In this document: in pieces, positions 1 to 64,000 of the stretch
Layout of the letters: the number at the start of each line of letters is the position of its first letter
How positions within the stretch are numbered: position 1 is the first letter of the stretch
Origin: Glycera tridactyla
Taxonomy: Eukaryota
NCBI GenBank assembly: GCA_965644265.1
Contig: OZ286470.1
Location: 29,264,001 to 29,328,000, forward strand
Reading direction: 5' to 3'
Length of the DNA stretch: 64,000 nucleotides
Made by a program: the position numbers and the translations under genes
Notes under the pieces: generated by a model
The model's database searches: none
What the model saw: only the letters and a program-made list of their open reading frames with translations
What the model was told of the DNA's origin: nothing

Positions 1-279
1 TGGGAGGCAAAAAGTTCTACCGACATTCAAGTGAACATGTGGTATCATGTGGTGATGACATGGAGTCCCTTGGGAGCCAGGTTGTATGCAAATGGAGAAA
101 AGATCGCGCAGGACGACACTGCAACTTCGAAAAATGCGGCTAATGTCCGAACACATTTTGTTATGGGCAGACAGAATAAACCGGTAGCTACATCTAGCTA
201 CTCGGCGCGGGCTTGGTATGATGACATGCGAGTTTATTATGAAGAAAAGCAAGAAGACTTCATCAGAAACTTATATTAG
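1..279 (+). CDS. 3' part of terminal exon encoding a LamG-3/ConA-like lectin (pentraxin-like) domain; 5' end outside window
   Basis: Open from base 1 (WEAKSSTDIQVNMWYHVVMTWSP...LYANG...FVMGR...WYDDMRVY) to TAG 277-279; colinear with 40237-40515; WYHVVMTW, LYxNG and DDxRVY are LamG-3 hallmarks. Confidence 0.75.
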   Translation, partial: WEAKSSTDIQVNMWYHVVMTWSPLGARLYANGEKIAQDDTATSKNAANVRTHFVMGRQNKPVATSSYSARAWYDDMRVYYEEKQEDFIRNLY

Positions 280-1746
280 TTCTTAGACTGCTCTGGTCCG
301 ACTCATAATGTTGCCATTGACATTTCGATCATCTTGTGGAAATATGCAACATTTATAAGATTTGTCTGATCTGCTTTTACAGAGAATGAGCAGTTCATTG
401 TAGACCAAAAACGTTGAAACTAGGAATTTGAGAAAGAAGAAGTGAAGAAAGAAAATGGTCAAAGTTTATTTCACAATTATGGTATTGTTGTAAAGATATC
501 TATGAGAGGTCGTCCTTAGCGATCATCATTGTATTGGCATCCCAGTATAACACATAAGAGACTGGCATGATGACGGAAAAGAAGTGACGGCCGAAAAAAG
601 ATCTCAACCACCGGTCAAAGACTATCCTGAGACTGCTAGGACATGTCCGGCATGTCAGCTTCAAACATTTTTTGGTGATTTTATATGTCATGATAAGGTG
701 TCCCCCCTCTCAGGGGACACCTTTTGCAAACATTCCAAAAGTCCTACCATCTGTTTCAAGATAAATTCGACCAACCACACATTGGTATTCTGGTGAGACA
801 AAGTCAATCTGAGGTGACAGTGATTATTTATGCCTTTCTACCACACTTGGTGCTCATCCTGAGAGTGGAGAGTGGAGGTCAGCTGTTCAAACACTGGGCG
901 CCATGAGTAGTTCTAGGTTTGGAAACACAATTATATTTCTAGCAATTCCATGTCAAAAATATATATTCACATCATTCGTTGGCTCTAACCAACCATTATC
1001 AATTATCTCATCATCCCTTGCAGTGCAGAGAATCATATCCGAATGGGGCCATCAGGTGAAACCAGCAAATTGATTACCTGCATCATTGTAGAAAATGTGG
1101 CCTCCAATATGTTGGCCGAAAAGGCTGAACAGGGCATGAATGATTTGGCAATCATTCGAATCACATTCTAGCCAAGGATTCAACTGAAGATGTGTGCAGA
1201 CATTACACCACATCTGGACATAAAAGCCTAACGGATATGAAAATCATCGTTTCGGGATTCATTTTTGTATCCCCCCTCCTAAAGGGACTGATCGCTATAT
1301 CCCTGAGATAACAAATAGAATTTGATTGGATTCAGTGGCCGAGAACGATGCTCCCTGGACTCAACACGAAGAACCGCACTCTTCCTACAGTAGATAAAAG
1401 AGATTGCGCGGGATGCACTGAGATAGACACAAAAATTATACGAATAAATCTGTCACTTATATTTGGATGTGACAGATACGTTCCATTTGGTTGCATCGTG
1501 ACTCCAGTAAAAGAATGCCATCTAGCTGTGATGATGTTGAATCAGAACCCATTCTCCAAACCTGCATGTAGAGTGCATGCTATGTAGTGTTCATTAAAAA
1601 GTGCTGCTACCTCGTTAGGTCTATCCTCACGACTCAATAACCCCAACTCGATAATTGCCGGAGTAGTATGGCTGATCATCACTTTTAATGTGCCATTTCG
1701 TGGTGATTGCATGATTAGAACAAAAGCTCAGATTCACTACCCAGCA

Positions 1747-1752
1747 GTAGTG

Positions 1753-1808
<56 letters not shown>
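1747..1808 (+). repeat. (GTA)n microsatellite (shorter paralogues at ~19798-19823 and ~41937-41962)
   Basis: Directly visible; length differs among the three units. Confidence 0.95.
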
Positions 1809-1809
<1 letters not shown>

Positions 1810-2458
1810 ATTTCTTTATTTCAGTTCGTCATTCAATCACATATCCAATATATAGTATGGCATAATATGTACAGTAATACAATTGCATATGTGATAAAGC
1901 TTTTACCCTCAAAAGGAGGATTTTCTCAAGCCGACGAAAGATAAGACTTTCTTGTTCGTTACAAGTGATACTGATGAAGGAATGAATAAAGATATGAGAG
2001 TGATGGGAAGACAGAAAACAGAAACTATGACAGAGACACTGCGGACATACTAGTAATATGCAAGAGCAAACAGTAATGAAACGGAACTAAAAGATGTATA
2101 AACTGAGAACCAATTAGGAACAAATTAAGTACTGATTGGGTACCAAGATTGGCGTTGGAACATACCTTACAGCAATGTGAGACCCAGTCAGAGACGACAA
2201 TGAAATTCGAAGTGCTTTAAAATCTAATTGTCTCCGGGTCGGGGACATAGTTCCGTTCAATGATCTCTAATTGGAAGCAATGCCTCATGCACCAGGTGTA
2301 AGAGGCAGGATAAACAGCAGCAATGCCAACAGACGACAGGTTAGTGAGTGCAAGCAAAGGATTGAAATAAGGAATATCTCGATGAAAATATTTGGGTTTT
2401 TTTTATATTTGACCATGTCTTATATAGGAGTACATGGAAATATGATACAAATATACTG

Positions 2459-2820
2459 AGTTATTGTAGCGAATCATACAAGAATGATGTTTTCTATCAA
2501 TGGGGAGATATCATCTGTTGGTTTATTGCCCATTGCAGTGCATATATGAGTTATTGTAGCGAATCATACAAGAATGATATTTTATATCAATGGGGAGATA
2601 TCACCTGTTGGTTTATTGCCCATTGCAGTGCATATATAAGTTATTATAGCGAATCATACAAAAAATAATATTTTCTATCAATGGGGAGATATCATCTGTT
2701 GGTTTATTGCCCATAGCAGTGCATATATAAGTTATTATAGGGAATCATACGAGAATGATATTTTCTATCAATGGGGAGATATCATCTGTTGGTTTATTAC
2801 CCATAGCAGTGCATATATAA
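2459..2820 (+). repeat. 90-bp minisatellite, 4 copies (one with a 1-nt insertion)
   Basis: Unit AGTTATTGTAGCGAATCATACAAGAATGAT...GCAGTGCATATAT recurs every 90 bp. Confidence 0.92.
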
Positions 2821-3797
2821 CAAAAATACATGTTCTCACATATTGTCTTTGGTGTTGTAACTGTTCAAATGTATTCCATGAAAAAAGTGTCGCTTCAATC
2901 TTGATAGCGCTGGTGATGGATATGCCCGAACTTTTTTGAAATCGTGATGAAATTCTGAAGCCATTTCGAGGCTTTTTTCTGGAATACATAGTATGCGTGA
3001 GTGATTTTTTTTGTTTCTGATCATTATATCGTCATGTGCCCAGACAAGGGCAGGGGAGAGTGGGGGGAATCAGGGTCTATCCAGAGTGGGAAGTGTAAGC
3101 TGTCGAGCTCTGAATAGACAAGTTGCAGATATTAGAGTAGCAGGTCGCCTTGGTTCATACCTCTGAGTATATGAAGCACCTGTGTGTGATACTTCCCTAC
3201 TTTTCTCATAGCCTGCATACTTACCTGTGTTTCTGTGGTGGAATAAAGACAATAAATTCAAATCCAGCCATTCTGTCTCTTACTGCAACAGCAAATATCG
3301 GATCTCATAATTTCCCACACCTATGCTGTCCTGAGATATGTATGACCCAGCACTGGTGTGAGATTTAACCCAGAAGAGTATCAATTGATTGCAGTCATTG
3401 CAAATGGGATGTTCGTCATTTAAATATTCAAATGTATAATACATTAATATGAATGTGTCCCTCTGACTTAAGTGATTGATGCAGTTTCACACTGGAAAAA
3501 GGCAGTGTATGTCTCAACAGAATTCATGGGGAAACTCTCATGCGTTAATAAATTGCATTAAAGATGGAACACCATGAGTTGATTCTCGGATATTTGAACC
3601 CAATCTATCCCGGAATCTCCGCCAAGATGATGTTCGTAAAAGGACTGGTGTTGCTATGTAGTAGTAATAACAAGTCTATGGTGGACAGAAATGCGTTGTC
3701 TAAACGAGTGGGCCTTCTTGGTGCCAACCGGTGATGCAGCATACATGGCAATTGGCCACATATAACCCGACGCTATAGTGTCGTGTGTTTCCAAGAA

Positions 3798-4260
3798 GGG
3801 GAGTGATTAGCCGGTTCTAGCAAGCACAGTGGAGGTGTCAAACATTCGTTGGTTTGGACGGGGAGTGATCAGCCGGTTCTAGCAAGCACAGTGGAGGTGT
3901 CAAACATTCGTTGATATGGACGGGGAGTGATTAGCCGGTTCTAGCAAGCACAGTGGAGGTGTCAAACATTCGTTGGTATGGACGGGGAGTGATTAGCCGG
4001 TTCTAGCAAGCACAGTGGAGGTGTCAAACATTCATTGGTATGGACGGGGAGTGATTAGCCGGTTCTAGCAAGCACAGTGGAGGTGTCAAACATTCGTTGG
4101 TATGTACAGAAAGTGATTAGCAGGTTCTAGCAAGCACAGTGGAGGTGTCAAACATTCGTTGGTATGAAGGGGGAGTGCTTAGCCGGTTCTAGCAAGCAAA
4201 GTGGAGGTGTCAAACATTTGTTGGTATAAAGGGGGAGTGCTTAGCCAGTTTGTTGGTATG
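3798..4260 (+). repeat. 62-bp minisatellite, ~7 copies
   Basis: GAGTGATTAGCCGGTTCTAGCAAGCACAGTGGAGGTGTCAAACATTCGTTGGTATGGACGGG starts at 3801, 3863, 3925 and onward. Confidence 0.92.
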
Positions 4261-5528
4261 AACCTGTGTGGGAGAAAACTGAGCAGCCAGTTCCAACTAT
4301 GCAACCTCAGAAACAAGTGATGAACGTGATCTAGAGCTTCTCAGTCCTACCCATAGCCTGTATAACATGTTTGTACTGATGTATGTTGTTGCTGTTGGTT
4401 AGTTGATTCTGCATTAAAGTTACATCAGCACCATCTGGGCTATATTGTGACGCCCATGCAATGGGCATGATCGGGATTTTCAAAGACTTCTTTTTCTGGG
4501 TCCCAGAAAATTTGTCAAATTCACAGACACTCAAGGTGCCATTTCTGTGATTGCTGCGTTCTACAGGAATAAAGTGATGTGATCTGTTAAATGTTGTGAG
4601 GTTTATCTATGGTGCTTAGTGCCTAGTGCTACTGGTACCACCAACCAGAAAATAGTGTTGATCCTTGTCCCCTGCCATCTCTTCAGACAATATGCATGAG
4701 TCACTATGCAATTTCCAATACTTGCGTTGCTTTGAAGTAGCCGAGCCGGCTATATGAGAACATGTCTTGAGATACACTTGGATGATTTCAATATGCATTC
4801 AGTTTTCCATACAATATACTAGATTTCTCACAGAAAAGCTGTTGCTTGTCTTTTCATATACTGCTCACCTCATCAAGAAATAATGTATCTCTGCATGAAA
4901 GACGAATAATTTCTTGATGGTTTTTTCAAATGTATGGCATCACATTATATTTTGAGGTTTTCTAAAATATTTTCCAGATTTCCATCGGCACTGCTGTTTG
5001 TGAGAGTGATTTTAAGTATATAGTGGGTGGATTTTGAGAGGTCCTGTAATTAGAATTTGGGTAGCACTTGGTTACTCTATACAGCTGAATACGTGCTCAC
5101 TTCTACTATCTCTACATCAGTCCAGGGGCATTGCAAGTGGTTTTGGTAATTGCCTCATTAAAGTCATTTTGATCACATGGAACGTACCGTAGTTGCTCTT
5201 CTCCCTGCTTGGAATAGCTCGCAGCCAGTTGGGATTAGCACGCTTACGCATCAGCGCAGGAGGGAGGGTATTTCATGCGTGCGGTCTTTGAAGAAGAACC
5301 CACCAATTAATCTACTCATCAGAAGCATCCTGAAGTCGCGGATGGTACTATCTGGAAAATATGCCAACATGACGGTGATATAATTACCGTTATGACATCC
5401 AGTCAATTCACTTTTTTGGTTGCATCTGATTTTCTGGGATAATTCCTCAGAGGCGACGAGATCAATGTTTGTTCCTATGAGATCGTTTTGAATTCTCATT
5501 GCCTAGATAGAATATAACAGAAAAAGTA

Positions 5529-5704
5529 CAGTCAAACCTGTATCCAGCAACCATCCTTGGGACAGTGAAAGGCGGTTGCTTAACACAGGTGGTTGTCTAA
5601 TACAGGTTGTTTATATCGAGAAATACTCTGGAGGGACTTTCAGAAGTGGTTGCTTAAGGCAGGTGGTTGATTAATACAGGTGCCCTTCATAGCAGGTTCA
5701 ACTG
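5529..5704. mobile_element. Tc1/mariner-type (pogo/Tigger-like) MITE, 176 bp
   Basis: TA|CAGTCAAACCTG ... CAGGTTCAACTG|TA: imperfect 12-bp TIRs with TA target duplication; internal GGTTGCTTAA/CAGGTGGTTG repeats. Confidence 0.8.
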
Positions 5705-7030
5705 TAGATTCCACACACAGGAATTGTGATACTTGGGGAAAATATTTAATCTAGCTATTGTCACTTGTTCATGGGACTCGTTTGTGCTCTGATTGATACG
5801 TGTATTTACATCACGATGTGTTGAAATCAAGGTCACATGTCAACTGGAAGCGCTTAAGGTTGATATTCGCATGATTATATGTTTCGGAATTCTGAATTTA
5901 TATTTTTGGGTATTTCTGAAATATGGATGAGGAATGGTCAATACCCTCCAAAGCCTTGCGTGGAATGAAATCATTGCTATCAGACCTGAGTGTTCACTAA
6001 CGGCCAGTTACGGAACCAGATAACCAATCTGTAGGTTGATTCGGGATGATGTTGGAGATAGACCTGCGGTGGTAGGAGAGATAACCTCTATGGTTCCCAT
6101 CATTTTTGTTCGAAATTTGTGATAGGGATGATTGGTCGGTTGGTAGAAAGTTTTACGTTCCGTGAGCAGGTGCTGAGCAACATCGAGCCACTGTGATCAG
6201 CATGGATTGGATCCATGGATTCGAGACCTCATCATGTTGGATTTCGAACCGAAGAGGACAATTCATGAAATTGACTGTCACTTCATGAGAGTGATGCCGA
6301 TTTTACAGATCAGAATCATATATCATACTTGATCAATTTGGTTGGTACCTGCTGTGAATCCCCAATCAATCGACTAACCAATCAAATGACATATCGACCG
6401 AGCAGAATGAATCGCCTATCTTTTCTGAAGAATGGGACCCGAAACGACCTCAAATCCTCGCACATTATTAGTTGCAATGATAACCAGTCTGAACGCACAC
6501 TAACCCTCGAATCTAATTTTTCAACGCTATGATTCAAAATCCATCTACATAGGATAATTTCTTCTTCAGGTATGTATATATCGGCTCCATTAGGGTGAAA
6601 TGGTGGATATCGATGGCAATGTATCAATGTGCTCAAATTATGCAAGCGATCAAGTATTGATTCGCCTCTCAGACTGTTGCCTAGCAGGAAATTCAATATC
6701 ACCATACATCATCCTTCGAATAATTGAAATCCGATGCTTAGAGGAAAAAGAGAATGCCTTTCAGGATGATATATCAAATGACGCATTCCTCTCGACAATG
6801 ATGTAGCTTTTTATTGAGTGGTTCCTTCGTTCATTAGCACATATAATGCACCCTATATATTTATATGTCCAAAAAACAAGGATCTTCAGGAATTGTATCA
6901 GTCCCCCAACCACCTCCCCAGGAAGCTCTCAATGAGAAGGACAAATGACTCACTATAGCCCTACAAGCTTACTTTAGGAGGCCCTGAACCTCTTGATGCA
7001 GCTTCCTTGCTCCTCAGGAGGTTCAACTTG

Positions 7031-7084
7031 ACATCCACCTGATGAAGGCTGCACCAAGCCTGAAAGCTTAGTGGCTCACTATGT
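7031..7084 (+). ncRNA. Minimal type I hammerhead ribozyme-like motif
   Basis: Stem I ACATCCAC pairs with GTGG..ATGT (6-nt bulge); CTGATGA 7039-7045; stem II AGGCT-GCACCA-AGCCT; GAAA 7062-7065; tiny stem III AGCT(T). Confidence 0.65.
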
Positions 7085-7178
7085 GGAGATGACACTTGAT
7101 GTATGAGGCATGTTTGTACTCCTGAGGAAATAAAATGTTTAATAAGGAAGCTGAAATACCAGGGTTGGTCGTTCTTTT

Positions 7179-7310
7179 NNNNNNNNNNNNNNNNNNNNNN
7201 NNNNNNNNNNNNNNNNNNNNNNNNNNNNNNNNNNNNNNNNNNNNNNNNNNNNNNNNNNNNNNNNNNNNNNNNNNNNNNNNNNNNNNNNNNNNNNNNNNNN
7301 NNNNNNNNNN
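7179..7310. other. 132-N block (masked or gap), unit A
   Basis: Counted 132 N; flanks GTCGTTCTTTT and TTACTATCATC. Confidence 0.95.
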
Positions 7311-9665
7311 TTACTATCATCACTGTCGTTATTATTACTGTTATATTACTAGTACTGCAGTGAAGTAGACCTGGTGATGAAAAATGTATGCGAAGTAGGA
7401 GAAAGAAATGTCCATATGTTGGGTCATGTTACTGTTACTAACCCCCTCTACCTGGCGAATGGACCAGTGGTGATCACCACGCAACCAAGTTTTGAGTGGG
7501 GACTTGGTATACCAGCGTAAATGAAGATATGTCCATTATTATACCAACACTAGTCAAGGGTCAACTCGCAGCTTCACCGATTTTGCCCGCTAACAGAGAA
7601 GGCTCAGCCGTTCAGCTTCCTTTTACATATTTTCTCAGCTTTTTCCGAATTTTCTCAATTCACCCTCTCTTATTTGTGCCTACAAGTAGATATGGATACT
7701 TTTTCAACTCATATCTCCTCAATGTATATCTGACGTGATTGGTTTTCTCAAGAAGACCATAGGAATAAAAAGTACTGACACGAAGTCGCGACAGTGGATT
7801 CTGCAAATAAACTAGGCATCAAATCTGACTGTCCGACATGGATGCCAATAGTGCTTGGAACCTGGATGATTTAGGGGAGGCGGGGGAGGGGGGCTTCACA
7901 TTTAGAATGACAAGTCGAATGCACCTAGTAGTACCTCAGATAAAGTGGCAGGTCTTCACAAATACGCCATTCCATACTGTCAAACCTCTCACATGGCAAT
8001 AATATTTGCTGGCCTAGAGATTGAATAATGTATGCGGCATCGGGTAATTGATAGTCAATGGGGTACCGACTAACATTCACAGTGTGCTACAGGGACCTTT
8101 TTATAGTCCTGCCATTTGTCATATAGTTGATTGGGTTCACCCACACGGTTCCATGGGAGGTACAGATGATGATACATTCTCACATCGCATCCTGATCTAA
8201 CTGTACATTTCAAATTCTATTGGTATTCACAGACCCGTGACTGGTTGTCGTGGCAACAAAATTTGGTTAAACCATGATTTTATTCCACCAAGGCCTGGTG
8301 CACTTCCAATACAGCATCAGTTTGTCCATATTTGGTATTGATATATACGTCTAATCAAGCCTGACAATATGACATTGGCACAATTGTCAGTTAGGTGATA
8401 TATCTCTCGTAGAATCTGCTCATGTGGTGCAAAGAGATAAATTCAAGATTGAATTTCATACTTGAATTGTATTTCATAATTTCCGAGGCCAAATTAAAAA
8501 TTGTGCCAATAGAGTGATTGAGTGTAGTGATTGATGAATTGATTGGCAAATAATCTGACCCCCTGTAACATGAATTTGTGTTGCGCTAGTCCGAAATGAC
8601 CTGAAATCGAATTGAGCACTGATCTTCATCTAAACAAAGAACAAGCAGACAAAAATCTTTGGAGTAACATCACGAAAAGCATGCATAAACAAAATTCGAC
8701 CTTTTGCCCACTTGCCCGCATTGAAATTTCAGATTGGCTTGTGATAGATTGTGTGAATGATATACTTTGATGAGGAACTGTGATGATATTGGTAGTTTTC
8801 GTCAGTGTCTAAGTTCTTGTGAGCCTGATAAATTGAGGTTGTGGCAGAAGTGAAGGAGCCTTGGCAATTATTCATCATAAATCACACAAAAATGATTGAG
8901 TATCCATCAGGCCTGACAGGTAATTAGTTGCCTTGAACTGTCCCTTCTACCTTATATATTCTGATTGATGCGCTGACAATATGAAACAAATGACAAATAT
9001 TCGATTGTCTGATGCAGAATCACTGACAACACTAGGATCGCTCACAATGTAAGGTGCGGAGGTGTTGAGACATTGTCTCTCAGGAAATATTTTATATTGA
9101 ATGGGTATGACTTTTTGCAGGTCAGACATTCCTATCCCAGCCCCACCAACCAACCTATCTGGTCACTCTGATGTGGGTAAAAACAGTTTATTTTGCCAAT
9201 ATGAAGCTAATGACATATATTCGAGCGTCTCAAGTCAGGGCCTAATGCAGAATCACCAGGATCGCTTACCATATAGGATGTTCAGGTGTGGAAACTTTGC
9301 CTGTCAGAGAACTGTACATTACATGGGTGTGAATTTTTGCAGGTTAGACTTTCATATTCCAGCCCCCGCCAACCAACCTTTTTCGGTCACTATAATGTTG
9401 GTTTTAGTGCTTGTATTGATCGATCCGGTTTCAGTTGCATCAGGGTCTACCATCGTTCATCGACCATAGTCATCGGACTACCACATTACATGCCTGCCCA
9501 CCAACTTCCAGCTCTATTCAATTCAAAATGAATATGCAAAGGGATGCACGAGGGCCAGGGCCATCGGGCAAGCAGAGGAATGACCACGTCAGGAATGACT
9601 GTGGTGAAAAATCGTTCCGACAACAATGACTCAATGGACTACGAAAAGTCTATCTTCACTCCATG

Positions 9666-9887
9666 GCGCAGGACTGGTTATTGAACCTAGCCCCTAAAGG
9701 GCGTAGGTCAATAGAGGTCCTGTGCCACTCCTTGGCGCCAGTGCTAACATACCTGACCCGGATTGAAGAACCCACTTGTTAGCACTGGACAACCACTCAG
9801 TCATTGTTGTACTTTTCGGAAACTGAAGAAACCTGCCCGGTTATCCGCTTTATGTAGTCTATGCTAGCACTGGCGCCAAGGAGTGGC
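9666..9887. repeat. Inverted-repeat cassette: ~60-nt hairpin plus 28-bp inverted repeat (paralogues 36202-36423, 50062-50283, 60033-60254)
   Basis: GCCACTCCTTGGCGCCAGTGCTAACATA (9724-9751) vs TATGCTAGCACTGGCGCCAAGGAGTGGC (9860-9887), 27/28 complementary; hairpin 9666-9725. Confidence 0.8.
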
Positions 9888-10566
9888 GTAAGAGTACAAA
9901 TAGGTCTGGGCGGTGAGTACTGATAGGTCTGGGCAGTGCTCGAAGGTCAAATATGGTTTCCGTAGTTTCTTTGACATGAGTGGCAATTATGGTCTGTCTT
10001 GATATAGCTTCAGTATGTACAGCTCATGCTCACTGATTGATATGCAGTCATGCTCAGTCAAATAATCCCTTTTCAGAACAAAGTGTTGAGTGATCGGCAT
10101 ATGGGGAAGCTGGATGAAAAACATAATTCTTCCAGGGCCCATCATGCATCGATGCATTCAACTCATTTTCAATTGATGCATGATTGGTTTTCTATGTCCA
10201 TGGCATTGAATGATTCACCCTTATGCAATTGCGCAGTCGGCACATCGAAAATCGAGGACTTGCTTACCCAGTGCATGCTGTTTTGGAAACAAAGGCTGGC
10301 CGTGTGTATGTGTCTGTGCTGCATACACATGACAGAACCACCTTGTTATCCGGTGAGAGAAGGAGAATATCCGTGGCGATGGTGCTGCTTTCTTCAGCTA
10401 ATAGTTTTAAAGAAGAAAAAAATAGAAGAATGAAAAGAATTATCTCTAATTTTTTTTTTTCGATCGAGTATTGATTTCTCACAGATAACTTCATCAGTGA
10501 TTCCATGGTACAAAGAATGTAAGACTGAAATGGCCCATGTGGTGTCGAGAGGATGTTAGGAAATAC

Positions 10567-10606
10567 TCAATCAATCAATCAATCAATCAATCAATTAATC
10601 AATCAA
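10567..10606 (+). repeat. (TCAA)n microsatellite (paralogue ~37007-37037)
   Basis: Directly visible. Confidence 0.9.
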
Positions 10607-10611
10607 AAGCA

Positions 10612-10885
10612 CCCTTCATCATCTAGCTGTATCAAATCACATCCACTCTTATGCGCTATCCACTGAAGAATATTCTGATTCACCGGTCACGATTTTTTGA
10701 CTGCCAAGCAAGTACGCTTCAACATGTCTGTGGAAAACCGGAATGTGCTACAATCTGTCACCATGAAGATATCAAAGCATCATCGACCTCCTTCTACAGC
10801 GATAACAAAAGATGTCGATGTTCATCACAGCCCCTGCTTGAAGAAGATTCTGAGGGTCAGAGCCGATACAGTGCATATGTTCTTG
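10612..10885 (+). pseudogene. Degenerate older paralogue of the PAN/WSC-like first exon
   Basis: Aligns to 11910-12190 (ECATICHHED...FYSDNKRCRCS...YSAYV); has TGG>TAG, a 1-nt and a 5-nt deletion, 5' end replaced by (TCAA)n, no GTGAGT donor. Confidence 0.7.
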
Positions 10886-11888
10886 GATATTGCTCATCAT
10901 GTTGTACTTCTGATGAAAATTTAGACACCAGGATTCAAAGAGAATCTACTGAATTGGCTCTGATCATATTTTTCTGAAATTCATCAGAAATCTGAAGTCA
11001 GATCCAGGTCAGCAAGAATGACTGATCGAATGGATATTGTGAGATCTAAAGTGTAGGTGCTGGTGAGTATCTGATTCACAGACTGAATCAGGATGAATGA
11101 ATTGTCTTCCCATCAATAGAAATAAAAAAACGAACTTGTTTCCCTTAACGCTAACAGCAAATTCCAAATCCAGGTAAGCTTTTTCAATCACTCCAGAACA
11201 TAGCATAAATGGTAACTGGGCTTTTCTCTGTGATTGCATACGGTGCTACTTCTGTGGATCAAGTTATTTCTATATCAGTCATCCACAGGAAGATAGAAAA
11301 ATGGCATGATTGGTGTGTTAACTTCAGATTTTTTCTCGACAAGTAAGTGAAGTCCGCAGTAGAGATTTGAATAGTGGATTGAGATGTGTTGAGACACAAA
11401 TATAGCCATGGATGAAGAATAGGTTGCATATATCTATTTATTTCCCACCAAAGAATATATGACAAGGACTCCTCTCTTTCTAATTTTGAGGAATGTATAC
11501 AGTAACTTTTAAGGCATCTGTGGTATGGAGGTGATGAATTCATCACGGTGTTGCTTGGAACAAATGTGGATTTCTATAGTTTCCTATGACTTGAGTGGCA
11601 ACTATGGTCTGTTATCTTAGTATGGCTTTTGTATGCAGTCACGTTTGGTATAATATACCCTACTTGAAATGAAATGTTGAGTGGCCAGCATCAGGGAAAG
11701 CTGGAAGAGATGAGATTATTTTTCCAGCAGTCATCGGGACCTGCATTGGTTATGCATCAGTGTATTCAACGCATATTCAAGTGATGTATGATCAGTTTTC
11801 ACCGGCTTTGTCTATGGCATTGAATTATGCATCCATACCCAAAACTGCTGGCGGCACACTGTAAACCTGTATCTATTGCCTCACAAAG

Positions 11889-12210
11889 ATGTCGGCTTTG
11901 TACAGTGCAGCAGCTTCCATCATCTGGCTGTATGAAATCATATCCCATTGTTATGCGTTATCCACTGGAGCATATTCTAAGTCAATTGACCGGTCACCAA
12001 TTTTTGACTTCCAAGCAAGTACGATTCAACATGTCCGTGGAATCCTGGAATGTGCTACAATCTGTCACCATGAAGATCATCAAACATCATCAACCTTCTT
12101 CTACAGCGATAACAAAAGATGTCGATGTTCAGCACATTCTCCGATTGGAGGAGATTCTGATATCCGAAGCCTTTACAGTGCATATGTTCCTACCCAACCT
12201 GATAAACCTG
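11889..12210 (+). CDS. First coding exon (signal peptide + Cys-rich PAN/WSC-like domain), unit A; its own LamG exon is missing
   Basis: AAG-ATG start; MSALYSAAASIIWLYEIISHCYA hydrophobic leader; C-x3-C-x18-C-x-C; ends CCTG|GTGAGT (phase 1 donor at 12211); intact frame. Confidence 0.65.
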
Positions 12211-12225
12211 GTGAGTCCATATTCA

Positions 12226-15200
12226 TGTAATCCTTCCAAATTGAAGAGCAACAAGAACCAGTCATCCGACAGGCTTGTAGGAGTATTCCCTCCTCAGACC
12301 AAGATGTTGACCATGGCTAGTGATCAGGTTCTAATTCGAGTTCCAAGTCAATGAACAGCAGGAAGTGAAGTAAAGACTTAATATGCCCAGGATTTTGTCC
12401 CATTTAAACAATGGCTTCACTCCTGTGGATGTTAGTTCAGAAGTTAGACGTCACAACTGTCTAGAAGATGAAAAAGTTTGCATGATCAGACTTTTCTGGT
12501 ACTCATTCTTGATTTGCTTACCCTATTGAAAACAGATCTATGAACACACACTTCATTTCAAATTCAACAGATAATGACCAGTACAAAAGAGCACAAAGAT
12601 ATAGAATTGAGATTGTAAATGTATATTTAATTTTATGAGAAAAAGGTCGATGATGGATGAGACATAGTCAATGTATGATCAGTGTACCCCACATCAAACT
12701 CATGATAATATGGTAGTGATAAATCACAAAATATCAGAAGATGGATATACAAAAGGGTATTTCAGATCGGCTTTGCAACAAGCATCACAGAACTGGTATA
12801 TATGGCTGGTAAGTGGAGGTTGGTTCAACTCTCGACAACCATCAGATCTTTGCATTCACTCCAATCACACAGAAAGTTATAAATTCCCATGTTGAGATAC
12901 AATACAAGTAAATATATGACCTCAGAATATAAGAGGAATGTTTATAAGAAAAACACAGTCCTGATTTACTGATCCAAATGCGATGATCCAACGATGTCTG
13001 TAGCTTGGTAGAAAGGGAACTGTAAATTGAGAGTAGCTGTAATCAGAGCATGATTAATGAAGTCCCTGAAAAGTCAGTGTGCACACTATATAGTTAGAGC
13101 TCAAGAATATGATCTAAAGTCAGATATAGCGTGGCCACGCGAGATGATTCACGGAAGAATATCAATCGCGTGAGATACTCGTGTATCAGTTCGATTTCAG
13201 AACGAAGACGATCGAAGAGATGACTTTGTCGAACGGAGAGTATTTGGCAAGTCCTCTCGGTAGAGAATACGCAAAGTATAGGGAAGACTTTAAGATCAAG
13301 TCGTACTTCTCACCATATTGTATGAGGGCCAGATAAGACCTCACAATCCGACATCTCATTCATCAAAGACGGCGCCCAAGAGACTCGGACTAAGTCCCAA
13401 CAGCTGTCGTCCTGGTTAGTTCTCCATCAGATAGAGAAGGGCTAGTGACCTCACCAGTCACGGTTGGTCCTCCATAGGCCCGGAGTAAGGCGAATTGAAG
13501 CTGTAGCTCTGGAGAGAGCGCACCTCCCTCAACGCTCAATTGAAGACTTCAGAACACATTTTTGCTGCAAAAAAGACAGAAAAAGTCTCCTACCATGATG
13601 CTCCAAAATAATTCACTAAGGTGAGTGGCTCCCAAGAATTTAAAATTATTTTTACTGGGTTCAATCTCAAAAAAGTTTCTAAGTTTTTTGCGTGCTCTTA
13701 GTTGCTAGTGCAGTGCCAGATCTATTATAGTGGAAAGGCAAGATCCCACTGATCCACACTAACTAAATAGCAATAAGATCGCAAAAAGAGAAAGAGATTG
13801 AATTAAAGTTTCCAGTTACTTGAAATTTCAACTAAATAGTTGAATAAATTGTCAAAGGACAATTCAAAAAAATTTACCGTTGAAAAGAAATCTCAATGCC
13901 CAAAGTCATAACCAACTAAGAAGGCACTTAGCGAACTAAGTTAATCAATTCATGAGAATTGGCATTAAAAGATCATCAGCTGTGATATAGAGAGCTAAGT
14001 CCATGGGGAAATGAACTAGAAAGGTGAACACACCAAGTCCTCTCTATACCAGCTGGGTTACGATGCAGCAGTAAACAGAAAAAGATATGAAGTCCAACTG
14101 TCTGCATGAAAAGAGCAGGCACGCTTTTCAATTCAAAATAGTAAAGTCTCAATTCAAAAATAATTCAAAAATTTGAATTAATTCAAAATTGATTCTGAAT
14201 AATAAATTCAAATTCAGAATAAATTCAAATTATCAAAGAACCACTATCTAGACAGGCAGGCTTTTATAGACAGTATCAGCTACCAGATACCACTCACCGG
14301 AGGCAGGTGGCAGTGAGCTGAAATCAACACAAGTTTTCCCTCCCATTTCAGTGTGAATCAAAACTAACATAGACCGGAACGTGCTAAGTCATGGCTGCAG
14401 TGGCAGCTGGGTCTAAGTTCCGATCAACCAAGTCCAAACCAAGTGCTAAAGTCTCAAAATTCCAAAATCCCAAAATTTTGACAGATTTCCATGCGTGAGC
14501 AAAGTCTAAAGCCAAAAAGTGAAAAAGAAATCCAAAAATACAGAACGGCTGAGTATTATCTGCAGTCCCATGGTCACCAACCACAAACACAAATGCGCTT
14601 ATGTAATAAGACAATGTGGGGGTGGGGTAGCGATGCGCCAAGTCTAAGGTGACGCGCTAAGTTAACGCAGTCACACACCAAGTAGCAAAAACCCGACAGC
14701 TAGAATTTCAAAAGCCAGCAATTCACAATCACCGAGAAACAATTCCGATCAGTTCTACATTTGTTTCAAACTCTTTCAGCTCAAAATGAAAAGTTACAAA
14801 CTGGCTGGAAAAGTCAAAGCGGATCAAAACTCAAAGTGAGGCTATCCAAAATGACGGACGGAAATCCAAAATGGCGGATTGTTTACATCCAATCGATCAG
14901 CAAGAAAGCTCTAGATCGGTCAGACATTGGTCTATAACATTTCAAAGCTCAAAAAGAAAGCGGATTCAGCTGCTTTTCTTTACAAAAACAAACCGTTTAC
15001 AAACACCGAATTTTGATGGCCAAAAAATTGTTCAAAAACATTTTCCTTCAAAAGTGACGTTCAACGTGACTCAGCACATCTTTTAGCATTAAAATCTTGA
15101 AGTGGTCACAAGTGACAGGTTGGTCTCAATAGAGAGGTATGCCTCCAAAAGTAGGTCACGGGGTTTAGGAACAAAACATCGGGCCTAGGGTGCTTAGGGA

Positions 15201-18200
15201 AGATCCGTGCTTAGGGTACTCGACGCTTAGGACAAGAAAAGGGCTTTAAAGGACCGGACAAGTCCGAAGAAAGTCTAGTTTCAAGTCTGGCATATTCCCC
15301 ACTAGCGATTCTGTCTCGAAAACAAACGGGCCTCAGTTTGCTTTCCTCTTTCCGTTTCCATTACAACTAGAGTGCCACAACTTCACCAGCGGATCTCCAA
15401 GTATATAATGCGATAAAAACAAACTTTTGACTTTGATTCCCATCAAATCAATGGGTGTACTTCAAGAACAAGGCTTTCTGATATGAAAACGTTATAAAAC
15501 CGATAGTTTCAAGCATATTTGATCGGTCGATTAATCGATTAATCGATAGGTTGATCGAACAAAAATCTCAGATTTTCACACCGTTTGATCGACGTTTGAT
15601 ATAATAACACTACTGTAAAACCATTTCGCCGAAACCCAATGTTTTCATGGAAAATTCCAGCGAAAACTGAATAGAATGAAGGGCTCTCTATCGAATGATT
15701 GAGAAGGACAAGAAACATCAAATCAGCTGTGCGCGCTATTTGTGACCGAAAGCATGGCTTCACCTGAGCGGTGACCTGGATTGTACAGACATGACATCGA
15801 GCTCCATTGTTGGGGCTGCCAACTGATGTCGGTTTCCAGCTCTGCGCACATGGACTAGGTCAAGCTTCAGATACCAAAACCACTTAGTGTACATGGGTGG
15901 TAAGGCCATGTACTATATCCTTTGGGCTCTTAAGGAGCGCACCTCAGGCTGGATACCTTTCCGGCTTAGGAGCCACCTAAGCCCTCCCTGCTTCCCTGAG
16001 ACTACTTTTCATAATCCCTGATCACAGAGAGCACAGCTTGCAAAAAAGCTAACTGTGGCCTGACTGTACATTGAGCCATCTTGAGCATCAAATTCTTCAA
16101 GATGACCGGCTGGTGACCCAGTCGATAGCGATCGGGACATCTTAGTCACCCAAGAGCCTAACCGACGGTCTGATCCATTGTGGGTTCATGCCACCCGATC
16201 TAAACTGAGCAATGAACTTTGACCGTTTTCACCAGCCTTGCCTGTCACATACATCCTACCAAGAATGGACTATAAAAAATTCAAGGATGCATGCTAGGTG
16301 TGGACTGTCATCCACGTACCACATTTGACCCCTTATCGATATTTCAGACCGTCATAGAAAAAGTTAACAAAAGCAATACCATGAACAATACTGTTAATAG
16401 TAAGTCGTAAAAATGTATTGCAAATCATTTGAATAAACCAACCTTCTTCTGGAAAATTGACCCTCAATACGGACAGTATGGCCAAAATGCCGACTAGACG
16501 GTACCACAGTACTGTGTCAATTCACAGTTCGCTAGACACGTGGGCCATTCAGTGTCTCCCATGCACTATACTTTCAAAGTTTTACGTGCCCCTAGATCCT
16601 CACGGATCCACTGCCGCCTGTTCAGTGCACATTGTATAAGGAGCCTATCCCTCTTGAGTACACTGAATTTGAAAGAAATAAACTGCTGTTTCAGTCTAAA
16701 ACATTCATTAGAAAGTGTATTCACAGCGAAAACACTGCAAATAGTTTGCCTATTAACACGAACGGTGCCACAGTGATAAAATTGAATTATTCAATACACT
16801 GCATTATACCACGCTTGTAAACGGTCGTTCATGCAATAACTACGATATTTAGGGCTATATTGAGACGCTCAACGGTTCATTTCGAACGCTCCCCTCACTC
16901 AGCAAACCCAGTGAGTCCAAGCGTTTTCAGACAATCTGACAGCACTCTGCTTAGCCCTGTTCCTCCCATACTGGCGTACTGCGCCGGGAACAATACTGGA
17001 AGAACACGGCCCAGTTCCTCGCAGTTCCACTAGTTCCACATGTTCCAGAAAGTTTCTCACATTCACCGGAACAGCACAGGGAATTCACAGAAATGCCACA
17101 GACGGTATAAAACGGAAATTAGCTAATAAATGCACGGGGCATGGGGCATCTTACCGGGCAACATTTTGAATATCACATATATCCAAAACACGATTTTCAC
17201 GACCACGTATGCTTGAAAATTGAGAATTTAACAAATGCAAATCATGGAAAATCCGGTGGCATGTTATGGCATGGTACTCAATATGGCCTGAGGAGCAAAA
17301 TGTTACAGAGCTCCTAAAATATGCAACCTGATAGCTCCTACATAAACTAACGACTCTATCACTGACTTACTTCGTAAGCGGAGGTTTCAGTTGTCCATTA
17401 TGAAGGAAGCATCATCATATCCAACGCAGCAACACTTCTTCAACGTAGGTGCGCTCTCTCCAGGGTAGAGTCTTCAAGTGCCGGTTTCTCGGCAGTGAAG
17501 GGTTTTATAACATTACCCTGGAGAGGCAAGCAGGTACTTTTACATTAGCAGGAATGTTGAATGTCAACCCCCACAACCGGTATGCTTCGCTTGGACATGA
17601 TTTTCCAGCTAAAACGGATCCATTTCGGTCAGATTTCAAAGGAAAGTGTTGTCACTTTCCAGAGCGGAATCTCTGTCTCGACTCTGCACAGACCGCCGAA
17701 GGGATACGTTCTGGGAACCTCACAAGAGACAAATCGAGTCGAAATCCGGCCTCGAAATGACACTAAAATCGGCGTAACTTTTTACCGACTAAAGATACAT
17801 TCTCCTAACTTGGGATATAATTCGGCCCCGATATCATGGATATCACATAAACTTTTGGACGTCCTAACTCCAAAATTGAAGGAATGGCGCCCATTTAACC
17901 GAGTACTCCTAGTTTCATGACAAGCAGGGCTCAAATTGAGTTCGCGTCTTCATAGGCGCATAACTTGATCGCTAGTTGCCATGACAACGTATTTAAAAAA
18001 ATACAATAACATTTAGATGGAAATAAACGCATCACACCAAAATACGGCGATTTATATGAGATAAAACGCGTTATTCACCCATCTAATGAGTTTATTACCC
18101 ATTCTCGGGACTGAATACTAGTACCGAGGGCCTCAAGTGGAAATCCGCGGATTTCACTAAATGGAATCCCTATCATATTCATACTAATTCTAATAACACG

Positions 18201-18226
18201 CGCGGATACCAATCCGTAGTGTTACA
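12226..18226. mobile_element. 6.0-kb non-coding insertion with LTR-like termini (solo-LTR-like or non-autonomous)
   Basis: Starts TGTAA, ends TTACA; TTCA duplicated at 12222-12225 and 18227-18230; single TTCA in empty paralogous site 38650-38653; no recognisable long ORF. Confidence 0.75.
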
Positions 18227-20470
18227 TTCAGTTATCAGATTATGCCATATTCGAGCCATATATCGTCTTTCCTCAACATGACTAAAATATTTGATATTGA
18301 TAATCATGAGCCATGAAAGCAATGACATGCCAATCTTTCTCAAGTTGAACATCCATGCCATTCATCTATCCCACTCATCCTGGATAATACATGGTCAGGG
18401 TCTGAAAAATGTTATGTTACAGAAACATATTCATAAAGCTCTGAAATCCAGTCAAACTGAATAAATCAGCTAGAATTGGCTGTATGAAGTCACATCTTAT
18501 TGTTATGCATTATCCACAGAAGAATATTCGCAAGTCCAGTTAATGCAATTCACACTAATACAGCCGTGGATCACAAAAAACAAGTATACATTCAAAGGTT
18601 GTAGCTGCCATTAGACATCACATTGATTGATTATTAATATATGAATATAGTCAAGTGGCACACCTTCATTTTGACCGGTCTCATGGCTTGGTTAGCTTAT
18701 TCATAGTTGCCATGGTAACCATAGACACAACAGATATCTATGAGAGGTCGTCCTTAGCGATCATCATTGTATTGGCATCCCAGTATAACACATAAGAGAC
18801 TGGCATGATGACGGAAAAGAAGTGACGGCCGAAAAAAGATCTCAACCACCGGTCAAAGGCTATCCTGAGACTGCTAGGACATGTCCGGCATGTCAGCTTC
18901 AAACATTTTTCGGTGATTTTATATGGCATGATAAGGTGTCCCCCCTCTCAGGGGACACCTTTTGCAAACATTCCAAAAGTCCTACCATCTGTTTCAAGAT
19001 AAATTCGACCAACCACACATTGGTATTCTGGTGAGACAAAGTCAATCTGAGGTAACAGTGATTATTCATGCCTTTCTACCGCACTTGGTGCTCATCCTGA
19101 GAGTGGAGAGTGGAGGTCAGCTGTCCAAACACTGGGCGCCATGAGTAGTTCTAAGTTTGGAAACACAATTATATTTCTAGCAATTCCATGTCAATAATCT
19201 TGTCATCCCTTGCAGTGCAGAGAATCTTATTCGAATGGGGCCATCAGGTGAAAGCAGCAAATTGATTAACTGCATCACTTGTAGGAAATATGGCCTCCAA
19301 TATGTTGGCCGAACAGGCTGAAATTGACATGAATGATTTGGCGATCATTCGAATCACATTCTAGCCAAGGATTCAACTGAAGATGTGTGCAGACATCACA
19401 ACACATCTGGACATAAAAGCCTAATGGATATGAAAATCACCGTTTCGGGATTTATTTTTGTATCCCCCCCTTCTAAAGGGACTGATCGCTATATCCCTGA
19501 GATAACAAATAGAATTTGATTGGATTCAGTGGCCGAGAACAATGCTCCCTGGACTCAACACGGAGGACTACACTCTTCCAACAGTTGATAAAAGAAATTG
19601 CGAGGGATGCACTGAGATAGACACAAAAATTATACGAATAGATCTGTCACTTATATTTGGATGTGGCAGATACTTTCCATTTGGTTGCATCGTGACTCCA
19701 GTAAAAGAATGCCATCTAGCTATGATGATGTTGAACCAGAACCCATTCTCCAAACCTGCATGTAAAGTGCATGCTATGTAGTGTTCATTAAAAAGTGTAG
19801 TAGTAGTAGTAGTATGTAGTAGTGATTTCTTTATTTTAGTTCTTCATTCAATCACAAATCCAATATATAGTATGACATAATATGTATAGTAATACAATTG
19901 CATATGTGATAAAGCTTTTACCCTCAAAAGGAGGATCTTCTCAAGCCGACGAAAGATAAGACTTTCTTGTTCGTTACAAGTGATACTGATGAAGGAATGA
20001 ATAAAGATATGAGAGTGATGGGAAGACAGAAAACAGAAACTGTGACAGAGACACTGCGGACATACTAGTAATATGCAAGAGCAAACAGTAATGAAACAGA
20101 ACTAAAGATGTATAAACTGAGAACCAATTAGGAACAAATTAAGTACTGATTGGGTACCAAGATTGGCGTTGGAACATACCTTACAGCTATGTTAGACCCA
20201 GTCAGAGACGACAATGAAATTCGAAGTGCTTTAAAATCTAATTGTCTCCGGGTCGGGGACATAGTTCCATTCAATGATCTCTAATTGGAAGCAATGCCTC
20301 ATGCACCAGGTGTAAGAGGCAGGATAAACAGCAGCAATGCCAACAGACGACAGGTTAGTGAGTGCAAGCAAATGATTGAAATAAGGAATATCTCGATGAA
20401 AATATTTGTTTTTTTTATATTTGACCATGTCTTATATAGGAGTACATGGAAATATGATACAAATATACTG

Positions 20471-20831
20471 AGTTATTGTAGCGAATCATACAAGAATGAT
20501 GTTTTCTATCAATGGGGAGATATCATCTGTTGGTTTATTGCCCATTGCAGTGCATATATGAGTTATTGTAGCGAATCATACAAGAATGATATTTTATATC
20601 AATGGGGAGATATCACCTGTTGGTTTATTGCCCATTGCAGTGCATATATAAGTTATTATAGCGAATCATACAAAAATGGTGTTTTCTATCAATGGGGAGA
20701 TATCATCTGTTGGTTTATTGCCCATAGCAGTGCATATATAAGTTATTATAGGGAATCATACGAGAATGATATTTTCTATCAATGGGGAGATATCATCTGT
20801 TGGTTTATTACCCATAGCAGTGCATATATAA
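20471..20831 (+). repeat. 90-bp minisatellite, 4 copies (unit A')
   Basis: Same unit as 2459-2820. Confidence 0.92.
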
Positions 20832-21310
20832 CAAAAATACATGTTCTCACATATTGTCTTTGGTGTTGTAACTGTTCAAATGTATTCCATGAAAAAAGTG
20901 TCGCTTCAATCTTGATAGCGCTGGTGATGGATATGCCCGAACTTTTTTGAAATCGTGATGAAATTCTGAAGCCATTCCGAGGCTTTTTTCTGGAATACAT
21001 AGTATGCGTGAGTGATTTCTTCTGTTTCTGATCATTATATCGTCATGTGCCCAGACAAGGGCAGGGGAGAGTGGGGGGAATCAGGGTCTATCCAGAGTGG
21101 GAAGTGTAAGCTGTCGAGCTCTGAATAGACAAGTTGCAGATATTAGAGTAGCAGGTCGCCTTGGTTCATACCTCTGAGTATATGAAGCACCTGTGTGTGA
21201 TACTTCCCTACTTTTCTCATAGCCTACATACTTACCTGTGTTTCTGTGGTGGAATAAAGACAATAAATTCAAATCCAGCCATTCTGTCTCTTACTGCAAC
21301 AGCAAATATC

Positions 21311-21500
21311 GGATCTATCTGTACCATTTCTCCCTCAAATTCTGCATTCCCCAGGCCGAATGCCTACTTGCGAACATAACAACAATATAAACTTTTCAAT
21401 TAGAGGATGTAACCTCCCCCCGACCTCCATTCCACCAGGTGGCTATGAATACCTAGCCACCAGAGGTCGGCCCGTCTGCTGTGTTTATCTGTGTATTTTT
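21311..21500 (+). repeat. DIRS left inverted terminal repeat (~190 bp)
   Basis: Reverse complement of 29623-29812 with about 4 mismatches. Confidence 0.9.
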
Positions 21501-22148
21501 CAACTTCGCGCCGTTGCAGCAAGTTGGGAGATACCCGGGCTCCGCGTAAAAGATACTTTTGCGTGCCTACGGCGCTTCAGAGGATACACATATTCGCATC
21601 ATATCATTCGGAATAGTATTGCTATCATTCGGAATATTGCGATTTAACCTCTGGAGTGTAATTGCGAATTTTGGTTGCCCGTAATTGTGTTATTGTACGG
21701 TACGTGTGTGGGATCACGGGGCGGACCCTCGAGGGCATCCGCCGTGCGCGGTATGTCACCGGGGCCGGAGCGGTCCGGTGTCCGTTGAATGTTGTCCAGT
21801 TTGAAACTACAATTAGGTGTCCCGGTATTATAGAGTGCGGGTGGTGTAACGGTTAGAGTTCGGGGCTTCCATCCTGGCGGCCGGGGTTCGCCTCCCCGCC
21901 TAGGAATAGTTTTGATAAGATTGCTATTGTTGTCCAAAATTTGACCGTAGTCCAATTGGAAACTACATGTTGTCCGATGTCCGGTAGCTCATCGCAATTC
22001 GCTAGTTTATCACATTTGTGTTAGTCAATAGATGTCCGGTGTCCGGTACTCATCGCTGCGGCCGGGATTTCTCTCGGCCGGTTGCACGGGAAATACAGTT
22101 TACGGGCGGCAGCGTGCAGCGCTCATCGCTAAATTCAACTGGGGAAGG

Positions 22149-22331
22149 TTCCCCGCCTAGAATTATTTTGTCGGATTGAAAATTCTTGTTTAGCCTGCAC
22201 CTTCGTAGCGTTGTCCGGATTCGTGCGTTCGCGGCATCAATAGTCGTAGCGTTGTTGGTAGCTTCCCCGCCTAGAATTATTTTGTCGGATTGAAATTCTT
22301 GTTTGGCCTCCGTCTTCGTAGCGTTGTCCGG
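22149..22331 (+). repeat. Two ~70-bp direct repeats in the DIRS 5' UTR (22149-22218, 22263-22331)
   Basis: TTCCCCGCCTAGAATTATTTTGTCGGATTGAAA...CTTCGTAGCGTTGTCCGG twice. Confidence 0.85.
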
Positions 22332-22889
22332 TGGCGAAACGGTAGCGTGCAGCGCACTCATCGCTGCGGCCGGGGTTCGATTCTCGGTCTGAATATCAAT
22401 TTTTACTCAGATTCGTAGCGTTGCTTTGTTGTTAAGTTTGACACTACCTGTCCGGTGTCCGGCGGCAACTAGATACAACAATGGTGTCTGTAGTACTACT
22501 TAACATCCCTTAGATGATATGGGGATGTATAGACCACTGATTTTTTCACTCCTCAGACAGTTCACAGTTGTTTGATTGTATTGCTTGTTGAAATGGTTCA
22601 CATTGTGGACCTGTGATTTTCATATCATTGTTTGTATTGTGGCTGAAATGACTCCTATTGAGTCGGTGTGAGCCAAAGGTTTGATGAAATGGCCGAAAGG
22701 TCTGTGATTTTCATACCCTTACCTGTCCTTGTTTGCTGTGCTGAGTGAGTTACATATATGAGCTACACATATGAGTTACACATTGATATACCCCGAGTGA
22801 ATTATACATACTGCCGGTGGACGTTCATGATTCCGTGAGTGATCCCACACTGCCAAACTATCAATTGCGTTATACTTTAATAAGTAAAT

Positions 22890-23168
22890 ATGTCTGGCCA
22901 AAAGCACGGGAATTGTGGCCACTTTATGGCGGCATGGGACAACCATGTGTTGTGCCCTTCGTGCAGAGAGTGTGGCAAGTCAGAGGACGTAGCCAAATAT
23001 GGCCAGAAAGTGTGCAATATTTGTGCTGTGTGGTCAATCGATTGCTGGGCTGCACACTATAAAAGACGGAAATTTGCGTCAAAAAAGAAGGCGACTTCTA
23101 AAAATGGCTCTTCAGTCACTTCTGAACCACCTAAAATGAAATCACTGTCAGTTGTTCTCCCGAAATAG
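22890..23168 (+). CDS. N-terminal Cys/His finger segment of the DIRS gag-like ORF, cut off by an in-frame TAG
   Basis: CGHF..NHVLCPSCRECG..VCNICAVW; same frame as 23172..25883, separated only by TAG 23166-23168 and one codon. Confidence 0.7.
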   Translation: MSGQKHGNCGHFMAAWDNHVLCPSCRECGKSEDVAKYGQKVCNICAVWSIDCWAAHYKRRKFASKKKATSKNGSSVTSEPPKMKSLSVVLPK

Positions 23169-23171
23169 TCT

Positions 23172-25883
23172 GTGGCAGAGGCTGATGTCAAATCTAAGGG
23201 ATCCAGTTGGGGTAGCATAGCCGACGAGATGTCACTTAGACCCAATTTACTGTCATCCATTAAGAGAAGGAAGCAACTGGCTATGCAGAATCTATCTGCA
23301 AAAGACTCTCATGTGTCTGGTCAATCTGACCAAGCAGGGGCGAGACCAGGGCCATCAGATTTGGATGGAGGTCTTGAGAATGAGTGTGCAAACAATTCTC
23401 AGTTGGGGGTTGGAAAAAAAGATTTGTACGAAGATGTGTCTGTTGTTGGGGACAATGAAGGAGATATTGGTGAATCACAAATTCAAACATCAGTCCCGGT
23501 CAATTTGCAATCAAACGAACAGATCAGTCAATCAATCAATTTACCTATTGACCAAATTGCCACTCAAGCCCCTCTTGATATGATGCAACTGCCATCTAGA
23601 CTTTATGGTTTTCTGTCCGGTCAACCATATTTCTATGATGACCCCAATGAGCAGTTGTTAGCCTATCCGTTAGGGGACATGGAAGGAGTCCCGGACAGGC
23701 AGGAGGAGGAAGAGAGAGAGAGGAGCCCCGATCCAGCAGGATCGATCATTCCTTCTCAGATCTATAGTAGAGAGGTTTCTACTACTCCTCAGGTAGCATT
23801 ACCGGTAGTGTCGCAGGTAGCGGCTAGTATACCTTTCACCGGTAGTGACAGAGGGGTCACAATGACAGCCCAAGTAGCGGTTCCTACTGTTCCAATAGGG
23901 GTTAGTCAGCAGGGTTCGGAGACTCCCGGGGATGTATCCAATCCGAATTATGTTCAATCAGGGGCTCTACACGATCAGTCTATGCATGTACCACAGATTC
24001 AAGTATTACAGAACCAGATTGATTCTAACCAGTCTCCGAATATTGCAGTAATGCCAGCAAGTCAACAGCAATTACATGCACAATTATTGTCTAGGATTGA
24101 TGATGAATTGCCACAGGAAGTCTTTGGCTCCCCAAGTTCCATTAGATCAGAGGCTCAAAGAAGGCTGAGTAATCTTACACAGGCTAGAATACAGATGGAA
24201 GGGAATTTGGAGCAGTTGAAAAAACTTATGGCATCTGCTCATTCTACAATGATGAGTACACCACAGGTTCCCTTGCAGACTGTCACTAGAGTACAACCAG
24301 CCATTAGTGTACATTCAGTTGTTCCACCACAACCACACAATACTCAACCTTCAGCCATGCCAAGACCACAAGTATCAGTCAGGATCTCACGTACGCCAAT
24401 GGTCACGAGATCATCTATCCCTCCTCAAACTGCCTTACATACACAGACAGTCAATCAGCCAGATATTATGGAACAAGGCTTGAAGAGAAAAGCTCAGGTA
24501 TCAAATGTCACTATCCCTCCTAAAGTGACTAGAAAATCAGCCATTCCTTGTACAGCATCAGTCCCTGGCTCCTATGCGAATATGGGCCCATCTCAAGTTA
24601 TGTATCAATCACAAATAGTAGATCTGAGATCACGTGATGAGAGGGAGAGAGATGCACAGATGGAGGCGATGAAGTCAAGAATGGAGAGAGTAGAGGATAA
24701 CTTGAGAGAGAGGAAGGAGAGAGATAGACAAAATGATTCAGATGATGACTCAGAGGGAGAGAAAGAGAAGCCGGAAGTCAGACGCAGGATGCGGAATTTC
24801 CGCAGATTTGCAGCCGATATTTTACCAACCTATATTCAGTCCCCTGAGGTGGTTTCTTGGAAAGGAACAAGTGCTTCCAAAACAGTGTTGAACACGTCTT
24901 TCGAGAATGAAAGAAGAGAGAGGGAGTTAGAGTTCTTGGCCGACTCAGCCTTACCCTTGTCGCCATTATTAATTTCTAGTCAAGAAATTCTGGATAAAAC
25001 CCTGCAAGGTCTGTTACCAAATGAGGAAGTACAGCCTATCACAACTGATTTTGAATCTTTTGAAGTTGGAAGGGCAGGGTTGTATGAGGCTAAGGCCAAA
25101 TATTTCAGATCCAATTTGCCTAAAATATATGGGTCAAATCCACAATCTTACCGTATTCGACAAACAGGCAATAAATCAAAAGATTATCTGGTAGAGGCTC
25201 CACAAATTGATAGGAACTATGACAAGTTTGGTTCAGCATCCAAATTTGAGCTTAAACCTACAAATGACGAGTTGACACTGAGAGAATCTTTGAAGACACT
25301 GAGCTACGCGGATTTTGCGTTAGCTGCAGGTCTCTCAGCTGCTGAACTATCAGATGCAGACATCCCAGGGGTGAAAGCTAAGGCAAAGGAGGCAATTTGG
25401 GTTGGCCTACAATCAGTGGAGCATGCCACTCAGTTGGTCCTTAAAGTGACCGGAAATATGGAGTTGGCAAGACGCACGGTCGCGTTAAGATCTACAAATT
25501 TTGATGAAGAGACCAAAATACAACTTAGATCTCTTCCTTTAGGCCAACAGGAACTGTTTGGTGGTAGGCTTAAGGATGCCTGTAAGAATGCTTCTGAATC
25601 GAAGAAAAGAGATAGAGAGCTTGCCTTTGATCCTAATACTCTCAAAACACAAGAAAAATCCAGTAGAGGAGGTTTTCAGAAGAGAGGTAGAGGTAATTCC
25701 AGAGGGAGAGGAGGCAGAGGCCAGAATTTCAGAGGCAGAGGTCGTGGTAGAGGTGGTCGTGGAGGTTATAACCAGAGAAGTGATGATCAGGGCAATCAGT
25801 CACAAAACACGCCTAAACCCAAACAAGAGTTCAAAGTAACTTTCAACAAGTTCAGGGGAAAAGGAAAGAAAAATCAGCCCTAG
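23172..25883 (+). CDS. DIRS gag-like ORF1 (main part)
   Basis: 903 codons; NMELARR..LRSLP..LFGGRL resembles the DIRS gag C-terminal domain; RGG-rich tail; position upstream of RT and YR. Confidence 0.8.
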   Translation: MAEADVKSKGSSWGSIADEMSLRPNLLSSIKRRKQLAMQNLSAKDSHVSGQSDQAGARPGPSDLDGGLENECANNSQLGVGKKDLYEDVSVVGDNEGDIGESQIQTSVPVNLQSNEQISQSINLPIDQIATQAPLDMMQLPSRLYGFLSGQPYFYDDPNEQLLAYPLGDMEGVPDRQEEEERERSPDPAGSIIPSQIYSREVSTTPQVALPVVSQVAASIPFTGSDRGVTMTAQVAVPTVPIGVSQQGSETPGDVSNPNYVQSGALHDQSMHVPQIQVLQNQIDSNQSPNIAVMPASQQQLHAQLLSRIDDELPQEVFGSPSSIRSEAQRRLSNLTQARIQMEGNLEQLKKLMASAHSTMMSTPQVPLQTVTRVQPAISVHSVVPPQPHNTQPSAMPRPQVSVRISRTPMVTRSSIPPQTALHTQTVNQPDIMEQGLKRKAQVSNVTIPPKVTRKSAIPCTASVPGSYANMGPSQVMYQSQIVDLRSRDERERDAQMEAMKSRMERVEDNLRERKERDRQNDSDDDSEGEKEKPEVRRRMRNFRRFAADILPTYIQSPEVVSWKGTSASKTVLNTSFENERRERELEFLADSALPLSPLLISSQEILDKTLQGLLPNEEVQPITTDFESFEVGRAGLYEAKAKYFRSNLPKIYGSNPQSYRIRQTGNKSKDYLVEAPQIDRNYDKFGSASKFELKPTNDELTLRESLKTLSYADFALAAGLSAAELSDADIPGVKAKAKEAIWVGLQSVEHATQLVLKVTGNMELARRTVALRSTNFDEETKIQLRSLPLGQQELFGGRLKDACKNASESKKRDRELAFDPNTLKTQEKSSRGGFQKRGRGNSRGRGGRGQNFRGRGRGRGGRGGYNQRSDDQGNQSQNTPKPKQEFKVTFNKFRGKGKKNQP

Positions 25884-27990
25884 GGACACGAGCGTCACCC
25901 CCTCACTCCCAGTAGAGGTAGGAGCACGTCTTTTACATTTTGTCGATCAATGGGAGGAACTAACAGACAACCGTTTTGTTTTGGAGATTATCAGGGAGGG
26001 CCTCTCGTTGGCTTTTCAGGGGCAGCCGCCACTATCCCCAGTCTTTATACCCTTCACTCTCCCAAAAGGTCGGGAGAAGAGGGAGGCGCTGCTCCTCGAG
26101 ATCAGGGGGATGCTGGAGAAGCGTGCCGTTATTCCGGTGCTCCAGCATCCCGACCCAGGTCCGGGGTTTTATTGCAACCTCTTCCTGGTCTCGAAGACAA
26201 CGGGGGGTTTCCGACCAGTGATAAATCTGAAGCCTCTGAACAAATTCATTCGAAATTCCAAATTCAAAATGGAAACCTCTATGTCTGTAGTCAAGGCAGT
26301 CTCTCTCCAAGACTGGTCAGTGTCGATCGACTTAAAGGACGCTTATTTCCACATACCAATAAATCAGAGATACCAGAAATTCTTGAGATTTGCGATTTCT
26401 CCAACGGAAGCCTTCCAGTTCAGGGCTCTTCCGTTTGGTCTGAGTTCAGCTCCAAGGATTTTCACAATGGTTCTGAGGGAGGTGGCGCATCATCTTCACA
26501 GTCTAGGCATCAAAGTGCATTTTTATCTAGACGACTGGCTGTTGAGGCACCAGAGTCCAGTCGTTCTATCACAACAGTTGGACTATGTCCGAGAGCTGGC
26601 GACCAAGCTGGGCTGGATTCTGAATCTTCAAAAATCAGATCTTATTCCCAGCCAGCAATTCACTTACCTGGGTATCGAGTTCGATACCCGGGTGGGAATG
26701 GTTCGTCCAGCACTCAGGAGAGTAGAACGGCTGGAGCTCTGTGTGAGGTTATTTCTCAGGAGACCTCGACAGCCAGTCAGGGCCATATTACGTCTTCTCG
26801 GCCATATGTCGAGTATGTCAGAATTCATCCACTTGGGAAGGCTCAATATGAGACCTTTACAAATGTTCCTCCTATCCAGGTGGAGACCCTTTGCGGATTC
26901 AATGGAAATCTTGTTAACTCTTCCTCAGGAAATACTTTCAAGTCTGGAATGGTGGATGAACAGGGAGATTATCTACGGGGGCATCCCTCTAGTAGAACCG
27001 CAGGTGACTATGACGTTGATGACAGACTCTTCTTTGAAGGGTCGGGGAGCTTGTCTAGTGATGGACGACTTCAGAGCTCAGACGTCGGGAGTTTGGCCAA
27101 CCACTCATGCCGGTCGATCGATCAATGCCCTAGAGTTAGAGGCAGTTTATTTGGCCCTGAAAGATTTCTCGGATCTTCTCCAGGAACAGATAGTATTAGT
27201 TCTTTCCGACAACTCGACCACAGTGTCATATATCAGGAAACAAGGGGGGACCCACTCAGCATTAATGTGTGGGATAGCTTGGAGGATCTATCAGTTTTCA
27301 GAAGAAATCAGTGTGAGATTGAGAATCAGGCACATTCCGGGAAAACAAAATGTGTTGGCGGATGCGCTGTCCAGAGCACACCCCATCCAAACAGAATGGT
27401 CACTGAACAAGGGAGTGTTCAATCAAGTCCTAGAGAAATACAATCTCTCACCCTCCATAGACCTGATGGCGACGTCAGAAAACAGCCAGCTTCCGGTATT
27501 CATATGTCCTTTCCCCGACCCACAAGCCTTGGCAGTGGATGCCCTGTCGGTGGACTGGACACAGTTCAACATAGCCTATGTTTACCCCCCTACATCTCTC
27601 TTGCGAGATGTGATAAACAAGATAAGAGGCCTGGAGATCACACTGATTTGTGTCGCCCCATGGTGGCCGAATCAGTCGTGGTTTCCAGACCTCTTAGAAC
27701 TCTCAATAGACCAGCCCCTGGAGCTCCCTGTGTCAGTTCATTTGATGACTCAGTTGGTGAAGAAGAGGCGAGTGCATCACTTCAGGCCTCAAATAATGAA
27801 CTTGACCGCGTGGTGTTTGTCAGGGAAGCCCTCTCTAGGAAGGGTTATTCAGCAAAGGCGTCTGAGCAGATCGCTCGGTCGGTACGAAGTTCTTCAGCCA
27901 GAATCTATGACAGTAGATGGAAGAAATGGGCCTTCTGGTGTAGGAAAAAAGGGGTGGATTGTTCAGACCCCTCTACACCAGAGCTGGTAG
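25840..27990 (+). CDS. DIRS RT - RNase H - methyltransferase-like ORF (open frame from 25840; first ATG at 26110)
   Basis: DLKDAYFHIPI, LPFGLSSAPRIF, FYLDDWLL (RT); TDSS, INALELEAV, SDNSTTV, HIPGKQNVLADALSR (RNase H); IDLMAT...AYVYPP (Dam-like MT). Confidence 0.93.
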   Translation, partial: LSTSSGEKERKISPRDTSVTPSLPVEVGARLLHFVDQWEELTDNRFVLEIIREGLSLAFQGQPPLSPVFIPFTLPKGREKREALLLEIRGMLEKRAVIPVLQHPDPGPGFYCNLFLVSKTTGGFRPVINLKPLNKFIRNSKFKMETSMSVVKAVSLQDWSVSIDLKDAYFHIPINQRYQKFLRFAISPTEAFQFRALPFGLSSAPRIFTMVLREVAHHLHSLGIKVHFYLDDWLLRHQSPVVLSQQLDYVRELATKLGWILNLQKSDLIPSQQFTYLGIEFDTRVGMVRPALRRVERLELCVRLFLRRPRQPVRAILRLLGHMSSMSEFIHLGRLNMRPLQMFLLSRWRPFADSMEILLTLPQEILSSLEWWMNREIIYGGIPLVEPQVTMTLMTDSSLKGRGACLVMDDFRAQTSGVWPTTHAGRSINALELEAVYLALKDFSDLLQEQIVLVLSDNSTTVSYIRKQGGTHSALMCGIAWRIYQFSEEISVRLRIRHIPGKQNVLADALSRAHPIQTEWSLNKGVFNQVLEKYNLSPSIDLMATSENSQLPVFICPFPDPQALAVDALSVDWTQFNIAYVYPPTSLLRDVINKIRGLEITLICVAPWWPNQSWFPDLLELSIDQPLELPVSVHLMTQLVKKRRVHHFRPQIMNLTAWCLSGKPSLGRVIQQRRLSRSLGRYEVLQPESMTVDGRNGPSGVGKKGWIVQTPLHQSW

Positions 27991-28871
27991 ACTTTCTTAT
28001 TGAATTGTTCGAGTCAGGCCTTTCTCCATCTACTGTCAAAGGTTACAGAAATGCTCTACAATCGGTGTTTGTAGTCACTGGCTGCTCTGTTCTTTCTGAA
28101 AGAGAGGTGAAGTCTTTGCTGAACGACCTCTTCCTGGAGAGACCAATTCTGCAAAACGTGGTGCCACAATGGAATCTATCTATAGTGTTAGAATTTCTGA
28201 AAAGTTATGTTTTCGAACCACTGGATAGTTGTGGAATTGTAAATTTAACGCGCAAAACAGTTTTCCTCATTACTCTAGCTTCAGGTAGAAGGAGAAGTGA
28301 GGTGCATGCTTTTTCTGGTGCAGAGGGAGCTGTTAGATTTTCTGCAGATCTATCAAATGTTCGTTTATATTCAGTTCCTGGCTTCTTGGCCAAAAATCAG
28401 AATCCAGCAGCCAAGCAACCTGAAGTTCTGATTCCTGCTATCCCTGTTGTTGATAATGTACAGAATGTCTTATGCCCAGTGAGAGCGTTACATGTATATT
28501 TGCGCAGAGTTGCCCCTTTTAGGGGAAGGAGAGTTCGACTGTTCTTGCCGCCAAATAAATCTACGAAAAAGGAAATAAGGGTTGACAGAGTTTCATCCTG
28601 GATCCAGCAGGTGGTGAGAATGTCTTATGAGCATGCAGATAGAGAGTCTGAATTGCCAGAGTCTATTACAGCTCATGAAACCAGAGCAATTTCCACATCG
28701 TGGAAATCATTTAATCAGAGTTGCTCTGTTGAAGACCTCATGAAGGCAGCTTTTTGGAAATCTGGCTCAACTTTTCCCACATTCTATTTACGTGATATGT
28801 GTGGACAGGCTCTCGACCTTTATTCTCTGGGGCCTGTGGTTGTAGCACAGTCAGTAGTAAATCCACGTTAG
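25950..28871 (+). CDS. DIRS tyrosine recombinase ORF (long N-terminal part overlaps the RT ORF)
   Basis: SGRRRSEV (Arg), HETR (HxxR), FWKS..TFPTFY (Trp/Tyr) catalytic residues; preceding helical binding domain YDSRWKKW..WC..STVKGYRNAL. Confidence 0.92.
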   Translation: MGGTNRQPFCFGDYQGGPLVGFSGAAATIPSLYTLHSPKRSGEEGGAAPRDQGDAGEACRYSGAPASRPRSGVLLQPLPGLEDNGGFPTSDKSEASEQIHSKFQIQNGNLYVCSQGSLSPRLVSVDRLKGRLFPHTNKSEIPEILEICDFSNGSLPVQGSSVWSEFSSKDFHNGSEGGGASSSQSRHQSAFLSRRLAVEAPESSRSITTVGLCPRAGDQAGLDSESSKIRSYSQPAIHLPGYRVRYPGGNGSSSTQESRTAGALCEVISQETSTASQGHITSSRPYVEYVRIHPLGKAQYETFTNVPPIQVETLCGFNGNLVNSSSGNTFKSGMVDEQGDYLRGHPSSRTAGDYDVDDRLFFEGSGSLSSDGRLQSSDVGSLANHSCRSIDQCPRVRGSLFGPERFLGSSPGTDSISSFRQLDHSVIYQETRGDPLSINVWDSLEDLSVFRRNQCEIENQAHSGKTKCVGGCAVQSTPHPNRMVTEQGSVQSSPREIQSLTLHRPDGDVRKQPASGIHMSFPRPTSLGSGCPVGGLDTVQHSLCLPPYISLARCDKQDKRPGDHTDLCRPMVAESVVVSRPLRTLNRPAPGAPCVSSFDDSVGEEEASASLQASNNELDRVVFVREALSRKGYSAKASEQIARSVRSSSARIYDSRWKKWAFWCRKKGVDCSDPSTPELVDFLIELFESGLSPSTVKGYRNALQSVFVVTGCSVLSEREVKSLLNDLFLERPILQNVVPQWNLSIVLEFLKSYVFEPLDSCGIVNLTRKTVFLITLASGRRRSEVHAFSGAEGAVRFSADLSNVRLYSVPGFLAKNQNPAAKQPEVLIPAIPVVDNVQNVLCPVRALHVYLRRVAPFRGRRVRLFLPPNKSTKKEIRVDRVSSWIQQVVRMSYEHADRESELPESITAHETRAISTSWKSFNQSCSVEDLMKAAFWKSGSTFPTFYLRDMCGQALDLYSLGPVVVAQSVVNPR

Positions 28872-29043
28872 GAGTCAGTGGATAGTTTTACTAGTCAAAT
28901 TAAGAATCGGGTTGATTCTATTTCTTATATTTATTAGGTCTTCACGGTGAGAGAAAGAGTAAGCTCTGAAACTATACAATAGTTGTAGATATTATAATAC
29001 ATGGATTGGAGACGTTACTCAGGGAAGTATACGATCCGTCCAT

Positions 29044-29432
29044 GAGACATGGAGTCTTTACTCTGGGTCTATAAATTATGTATAAAGAATACTCAGGTTT
29101 GAGTGCATTACCTATACAGGTATATAACCTTCCTGAGAGACATGGAGCTACTACTCTAGGTCTCTAATATTATTCATATACAAATACTCGGGTTTGAGTG
29201 CATTACCTAGGCAGGTATATAACCTTCCCGAGAGACATGGAGATACTACTCTGGGTCTATAATATTTATAATATACAAATACTCGGGTTTGAGTGCATTA
29301 CCTAGGCAGGTATATAACCTTCCCGAGAGACATGGAGCTACTACTCTGGGTCTATGATATTGTTAATATACAAATACTCGGGTTTGAGTGCATTACCTAG
29401 GCAGGTATATAACCTTCCCGAGAGACATGGAG
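29044..29432 (+). repeat. ~95-bp tandem repeat, 4 copies plus partial, in the DIRS 3' UTR
   Basis: GAGACATGGAG starts at 29044, 29137, 29232, 29327 and 29422. Confidence 0.92.
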
Positions 29433-29475
29433 TTTTTTGCTAGGGGGCTCTACACCCACCATCCATGTCAGATTC

Positions 29476-29569
29476 ATGCAGAATTTGAGGGAGAAATGGT
29501 ACAGATAGATCCCCCCCAGGTTTGTTTATTTAACCTGGGGATCTATACTTACCATTTCTCCCTCAAATT
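29476..29569 (+). repeat. DIRS internal complementary region (ICR)
   Basis: First half is the reverse complement of the left terminus (21311 onward); second half is the reverse complement of the right terminus (to 29843). Confidence 0.93.
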
Positions 29570-29622
29570 GGATGTTCCCTCCCGTCCGTCCCCGCTGTAG
29601 AGCGTTGGCGCTTGTTGAAGTA

Positions 29623-29843
29623 AAAAATACACAGATAAACACAGCAGACGGGCCGACCTCTGATGGCTAGGTATTCATAGCCACCTGGTGGAATGGAGGT
29701 CGGGGGGAGGTTACATCCTCTAATTGAAAAGTTTATATTGTTGTTATGTTCGCAAGTAGGCATTCGGCCTGGGGAATGCAGAATTTGAGGGAGAAATGGT
29801 AAGTATAGATCCCCAGGTTAAATAAACAAACCTGGGGGGATCT
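29623..29843 (+). repeat. DIRS right ITR (29623-29812) plus right extension (29813-29843)
   Basis: Complementary to the left ITR; extension CCAGGTTAAATAAACAAACCTGGGGGGATCT matches the ICR. Confidence 0.9.
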
Positions 29844-30336
29844 CATAATTTCCCACACCTATGCTGTCCTGAGATATGTATGACCCAGCACTGGTGTGAG
29901 ATTTAACCCAGAAGAGTATCAATTGATCGCAGTCATTGCAAATGGGATGTTCGTCATTTAAATGTTCAAATATATAATACATTAATATGAATGTGTCCCT
30001 CTGACTTAAGTGATTGATGCAGTTTCACACTGGAAAAAGGCAGTGTATGTCTCAACAGAATTCATGGGGAAACTCTCATGCGTTAATAAATTGCATTAAA
30101 GATGGAACACCATGAGTTGATTCTCGGATATTTGAACCCAATCTATCCCGGAATCTCCGCCAAGATGATGTTCGTAAAAGAACTGGTGTTGCTATGTAGT
30201 AGTAATAACAAGTCTATGGTGGACAGAAATGCGTTGTCTAAACGAGTGGGCCTTCTTGGTGCCAACCGGTGATGCAGCATACATGGCAATTGGCCACATA
30301 TAACCCGACGCTATAGTGTCGTGTGTTTCCAAGAAA

Positions 30337-30799
30337 GGGGAGTGATTAGCCGGTTCTAGCAAGCACAGTGGAGGTGTCAAACATTCGTTGGTTTGGACGG
30401 GGAGTGATTAGCCGGTTCTAGCAAGCACAGTGGAGGTGTCAAACATTCGTTGATATTGACGGGGAGTGATTAGCCGGTTCTAGCAAGCACAGTTGAGGTG
30501 TCAAACATCCGTTGGTATGGACGGGGAGTGATTAGCCAGTTCTAGCAAGCACAGTGGAGGTGTCAAACATTCATTGGTATGGACGGGGAGTGATTAGCCG
30601 GTTCTAGCAAGCACAGTGGAGGTGTCAAACATTCGTTGGTATGTACAGAAAGTGATTAGCAGGTTCTAGCAAGCACAGTGGAGGTGTCAAACATTCGTTG
30701 GTATGAAGGGGGAGTGCTTAGCCGGTTCTAGCAAGCAAAGTGGAGGTGTCAAACATTTGTTGGTATGAAGGGGGAGTGCTTAGCCAGTTTGTTGGTATG
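30337..30799 (+). repeat. 62-bp minisatellite, ~7 copies (unit A')
   Basis: Same unit as 3798-4260. Confidence 0.92.
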
Positions 30800-32067
30800 A
30801 ACCTGAGTGGGAGAAAACTGAGCAGCCAGTTCCAACTAAGCAACCTCAGAAACAAGTGATGAACGTGATCTAGAGCTTCTCAGTCCTACCCATAGCCTGT
30901 ATAACATGTTTGTACTGATGTATGTTGTTGCTGTTGGTTAGTTGATTCTGCATTAAAGTTACATCAGCACCATCTGGGCTATATTGTGACGCCCATGCAA
31001 TGGGCATGAGTGGGATTTTCAAAGACTTCTTTTTCTGGGTCCCAGAAAATTTGTCAAATTCACAGACACTCAAGGTGCCATTTCTGTGATTGCTGCGTTC
31101 TACAGGAATAAAGTGATGTGATCTGTTAAATGTTGTGAGGTTTATCTATGGTGCTTAGTGCCTAGTGCTACTGGTACCACCAACCAGAAAATAGTGTTGA
31201 TCCTTGTCCCCTGCCATCTCTTCAGACAATATGCATGAGTCACTATGCAATTTCCAATACTTGCGTTGCTTTGAAGTAGCCGAGCCGGCTATATGAGAAC
31301 ATGTCTTGAGATACACTTGGATGATTTCAATATGCATTCAGTTTTCCATACAATATACTAGATTTCTCACAGAAAAGCTGTTGCTTGTCTTTTCATATAT
31401 TGCTCACCTCATCAAGAAATAATGTATCTCTGCATGAAAGACGAATAATTTCTTGATGGATTTTTCAAATGTATGGCATCACATTATATTTTGAGGTTTT
31501 CTAAAATATTTTCCAGATTTCCATTGGCACTGCTGTTTGTGAGAGTGATTTTAAGTATATAGTGGGTGGATTTTGAGAGGTCCTGCAATTAGAATTTGGG
31601 TAGCACTTGGTTACTCTATACAGCTGAATACGTGCTCACTTCTACTATCTCTACATCAGTCCAGGGGCATTGCAAGTGGTTTTGGTAATTGCCTCATTAA
31701 AGTCATTTTGATCACATGGAACGTACCGTAGTTGCTCTTCTCCCTGCTTGGAATAGCTCGCAGCCAGTTGGGATTAGCACGCTTACGCATCAGCGCAGGA
31801 GGGAGGGTATTTCATGCGCGCGGTCTTTGAAGAAGAACCCACCAATTAATCTACTCATCAGAAGCATCCTGAAGTTGCGGATGGTACTATCTGGAAAATA
31901 TGCCAACATGAAGGTGATATAATTACCGTTATGACATCCAGTCAATTCGCTTTTTTGGTGGCATCTGATTTTCTGGGATAATTCCTCAGAGGCGACGAGA
32001 TCAATGTTTGTTCCTATGAGATCGTTTTGAATTCTCATTGCCTAGATAGAATATAACAGAAAAAGTA

Positions 32068-32243
32068 CAGTCAAACCTGTATCTAGCAACCATCCTTGGG
32101 ACAGTGAAAGGCGGTTGCTTAACACAGGTGGTTGTCTAATACAGGTTGTTTATAGTGAGAAATACTCTGGAGGGACTTTCAGAAGTGGTTGCTTAAGGCA
32201 GGTGGTTGATTAATACAGGTGCCCTTCATAGCAGTTTCAACAG
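32068..32243. mobile_element. Tc1/mariner-type MITE (unit A' paralogue)
   Basis: TA|CAGTCAAACCTG...CAGTTTCAACAG|TA; more decayed right TIR. Confidence 0.75.
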
Positions 32244-33568
32244 TAGATTCCACACACAGGAATTGTGATACTTGGGGAAATATTTAATCTAGCTATTGTC
32301 ACTTGTTCATGGGACTCGTTTGTGCTCTGATTGATACGTGTATTTACATCACGATGTGTTGAAATCAAGGTCACATGTCAACTGGAAGCGTTTAAGGTTG
32401 ATATTCGCATGAATATATGTTTCGGAATTCTGAATTTATATTTTTGGGTATTTCTGAAATATGGATGAGGAATGGTCAATACCCTCCAAAGCCTTGCCTG
32501 GAATGAAATCATTGCTATCAGACCTGAGTGTTCACTAACGGCCAGTTACGGAACCAGATAACCAATCCGTAGATTGATTCGGGATGATGTTGGAGATAGA
32601 CCTGCGGTGGTAAGAGAGATAACCTCTATGGTTCCCATCATTTTTGTTCGAAATTTGTGATAGGGATGATTGGTCGGTTGGTAGAAAGTTTTACGTTCCG
32701 TGAGCAGGTGCTGAGCAACATCGAGCCACTGTGATCAGCATGGATTGGATCCATGGATTCGAGACCCCATCATGTTGGATTCTGAACCGAAGAGGACAAT
32801 TCATGAAATTGACTGTCACTTCATGAGAGTGATGCCGATTTCACAGATCAGAATCATATATCATACTTGATCAATTTGGTTGGTACCTGCTGTGAATCCC
32901 CAATCAATCGACTAACCAATCAAATGACATATCGACCGAGCAGAATGAATCGCCTATCTTTTCTGAAGAATGGGACCCGAAACGACCTCAAATCCTCGCA
33001 CATTATTAGTTGCAATGATAACCAGTCTGAACGCACACTAACCCTCGAATCTAATTTTTCAACGCTATGATTCAAAATCGATCTACATAGGATAATTTCT
33101 TCTTCAGGTATGTATATATCGGCTCCATTAGGGTGAAATGGTGGATATCGATGGCAATGTATCAATGTGCTCAAATTATGCAAGCGATTAAGTATTGATT
33201 CGCCTCTCAGACTGTTGCCTAGCAGGAAATTCAATATCACCATACATCATCCTTCGAATAATTGAAATCCGATGCTTAGAGGAAAAAGAGAATGCCTTTC
33301 AGGATGATATATCAAATGACGCATTCCTCTCGACAATGATGTAGCTTTTTATTGAGTGGTTCCTTCGTTCATTAGCACATATAATGCACCCTATATATTT
33401 ATATGTCCAAAAAACAAGGATCTTCAGGAATTGTATCAGTCCCCCAACCACCTCCCTAGGAAGCTCTCAATGAGAAGGACAAATGACTCACTATAGCCCT
33501 ACAAGCTTACTTTAGGAGGCCCTGAACCTCTTGATGCAGCTTCCTTGCTCCTCAGGAGGTTCAACTTG

Positions 33569-33622
33569 ACATCCACCTGATGAAGGCTGCACCAAGCCTG
33601 AAAGCTTAGTGGCTCACTATGT
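33569..33622 (+). ncRNA. Minimal hammerhead-like motif (unit A')
   Basis: Identical to 7031-7084. Confidence 0.65.
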
Positions 33623-33716
33623 GGAGATGACACTTGATGTATGAGGCATGTTTGTACTCCTGAGGAAATAAAATGTTTAATAAGGAAGCTGAAATACCAG
33701 GGTTGGTCGTTCTTTT

Positions 33717-33848
33717 NNNNNNNNNNNNNNNNNNNNNNNNNNNNNNNNNNNNNNNNNNNNNNNNNNNNNNNNNNNNNNNNNNNNNNNNNNNNNNNNNNNN
33801 NNNNNNNNNNNNNNNNNNNNNNNNNNNNNNNNNNNNNNNNNNNNNNNN
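33717..33848. other. 132-N block, unit A'
   Basis: Counted 132 N, same flanks as 7179-7310. Confidence 0.95.
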
Positions 33849-36800
33849 TTACTATCATCACTGTCGTTATTATTACTGTTATATTACTAGTACTGCAGTG
33901 AAGTAGACCTGGTGATGAAAAATGTATGCGAAGTAGGAGAAAGAAATGTCCATATGTTGGGTCATGTTACTGTTACTAACCCCCTCTACCTGGCGAATGG
34001 ACCAGTGGTGATCACCACGCAACCAAGTTTTGAGTGGGGACTTTGTATACCAGCGTAAATGAAGATATGTCCATTATTATACCAACACTAGTCAAGGGTC
34101 AACTCGCAGCTTCACCGATTTTGCCCGCTAACAGAGAAGGCTCAGCCGTTCAGCTTCCTTTTACATATTTTCTCAGCTTTTCCCGAATTTTCTCAATTCA
34201 CCCTCTCTTATTTGTGCCTACAAGTAGATATGGATACTTTTTCAACTCATATCTCCTCAATGTATATCTGACGTGATTGGTTTTCTCAAGAAGACCATAG
34301 GAATAGAAAGTACTGACACGAAGTCGCGACAGTGGATTCTGCAAATAAACTAGGCATCAAATCTGACTGTCCGACATGGATGCCAATAGTGCTTGGAACC
34401 TGGATGATTTAGGGGAGGCGGGGAGGGGGGCTTCACATTTAGAATGACAAGTCAAATGCACCTAGTAGTACCTCAGATAAAGTGGCAGGTCTTCACAAAT
34501 ACGCCATTCCATACTGTCAAACCTCTCACATGGTAATAATATTTGCTGGCCTAGAGATTGAATAATGTATGCGGCATCGGGTAATTGATAGTCAATGGGG
34601 TACCGACTAACATTCACAGTGTGCTACAGGGACCTTTTTATAGTCCTGCCATTTGTCATATAGTTGATTGGGTTCACCCACACGGTTCCATGGGAGGTAC
34701 AGATGATGATACATTCTCACATCGCATCCTGATCTAACTGTACATTTCAAATTCTATTGGTATTCACAGACCCGTGACTGGTTGTCGTGGCAACAAAATT
34801 TGGTTAAACCATGATTTTATTCCACCAAGGCCTGGTGCACTTCCAATACAGCATCAGTTTGTCCATATTTGGTATTGATATATACGTCTCATCAAGCCTG
34901 ACAATATGACATTGGCACGATTGTCAGTTAGGTGATATATCTCTCGTAGAATCTGCTCATGTGGTGCAAAGAGATAAATTCAAGATTGAATTTCATACTT
35001 GAATTGTATTTCATAATATCCGAGGCCAAATTAAAAATTGTGCCAATAGAGTGATCGAGTGTAGTGATTGATGAATTGATTGGCAAATAATCTGACCCTC
35101 TGTAACATGAATTTGTGTTGCGCTAGTCCGAAATAACCTGAAATCGAATTGAGCACTGATCTTCATCTAAACAAAGAACAAGCAGACAAAAATCTTTGGA
35201 GTAACATCACGAAAAGCATGCATAAACAAAATTCGACCTTGTGCCCACTTGCCCGCATTGAAATTTCAGATTGGCTTGTGATAGCTTGTGTGAATGATAT
35301 ACTTTGATGAGGAACTGTGATGATATTGGTAGTTTTCGTCAGTGTCTAAGTTCTTGTGAGCCTGATAAATTGAGGTTGTGGCAGAAGTGAAGGAGCCTTG
35401 GCAATTATTCATCATAAATCACACAAAAATGATTGAGTATCCATCAGGCCTGACAGGTAATCAGTTGCCTTGAACTGTCCCTTCTACCTTATATATTCCG
35501 ATTGATGCGCTGACAATATGAAACAAATGACAAATATTCGATTGTCTGATGCAGAATCACTGACAACACTAGGATCGCTCACAATGTAAGGTGCTGAGGT
35601 GTTGAGACATTGTCTCTCAGGAAATATTTTATATTAAATGGGTATGACTTTTTGCAGGTCAGACATTCCTATCCCAGCCCCACCAACCAACCTATCTGGT
35701 CACTCTGATGTGGGTAAAAACAGTTTATTTTGCCAATATGAAGCTAATGACATATATTCAAGCGTCTCAAGTCAGGGCCTAATGCAGAATCACCAGGATC
35801 GCTTACCATATAGGATGTTCAGGTGTGGAAACTTTGCCTGTCAGAGAACTGTACATTACATGGGTGTGAATTTTTGCAGGTTAGACTTTCATATTCCAGC
35901 CCCGCCACCCAACCTTTTTCGGTCACTATAATGTTGGTTTTATTGCTTGTATTGATTGATCCGGTTTCAGTTGCATCAGGGTTTACCATCGGTCATCGAC
36001 CATAGTCATCGGACTACCACAGTACATGCCTGCCCACCAACTTCCAGCTCTATTCAATTCAAAATGAATATGCAAAGGGATGCACGAGGGCCAGGGCCAT
36101 TGGGCAAGCGGAGGAATGACCACGTCAGGAATGACTGTGGTGAAAAATCGTTCCCACAACAATGACTCAGTGGACTACGAAAAGTCTATCTTCACTCCAT
36201 GGCGCAGGACTGCTTATTGAACCTAGCCCTTAAAGGGCGTAGGTCGATAGAGATCCTGTGCCACTCCTTGGCGCCAGTGCTAACATACCTGACCCGGATT
36301 GAAGAACCCACCCGTTAGCACTGGACAACCACTCAGTCATTGTTGAACTTTTCGAAAACTGAAGAAACCTGCCCGGTTATCTGCTTTATGTAGTCTATGC
36401 TAGCACTGGCGCCAAGGAGTGGCGTAAGAGTACAAATAGGTCTGGGCGGTGAGTACTGATAGGTCTGGGCAGTGCTCGAATGTCAAATATGGTTTCCGTA
36501 GTTTCTTTGACATGAGTGACAATTATGGTCTGTCTTGATATAGCTTCAGTATGTACAGCTCATGCTCACTGATTGATATGCAGTCATTCTCAGTCAAATA
36601 ATCCCTTTTCAGAACAAAGTGTTGAGTGATCGGCATAAGGGGAAGCTGGATGAAAAACCATATTCTTCCAGGGCCCATCATACATCAATGCATTCAACTC
36701 ATTTTCAATTGATGCATGATTGGTTTTCGATGTCCATGGCATTGAAAAATTCACCCTTATGCAATTGCGCAGTCAGCACATCGTAAATCGAGGACTTGTT

Positions 36801-37043
36801 TACCCAGTGCATGCTGTTTAGGAAACAGAGCCTGGCCGTGTGTATGTGTCTGTGCTACATGCACGTGACAGAACCACCTAATTATCTCTAATTTTTTTTC
36901 GATCGAGTATTGATTTCTCACACATAACTTCATCAGTGATCCCATGGTACAATAGAATGTAAGTCTGAAATGGCCCATGTGGTGTCGAGAGGATGTTAAG
37001 AAATACTCAATCAATCAATCGATCAATCAATCAATCAAAAGCA

Positions 37044-37317
37044 CCCTTCATCATCTAGCTGTATGAAATCACATCCACTCTCATGCACTATCCACTGAAG
37101 AATATTCTGATTCACCGGTCACCATTATTTGACTGCCAAGCAAGTACGCTTCGACATGTCCGTGGAAAACTGGAATGTGCTACAATCTGTCACCATGAAG
37201 ATATCAAAGCGTCATCGACCTCCTCCTACAGTGATAACAAAAGATGTCGATGTTCATCACAGCCCCTGCTTGAAGAAGATTCTGAGGGTCAGAGCCGATA
37301 CAGTGCATATGTTCTTG
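37044..37317 (+). pseudogene. Degenerate PAN/WSC-like exon paralogue (unit A')
   Basis: Counterpart of 10612-10885 with the same TAG and deletions. Confidence 0.7.
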
Positions 37318-38316
37318 GATATTGCTCATCATGTTGTACTTCTGATGAAAATTTAGACACCAGGATTCGAAGAGAATCTACTGAAATGGTTCTGATCATA
37401 TCTTCCTGAAATTCATCAGAAATCTGAAGTCAGATCCAGGTCAGCAAGAATGACTGATCGAATGGATATTGTGAGATCCAAAGTGTAGGTGCTGGTGAGT
37501 ATCTGATTTACAGACTGAATCAGGATGAATGAATTGTCTTCCCATCAATAGAAATAAAAAAACCCTGTTCCCCTTAACGCTAACAGCAAATTCCAAATCC
37601 AGGTAAGCTCATCCAATCACTCCAGAACATACCATAAATGGTAACTGGGCTTTTCCCTGTAATTGCATACGGTGCTACTTCGGTGGATCAAGTTATTTCT
37701 ATATCAGTCATCCACAGGAAGATAAAAAAATGGCATGATTGGTGTGTTAACTTCAGATTTTTTCTCGACAAGTAAGTGAAGTCCGCACTAGATATTTGAA
37801 TAGTGGATTGAGATGTGTTGAGACACAAATATAGCCATGGATGAAAAATAGGTTGCATATATCAATTTATTTCCCACCAAAGAATATATGACAAGGACTC
37901 CTTTCTTTCTAATTTTGAGATATGTATACAGTAACTTTTAAGGCATCTGTGGTATGAAGCTGATGAATTCATCACTGTGTCGCTTGGAACAAATGTGGAT
38001 TTCTATAGTTTCCTATGACTTGAGTGGCAACTATGGTCTGTCATCTTAGTATGGCTTTTGTATGCAGTCACGTTTGGTACAATATACCATACTTGAATGA
38101 TATGTTGTGTGGCCAGCATCAGGGAAAGCTGGAAGAGATGAGATTATTTTTCCAGCAGTCATCGGGACCTGCATTGGTTATGCATCAGTGCATTCAACGC
38201 ATATTCGAGTGATGTATGATCGGTTTTCACCGGCTTTGTCTAGGGCATTGAATTATGCATCCTTACCCAAAACTGCAGGCGGCACACTGTAAACCTGTAT
38301 CTATTGCCTCACAAAG

Positions 38317-38638
38317 ATGTCGGCATTGTACAGTGCAGCAGCCTCCATCATCTGGCTGTATGAAATCATATCCCATTGTTATGCGTTATCCACTGGAGCA
38401 TATTCTAAGTCAATTGACCGGTCACCAATTTTTGACTTCCAAGCAAGTACGGTTCATTATGTCCGTGGAATCCTGGAATGTGCTACAATCTGTCACCATG
38501 AAGATAACCAAACATCATCAACCTTCTTCTACAGCGATAACAAAAGATGTCGATGTTCAGCACATTCTCCGATTGGAGAAGATTCTGATATCCGAAGCCT
38601 TTACAGTGCATATGTTCCTACCCAACCTGATAAACCTG
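38317..38638 (+). CDS. Exon 1 of secreted PAN/WSC-like + LamG lectin-like protein
   Basis: ATG, signal-like leader, ECATIC...RCRC, CCTG|GTGAGT donor at 38639; 322 nt, phase 1. Confidence 0.72.
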
Positions 38639-39737
38639 GTGAGTCCATATTCATATATCAGATTATGCCATATTCGAGCCATATATCGTCTTTCCTCAAC
38701 ATGACTAAAATATTCGATATTGATAATCATGAGCCATGATAGCAATGACATGCCAATCTTTCCCAAGTTGAACATCCATGCCATTCATCCATCCCACTCA
38801 TCCTGGATAATACATGGTCAGGGTCTGAAAAATGTTATGTTACAGAAACATATTCATAAAGCTCTGAAATCCAGTCAAACTGAATAAATCAGCTAGAATT
38901 GGCTGTATTAAGTCACATCTTATTGTCATGCATTATCCACAGAAGAATATTCGCAAGTCCACTTAATGCAATTCACACTAATACAGCCGTGGATCACAAA
39001 AAACAAGTATACATTCAAAGGTTGTAGCTGCCATTAGACATCACATTGATTGATTATTATTATATGAATATAGTCAAGTGGCACACCTTCATTTTGACCA
39101 GTCTCATGGCTTGGTTAGTTTATTCATAGTTGCCATGGTAACCATAGACACAACAGATTTGCACCTGGAATGATATATTCGCCGCTGGTGCAACCTATTC
39201 ATGGTATATGGATGCAAATGTTTTGCGATTGATTGTATTGTCATCTTGTCTGAGTAATGCAGCATGAAGGGGAATCAGGTATCAATCATAGCTACCAGAA
39301 AATCTCACTTCAAACATGGAAATTGTAGCAAAAAAAAAAAAAAATTCAGTGGGGTTATTTCTCACAAGAGAGTACAGATCAAATTCCCTTGAAACAGTTG
39401 CAGAAAGTCAATGTATGTTTACTGCAATGATTGCGAACAAAATCACCTAGCATGGCAGGGAGCATAATGGTTACTTAGCATCCCTTTATAGACCATGCTA
39501 CCAAGTTCCTAGTTACTCTGCTGGATAGGACAGAAAAGAAAACTAGATTGGCCCTCTGCTGTTTTCATCCATTTACAGTTTGATTAAAATTCAGCACGGA
39601 AAGATACTATAGCTAATCAGTTAAGGGAGATCCAAGACATGAGCAATCCCAGAATAACTGATATAGGATTCACATTTTTCCATCATCCATGGAGAATAAC
39701 TTTTGAGTTTCGATCTCTTCTGTTTTGTAGGGACCTG

Positions 39738-39805
39738 CCTTGGTGGCTCAGTGGTAGCATGCTGGGCCGGCATGCAATGGGTCTGGGGTTCAACCCTTCA
39801 TCCTT
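39738..39805 (+). mobile_element. tRNA-derived SINE head fragment (intronic)
   Basis: Box A TGGCTCAGTGG 39744-39754 and box B GGTTCAACCC 39787-39796 at tRNA-like spacing; no complete cloverleaf. Confidence 0.5.
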
Positions 39806-39889
39806 GGCAGGTGGTCTGATTTAGCCTATCCAAGTGCAGAAAGTGGATGTAAAACCTCACCATTTCATTTCTTTTTTTCTGTTTTGTAG

Positions 39890-40515
39890 ATCTGTGGTTT
39901 CCATTCGAATGTGTTTTGGACGGATTGATTCTCGGCCCAATCAATGGCACTCTCATATCTGGTGCTAATCTGGTGAGAGATGGTGACAGAAGAGTCCTCC
40001 AGACAAGAGATAATACTGAATACATCGACTTCGGTGACCAGAGACACATTTGTTTTGGTAACCTGGACCACTGCCCGAATGGATTCACACTTGCAATCTG
40101 GCTGAAGACAGTGAATCAAACACGCACACGGTACTTCATCACTAGTGGGGCGCATGCTTTGGACTCTCATGGCATAGCATTGAGTAAAAGATCTCTTGAA
40201 TTAATAATGAAATTCAAAACTTCAACAGGTCAATATTGGGAGGCAAAAAGTTCTACTGACATTCAAGCGAACACATGGTATCATGTGGTGATGACATGGA
40301 GTCCCTCGGGAGCCAGGTTGTATGCAAATGGAGAAGAGATCGCGCAGGACAACACTGCAACGTCGAAAAATGCGGCTAATATCCGAACACATTTCGTTAT
40401 GGGCAGACAGAATAAAGCGGTAGCTTCAACTCGCTACTCTGCGCAGGCTTGGTATGATGACATGCGAGTTTATCATGAAGAAAAGCAAGAAGACTTCATC
40501 AGAAACTTATATTAG
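39890..40515 (+). CDS. Exon 2 (terminal): LamG-3/ConA-like lectin domain
   Basis: Polypyrimidine tract and TTGTAG acceptor at 39888-39889; the leading AT completes G|AT; LWFPFE, CFGNLDHCPNGFTLAIWLK, WYHVVMTW, LYANG, DDMRVY; TAG 40513-40515. Confidence 0.82.
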
Positions 40516-41969
40516 TTCTTAGACTGCTCTGGTCCGACTCATAATGTTGCCATTGACATTTCGATCATTTGTGGAGAATATGCAACATTTATAAGTATTT
40601 GTCTGATTTGCTTTTACAGAGAATGAGCAGTTCATCTTAGAACAAAAACGTCCAAACTAGGAATTTGGAAAAGAAGAAGTGAAGAAAGAAAATGGTCATA
40701 GATTATTTCACGATTATGGTATTGTTGTAATGATATCTATGAGAGGTCGTCCTCAGCGATTATCCTTGTATTGGCATCCCAGTATGACACATAGGAGACT
40801 GGCATGATGTCGGAAAAGAAGTGATGGCCAACCTACCGAAAAAAGATCTAAACCACCGGTCAAAGGCTATCCTGAGACTGCTAGGACATGTCCGGCATGT
40901 CAGCTTCCAAACATTTTGGGTGATTTCATATGTCATGATAAGGTGTCCCCCCCCCCTCTCAGGGGACACATTTTGCAAACATTCCAAAAGTCCTACCATC
41001 TGTTTCAAGATATATTCGACCAACCACACATTGGTATTCTGGTGAGACAAAGTCAATCTGAGGTAACAGTGATCATTCATGCCTTTCTACCGCGCTTGGT
41101 GCTCATCCTGAGAGTGGAGAGTGGAGGTCAGCTGTCCAAACACTGGGCGCCATGAGTAGTTCCAGGTTTAGAAGCACAATTATATTTCTAGCAATTCCAT
41201 GTCAAAAATATATATTCATATCATCCGTTGGCTCTAACCAACCATTATCAATTATCTTATCATCCCTTGCAGTGCAGAGAATCATATTCGAATGGGGCCA
41301 TTAAGTGAAAGCAGAAAATTGATTAACTGCATCACTTGTGGGGAATGTGGCCTCCAAAATGTTGGCCGAACAGGCTGAACTTGACATGAATGATTTGGCA
41401 ATCATCCGAATCAAGTTCTAGCCAAGGATTCAACTGAAGATGTGTGCAGACATTACACCACATCTGGACATAAAAGCCTAACGGATATGAAAATCACCGT
41501 TTCGGGATCTATTTTTGTGTCCCCCCCTGAAGGGACTGATCGCTATATCCCTGAGATAACATATAAAATTTGATTGGATTCAGTGGCCAAGAACGATGCT
41601 CCCTGGACTCAACACGAAGGACCACACTCTTCCTACAGTAGATAAAAGAAGTTGCGCGGGATGCACTGAGATAGACACAAAAATTATACGAATAGATCTG
41701 TCACTTATATTTGGATGTGACAGATACGTTCCATTTGGTTGCATCGTGACTCCAGTAAAAGAATGCATGCTATGTAGTGTTCATTAAAAAGTGCTGCTAC
41801 CTCGTTAGGTCTATCCTCACGACTCAATAACTCCAACTCGATAATTCCCGGAGTAGTATGGCTGATCATCACTTTTAATGTGCCATTTCGTGGTGATTCC
41901 ATGATTAGAACACCAGCTCAGATTCATTACCCAGCAGTAGTAGTAGTAGTAGTAGTAGTAGTGATTTCT

Positions 41970-42326
41970 TTTTTTTCAGCCTCCCCCTGGCGGCCGCAGG
42001 CCGCCGTCGAGCGCGTAGCGCTCGTCGGCGGCTGCAGGCCGCCTGGGGAGGCTGTTTGTGTTCACCAATCCGCCATCTTGGAAAGATTTGACAGGTCCCC
42101 ACCACACCAAATGAATGGTTGCCTGTACTGCAGGCGATGGGGTACCAGTCAGTCTTCTTGGCAACGGTTGGCGCGCGTAGCGCGGCTTGTAGCAGTTGGC
42201 GCGCGTAGCGCAGCCACTACCATAGAGGTTGGCGCGCTGTAGTGTCGTCAAAGAACGGTATTTAAGTTCTTTGGTGTCGTGTCGGGGGGAGGCATTTTTG
42301 GGCGGTCTCAACCGCAGGTTCTTGTT
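41970..42326 (-). mobile_element. Helentron-associated-like non-autonomous element (HINE-like), ~357 bp, GC-rich
   Basis: Absent from units A and A'; sits in a T run without TSD; minus strand starts AACAAGAACC; subterminal IRs GCCTCCCCC/GGGGGAGGC; 78-nt hairpin 41977-42054 next to the terminal A run. Confidence 0.6.
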
Positions 42327-42958
42327 AGTTCGTCATACAATCACATATCCAATATATAGTATGACGTAATATGTACAGTAATACAATTGCATATGTGATA
42401 AAGCTTTTACCCTCAAAAGGAGGATTTTCTCAAGCCGACGAAAGATAAGACTTTCTTGTTCGTTACAAGTGATACTGATGAAGGAATGAATAAAGATATG
42501 AGAGTGATGGGAAGACAGAAAACAGAAACTATGACAGAGACACTGCGGACATACTAGTAATATGCAAGAGCAAACAGTAATGAAACAGAACTAAAAGATG
42601 TATAAACTGAGGACCAATTAGGAACAAATTAGGTACTGATTGGGTACCAAGATTGGCGTTGAAACATAACTAACAGCTATGTGAGACCCAGTCAGAGACG
42701 ATAATGAGATTCGAAGTGCTTTCAAATACAATTATATCCGGGTCGGGGACATAGTTCTGATCAATGATCTCTAATTGGAAGCGAAGCCTCATGCACCAGG
42801 TGTAAGAGGCAGGATAAACAGCAGCAATGCCCACAGGCGACAGGTTAGTGAGTGCAAGCAAAGGATTGAAATAAGGAATATCTCGATGAAATTATTTGTT
42901 TTTTATGTTTGACCATGTCTTATATAGGAGTAGATGGAAATATGATACAAATATACGA

Positions 42959-43229
42959 AGTTATTGTAGCGAATCATACAAGAATGATATTCTCTATCGA
43001 TGGGGAGATATCATCTGTTGGTTTATTGCCCATTGCAGTGCATATATGAGTTATTATAGCGAATCATACAAGAATGATATTTTCTATCAATTGGGAGATA
43101 TCATCTGTTGGTTTATTGCCCATTGCAGTGCATATATGAGTTATTATAGCGAATCATACAAGAATGATATTTTCTATCAATGGAGAGATATCATCTGTTG
43201 GTGTATTACCCATAGCAGTGCATATATAA
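42959..43229 (+). repeat. 90-bp minisatellite, 3 copies (unit A'')
   Basis: Same unit as 2459-2820. Confidence 0.92.
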
Positions 43230-44209
43230 CAACGATACATATTCTCACATATTGTCTTTGGTGTTGTAACTGTTCAAATGTATTCCATGAAAAAGTGTCA
43301 CTTCAATCTTAATAGCGCTGGGGATGGATATGCCCGAACTCTTTTGAAAATCGTAATGAAATTCTGGAGCCATTTCGAGGCTTTTTTTTTCTGGAATACA
43401 TTGTATGCGTGAGTGATTTCATTTGTTTCTGATCATTATATCGTCATGTGCCCAGACAAGGGCAGGGTAGAGTGGGGGGAATCAGGGTCTATCCAGAGTG
43501 GGAAGTGTAGGCTGCCGAGCTCTGAATAGACAAGTTGCAGATATTAGAGTAGCAGGTCGCCTTGGTTCATACCTCTGAGTATATGAAGCACCTGTGTGTG
43601 ATACTTCCCTACTTTTCTCATAGCCTACATACTTACCTGTGTTTCTGTGGTGGAATAAAGACAATAAATCCATATTCACTCATTTTGTCTCTTACTGCAA
43701 CAGCAAATATCGGATGTCATAATTTCCAACACCTATGCTGTCCTGAGAAATATATAACCCAGCACTAGTGTGAGATGGAACCCAGAAGAGTATCAATTGG
43801 TCGCAGTTATTGCAAATGGGATGTTCGTCATTTAAAAATTCAAATATATAATACATTAATATGAATGTGTCCCTCTGACTTAAGTGATTGATGCAGTTTC
43901 ACACTGGAAAAAGGCACTGTATGTCTCAACAGATTTCATTGGGGAACTCTCATGCGTTGATAAATTGCATTAAAGATGGAACACCATGGGTTGATTCTCG
44001 GATATTTGAACCGAATCTATCCTGGGATCTCCGCCAAGATGATGTTCGTAAAGGGACTGGTGTTGCTATGAAGTAGTTATACAAGTCTATGTGGACAGAA
44101 ATGCGTTGTCTAAACGAGTGAACCTTGTTGGTGCCAACCGGTGTTGCAGCATACATGGCAATTGGCCACATATAACCCGACGCTATAGTGTCGTGTGTTT
44201 CCAAGAAAG

Positions 44210-44755
44210 GGAAGTGATTAGCCGGTTCTAGTAAGCACAGTTGGGGTGTCAAACATTCGTTGGTATGGACGGGGAGTGATTAGCCGGTTCTAGCAAGCAC
44301 AGTGGAGGTGTCAAACATTCGTTGATATGGACGGGGAGTGATTAGCCGGTTCTAGCAAGCACAGTGGAGGTGTCAATCATTTGTTGGTATGTACGGAAAG
44401 TGATTAGCCGGTTCTAGCAAGCACAGTGGAGGTGTCAAACATTCGTTGGTATGGACGGGGAGTGATTAGCCGGTTCTAGTAAGCACAGTTTGGGTGTCAA
44501 ACATTCGTTGGTATGGACGGGGAGTGATTAGCCGGTTCTAGCATGCACAGTGGAGGTGTCAATCATTTGTTGGTATGTACAGAAAGTGATTAGCCGGTTC
44601 TAGCAAGCACAGTGGAGGTGTCAAACATTCGTTGGTATGGACGGAGAGTGATTAGCCGGTTCTAGTAGGCACAGTTGGGGTGTCAAACATTCGTTGGTAT
44701 GGACGGGGAGTGATTAGCCGGTTCTAGCAAGCACAGTGGAGGTGTCAAACATTCA
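44210..44755 (+). repeat. 62-bp minisatellite, ~9 copies (unit A'')
   Basis: Same unit as 3798-4260 with variant subtypes. Confidence 0.92.
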
Positions 44756-45885
44756 AACCTCAGAAACGAGTGATGAACGTGATCTAGAGCTTCTCAGTCC
44801 TACCCATAGCCTGTATAACATATTTGTACTGATGTACGTTGTTGCTGTTGGTTAGTAGTTTCTCCATTAAAGTTACATCAGCTCCATCTGGGCTATATTG
44901 TGACGCCCATGCAATGGGCATGAGTGGGATTTTCAAAGACTTCTTTCTCTGGGTCCCAGAAAATTTGTGAAATTCACAGACACTCAAGGTGCCATTTCTG
45001 TGATTGCTGCGTTCTACAGGAATAAAGTGATGTGATCTGTTAAATGTTGTGAGGTTCATCTATGGTGCTTAGTGCCTAGTGCTACTGGTACCACCAACCA
45101 GAAAATAGTGTTGATCCTGGTCCCCTGCCATCTCTTCAGACAATATGCATGAGTCACTATGCAATTTCCAATACTTGTGTTGCTTTGAAGTAGCCGAGCA
45201 GGCTATATGAGAACACGTCTTGAGATACACTTGGATGATTTCAATATGCATTCGTTTTTTCTTACAATTTACTAGATTCCTCACACGAAAGCTGTTGCCT
45301 TTCTTTTGAGGTATTCTTAAATATTTTCCAGATTTCCATCGGCCCTGCTGTTTGTGAGAGTGTTTTTTAAGTAGATAGTGGGTGGATTTTGAGAGGTCCT
45401 GCAATTAGAATTTGGGTAGCACTTGGTTACTCTATACAGCTGAATACGTGCTCACTTCTACCATCTCTACATCAGTCCAGGGGCATTGCAAGTGGTTTCG
45501 GTAATTGCCTCATTAAAGTCATTTTGATCACATGGAACGTACCGTAGTTGCTCTTCTCCCCGCTTGGAATAGCTCGCAGCCAGTTGGGATTAGCGCGCTT
45601 ACGCATCAGCGCAGGAAGGAGAGTATTTCATGCACGCGGTCTTTGGAGAAGAACCCACCAATTAATCTACTCATCAGAAGCATCCTGAAGTCACGGATGG
45701 TACTATCTGGAAAACATGCCAACATGACGGTGATATGATTACCGTTATGACATCCAGTCAATTCGCTTTTTTGGTGGCATCTGATTTTCTGGGATAATTC
45801 CTCATAGAGGCGACGAGATCAATGTTTGTTCCTATGAGATCGTTTTGAATTCTCATTGCCTAGATAGAATATAACAGAAAAAGTA

Positions 45886-46061
45886 CAGTCAAACCTGTAT
45901 CCAGCAACCATCCTTGGGACAGTGGAAGGCGGTTGCTTAACACAGGTGGTTGTCTAATACAGGTTGTTTATAGTGAGAAATACTCTGGAGGGACTTTCAG
46001 AAGTGGTTGCTTAAGGCAGGTGGTTGATTAATACAGGTGCCCTTTATAGCAGGTTCAACTG
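45886..46061. mobile_element. Tc1/mariner-type MITE (unit A'' paralogue)
   Basis: TA|CAGTCAAACCTG...CAGGTTCAACTG|TA, 176 bp. Confidence 0.8.
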
Positions 46062-47390
46062 TAGATTCCACACACAGGAATTGTGATACTTGAGAAAAAT
46101 ATTTAATCAAGCTATTGTCACTTGTTCATGGGACTCGTTTGTGCTCTGATTGATACGTGTATTTACATCACGATGTGTTGAAATCAAGGTCACATGTCAA
46201 CTGGAAGCGTATAAGGTTGATATTTACATGAATATATGTTTCGGAATTCTGAATTTATATTTTTGGGTATTTCTGAAATATGGATGAGGAATGGTCAATA
46301 CCCTCCCAAGCTTTGCGTGGAATGAAATCATTGCTATCAGACTTGAGTGTTCACTAACAGCCAGTTACGGAACCAGATAACCAATCCGTAGATTGATTCG
46401 GGATGATGTTGGAGATAGACCTGCGGTGGTAGGAGAGATAACCTCTATGGTTCCCATCATTTTTGTTTGAAATTTGTGATAGGGATGGTTGGTCGGTTGG
46501 TAGAAAGTTTTACGTTCCGTGAGCAGGTGCTGAGCAACATCGAGCCACTGTGATCAGCATGGATTGGATCCATTGATTCGAAACCCCATCATGTTGGATT
46601 CCGAACCGAAGAGGACAATTCATGAAATTGACTGTCACTTAATGAGAGTGATGCCAATTTCACAGATCAGAATCATATATCATACATGATCAATTTGGTT
46701 GGTACCTTCTGTGAATCCCCAATCAATCGACTAACCAATCAAATGACATATCGACCAAGCAGAATGAATCGCTCATCTTTTCTGAAGAATGGGACCCGAA
46801 ACGAACTCAATTCCTCGCACATTATTAGTTGCAATAATAACCAGTCTGAACGCACACCAACCCTTGAATCTAATTTTTCAACGCTATGATTCAAAATCCA
46901 TCCACATAGGATAATTTCTTCTTCAGGTATGTATATATCGGCTCTTTTGAGGGTGAAATGGTGGATTTCGATGGCAATGTATCAATGTGCTCAAATTATG
47001 CAAACGATCAAGTATTGATTCACTTCTCAGACTGTTGCCCAGCAGGAAATTCAATATCACCATACATCATCCTTCGAACAATTGAAATCCGATGCTTAGA
47101 GGAAAAAGAGAATGCCTTTCAGGATGAGATATCAAATGACACATTCCTCTCGACAATGATGTAGATTTTTGTTGAGTGGTTCCTCCGCTCATTAGCACAT
47201 ATAATGCACCATATATATTTATCTATGTCCAAAAAACAAGGATCTTCAGAAATTGTATCAGTCCCCCAACCACCTCCCCAGGAAGCTCTCAATGAGAAAG
47301 ACCAATGACTCACTATAGCACAACAAGCTTACTTTAGGAGGCCCTGAACCTCCTGATGCAGCTTCCTTGCTCCTCAGGAGGTTCAACTTG

Positions 47391-47444
47391 ACATCCACCT
47401 GATGAAGGCTGCACCGAGCCTGAAAGCTTAGTGGCTCACTATGT
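47391..47444 (+). ncRNA. Minimal hammerhead-like motif (unit A'')
   Basis: Core and stems identical to 7031-7084; one change in loop II (GCACCA>GCACCG). Confidence 0.65.
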
Positions 47445-47538
47445 GGAGATGACACTTGATGTATGAGGCATGTTTGTACTCCTGAGGAAATAAAATGTTT
47501 AATAAGGAAGCTGAAATACCAGGGTTGGTCGTTCTTTT

Positions 47539-47670
47539 NNNNNNNNNNNNNNNNNNNNNNNNNNNNNNNNNNNNNNNNNNNNNNNNNNNNNNNNNNNNNN
47601 NNNNNNNNNNNNNNNNNNNNNNNNNNNNNNNNNNNNNNNNNNNNNNNNNNNNNNNNNNNNNNNNNNNNNN
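47539..47670. other. 132-N block, unit A''
   Basis: Counted 132 N, same flanks. Confidence 0.95.
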
Positions 47671-50600
47671 TTACTATCATCACTGTCGTTATTATTACTG
47701 TTATATTACTAGTACTGCAGTGAAGTAGACCTGGTGATGAAAAATGTATGCAAAGTAGGAGAAAGAAATGTCCATATGTTGGGTCATGTTACTGTTACTA
47801 ACCCCCTCTACCTGGCGAATGGACCAGTGGTGATCACCACGCAACCAAGTTTTGAGTGGGGACTTTGTATACCAGCGTAAATGAAGATATGTCCATTATT
47901 ATACCAACACTAGTCAAGGGTCAACTCGCAGCTTCACCGATTTTGCCCACTAACAGAGAAGGCTCAGCCGTTCAGCTTCCTTTTACATATTTTCTCAGCT
48001 TTTTCCGAATTTTCTCAATTCACCCTCTCTTATTTGTGCCTACAAGTAGATATGGATACTTTTTCAACTCGTATCTCCTCAATGGATATCTAACGTGATC
48101 TGTTTTCTCAAGAAGACCATAGGAAGAGAAAGTACTGACACGAAGTCATGACAGTGGATTCTGCAAATAAACTAGGCATCAAATCTGACTGTCCGACATG
48201 GATGCCAATAGTGCTTGGAACCTGAATGATTCAAGGGAGGCGGGGGGAGGGGGGGCTTCACATTTAGAATGACAAGTCGAATGCAGCTAGTAGTACCTTA
48301 AATAAAGTGGACAGGTCTTCACAAATACGCCATTCCCCACTGTCAAACCTCTCACATGGCAATAATATCTGCTGGCGTAGAGATTGAATAATGTATGCGG
48401 CATCGGGTAATTGATAGTCAATAGTGTACCGACTAACATTCACGGTGTGCTACAGGGACCTTTTTATAGTCCTGCCATTCGTCATATAGTTGATTGGGTT
48501 CACCCACAATGTTCCATGGGAGGTACAGATGATGATACATTCTTACATCACATCCTGATCTGACTGTACATTTCAAATTCTATTGGTAGTCACAGACCCG
48601 TGACTGGTTGTCGTGGCAACAAAATTCGGTTAAACCATGATTTTATTCCACCAAGGCCTGGTGCACTTCCAATACAGCATCAGTTCGTCCATATTTGGTA
48701 TTGATATATACGTCTCATCAAGCCTGACAATATGACATTTGCACAATTGTCAGTTAGGTGATATATCTCTCGTAGAATCTGCTCATGTGGTGCAAAGAGA
48801 TAAATTCAAGGTTGAATTTCATACTTGAATTGTATTTCATAATTTCCGAGGCCAAATGAAAAATTGTGCCAATAGAGTGATCGAGTGTAGTGATTAATGA
48901 ATTGATTGGCAAATAATCTGACCCTCTGTAACATGAATTTGTGTTGCGCTAGTCCAAAATGACCTGAAATCGAATTGAGCACTTATCTTCATCTAAACCA
49001 AGAACAAGCAGATAAAAAGCTTTGAAGTAACATCACGAAAAGCATGCATAAACAAAATCCGACCGTGTGCCCACTTGCCCGCATTGAAATTTCAGATTGG
49101 CTTGTAATAGCTCGTGTGAATGATATACTTTGATGAGGAACTGCGATGATATTGGTAGTTTTCATCAATGTCTAAGTTCTTGTGAGCCTGATAAATTGAG
49201 GTTGTGGCAGAAGTCAAGGAGCCTGGGCAATTATTCATCATAAATCACACAAAAATGATTGAGTATCCATCAGCCCTGACAGGTAATTAGTTGCCTTGAG
49301 ATGTCCCTTCCACCTCACATACTGATATTTGTCAGGGTTCTCTAAAGGCAATATATTCCGATCAATGCGCTGACAATATGAAACAAATGACAAATATTCG
49401 ATTGTCTGATGCAGAATCACTGACAACACCAGGATCGCTTACAATGTAAGGTGCTGAGGTGTTGAGACATTGTCTCTCAGGAAATATTTTATATTAAATG
49501 GCTATGACTTTTTGCAGGTCAGACATTCCTATCCCAGCCCACCAACCAACCTATCTGGTCACTCTGATGTGGGTAAAACCAGTTTATTCTGCCAATATGA
49601 AGCTAATGACATATATTTGAGCGTCTCAAGTCAGGGCCTAATGCAGAATCACCAGGATCGCTTACCATATAGGATGTTCAGGTGTGGAGACTTTGCCTGT
49701 CAGAGAACTGTACATTACATGATTGTGAATTTTTGCAGGTTAGACTTTCATATTCCAGCCCCCGCCAACCAACCATTTTCGGTCACTATAATGTTGGTTT
49801 TAGTGCTTGTATTGATCGATCCGGTTTCAGTTGCATCAGGGTCTACCATCGTTCATCGACCATAGTCATCGGACTACCACATTAGAATGCCTGCCAACAA
49901 CTTCCAGCTCCATTCAATTCAAAATGAATATGCAAAGGGATGCACGAGGGCCAGGGCCATCGGGCAAGCGGGGGAATGACCACGTCAGGAATGACTGTGG
50001 TGAAAAATCGTTCCCACAACAATGACTCAGTGGACTACGAAAAGTCTATCTTCACTCCATGGCGCAGGACTGGTTATTGAACCTAGCTCCTAAAGGGCGT
50101 AGGTCGATAGAGATCCTGTGCCACTCCTTGGCGCCAGTGCTAAAATACCTGACCCGGATTGAAGAACCCACCCGTTAGCACTGGACAACCACTCAGTCAT
50201 TGTTGAACTTTTCGAAAACTGACGAAACCTGCCCAGTTATCCGCTTTATGTAGTCTATGCTAGCACTGGCGCCAAGGAGTGGCGTAAGAGTACAAATAGG
50301 TCTGGGTGGTGAGTACTGATAGGTCTGGGCAGTGCTCGAAGGTCAAATATGGTTTCCGTAGTTTCTTTGACATTAGTGGCAATTATGGTCTGTCTTGATA
50401 TAGCTTCAGTATGTACAGCTCATGCTCACTGATTGATATGCAGTCATGCTCAGTCAAATAATCCCTTTTCAGAACAAAGTGTTGAGTGATCAGCATAGTT
50501 GAATTGCAAAATGGCTGATAACTAACACGGACATTAACCACGCTCATCGGAACTTAATGGATATCTCCCTACATGGAATGATCTAAGCCATAAAATCGAA

Positions 50601-50714
50601 GGTACTGTTTATTAATGATGATGTGATCCTATTGGCATGAAAGCGGGAGAATTACTAATAGTATAGAGCATAGTATAAGAACAGAAACTTTTTGAGCGAA
50701 AAAAGGCAAGGTCG

Positions 50715-52750
50715 ATGGACAGCAGTATGGCGACACCCCTGACCTCGGCCACACAGCGCAGGAAATACGATGCTATGAGTACAGTTGATAACGAATTCGA
50801 ATTAGAGGATAAGCGTTTGAAAGAAAAACCGGTGACACCCCCATCGAATTGTGAATTAACGTACGATACTATAGAGGATAGTATTGTGAATTTTGATGGG
50901 AGTGAAGCGAGTGCAATGTCAACTCAAGAAAACTACGAGAAACTGACAACAGAAAGCATGTCGATAGAGGATTCTAGCCATATTGGATCTCTTGCGGTCA
51001 CCAGTGACGAGGATACGTTATATAATGAGTCAACCGATAGCGAAAGCGGCAAGGAAGCGGCTGGAGTAAATGACCTCACAGAACAACTAGCAACCAGGCG
51101 TGAAGACCATAATAAACACGCAGTCGAGGACACACCTTTAATCTGCCAAGAATCTGAGGCGGACTTAGAGGTGAACATTGTAGAAGTCAATAGGCAGTTG
51201 GTGAAAGACTTAAAAGGAGTAGCAAATACAATCGATCAAAAAAGGTCCTTAGAAGATTACCGGCAAGAAGTGCCAGTCCCAGTGACAAAAGGAAAAATCG
51301 ATGAAAAAAGGCGAGAACAGACCTGCGTGATCAGTAGGTCAGAATTAAAGAAGATGATAGACGATCGTGTAAAAATAGCAATTGCAGATACAATAATCCC
51401 AGCCGGTACAGAACGTAATGACCTGGAATCAATTACAGGGCAATATATGAATAGACATGCTAAATCTTACATTGAGGACAACTTAAAAGGCCAGTTCGAG
51501 CAATTTGAAAGGATAAATAGGATGGCTATGTATGCCTATGTTGAGGATTCAGTGCAGGGATCGATGCAGCAGTGCAAGGAGGATTTGTTGAAAAAAACAG
51601 CAGCAAATTGTTGATACGGTGGAAGACCAACAAGTACAGATGAAAACACTTGAAAAGAGGCTAACTGACGTGTCACTGGACATCAGACAAGATCTTGACC
51701 AATTGAAGGCAGAAAATATGATTCCACAGACAAGTGACTATAATGACAGTACCATAAAGCAGGATATTCTGGAATTACGGAAAGACATCATGGATATGGC
51801 CGAGGTGATTGGAGATCATGACTATAGAATTGATAGAGGGGAAGTCAATGTAGACACACTGCAGAAAATCGAGAGGCTGAGTGTGGTAGTACTTGATGGG
51901 CTGCCTGTTGTGAGAGACAAAACACTACATGAACAAGTCATATATTTCATAGATCCGAAGAAGGGACTGAAACTGACAGTACATGATGTGTGTCAAGTCA
52001 TGAGATACGGTCCTACCTATGAAGACAAACCAAGATCAATTAAGATTAGATTCTGTAACCCAGACAATAGACGTCTTGTACTGAAACTGAAACAAAAACT
52101 AAGGGGTACAAAATTTTTTCTATGTGAGCATTTAACACCGTGGGAAAGTGATCTGTTTTCAAAGGCAAAAGAGGCAAAAAAGAAGGGAGAATTGACACAA
52201 GTGTGGACACAGGATGGGAGGGTGTGCGTATCTCATGGGAGGGACAAAACTAGATATTACATAAATAATGAAAAATCACTCTTTGAGGCAATAAAGAAAA
52301 AAGGGGGAGGAGGTGATGATAAGGAAGATAAAAACCTGACTACAGGTATTGGGGGATGTCCAGAAAACGACACCAGACATGAATGCTCCCAGTGTGATAT
52401 CATCATTGACTACCTCGCCGGGGACGGTCCCCTCACCTAAACCGTTGAAGGACGTAGATGGAACTGAAGCAAAATTACCTCCTGGTCATGATTCGAACAT
52501 CATGGCACAAGGAGATACTGTGGATAAACTGAAGAATACGTCAATGAAATTGCAAGATATTAGACAACTTATGAAATCGAAAGAATCAAAATTTTTCGGA
52601 AGTAGATTATCGAAACCGGATGAGGGCAGATTGAATGATTTCCCTCCGTTGGGAGGACAAAGTAAAACACGCCCGTATAGCGGTCATAGGAAACAGTTGA
52701 CACAACGCGGTAACAAATCGAACAGTGCGAGAGGAGGGAGAACCAAATAG
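50715..52750 (+). pseudogene. LINE ORF1 (acidic N-terminus, coiled coil, RRM/CTD of L1-ORF1p type) split by two frameshifts
   Basis: VVLDGLP..DVCQVMRYG..PRSIKIRF..KLRGTKFFLCEHLT..VWTQDGRV; pieces 50715..51614, 51619..52440 and 52349..52750 join at A and G runs. Confidence 0.8.
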
Positions 52751-53153
52751 CGGCCATTTGTAACTTCATGTGGCGACTTCTTCTACAGTTAATATTCGTT
52801 ATTATGACTTCGCAATCGTCCTATATTGCTCAGTGGAGATGGAATGATGCCCAACTTGGCTTCAAGAATGAGGTGAGTTGAAATACTAGCTGAAATAATT
52901 CGGTATGATGTAATCGGCAGTATACTTCATGACGCTCCACGTGAAACTAGAATCGTAGTATGTTCATTCAAGTAAGACCACCTCGGACAACCAGTGTAGC
53001 GCGCTCAGTCGAATAAGACTGTGTCTTCACTTGAAAAATATATTATAATTGCCCACGTGTTTTTGATGAAATTTACTGCATATAAAGATTTATCCCCTCT
53101 CATACTGCAGAAATGTACTGAAATGAATAAAAAGTAATCACATACATGTCTGT

Positions 53154-54038
53154 TTGAAGTGGAAACCTGAATTGGCGAAGAGAATTGCAGAAGATCGAGT
53201 TGAATTGAATGAAGAAACTTGTCCGGTACACAGACGACGAAATTTGGTTGATACATACGGTACCCCGGATGTAATAGTCATGGGGAGCAGTCATGTCTGG
53301 AGGTTGGGGAAATTCATTAGATCAACCCTAGACCCAAATTCAAGACTCAAAACTGTATTGAATACTGAATTTCGTGGGATAAGTGGTGGATCATGGGAAA
53401 ATTTTGTGGGAGAGATTCAGGGAGATTTCAAGAACACAAGGCAGGGCTTGAAGAAAAAAAGACTGTACGGCAACAAGCTACGAGACTTGAAAGAAAACTA
53501 TGTCTATCCAAATTATATTATATTCGTACTGGGCTCAAACGATGTGGACAGACTGAATACGAGGATCAAATCTTTGACATATAAGATCAGGGATCTCGGG
53601 GTGAGAAACAGACTGATCTGAGAGGCCAGAAATGAGGAATTCGTGAAAATCACAGGTGTAATAAACAGAACACAGATGTTCATAAGAAGTCATTACCCAT
53701 TGTGCACTTTCTTCCATATACCAATATTCTGGAGACCAGGTTGGTGTGATGATACACGCATGTTGGCACTATGGGTAGACAATTATCTAAGAAGACACAT
53801 CATGCATCGTACAAGATCTATCCACACACAATGTCTCTTTGTGAAACAGCACAAGACACCTTCAAGAGTTGGGCGACTCGGCACAGCTAGAAAACAACGA
53901 AAAAGAGCATGGAACCATGGGGACCTACTAATGGGAATGCTGTACTCAGATCATGTTCATTTGAATGACTTGGGTCATATGGGTGTATGTATCTCGGTTA
54001 CAGGACAGATTTTTGATGATTGGTATACGCCAGAATGA
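53154..54038 (+). pseudogene. SGNH/GDSL hydrolase (esterase) ORF with one in-frame TGA (53619-53621)
   Basis: Block I VIVMGSSHV, block II GISGG, block III LGSND, block V DHVHLNDLG; 53154..53621 and 53643..54038 share a frame. Confidence 0.8.
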
Positions 54039-55322
54039 AGAAGTGTTGCAGTGAACGATGTTGAACCATCTCTCGCTAAGGGTACCACTGTCCATAAAAT
54101 GGAAATCTATGTTTGAGGCTGAGATGAGATGTATTGGAATTGTTCGGGTGAATCCTTGACGATGCTTGAAAACAATGCTTTTGACTATCGAAAGGGAAAA
54201 CCCAAAAATGATACTAATACAGGAAGATGTGGCGATTGTATATGAGATTTGATGATGAGTGACTGATGTTTGGAGAAAATGCCTCTGATCATCGGCCATA
54301 AAATGTCTGATCATTTGTGAATAATTGCCACCTGAAAATTAAAACTGAAATTTGGCACTAGTACTAGAATAGTACTAAGATGGACATACAGCTAGTAGAG
54401 GTAAGAAATGTTTGTTTGACAATGATGGAATACAATTGCGGTGCGAGGAAATTGTCATGGGGAGGAACTAAAATTATCTTATATCATATACATGTGAAAA
54501 ATGTTAAATATCCGACAAATAGTTGAATATAATGCCGTGATGGGTGAATGAAACAATTTTATATGATACGAATGGAATTGAATCTGTCACGCATCACGGA
54601 TAACTATCAAATAGTCTTAAATTTCCATATTGTTGAAATGATGCAAACATTTTCAAAAATTGATATTCGAAACTAGGTTGTATCCCTGAATAAGGCAATG
54701 CGCTGTTTTGAAATATGCACTGGAATAATGCAATTGACGGATTGTGAGATGCATCTTGTTATTATGCAACTTAATGCAACCTATTGACATAAATCTCTAA
54801 ATGAAATTCACTAATAGTTTCACATGCTTTTCCAAAGAGACATGTGTATGGTGAGAATATTCGAAATTGCTGGTCTGGGGAGATAGTGTGAAATCACGCT
54901 GAAGTCATTTGAAGTTCATAATGAGTTTTGTTTTTGACAAACGTTACGTAGCTGTAGATGATATATTTGATGGTAGAGTTATGTTTTATTCATACTTTAA
55001 TTTATTTTATTTTATTTTATTTTATTTTTACTTCATCTTAGGTTGCAACTCATGACATAACTCATTAAGGAATTAAATTAAAGAAATGGAAGGCTTGATA
55101 TTAAACGTTGAATGGTAGATCAAATGATGAGGTAATTTTGAGTTTGTTGCAATCTGGTTAATTTCATAACATGATGTTTTATGTGTTGATGTTTCCTGTC
55201 ACCAACGATGACGATCCGAGAAGAGCATTTTGAGGAGGTACTAACCAGATTAGCTAGATACCAAATTATTTGTGGAAGTGTAATATGATAATGAAACCAG
55301 TAGGTCACTCCAACGTTTTGCA

Positions 55323-55444
55323 AATAGGCCCTATATATATCCATATATAGGAGCCAATACTTTTGCTACTATTTCACGATCAATGGTTTTTCTTTTTAAA
55401 TTGTAAATCATTAATAGGCCCTATATATATCCATATATAGGAGC
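55323..55444 (+). repeat. Two 32-bp palindromic direct repeats, period 90
   Basis: AATAGGCCCTATATATATCCATATATAGGAGC at 55323 and 55413. Confidence 0.85.
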
Positions 55445-55701
55445 TAATATGATTTTTGTTAATACTTCGCTCTCGAGGGTTTTTTCTTTCGAATTGTTAA
55501 TTATTCCATGGTGTGATATTAGCAATTGGATAAAACAGTGAAAACAACTTTGATAAGACGTTTGTAAAGTAGGGAGAACAATAAGTTCTGATGTATCTTT
55601 AATAATATCATTTTTGAATTAATATTTCAATCATCCAACCATCCGAGAGAGACATATTAGATTTCTTTTCAATCACTAACTATAATTGAAGCTACTAACA
55701 A

Positions 55702-56804
55702 ATGAGCAATACACAAAGAAAAATAGAAACTTGCCAACTGACGGTATCAAGGGAGATCAGGAAATTAAAGGGGGTAAAAATTGCATATTTAAATATCCGA
55801 GGTATCATAAAGAAACTACATGATATCCATATATTGCTATTACAGGGGAATCTGGATATCCTTATTCTAGGAGAAACATTTCTGACGTCAAAAATTGGAA
55901 ATCCAGAAATTCATATACCAGGGTATTATATTCTGAGAGTGGTAAGAAAACTGGGGGGGGGGGTGGGAGGGGGGGTTTAGTATCATATATCAAAGAATCC
56001 AGAATTGTTGAGCTTTTGGAGGCACCTACTATATGTTGTCCAGATGTTGAAGTGTTATGTATGAAAATTCTGCTGCCTGATACGAGACCAATTTTTGTAA
56101 ATGGGATCTATCGGCCACCTGACGGTAACCCTTCTGTATATATGGAATGGCTTGAACAAAATGTACTAGATACTGGTTCAGATAAACCATTTGATTATGT
56201 GGCTATTGGAGATATAAATATAGACTATGGTAATGATAACGTGGCAAAGAAATATAAGAAAATGCTTGTTACAAATAATTTGACACAGCTCATTACAGAA
56301 TACACAAGGGTTACCTCAACCAGTAAAAGTATAATAGATCATGCCATAGTAAATGACCTATCATACTACAATCAACATGGTATCTTCGATACTGGGCTTT
56401 CTGATCACAGTCTCATTGTCATCGCTCGTAAGAAACAACACGAATCGAAGAAATCAGAGTTTGTTTATTTCAAAGACCTGAAAAATGCAGATTTTGAGAA
56501 GATCATGTATGACCTGAACCAAGAGAATTGGGGGGACCTATATAGTACCAAAGATGTTGACATTTGTGTAAAAATAATCCACTCAAAGATTAATATTATA
56601 TTAGATCGGCATATACCATTGAAAAGGCACCGGGTCACCAAAAATTGGCCGAAATGGATTTCAGGAGCATATCTGGATTTGATTAAAGAGCGAGAGGCAG
56701 CAAGTGAGAATTTTAGAAAGGCCAATACAGATGAAAATCATGAACTCGAAAAAGAATTGGAAAAAGAATATAAAAAATTGAAAAAAAGCTTTGGGACACT
56801 ATAA
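55702..56804 (+). pseudogene. LINE ORF2 AP-endonuclease domain, frameshifted at a G run (~55952-55975)
   Basis: KIAYLNIRG, DILILGETFL, IPGY, GGGV, IYRPP, GDINID, TRVT..SIIDH, GLSDH. Confidence 0.9.
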
Positions 56805-56812
56805 AGAGTTTT

Positions 56813-58156
56813 TTGGGCAATAAAAAAGGCAGTGTCAACATGGATAAAATTGGAGATACAACAGATACTTTCGAAGTGACAAATAAATTGAATAATTTCT
56901 TCAGTACCATAGGTTTGAAACTCAATGATTTGATACCTGAGGAAGAGATAGATCCATTGTTTGATTTTCGATCTCACTTAAAAAATAGATTGAATCTTGA
57001 AAAAACAAATATTGAGACTGTGAAACAATATGTAAACAAACTATCTATCTCCAAATCAGGAAGGGATGATAGTCTCTCAGCCAAAATTGTAAAGACATGT
57101 GTAAATGAAATCGCTTCTTTGCTATGCCATATATACAATGTCAGTATCTCGAGTGGTATTTTCCCATCAGCCTGGAAAAATGCAACTAATATCCCCCTAT
57201 ATAAAGAGGGGAGTAGAACCCAGGAATCTAATTATAGACCAATCAGTCTCTTAAGTACGGTCAGCAAGGTCTTTGAAAGAATTGTGCATAATCAGATCTC
57301 TAACTATTTTGAAGCACATGGTCTACTGTGTCAGGAGCAATCGGGATTCAGGGAGGGATGCTCCATTGGTACTTGTTTGTTAGAATTTCTTGACAAACTG
57401 TATGTAAATTTAGAGTCTAGAACAACCAGTGGAGTGCTCTTCCTGGATCTCAAGAAGGCTTTCGACACGGTGGACCATGATATATTGGTAAGAAAACGGT
57501 GTAGATATGGAGCGGGTGACAAATGTATGCAATGGATCAAAAGTTATCTCAGCAATCACAATTGTCAAGTAAAGCTCAATGGTATTATGTCTGAAACCAG
57601 AATTGTGAATTGTGGAGTCCCGCAGGGATCTATACTGGGTCCCCTCTTGTTTAGTATCTATGTAAATGATGTAACCCACTATGTGAGGGGACCCAGTATG
57701 AATCTCCACGCGGATGACACTGCTCTGATGGTGATGGACAAAAACCCAACTATTCTCAAAGACAAGTTGGAGGACTCCCTTACTCAAGTGAGTGGGTGGT
57801 TGAGAAGTAGAGTACAACTGAGAAATTATAAATATGAGATAAAACTTGGGAATGGACAGATTGAAATTGTTGATAAATTTAAATACTTGGGAGTGGTATT
57901 GGATAGGTATTTGTTCTTTAATCACCAAGCAGAACATATTAGGTCAAATACGATTGGCAGGGTGGGGGTCCTGGGTAGACTCAGGGATGTGTTGAATAAA
58001 AACATATCCGTGATGCTATACAGGACTCTCATACTGCCAATGTTTGACTATTGTGATATCGTCTACGACAACCTGGAATTGGCAGATGCATCTAAATTGC
58101 AAAAAGTACAAAACAAGGCCCTGAGAATAATGTATCAAAGATTCATTCGACTATAG
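56813..58156 (+). pseudogene. LINE ORF2 reverse transcriptase domain (YADD>HADD, deletions, truncated)
   Basis: NYRPISLL, QSGFR, FLDLKKAFDTVDH, GVPQGSILGPLLF, HADDT, KYLGV. Confidence 0.92.
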
Positions 58157-58551
58157 GAGGGATGTCGCATGAAGATGTCGTTCCTTCTGCGTGATGTCGC
58201 TTGGCTTTGAAGGTGAGAAGGTGGGATCCCTTCTCTCGTTGTGACCAGTAGCAGGGGTTGCCACAAATAAGTCAACGACGTGGAGTTCCAGTTCAACATT
58301 TATTCCCCAGTATTCATCAGGCAGACATAGTATAAATACTACGATGTAATACTGTGGGGAAAGAAGTCCGTCAGCCCATGAAGCGCACACTCGACCAGCG
58401 TGGACCCAGCTCAAGGAATGGTCTGACGGTGCTTCCTTCTCCCACGTATTTATATGTTTCAGGCACACAAGTCATTACCATGGGATTACACGCTCATGCA
58501 CTTTATGGTTATTTTATGGTATTTTTATGATGCACATGGATCTAGAAAAGG

Positions 58552-61500
58552 TATTGGTAGTCACAGACCCGTGACTGGTTGTCGTGGCAACAAAATTCGG
58601 TTAAACCATGATTTTATTCCACCAAGGCCTGGTGCACTTCCAATACAGCATCAGTTCGTCCATATTTGGTATTGATATATACGTCTCATCAAGCCTGACA
58701 ATATGACATTTGCACAATTGTCAGTTAGGTGATATATCTCTCGTAGAATCTGCTCATGTGGTGCAAAGAGATAAATTCAAGGTTGAATTTCATACTTGAA
58801 TTGTATTTCATAATTTCCGAGGCCAAATGAAAAATTGTGCCAATAGAGTGATCGAGTGTAGTGATTAATGAATTGATTGGCAAATAATCTGACCCTCTGT
58901 AACATGAATTTGTGTTGCGCTAGTCCAAAATGACCTGAAATCGAATTGAGCACTTATCTTCATCTAAACCAAGAACAAGCAGATAAAAAGCTTTGAAGTA
59001 ACATCACGAAAAGCATGCATAAACAAAATCCGACCGTGTGCCCACTTGCCCGCATTGAAATTTCAGATTGGCTTGTAATAGCTCGTGTGAATGATATACT
59101 TTGATGAGGAACTGCGATGATATTGGTAGTTTTCATCAATGTCTAAGTTCTTGTGAGCCTGATAAATTGAGGTTGTGGCAGAAGTCAAGGAGCCTGGGCA
59201 ATTATTCATCATAAATCACACAAAAATGATTGAGTATCCATCAGCCCTGACAGGTAATTAGTTGCCTTGAGATGTCCCTTCCACCTCACATACTGATATT
59301 TGTCAGGGTTCTCTAAAGGCAATATATTCCGATCAATGCGCTGACAATATGAAACAAATGACAAATATTCGATTGTCTGATGCAGAATCACTGACAACAC
59401 CAGGATCGCTTACAATGTAAGGTGCTGAGGTGTTGAGACATTGTCTCTCAGGAAATATTTTATATTAAATGGCTATGACTTTTTGCAGGTCAGACATTCC
59501 TATCCCAGCCCACCAACCAACCTATCTGGTCACTCTGATGTGGGTAAAACCAGTTTATTCTGCCAATATGAAGCTAATGACATATATTTGAGCGTCTCAA
59601 GTCAGGGCCTAATGCAGAATCACCAGGATCGCTTACCATATAGGATGTTCAGGTGTGGAGACTTTGCCTGTCAGAGAACTGTACATTACATGATTGTGAA
59701 TTTTTGCAGGTTAGACTTTCATATTCCAGCCCCCGCCAACCAACCATTTTCGGTCACTATAATGTTGGTTTTAGTGCTTGTATTGATCGATCCGGTTTCA
59801 GTTGCATCAGGGTCTACCATCGTTCATCGACCATAGTCATCGGACTACCACATTAGAATGCCTGCCAACAACTTCCAGCTCCATTCAATTCAAAATGAAT
59901 ATGCAAAGGGATGCACGAGGGCCAGGGCCATCGGGCAAGCGGGGGAATGACCACGTCAGGAATGACTGTGGTGAAAAATCGTTCCCACAACAATGACTCA
60001 GTGGACTACGAAAAGTCTATCTTCACTCCATGGCGCAGGACTGGTTATTGAACCTAGCTCCTAAAGGGCGTAGGTCGATAGAGATCCTGTGCCACTCCTT
60101 GGCGCCAGTGCTAAAATACCTGACCCGGATTGAAGAACCCACCCGTTAGCACTGGACAACCACTCAGTCATTGTTGAACTTTTCGAAAACTGACGAAACC
60201 TGCCCAGTTATCCGCTTTATGTAGTCTATGCTAGCACTGGCGCCAAGGAGTGGCGTAAGAGTACAAATAGGTCTGGGTGGTGAGTACTGATAGGTCTGGG
60301 CAGTGCTCGAAGGTCAAATATGGTTTCCGTAGTTTCTTTGACATTAGTGGCAATTATGGTCTGTCTTGATATAGCTTCAGTATGTACAGCTCATGCTCAC
60401 TGATTGATATGCAGTCATGCTCAGTCAAATAATCCCTTTTCAGAACAAAGTGTTGAGTGATCAGCATAGTTGAATTGCAAAATGGCTGATAACTAACACG
60501 GACATTAACCACGCTCATCGGAACTTAATGGATATCTCCCTACATGGAATGATCTAAGCCATAAAATCGAAGGTACTGTTTATTAATGATGATGTGATCC
60601 TATTGGCATGAAAGCGGGAGAATTACTAATAGTATAGAGCATAGTATAAGAACAGAAACTTTTTGAGCGAAAAAAGGCAAGGTCGATGGACAGCAGTATG
60701 GCGACACCCCTGACCTCGGCCACACAGCGCAGGAAATACGATGCTATGAGTACAGTTGATAACGAATTCGAATTAGAGGATAAGCGTTTGAAAGAAAAAC
60801 CGGTGACACCCCCATCGAATTGTGAATTAACGTACGATACTATAGAGGATAGTATTGTGAATTTTGATGGGAGTGAAGCGAGTGCAATGTCAACTCAAGA
60901 AAACTACGAGAAACTGACAACAGAAAGCATGTCGATAGAGGATTCTAGCCATATTGGATCTCTTGCGGTCACCAGTGACGAGGATACGTTATATAATGAG
61001 TCAACCGATAGCGAAAGCGGCAAGGAAGCGGCTGGAGTAAATGACCTTACAGAACAACTAGCAACCAGGCGTGAAGACCATAATAAACACGCAGTCGAGG
61101 ACACACCTTTAATCTGCCAAGAATCTGAGGCGGACTTAGAGGTGAACATTGTAGAAGTCAATAGGCAGTTGGTGAAAGACTTAAAAGGAGTAGCAAATAC
61201 AATCGATCAAAAAAGGTCCTTAGAAGATTACCGGCAAGAAGTGCCAGTCCCAGTGACAAAAGGAAAAATCGATGAAAAAAGGCGAGAACAGACCTGCGTG
61301 ATCAGTAGGTCAGAATTAAAGAAGATGATAGACGATCGTGTAAAAATAGCAATTGCAGATACAATAATCCCAGCCGGTACAGAACGTAATGACCTGGAAT
61401 CAATTACAGGGCAATATATGAATAGACATGCTAAATCTTACATTGAGGACAACTTAAAAGGCCAGTTCGAGCAATTTGAAAGGATAAATAGGATGGCTAT

Positions 61501-64000
61501 GTATGCCTATGTTGAGGATTCAGTGCAGGGATCGATGCAGCAGTGCAAGGAGGATTTGTTGAAAAAAACAGCAGCAAATTGTTGATACGGTGGAAGACCA
61601 ACAAGTACAGATGAAAACACTTGAAAAGAGGCTAACTGACGTGTCACTGGACATCAGACAAGATCTTGACCAATTGAAGGCAGAAAATATGATTCCACAG
61701 ACAAGTGACTATAATGACAGTACCATAAAGCAGGATATTCTGGAATTACGGAAAGACATCATGGATATGGCCGAGGTGATTGGAGATCATGACTATAGAA
61801 TTGATAGAGGGGAAGTCAATGTAGACACACTGCAGAAAATCGAGAGGCTGAGTGTGGTAGTACTTGATGGGCTGCCTGTTGTGAGAGACAAAACACTACA
61901 TGAACAAGTCATATATTTCATAGATCCGAAGAAGGGACTGAAACTGACAGTACATGATGTGTGTCAAGTCATGAGATACGGTCCTACCTATGAAGACAAA
62001 CCAAGATCAATTAAGATTAGATTCTGTAACCCAGACAATAGACGTCTTGTACTGAAACTGAAACAAAAACTAAGGGGTACAAAATTTTTTCTATGTGAGC
62101 ATTTAACACCGTGGGAAAGTGATCTGTTTTCAAAGGCAAAAGAGGCAAAAAAGAAGGGAGAATTGACACAAGTGTGGACACAGGATGGGAGGGTGTGCGT
62201 ATCTCATGGGAGGGACAAAACTAGATATTACATAAATAATGAAAAATCACTCTTTGAGGCAATAAAGAAAAAAGGGGGAGGAGGTGATGATAAGGAAGAT
62301 AAAAACCTGACTACAGGTATTGGGGGATGTCCAGAAAACGACACCAGACATGAATGCTCCCAGTGTGATATCATCATTGACTACCTCGCCGGGGACGGTC
62401 CCCTCACCTAAACCGTTGAAGGACGTAGATGGAACTGAAGCAAAATTACCTCCTGGTCATGATTCGAACATCATGGCACAAGGAGATACTGTGGATAAAC
62501 TGAAGAATACGTCAATGAAATTGCAAGATATTAGACAACTTATGAAATCGAAAGAATCAAAATTTTTCGGAAGTAGATTATCGAAACCGGATGAGGGCAG
62601 ATTGAATGATTTCCCTCCGTTGGGAGGACAAAGTAAAACACGCCCGTATAGCGGTCATAGGAAACAGTTGACACAACGCGGTAACAAATCGAACAGTGCG
62701 AGAGGAGGGAGAACCAAATAGCGGCCATTTGTAACTTCATGTGGCGACTTCTTCTACAGTTAATATTCGTTATTATGACTTCGCAATCGTCCTATATTGC
62801 TCAGTGGAGATGGAATGATGCCCAACTTGGCTTCAAGAATGAGGTGAGTTGAAATACTAGCTGAAATAATTCGGTATGATGTAATCGGCAGTATACTTCA
62901 TGACGCTCCACGTGAAACTAGAATCGTAGTATGTTCATTCAAGTAAGACCACCTCGGACAACCAGTGTAGCGCGCTCAGTCGAATAAGACTGTGTCTTCA
63001 CTTGAAAAATATATTATAATTGCCCACGTGTTTTTGATGAAATTTACTGCATATAAAGATTTATCCCCTCTCATACTGCAGAAATGTACTGAAATGAATA
63101 AAAAGTAATCACATACATGTCTGTTTGAAGTGGAAACCTGAATTGGCGAAGAGAATTGCAGAAGATCGAGTTGAATTGAATGAAGAAACTTGTCCGGTAC
63201 ACAGACGACGAAATTTGGTTGATACATACGGTACCCCGGATGTAATAGTCATGGGGAGCAGTCATGTCTGGAGGTTGGGGAAATTCATTAGATCAACCCT
63301 AGACCCAAATTCAAGACTCAAAACTGTATTGAATACTGAATTTCGTGGGATAAGTGGTGGATCATGGGAAAATTTTGTGGGAGAGATTCAGGGAGATTTC
63401 AAGAACACAAGGCAGGGCTTGAAGAAAAAAAGACTGTACGGCAACAAGCTACGAGACTTGAAAGAAAACTATGTCTATCCAAATTATATTATATTCGTAC
63501 TGGGCTCAAACGATGTGGACAGACTGAATACGAGGATCAAATCTTTGACATATAAGATCAGGGATCTCGGGGTGAGAAACAGACTGATCTGAGAGGCCAG
63601 AAATGAGGAATTCGTGAAAATCACAGGTGTAATAAACAGAACACAGATGTTCATAAGAAGTCATTACCCATTGTGCACTTTCTTCCATATACCAATATTC
63701 TGGAGACCAGGTTGGTGTGATGATACACGCATGTTGGCACTATGGGTAGACAATTATCTAAGAAGACACATCATGCATCGTACAAGATCTATCCACACAC
63801 AATGTCTCTTTGTGAAACAGCACAAGACACCTTCAAGAGTTGGGCGACTCGGCACAGCTAGAAAACAACGAAAAAGAGCATGGAACCATGGGGACCTACT
63901 AATGGGAATGCTGTACTCAGATCATGTTCATTTGAATGACTTGGGTCATATGGGTGTATGTATCTCGGTTACAGGACAGATTTTTGATGATTGGTATACG
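58552..64000 (+). repeat. 9971-bp duplication, copy 2 (= 48581-54029; runs off window)
   Basis: Sequence resumes at TATTGGTAGTCACAGACCC; one C/T difference noticed (51077 vs 61048). Confidence 0.93.
60469..64000 (+). mobile_element. Second copy of the LINE 5' part (ORF1 60686-62721, esterase ORF from 63125, cut by window end)
   Basis: Translations identical to the first copy, including frameshifts and the internal TGA. Confidence 0.88.

Follow-up and report, generated by a model that had tools for sequence, protein, structure and literature searches.

A DIRS1-like retrotransposon in Glycera tridactyla with a GGATCT hexamer at both ends, in its circle-junction template and at the empty paralogous target site

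An 8527-bp insert in the genome of Glycera tridactyla is a DIRS1-like retrotransposon in the features tested (inverted terminal repeats, or ITRs; internal complementary region, or ICR; right extension; reverse transcriptase/RNase H; tyrosine recombinase), and it carries at both of its ends a GGATCT hexamer that its own ICR encodes and that an empty copy of the insertion site holds once. On balance, we favour the explanation that the element inserted by recombination of a circle junction with the host site, that only a short core (likely ATCT) had to be identical, and that the family would be part of a wider group of DIRS elements with RGATYT junctions. That the copy is recently inserted and largely intact belongs to the same account and is held with the same moderate confidence. 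The mechanism is already published and is not new: the Goodwin-Poulter junction-target model, restated in PMC7192593 and PMC3266345, has DIRS elements integrate by recombination of the circle junction with an identical genomic sequence, without target-site duplication (PMC3266345). The unusual point is the shared stretch itself, both in its length of 6 bp and in its composition, which includes G and C. As this is a single insertion, it is not established that the family seeks GGATCT.

The window, that is, the whole 64,000-nt stretch analysed, contains a tandemly duplicated host segment. The spacing of the repeats is 18011 bp before position 21311 and ~26539 bp after it, showing that one unit (A') holds ~8.5 kb that is absent from unit A. 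The sites compared are as follows:

3300..3305, plus strand: empty target site in the paralogous unit A, AATATC GGATCT CATAA, with the hexamer once
43712..43717, plus strand: the same site in the third unit, A'', reading GGATGT and empty; flanks ~95% identical to A and A'
21311..21316, plus strand: left GGATCT copy, the first bases of the left terminus (from the sequence and the alignment of the end with the ICR)
29838..29843, plus strand: right GGATCT copy, followed by host CATAA (from the sequence, the alignment of the end with the ICR, and the empty-site comparison)

From 21305 onward the left junction in A' reads AATATC GGATCT ATCTGTACC..., and around 29829-29848 the right junction reads ...AACCTGGGG GGATCT CATAA. 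The original prediction had described these same sites, namely the empty hexamer in A, the filled site with GGATCT at both ends, and the empty GGATGT variant in A'', and all of them were found as described. When 21316 is joined to 29844, A' becomes colinear with unit A, with identity at 1190 of 1199 flank positions and at 100% of positions up to 60 bp on either side of the site; because the empty reference comes from a paralogue of 99.2% identity and not from an allele, the pre-insertion sequence of A' is one that we infer. Outside GGATCT, no additional base is common to both sides of the junction in the comparison of A' with A, and the host side shows neither deletion nor filler. Across the window GGATCT occurs no more often than expected (38 sites vs 38.6), and with no requirement for identity six shared junction bases would be seen in ~1 in 4096 cases per register, placing the match far beyond chance. 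Each of the three units also carries a 62-bp tandem array ~370 bp downstream of the insertion site (3672-4343, 30211-30882 and 44083-44878).

The ends of the element and the region complementary to them have the following parts:

21311..21507, plus strand: left ITR, 97.5% complementary to 29617-29812; its first 37 nt are the complement of the ICR
29617..29812, plus strand: right ITR; its last bases (29807-29812) are AGATCC, mirroring GGATCT at the left
29813..29837, plus strand: right extension, 25 nt, complementary to the ICR alone, besides itself; with 29811-29812 it forms a hairpin with a 9-bp stem and a 9-nt loop (29811-29837)
29476..29569, minus strand: ICR, in which 29476-29512 pairs with the left end and 29507-29569 with the right end
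29044..29432, plus strand: 95-bp tandem repeat, 4.1 copies with 91% matches, between the recombinase stop and the ICR

Aligned against each other (21311-21507 vs 29812-29617), the ITR arms give 198 aligned positions at 97.5%, and we report them as 197-nt inverted repeats. Read along the minus strand from 29569 to 29476, the ICR runs through the right end, GGATCT and the left end. Its match to the left end is perfect (37/37; 21311-21347 with 29512-29476) and its match to the right end nearly so (62/63, 98.4%; 29507-29569 with 29843-29782), and the two matches overlap by exactly the 6 bp of 29507-29512, the circle-junction hexamer. The proposal that the ICR encodes a junction around GGATCT is thus borne out, apart from a one-G mismatch in a run of Gs. 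The G run before ATCT differs among the copies: it has 7 Gs in the ICR, 6 at the right end, 4 in the mirrored copy in the right ITR and 2 in the target, the G/C homopolymers by the hexamer lying at 29501-29507 (ICR), 29834-29839 (right end) and 29810-29814 (mirror). A circle and a target with these runs would together give one G more than the two junctions hold, so that the present ICR and the two junctions do not form an exact reciprocal set; homopolymer slippage or an assembly error could account for the discrepancy. Since the ICR and both inverted repeats carry the hexamer and the target had it too, its two flanking copies are best read as the result of recombination through shared identity, and the claim of a shared core rather than a random target-site duplication stands.

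The inverted repeat includes the left GGATCT, which is mirrored at 29807-29812 because the junction region is palindromic. The right extension and the hexamer (29813-29843) are self-complementary and continue the palindrome, so that the whole junction region forms one long palindrome around the 9-nt loop; the region's folding energy is -32.9 kcal/mol, at a z-score of -10 relative to shuffled sequences. The centre of this palindrome was considered as the crossover point and rejected, as the break, located by comparison with the empty site, falls at the hexamer, 10-15 nt right of the loop. A search by eye for inverted binding arms around the hexamer found nothing convincing in the circle and 5/7 matches in the target, which fall in A/T-rich sequence and were not counted.

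The coding part of the element consists of overlapping and successive frames:

22890..23168, plus strand: Cys-rich open frame of 92 codons, with TAG at 23166-23168, in frame with the gag-like ORF
23172..25883, plus strand: ORF of 903 codons, gag-like by position; no Pfam match; TAG at 25881-25883
25981..27990, plus strand: reverse transcriptase/RNase H ORF; RVT_1 with E 1.9e-22; C-terminal part unmatched in Pfam
25950..28871, plus strand: ORF of 973 codons, in a different frame from the reverse transcriptase ORF that it overlaps; the tyrosine recombinase takes up its final ~350 codons (27810-28868)

Matches of the reverse transcriptase ORF to RNase H families in Pfam were weak (E 0.005) and below the curated cut-off. 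The recombinase had only weak matches to SAM-like N-domains in Pfam, while in an alignment of 21 sequences (the element and 20 homologues) the residues R161, H289, R292 and Y326 were invariant. A profile built from this alignment found Cre as its best match among solved structures, though weakly (E 3.5e-4). A methyltransferase-like domain is the criterion that separates DIRS1-like elements from Ngaro; no Pfam match to such a domain was seen after RNase H (27300-27987), and the translation contains a DLxA...PP...PxW-type pattern, which may be a methyltransferase-like motif. The ITRs, right extension, ICR, reverse transcriptase and recombinase together confirm the earlier identification as a DIRS element. 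The perfect match of the left end to the ICR and the open state of the main ORFs indicate that the element is young. One frame is nearly continuously open from 22890 to 28871, running through the Cys-rich piece, a TAG, the gag-like ORF, a second TAG and the 973-codon ORF; this second in-frame TAG (25881-25883) stands directly before GGA, and no later stop follows until the end of the 973-codon ORF. The 973-codon ORF overlaps the reverse transcriptase ORF by ~2 kb, and the latter lies in the +1 frame without overlapping gag.

Set against DIRS1-like elements and the Cappello/Goodwin-Poulter integration model (PMC3266345, PMC7192593), this element is alike in its ITRs, whose outer part is divergent, in its right extension, in an ICR that is complementary to both ends and whose two halves overlap at the circle junction, in its gag-like, reverse transcriptase/RNase H and tyrosine recombinase ORFs and the long overlap of ORFs, and in a junction motif that stands at each end and a single time in the target. 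It differs in the junction itself. The two halves of the ICR in DIRS elements overlap on a 3-bp circular junction, and NTT, mostly ATT, is found at both ends in 23 of 28 annotated elements (PMC3266345); the Xenopus families have TTT (PMC9210276). The overlap of the present copy is 6 bp with G and C, in agreement with the original prediction that the core is longer and less T-rich than known DIRS termini. Unlike in described DIRS1-like elements, the extension is itself a hairpin, which makes the whole junction one long palindrome. Finally, the element is 8.5 kb long vs 4.0-6.3 kb for the 28 annotated elements (3974 to 6283 bp; PMC3266345), an unusual size accounted for by the 95-bp repeat, a 1.4-kb leader (21508-22889) and a long gag.

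Other systems offer partial parallels. Cryptons, which are tyrosine-recombinase DNA transposons, have 4-6-bp terminal direct repeats that are taken as recombination substrates (PMC3212892), and such short repeats are interpreted as identity of circle and target rather than duplication (PMC3212892, PMC13465315), as here; unlike the present element, they lack reverse transcriptase, ITRs and ICR, and the proposal for them is movement as excised DNA. The classical tyrosine recombinase sites, Cre/loxP among them, are alike in that exchange takes place across a region that must match (spacers of 6-8 bp are typical of tyrosine recombinase sites; PMC3212892), and Cre is the best solved match of the recombinase profile; the likeness is limited by the weakness of that match and by the lack of evident inverted binding arms around the target hexamer.

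A 26-mer from the termini, used to look for a second copy of the family, gave only the three expected matches in the window, and an exact scan of metagenome contigs with the terminal 26-mer gave none. Protein searches reached at best 45% identity with the long ORF and 54% (55% by tblastn) with the recombinase alone, which shows that the family and the genome are absent from the protein collection. The relatives with an RGATYT or GGATC junction motif have recombinases 40-55% identical to that of this element and the same terminal architecture; their hosts and families differ from those of the present element. Related elements were obtained as single copies. For the 80 metagenome loci, the contig in most cases stops at the element's edge or within it, and junction information came only from L050 and L028. 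The overlap of L050 is TTT, its contig ending at the right terminus. L028, readable at its left end only, has the junction AAGATCT and begins at ATCT, the flank differing from the ICR just before. Another locus, L001, was dropped as a copy without a recognisable right end. Some DIRS recombinases (P0123, P0127, P0144 and P0150) are annotated in MAGs of clam symbionts (Candidatus Thiodiazotropha, Sedimenticola); these are almost certainly host (bivalve) contigs binned with bacteria and, taken with matches in Mytilus and scallop, they suggest that the lineage is mainly molluscan.

Seven relatives lie on long contigs with both ends, and their overlaps were measured as for this element: AGATTT (6 bp) in L088, ATTTT (5) in L004 and TTTT (4) in L085, both from Mytilus edulis, ATTT (4) in L087, TTTA (4) in L091, about 2 bp in L002, and 0 to 3 bp in L086, depending on the reading of one G/A mismatch. 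L087 and L088 are closely related and have nearly the same junction, yet overlap by 4 vs 6 bp, so that the obligatory core can look longer than it is when judged from one copy. The original prediction had gone on to suggest a family-wide preference for BglII/BamHI-like hexamers; with one insertion of this family in hand, overlaps of ~0 to 6 bp among relatives, and L028 starting at ATCT, that part was not supported. A looser motif does recur: in a survey of ICR palindromes, RGATYT directly follows the extension hairpin in 8 of 52 ICRs, as GGATCT in this element, AGATCT in L009, L028 and L063, AGATTT in L087, L088 and L065, and GGATTT in L014. Two relatives stand closest to this element. In L045 (54% recombinase identity), the nearest one whose junction could be read, the aligned position has GGATCA and the extension hairpin has diverged; that GGATC is kept despite this divergence suggests constraint on those bases. 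GGTTAG occupies the aligned position in L089 (55% recombinase identity). In both L045 and L089 the G run on one side and a CTGTA...CCAT block on the other are conserved.

According to the explanation we favour, the cDNA ends would be joined on the ICR to give a circle with the junction ...CCTGGGG-GGATCT-ATCTGTACC..., as inferred from the published model. Strand exchange by the element's Cre-like recombinase would then link this junction to a host site with, by chance, the same bases, so that each end of the insert keeps one copy of the shared stretch and nothing is truly duplicated. The obligatory identity would be short, most likely ATCT, which may be the positional counterpart of the usual ATT(T) core in other DIRS families, and the two additional G matches would be fortuitous or merely favoured. 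The variable overlaps among relatives, the pair L087 and L088, the start of L028 at ATCT, the RGATYT motif in 8 of 52 ICRs, and a 5-16% chance of the extra matches all argue for a short core: by our own calculation with equal base frequencies, at least 3 further matches beyond a 3-base core have a chance of ~0.05, and at least 2 beyond a 4-base core ~0.16. Against it, 2 of the 3 well-defined insertions in the RGATYT group (this element and L088) share all six bases vs ~1/16 expected per site, which hints at a preference for longer identity. Taken to its limit, such a preference would mean that strand exchange in the lineage spans a full 6 bp in which element and target have to match, as with Cre or XerCD, and that the family inserts only at GGATCT. 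Cre-type enzymes exchange strands across 6 bp, Cre is the best solved relative of the recombinase profile, the only insertion available shows exact 6-bp identity, and GGATC is retained at the junction of L045; the lengths of Crypton repeats and of typical recombinase spacers (PMC3212892) would fit as well. We nevertheless regard an obligatory hexamer as possible but doubtful, because n is 1, the related L087 and L088 differ in overlap, L028 begins inside the motif at ATCT, the close relative L089 has GGTTAG in place of the hexamer, and the count of Gs does not fit an exact reciprocal exchange. If it were true, the literature's '3-bp junction' would represent no more than the conserved portion of a crossover region of greater length, and this would be a retrotransposon family whose target is a defined hexamer.

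The recombinase might also have played no part, a linear cDNA with hexamer ends having been joined at a chromosomal break by host microhomology-mediated repair. Six bases of microhomology are within the range used by this type of repair. Furthermore, most intermediates of Dictyostelium DIRS-1 are linear single-stranded cDNA, and amplification of its circle junction did not succeed (PMC7192593). Both junctions, however, are base-exact with respect to the junction encoded by the ICR, and the host carries no deletion or filler; the element keeps an intact recombinase ORF with all catalytic residues, and the ICR is essential for DIRS-1 retrotransposition (PMC7192593). We consider such an origin unlikely. 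Less probable still, to the point that we give it very little weight, is that the element was already there before the units were duplicated and was precisely lost from A (and A''), or that the A' copy is an assembly artefact. The empty site being a paralogue rather than an allele leaves room for this, but with two empty units vs one filled, a single insertion is more parsimonious than two precise losses, the element appears young from its left end and its open frames, and the junction anatomy is that which a real integration gives. One insertion after the A/A' duplication would thus be the most economical history of these sequences.

For the integration model, which is left unchanged, the base-exact comparison of filled site, empty site and ICR provides useful natural support, because the specificity of DIRS recombinases is experimentally unexamined and no circle junction has been amplified, according to PMC7192593. 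Together, junction and target hexamer make a concrete substrate for a biochemical test. The main new element, the longer G/C-containing core, comes from one event.

Several smaller features of the termini were seen in the related elements. The sequence GTAAGTA (often GGTAAGTAT, and resembling a 5' splice donor) is present in the right ITR's end in 26 of 52 of them and at 29796-29804 in the window; it is probably the conserved block at the boundary between the divergent and conserved parts of the ITR in PMC3266345. Left and right termini are normally unequal, but in two related copies one terminus mirrors the other: in L003 both are right-type (4985-5199 and 11369-11584), and in L028 both are left-type (1436-1468 and 7802-7834). 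Finally, four copies from two related families have a G after ...CATATAAA at their right end, in place of the A in the complement of the ICR (L002:11599, L003:11578, L091:11641 and L086:11706), and in each this G would still pair with the ICR strand as G-T.

Follow-up and report, generated by a model that had tools for sequence, protein, structure and literature searches.

A window of 64,000 nucleotides from Glycera tridactyla (contig OZ286470.1, positions 29,264,001 to 29,328,000 of the forward strand) carries, between window positions 38317 and 40515, two open stretches on the + strand that raise the question of whether they are the exons of one gene and, if so, what kind of protein it encodes. 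A sequence-only reading had joined 38317-38638 to 39890-40515 across a 1251-nt GT-AG intron, with G and AT forming an Asp codon, into a protein of 315 residues, and these coordinates and frames proved exact. Exon 1 opens with ATG and runs stop-free for 107 codons (38317-38637); base 38638 (G) begins a split codon that is completed to GAT (Asp) by the AT at 39890-39891, and exon 2 (39890-40515) then continues for 207 codons (39892-40512) to a TAG at 40513-40515, giving a product of 107 + 1 + 207 = 315 codons. The phase-1 intron (38639-39889) starts with GTGAGT and ends in a polypyrimidine tract and TAG (TTTTGTAG), and the residues at the junction (VPTQPDKP-D-LWFPFECVLDG) match those read earlier. 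We estimate at about 70% the probability that 38317-40515 is a real gene with two coding exons, encoding some 315 residues with a signal-like N-terminus, a divergent PAN/apple-type module, a Laminin_G_3 module and no membrane anchor. All sequence searches and folding were performed exon by exon rather than on the joined 315-residue product, and the analysis covered sequence outside the masked N runs at 7179-7310, 33717-33848 and 47539-47670.

The gene model draws on diverged paralogs located on four chromosome-scale contigs (C39, C17 and C26 among them), with 44-67% amino-acid identity overall. Against the paralogs on C39, C17 and C26, the window gene is 44-64% identical over exon 1 and 58-67% identical over exon 2. 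These paralogs start at the identical place, stop no more than three codons apart and retain the intron phase, the donor (CCN, then G, then GT(A/G/C)AGT) and the acceptor (TTTT(G/A)(C/T)AG, then AT CTG TGG TT); their introns (637-1554 nt) are unalignable apart from the splice sites. This comparison supports the predicted splice at 38638/39890. Using pairwise Nei-Gojobori estimates against the paralogs L036, L037 and L040, we obtained dN/dS values of 0.41, 0.52 and 0.41 for exon 1 and of 0.36, 0.26 and 0.29 for exon 2 (dS 0.57-1.15), with every bootstrap 95% interval below 1. Both exons are under purifying selection. As a neutral control, a dead relic of exon 1 (e1'; 37035-37313, + strand) gave a dN/dS of 1.25 (CI 0.79-2.43). 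The recurrence of an exon pair in diverged paralogs, splice sites included, combined with purifying selection, is far beyond chance, and chance open reading frames were rejected as an explanation. Most units of the array described below have such a relic, ~1.28 kb ahead of exon 1. The 5' end of e1' is cut by a (CAAT)n run; we rejected it as an alternative first exon because of this truncation, an in-frame TAG, the lack of a donor site and its neutral evolution.

Outside the exons, conservation was found in the 5' flank (38117-38316, + strand), where non-coding blocks at ~38160-38270 and a CACAAAG abutting the ATG are kept in paralogs on other chromosomes; we regard this flank as the putative promoter or 5'UTR. 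A transposon-borne gene was rejected because the paralog flanks are otherwise unrelated, conservation being limited to the exons and this short 5' block. We also considered whether the two exons are only a portion of a larger gene, for instance one for a multi-domain receptor or a matrix protein, whose remaining coding exons would lie on either side. Laminin_G_3 modules of this kind do occur in very large proteins, for example an Acanthaster adhesion-GPCR-like protein (P0002) and a tube-anemone astacin. However, tblastx against five paralog loci revealed conserved coding blocks at the two exons only, with none in ~2 kb upstream, in the intron or in ~0.7-2 kb downstream, where additional exons would have counted against the sequence-only reading. 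The start codon and its signal-like leader, like the stop, also hold their places in paralogs at a dS of up to ~1, and the next array units lie at least 13.8 kb away, each with its own start. A larger gene is thus highly improbable, and the self-contained two-exon gene is the reading that we carry forward. A tRNA-like SINE head was observed inside the intron, near 39722-39800; ARAGORN predicted no tRNA in the intron, a search for Rfam families across 36000-42000 returned none, and no canonical AATAAA is present on the + strand between the stop codon and 42489.

Exon 2 is the more readily classified half of the protein. It passes the Pfam gathering score for Laminin_G_3 (PF13385; 69.9 bits against a cut-off of 27.6, E value 3.6 × 10−19), as had been proposed, with residues 48-199 of the exon aligned to profile positions 2-146 of 151. 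A language-model atlas search gave a score of 0.98, with all matches to Laminin_G_3. Weak profile matches in the PDB were to a LamG_3-type S-layer domain (4qvs, E value 7 × 10−6) and to a Limulus SAP-like pentraxin (3flp, E value 0.0034), and Pfam Pentaxin (PF00354) gave no match to exon 2 at E ≤ 1. Within the exon, both the lead-in D-L-W-F-P-F-E-C and an N-glycosylation sequon at residue 18 are conserved, and the block GDQRHICFGNLDHCPNGFTLAIWLK is present; Laminin_G_3 modules in proteins from nemerteans, annelids, bivalves, echinoderms and cnidarians have the corresponding block G-x-Q-R-H-x-C-[FL]-G-N-L-x-x-C-x-x-G-[FW]-T..W-L in common with it. Unlike the giant multi-LamG, EGF, GPCR and astacin proteins among the database matches, this is a small two-exon gene with a single LamG_3 module and a PAN-like module ahead of it.

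The part of exon 1 that follows the signal-like N-terminus (38386-38638, ending in Pro and the first base of the split Asp codon) is more divergent. The pattern on which the sequence-only reading had drawn is present at the spacing given there, with C-x3-C at residues 55/59, FFY at 70-72 and C-x-C at 78/80. Pfam found no family in the window exon at E ≤ 1, and none of the 10 family members scanned (the window exon and nine paralogous or sister exons) reached the gathering score of a PAN model. The best PAN signal in the wider family came from an exon of a sister subfamily (L046; PAN_1, PF00024, 15.4 bits against a cut-off of 21.4, E value 0.017), and PAN_1 and PAN_3, never WSC, were the sole Pfam signals in the family. 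The language-model atlas search with exon 1 scored 0.95 with 183 shared features, and 29 of its 30 matches fell in PAN_1 clusters.

Structure prediction pointed in the same direction. An AF2 model of the mature part of exon 1, built on a 14-sequence alignment, had a pLDDT of 61 and a pTM of 0.51 and showed a beta-beta-alpha-beta-beta-beta order (strands 6-8, 23-25, 46-50, 54-58 and 73-78; helix 29-39). A helix packed on an antiparallel sheet with a central hairpin, which defines the PAN/apple fold, is present in this model at modest confidence. The Foldseek search that had been proposed returned the PAN/apple fold throughout its best ~50 rows, led by 2yio (probability 0.94, TM 0.54, E value 0.13), and a wide VIA search placed plasminogen PAN at Z 7.0, HGF N at 6.1-6.4, SML-2 at 6.2 and MIC4 apple-5 at 5.4, with ~23 of the 25 best rows being PAN/apple or WSC; each of these structural matches is non-significant alone (Foldseek E ≥ 0.13, VIA Z < 8). 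The exon-1 profile found nothing significant in the PDB, the best plausible match being the N-terminal part of the 6ryv chain (E value 0.65), which we take to be a PAN domain. We conclude, with modest confidence, that the N-terminal module is of predicted PAN/apple type.

This assignment has to be weighed against the possibility that the module is a WSC-type or unrelated small disulfide domain whose helix-on-hairpin arrangement is no more than a likeness. WSC domains do appear in the VIA results (Wsc1 Z 5.7, Kremen 4.1) at ~1-3 Z units from the PAN matches, and the failure of all 10 family members at the Pfam PAN thresholds, the modest AF2 confidence and a non-significant hhalign comparison of the exon-1 family profile with the PAN-like region of a Lineus protein (E value 0.47 over 15 columns) would all fit such a domain. 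Against it, PAN/apple entries rank above WSC at the top of both structural searches, nearly all atlas matches are PAN_1, the 6ryv match points weakly the same way, and Pfam WSC (PF01822) is absent at E ≤ 1 from window exon 1 and at E ≤ 10 from the nine other family members. The spacing of C-x3-C, an aromatic-x-aromatic and C also agrees with that of a PAN core, and the canonical fourth cysteine is still there in a sister subfamily. A non-PAN module is therefore unlikely, and the earlier description of the C-x-C end as WSC-like found no specific support, with Wsc1 scoring below the leading PAN matches (Z 6.1-7.0).

The predicted PAN/apple-type module departs from the known domains mainly in its cysteines. 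PAN/apple domains such as those of plasminogen, HGF N, factor XI/prekallikrein, SML-2 and MIC4 have a common topology with a helix-on-sheet core, and the conserved cysteines of the PAN core pair as C1-C6, C2-C5 and C3-C4. Exon 1 resembles them in its C-x3-C helix and in a hairpin with two aromatic residues and a cysteine; it differs in falling under every Pfam threshold, in lacking the canonical fourth cysteine, in having an extra cysteine two residues past the fifth (the C-x-C), in the missing first cysteine of the window copy and in a probable sixth cysteine that is encoded by the next exon. Across the family, C2-x3-C3 and C5 are invariant in 14 of the 14 members aligned. C4 is absent from the subfamily of the window gene and present in a sister subfamily at C17:42.8 Mb (..ETCPGFTY..); the earlier view of a PAN-like domain with a missing cysteine thus holds for the fold, at modest confidence, and is refined for the cysteine, which the sister subfamily has. 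C1 (Cys 42 in L037) is replaced by Phe at residue 42 in the window copy, and is likewise lost in its closest array neighbours; the out-paralogs and array unit G keep it. Cysteine 7 of exon 2, the candidate C6, is kept in every subfamily that has a PAN-like exon and would be the natural partner of the exon-1 C1. The PAN-type module probably extends ~8 residues into exon 2. With C1 lost, seven cysteines would be left in the window copy after signal removal.

The 23-residue, signal-peptide-like N-terminus (38317-38385, + strand) ends in H-C-Y-A, with small residues at -3 and -1, and is followed by a conserved L-S-T-G. The window copy has a weak hydrophobic core in this segment (mean Kyte-Doolittle 1.74 over 9 residues, with Glu at position 16), and the paralog L040 a strong one (3.23). 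An earlier AF2 model that included the signal peptide and used 8 sequences was poor (pLDDT 56); in it, residues 3-27 form an N-terminal helix. No 19-residue stretch in either exon reaches membrane-span hydrophobicity (best means 1.29 in exon 1 and 1.34 in exon 2), which agrees with the earlier proposal of a protein without a transmembrane segment. The signal-like N-terminus, an even number of cysteines in the paralogs and the conserved N-glycosylation sequon make it plausible that the protein enters the secretory pathway.

The gene lies in an array of seven ~13.8-kb units that spans 175 kb (C31:29.262-29.436 Mb). At this scale the tandem array described by the sequence-only reading is confirmed; inside the window, there is a single complete gene, accompanied by one unit without exon 2 and the tail of a third. 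The incomplete unit has its exon 1 at 11889-12209 (+ strand; 95% amino-acid identity), a 6.0-kb insert in its intron (12227-18225) and a 1573-nt deletion, equivalent to 39159-40731, that removed exon 2. The tail, at window positions 1-279 (+ strand), is the 3' end of exon 2 of an upstream unit (L031), an intact gene that starts outside the window at C31:29262006. As a side observation, the 207-codon exon 2 of the window copy is without a two-residue Ala-Pro insertion seen in units A and D.

Both exons are open in four of the seven array units and broken in three, in keeping with the proposed fast turnover. This leads to the alternative that the family is real and that the copy in the window is a duplicate that is young, silent or in decay, a pseudogene of intact appearance in an array shaped by birth and death. 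A dS of only 0.03-0.075 separates the array copies, and over so short a time a dead copy would hardly gather stops; the window copy and its closest neighbours are without the first PAN cysteine that out-paralogs and unit G have kept; together with the visibly broken units, the lost cysteine means that the window copy could be drifting. However, its exons, splice sites, start and stop are all intact, its 5' flank is held in common with paralogs on other chromosomes, and every within-array pair has a dN/dS below 1, although these values (0.14-0.54) derive from few changes. We consider a decaying duplicate somewhat unlikely, and a real protein-coding gene remains our preferred reading of the window copy.

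Across the genome, matches comprised at least 123 LamG_3 exons and at least 38 PAN-like exons, and in at least 25 pairs a PAN-like exon lies no more than 10 kb upstream of a LamG exon of the same strand (contigs C31, C17, C26, C39, C28 and C13). In all exon pairs, the donor directly follows a Pro codon in phase 1 and exon 2 opens with D-L-[WY]-F-x-[FM]-E-C. A word search of the protein database with exon 1 gave no match, and with exon 2 the only match, and closest relative, was P0001, an open reading frame call that runs through the intron acceptor and is without the first exon. In the nemertean Lineus longissimus, the RefSeq model LOC135484853 (XP_064622616.1, 354 residues) also combines a signal peptide, a PAN-like module that is sub-threshold for PAN_1 and PAN_3, and a C-terminal Laminin_G_3 with the same conserved cysteine block. 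It differs in having an EGF-like cysteine-rich spacer between the two modules, and its LamG is a distant relative (94.9 bits to the profile versus 365 for P0001); as this protein is uncharacterised, it is silent on function. We found no paper in the literature describing a PAN + Laminin_G_3 architecture.

Laminin_G_3 is known from mollusc shells, including a ChtBD2 + Laminin_G_3 "matrix protein-1" in mussel shell proteomes (PMC6641155) and an Argonauta homologue of the nautilus-shell "LamininG3" (PMC9635632). These shell-matrix proteins are likewise invertebrate, bear Laminin_G_3 and are themselves secreted; their partner domains are chitin-binding or others, not PAN, and the comparison made here is at the level of the domain family. 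The parallel gives no support to the biomineral role that had been suggested for the gene described here.

The gene is ordinary in kind and most likely encodes a small, probably secreted, lectin-like protein of divergent PAN/apple-type and LamG modules. By analogy, a disulfide-locked PAN/apple-type module followed by a Laminin_G_3 module, presumably a ConA-like or pentraxin-like jelly-roll, would act extracellularly, the two modules binding glycans or proteins. Galactose-type sugars are ligands of the PAN/apple modules in Sarcocystis SML-2 and Toxoplasma MIC4, and heparin is a ligand of the HGF N domain; jelly rolls of the LamG/pentraxin type bind their ligands along one edge of a sheet. The family would evolve through birth and death in tandem arrays, a pattern that is typical of recognition or matrix/mucus proteins and not diagnostic of which. 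A more specific proposal is doubtful: that the PAN-like + LamG_3 genes (at least 25 loci in arrays on six contigs) are lineage-specific, fast-turnover, secreted lectin-like receptors for non-self or surface-glycan recognition in a spiralian, in which loss of C1 would give a free thiol for disulfide dimers or for matrix or mucus tethering.

The gene family opens no long-standing question. If the model is right, the annotation of this genome should gain 25 or more small two-exon genes that form one family, of a kind that pipelines based on open reading frames or homology can miss or halve, as in P0001. It would also add a divergent PAN/apple module, missed by Pfam, whose outer disulfide is probably closed across an exon junction. 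The finding would be of value for annotation and as a source of candidates when invertebrate recognition or matrix proteins are studied for their expression and glycan binding.

The window spans C31:29264001-29328000 of a 2.04-Gb eukaryotic assembly. In the gene model, exon 1 runs on the forward strand from an ATG through 107 codons without a stop (38317-38637), an Asp codon is split across the intron (G at 38638, AT at 39890-39891), and exon 2 continues for 207 codons (39892-40512) up to a TAG, which sums to 315 codons. The 1251-nt intron between 38638 and 39890 begins with GTGAGT and ends in a long pyrimidine tract and TAG. We searched and folded the exons one by one and tested the splice by paralog comparison. 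In a six-frame search of the animal's own genome, the exon-2 product matched at least 123 places and the exon-1 product 24; every close exon-1 match was followed, in the same orientation, by a match to exon 2, namely in seven units of an array on contig C31 (the contig of the window), on C39, on C26 and at several C17 loci. Among the paralogs compared (amino-acid identity 44-64% for exon 1 and 58-67% for exon 2), the donor CCN|G GT(A/G/C)AGT, the acceptor TTTT(G/A)(C/T)AG|AT CTG TGG TT, the intron phase and the ATG were all kept, and the stop position agreed within three codons; CACAAAG precedes the ATG in most copies. The paralog introns (637-1554 nt) could not be aligned to one another. When 36001-42500 was compared with five paralog loci by tblastx, the only conserved coding blocks were the two exons, which speaks against additional coding exons close by.

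Selection was estimated exon by exon with the Nei-Gojobori method and bootstrap 95% intervals, comparing the window gene with three diverged paralogs, L036, L037 and L040. The respective dN/dS values were 0.41, 0.52 and 0.41 for exon 1 (dS 0.57-1.15) and 0.36, 0.26 and 0.29 for exon 2 (dS 0.60-1.05), and all six intervals lay below 1. A dead exon-1 relic at 37035-37313, about 1.28 kb upstream of exon 1, served as a built-in neutral control. A (CAAT)n run (37010-37040) truncates its 5' end, a TAG interrupts its frame and the donor site is absent; it retains 59% protein identity to the live exon, against which it gave a dN/dS of 1.25 (interval 0.79-2.43) at a dS of 0.24. Set against this control, the values below 1 indicate that the live exons are constrained as coding sequence; the relic's dS also places its origin after the C39 paralog had split off. 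A counterpart of the relic lies at 10603-10881, and most units of the C31 array carry one at the same distance ahead of their exon 1. The two-exon model of the sequence-only reading therefore holds, as judged by conserved splice sites, phase, start and stop together with constraint, and paralog comparison shows the predicted gene to be a constrained two-exon coding gene that joins a PAN/apple-like module to a LamG_3 module.

The LamG_3 assignment, also made in that reading, was borne out: exon 2 matched Pfam Laminin_G_3 at E = 3.6e-19 (69.9 bits against a cut-off of 27.6), and its atlas score of 0.98 came with Laminin_G_3 clusters only. A profile of six family members matched 4qvs, a solved LamG_3-type S-layer domain (E = 7e-6), and the Limulus SAP-like pentraxin 3flp (E = 0.003). 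An exhaustive profile search with exon 2 returned 11,263 proteins at E ≤ 0.001, with a sole close relative (P0001; 365 bits, 52% identity), a 230-aa ORF from an NCBI contig of 1382 nt. Residues 1-19 of P0001 resemble a translated pyrimidine tract plus acceptor; if that is what they are, P0001 would represent this exon in a different species, predicted with the first exon missing. After P0001 come matches inside large proteins of a sea star (adhesion-GPCR-like) and a tube anemone (astacin), and in small or partial ones from a freshwater mussel, the annelid Owenia and the nemertean Lineus; the block G-x-Q-R-H-x-C-[FL]-G-N-L-x-x-C-x-x-G-[FW]-T is common to these LamG_3 modules.

Exon 1 matched no Pfam family at E ≤ 1, had no close relatives in a word search and gave no significant match in a PDB profile search. 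Its positive signals are individually weak and all point in one direction. The atlas score was 0.95 with 183 shared features, and PAN_1 clusters accounted for 29 of 30 matches. An AF2 model of the mature exon-1 part, built from 14 family sequences (pLDDT 61, core 66-79; pTM 0.51), has two strands, a helix with C-x3-C, a hairpin with FFY and C-x-C, and a last strand. The best 50 or so Foldseek rows were all PAN/apple-fold (top probability 0.94, TM 0.54, E = 0.13), including SML-2, the HGF N domain, a copper-oxidase N-terminal domain, AMA1, MIC4, plasminogen, an Eimeria PAN module and saratin. A VIA search, independent of Foldseek, ranked plasminogen residues 1-85 first (Z 7.0), then HGF N (6.1-6.4), SML-2 (6.2), the Wsc1 WSC domain (5.7) and MIC4 apple-5 (5.4), and also listed leech anti-platelet protein, the kallikrein and factor XI apple domains and MANEC. 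On these models the module appears PAN/apple-like in fold, though not a PAN member by the Pfam criterion. Of the PAN/WSC-like domain proposed from sequence, the PAN side is supported at modest confidence by atlas, Foldseek and VIA; WSC domains, although structurally akin, come out lower in rank and have no support from sequence.

The same pairing of modules recurs in distant clusters of LamG_3 exons at C17:42.8 Mb, C28:13.4 Mb and C13:55.3 Mb (exon-2 identity 28-39%). Here too a Cys-module exon precedes the LamG_3 exon, at a distance of 0.6-5.7 kb (mostly about 1-4 kb); in 6/6 examined it closes with a Pro codon and then G|GT at the same phase-1 position, and each LamG exon after it starts D-L-[WY]-F-x-[FM]-E-C. 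These sister arrays occupy both strands at C17:42.84-42.91 Mb, C28:13.39-13.55 Mb and C13:55.34-55.40 Mb (loci L024, L027-L030 and L044-L047); their LamG_3 exons start D-L-Y-F-x-M-E-C and their PAN-like exon ends Pro|G GT. Pairing genome matches by position gave at least 25 loci with a PAN-like exon upstream of a LamG exon, about 19 of them without a stop in either part. Further clustered LamG_3 matches were seen at C18:5.45-5.63 Mb, C42:49.0-49.2 and 78.3-78.4 Mb, C28:55.5-55.9 Mb and C31:67.60-67.65 Mb and on C47, C32 and C34; these are single-exon, 21-31% identical to exon 2 and mostly open over 205-290 aa, and at the C18 locus L048 the upstream exon is a weak match only. With these included, the LamG_3 exon family extends far beyond the 25 counted pairs.

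In a 14-module alignment the invariant cysteines are four, those of C-x3-C and C-x-C. The absence of a usual PAN cysteine, remarked on from sequence, is real in the window subfamily, where the fourth is missing, and can be refined: the C17:42.8 Mb subfamily keeps it (..ETCPGFTY..), and the window copy also lacks the first. The family's sole Pfam signal is one C17:42.8 Mb exon (PAN_1, E = 0.017). Paralogs of the window gene keep the first Cys about 14 residues before C-x3-C; codon 38440-38442 (exon-1 residue 42) is Phe in the window gene and most array neighbours and Cys in array unit G. Since exon-2 Cys 7 (39910-39912) is kept in every subfamily with a PAN-like exon, we infer that it is PAN C6 and that the outer disulfide would span the exon junction. 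This suggests an ancestral disulfide across the junction, with one unpaired Cys in the window copy; after signal removal, the predicted paralogs would have eight cysteines and the window protein seven.

The C31 array comprises seven units over 29.262-29.436 Mb with a period of about 13.8 kb. Both exons are open in unit A (exon 1 outside the window, exon-2 tail at 1-276), in unit C, which is the window gene, and in units D and G beyond the window, the latter with an 8-kb intron. Unit B (exon 1 at 11889-12209) is broken, as are units E (exon-1 frameshift) and F (exon-2 frameshift, 5.9-kb intron), both beyond the window. In unit B, a 6.0-kb insert without an ORF of 150 aa or more lies just after the exon-1 donor (12227-18225), and a 1573-nt deletion corresponding to 39159-40731, with its junction at 18733, took exon 2. 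The B-C spacing reaches 26.4 kb because of this insert and an 8.5-kb insertion at 21316-29838, which the self-alignment shows as a gap. Between array copies, dS is 0.03-0.075 and dN/dS 0.14-0.54. An amplified, fast-turnover array is thus a fair description, given seven units both open and broken, with only one complete gene inside the window. Two direct copies of 5449 nt (48581-54029 and 58552-64000; starts 10 kb apart) are 99.98% identical, so that the duplication is either very recent or a product of the assembly.

Outside the coding sequence, the tblastx comparison found a short conserved non-coding block upstream of the ATG. Blocks conserved with the C39 and C17 paralogs fall within 38160-38316, for example ..ATGCATCAGTGCATTCAAC.CATATTC.. 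and the CACAAAG that precedes the ATG; these blocks may belong to the promoter or the 5'UTR, and a short 5'UTR intron (GTGAT ... AAAG|ATG) is possible. Within the intron, 39722-39800 is tRNA-like (..GGTGGCTCAGTGGTAGCA...GGTTCAACCC..) and resembles a tRNA-derived SINE head; ARAGORN called no tRNA there, and Rfam no family.

Residues 1-23 of exon 1 are modelled as a helix, and this signal-like N-terminus ends in small residues at -3 and -1 before a conserved L-S-T-G; its hydrophobic core is weak in the window copy and strong in L040. No other segment of either exon approaches membrane-span hydrophobicity, in keeping with the earlier call of no TM segment. An N-glycosylation sequon is present at exon-2 residue 18 in 6/6 intact paralogs compared. 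These features fit a secreted protein. LamG_3 proteins are contained in mollusc shell proteomes (PMC6641155, PMC9635632), but their partner domains differ from those of the window protein. Among the proteins found, the uncharacterised XP_064622616.1 of Lineus comes closest in design, with signal peptide, PAN-like, EGF-like and LamG_3 parts, and our literature search found no paper describing a PAN plus Laminin_G_3 architecture. The recognition, mucus or biomineral function proposed from sequence does not follow from this evidence, which does not separate immune recognition from a mucus, matrix or biomineral role. The protein belongs to a family that grows and decays in arrays; we propose that it would be secreted, would use one or both modules to bind glycans or proteins outside the cell and may work as a soluble recognition or matrix/mucus component.
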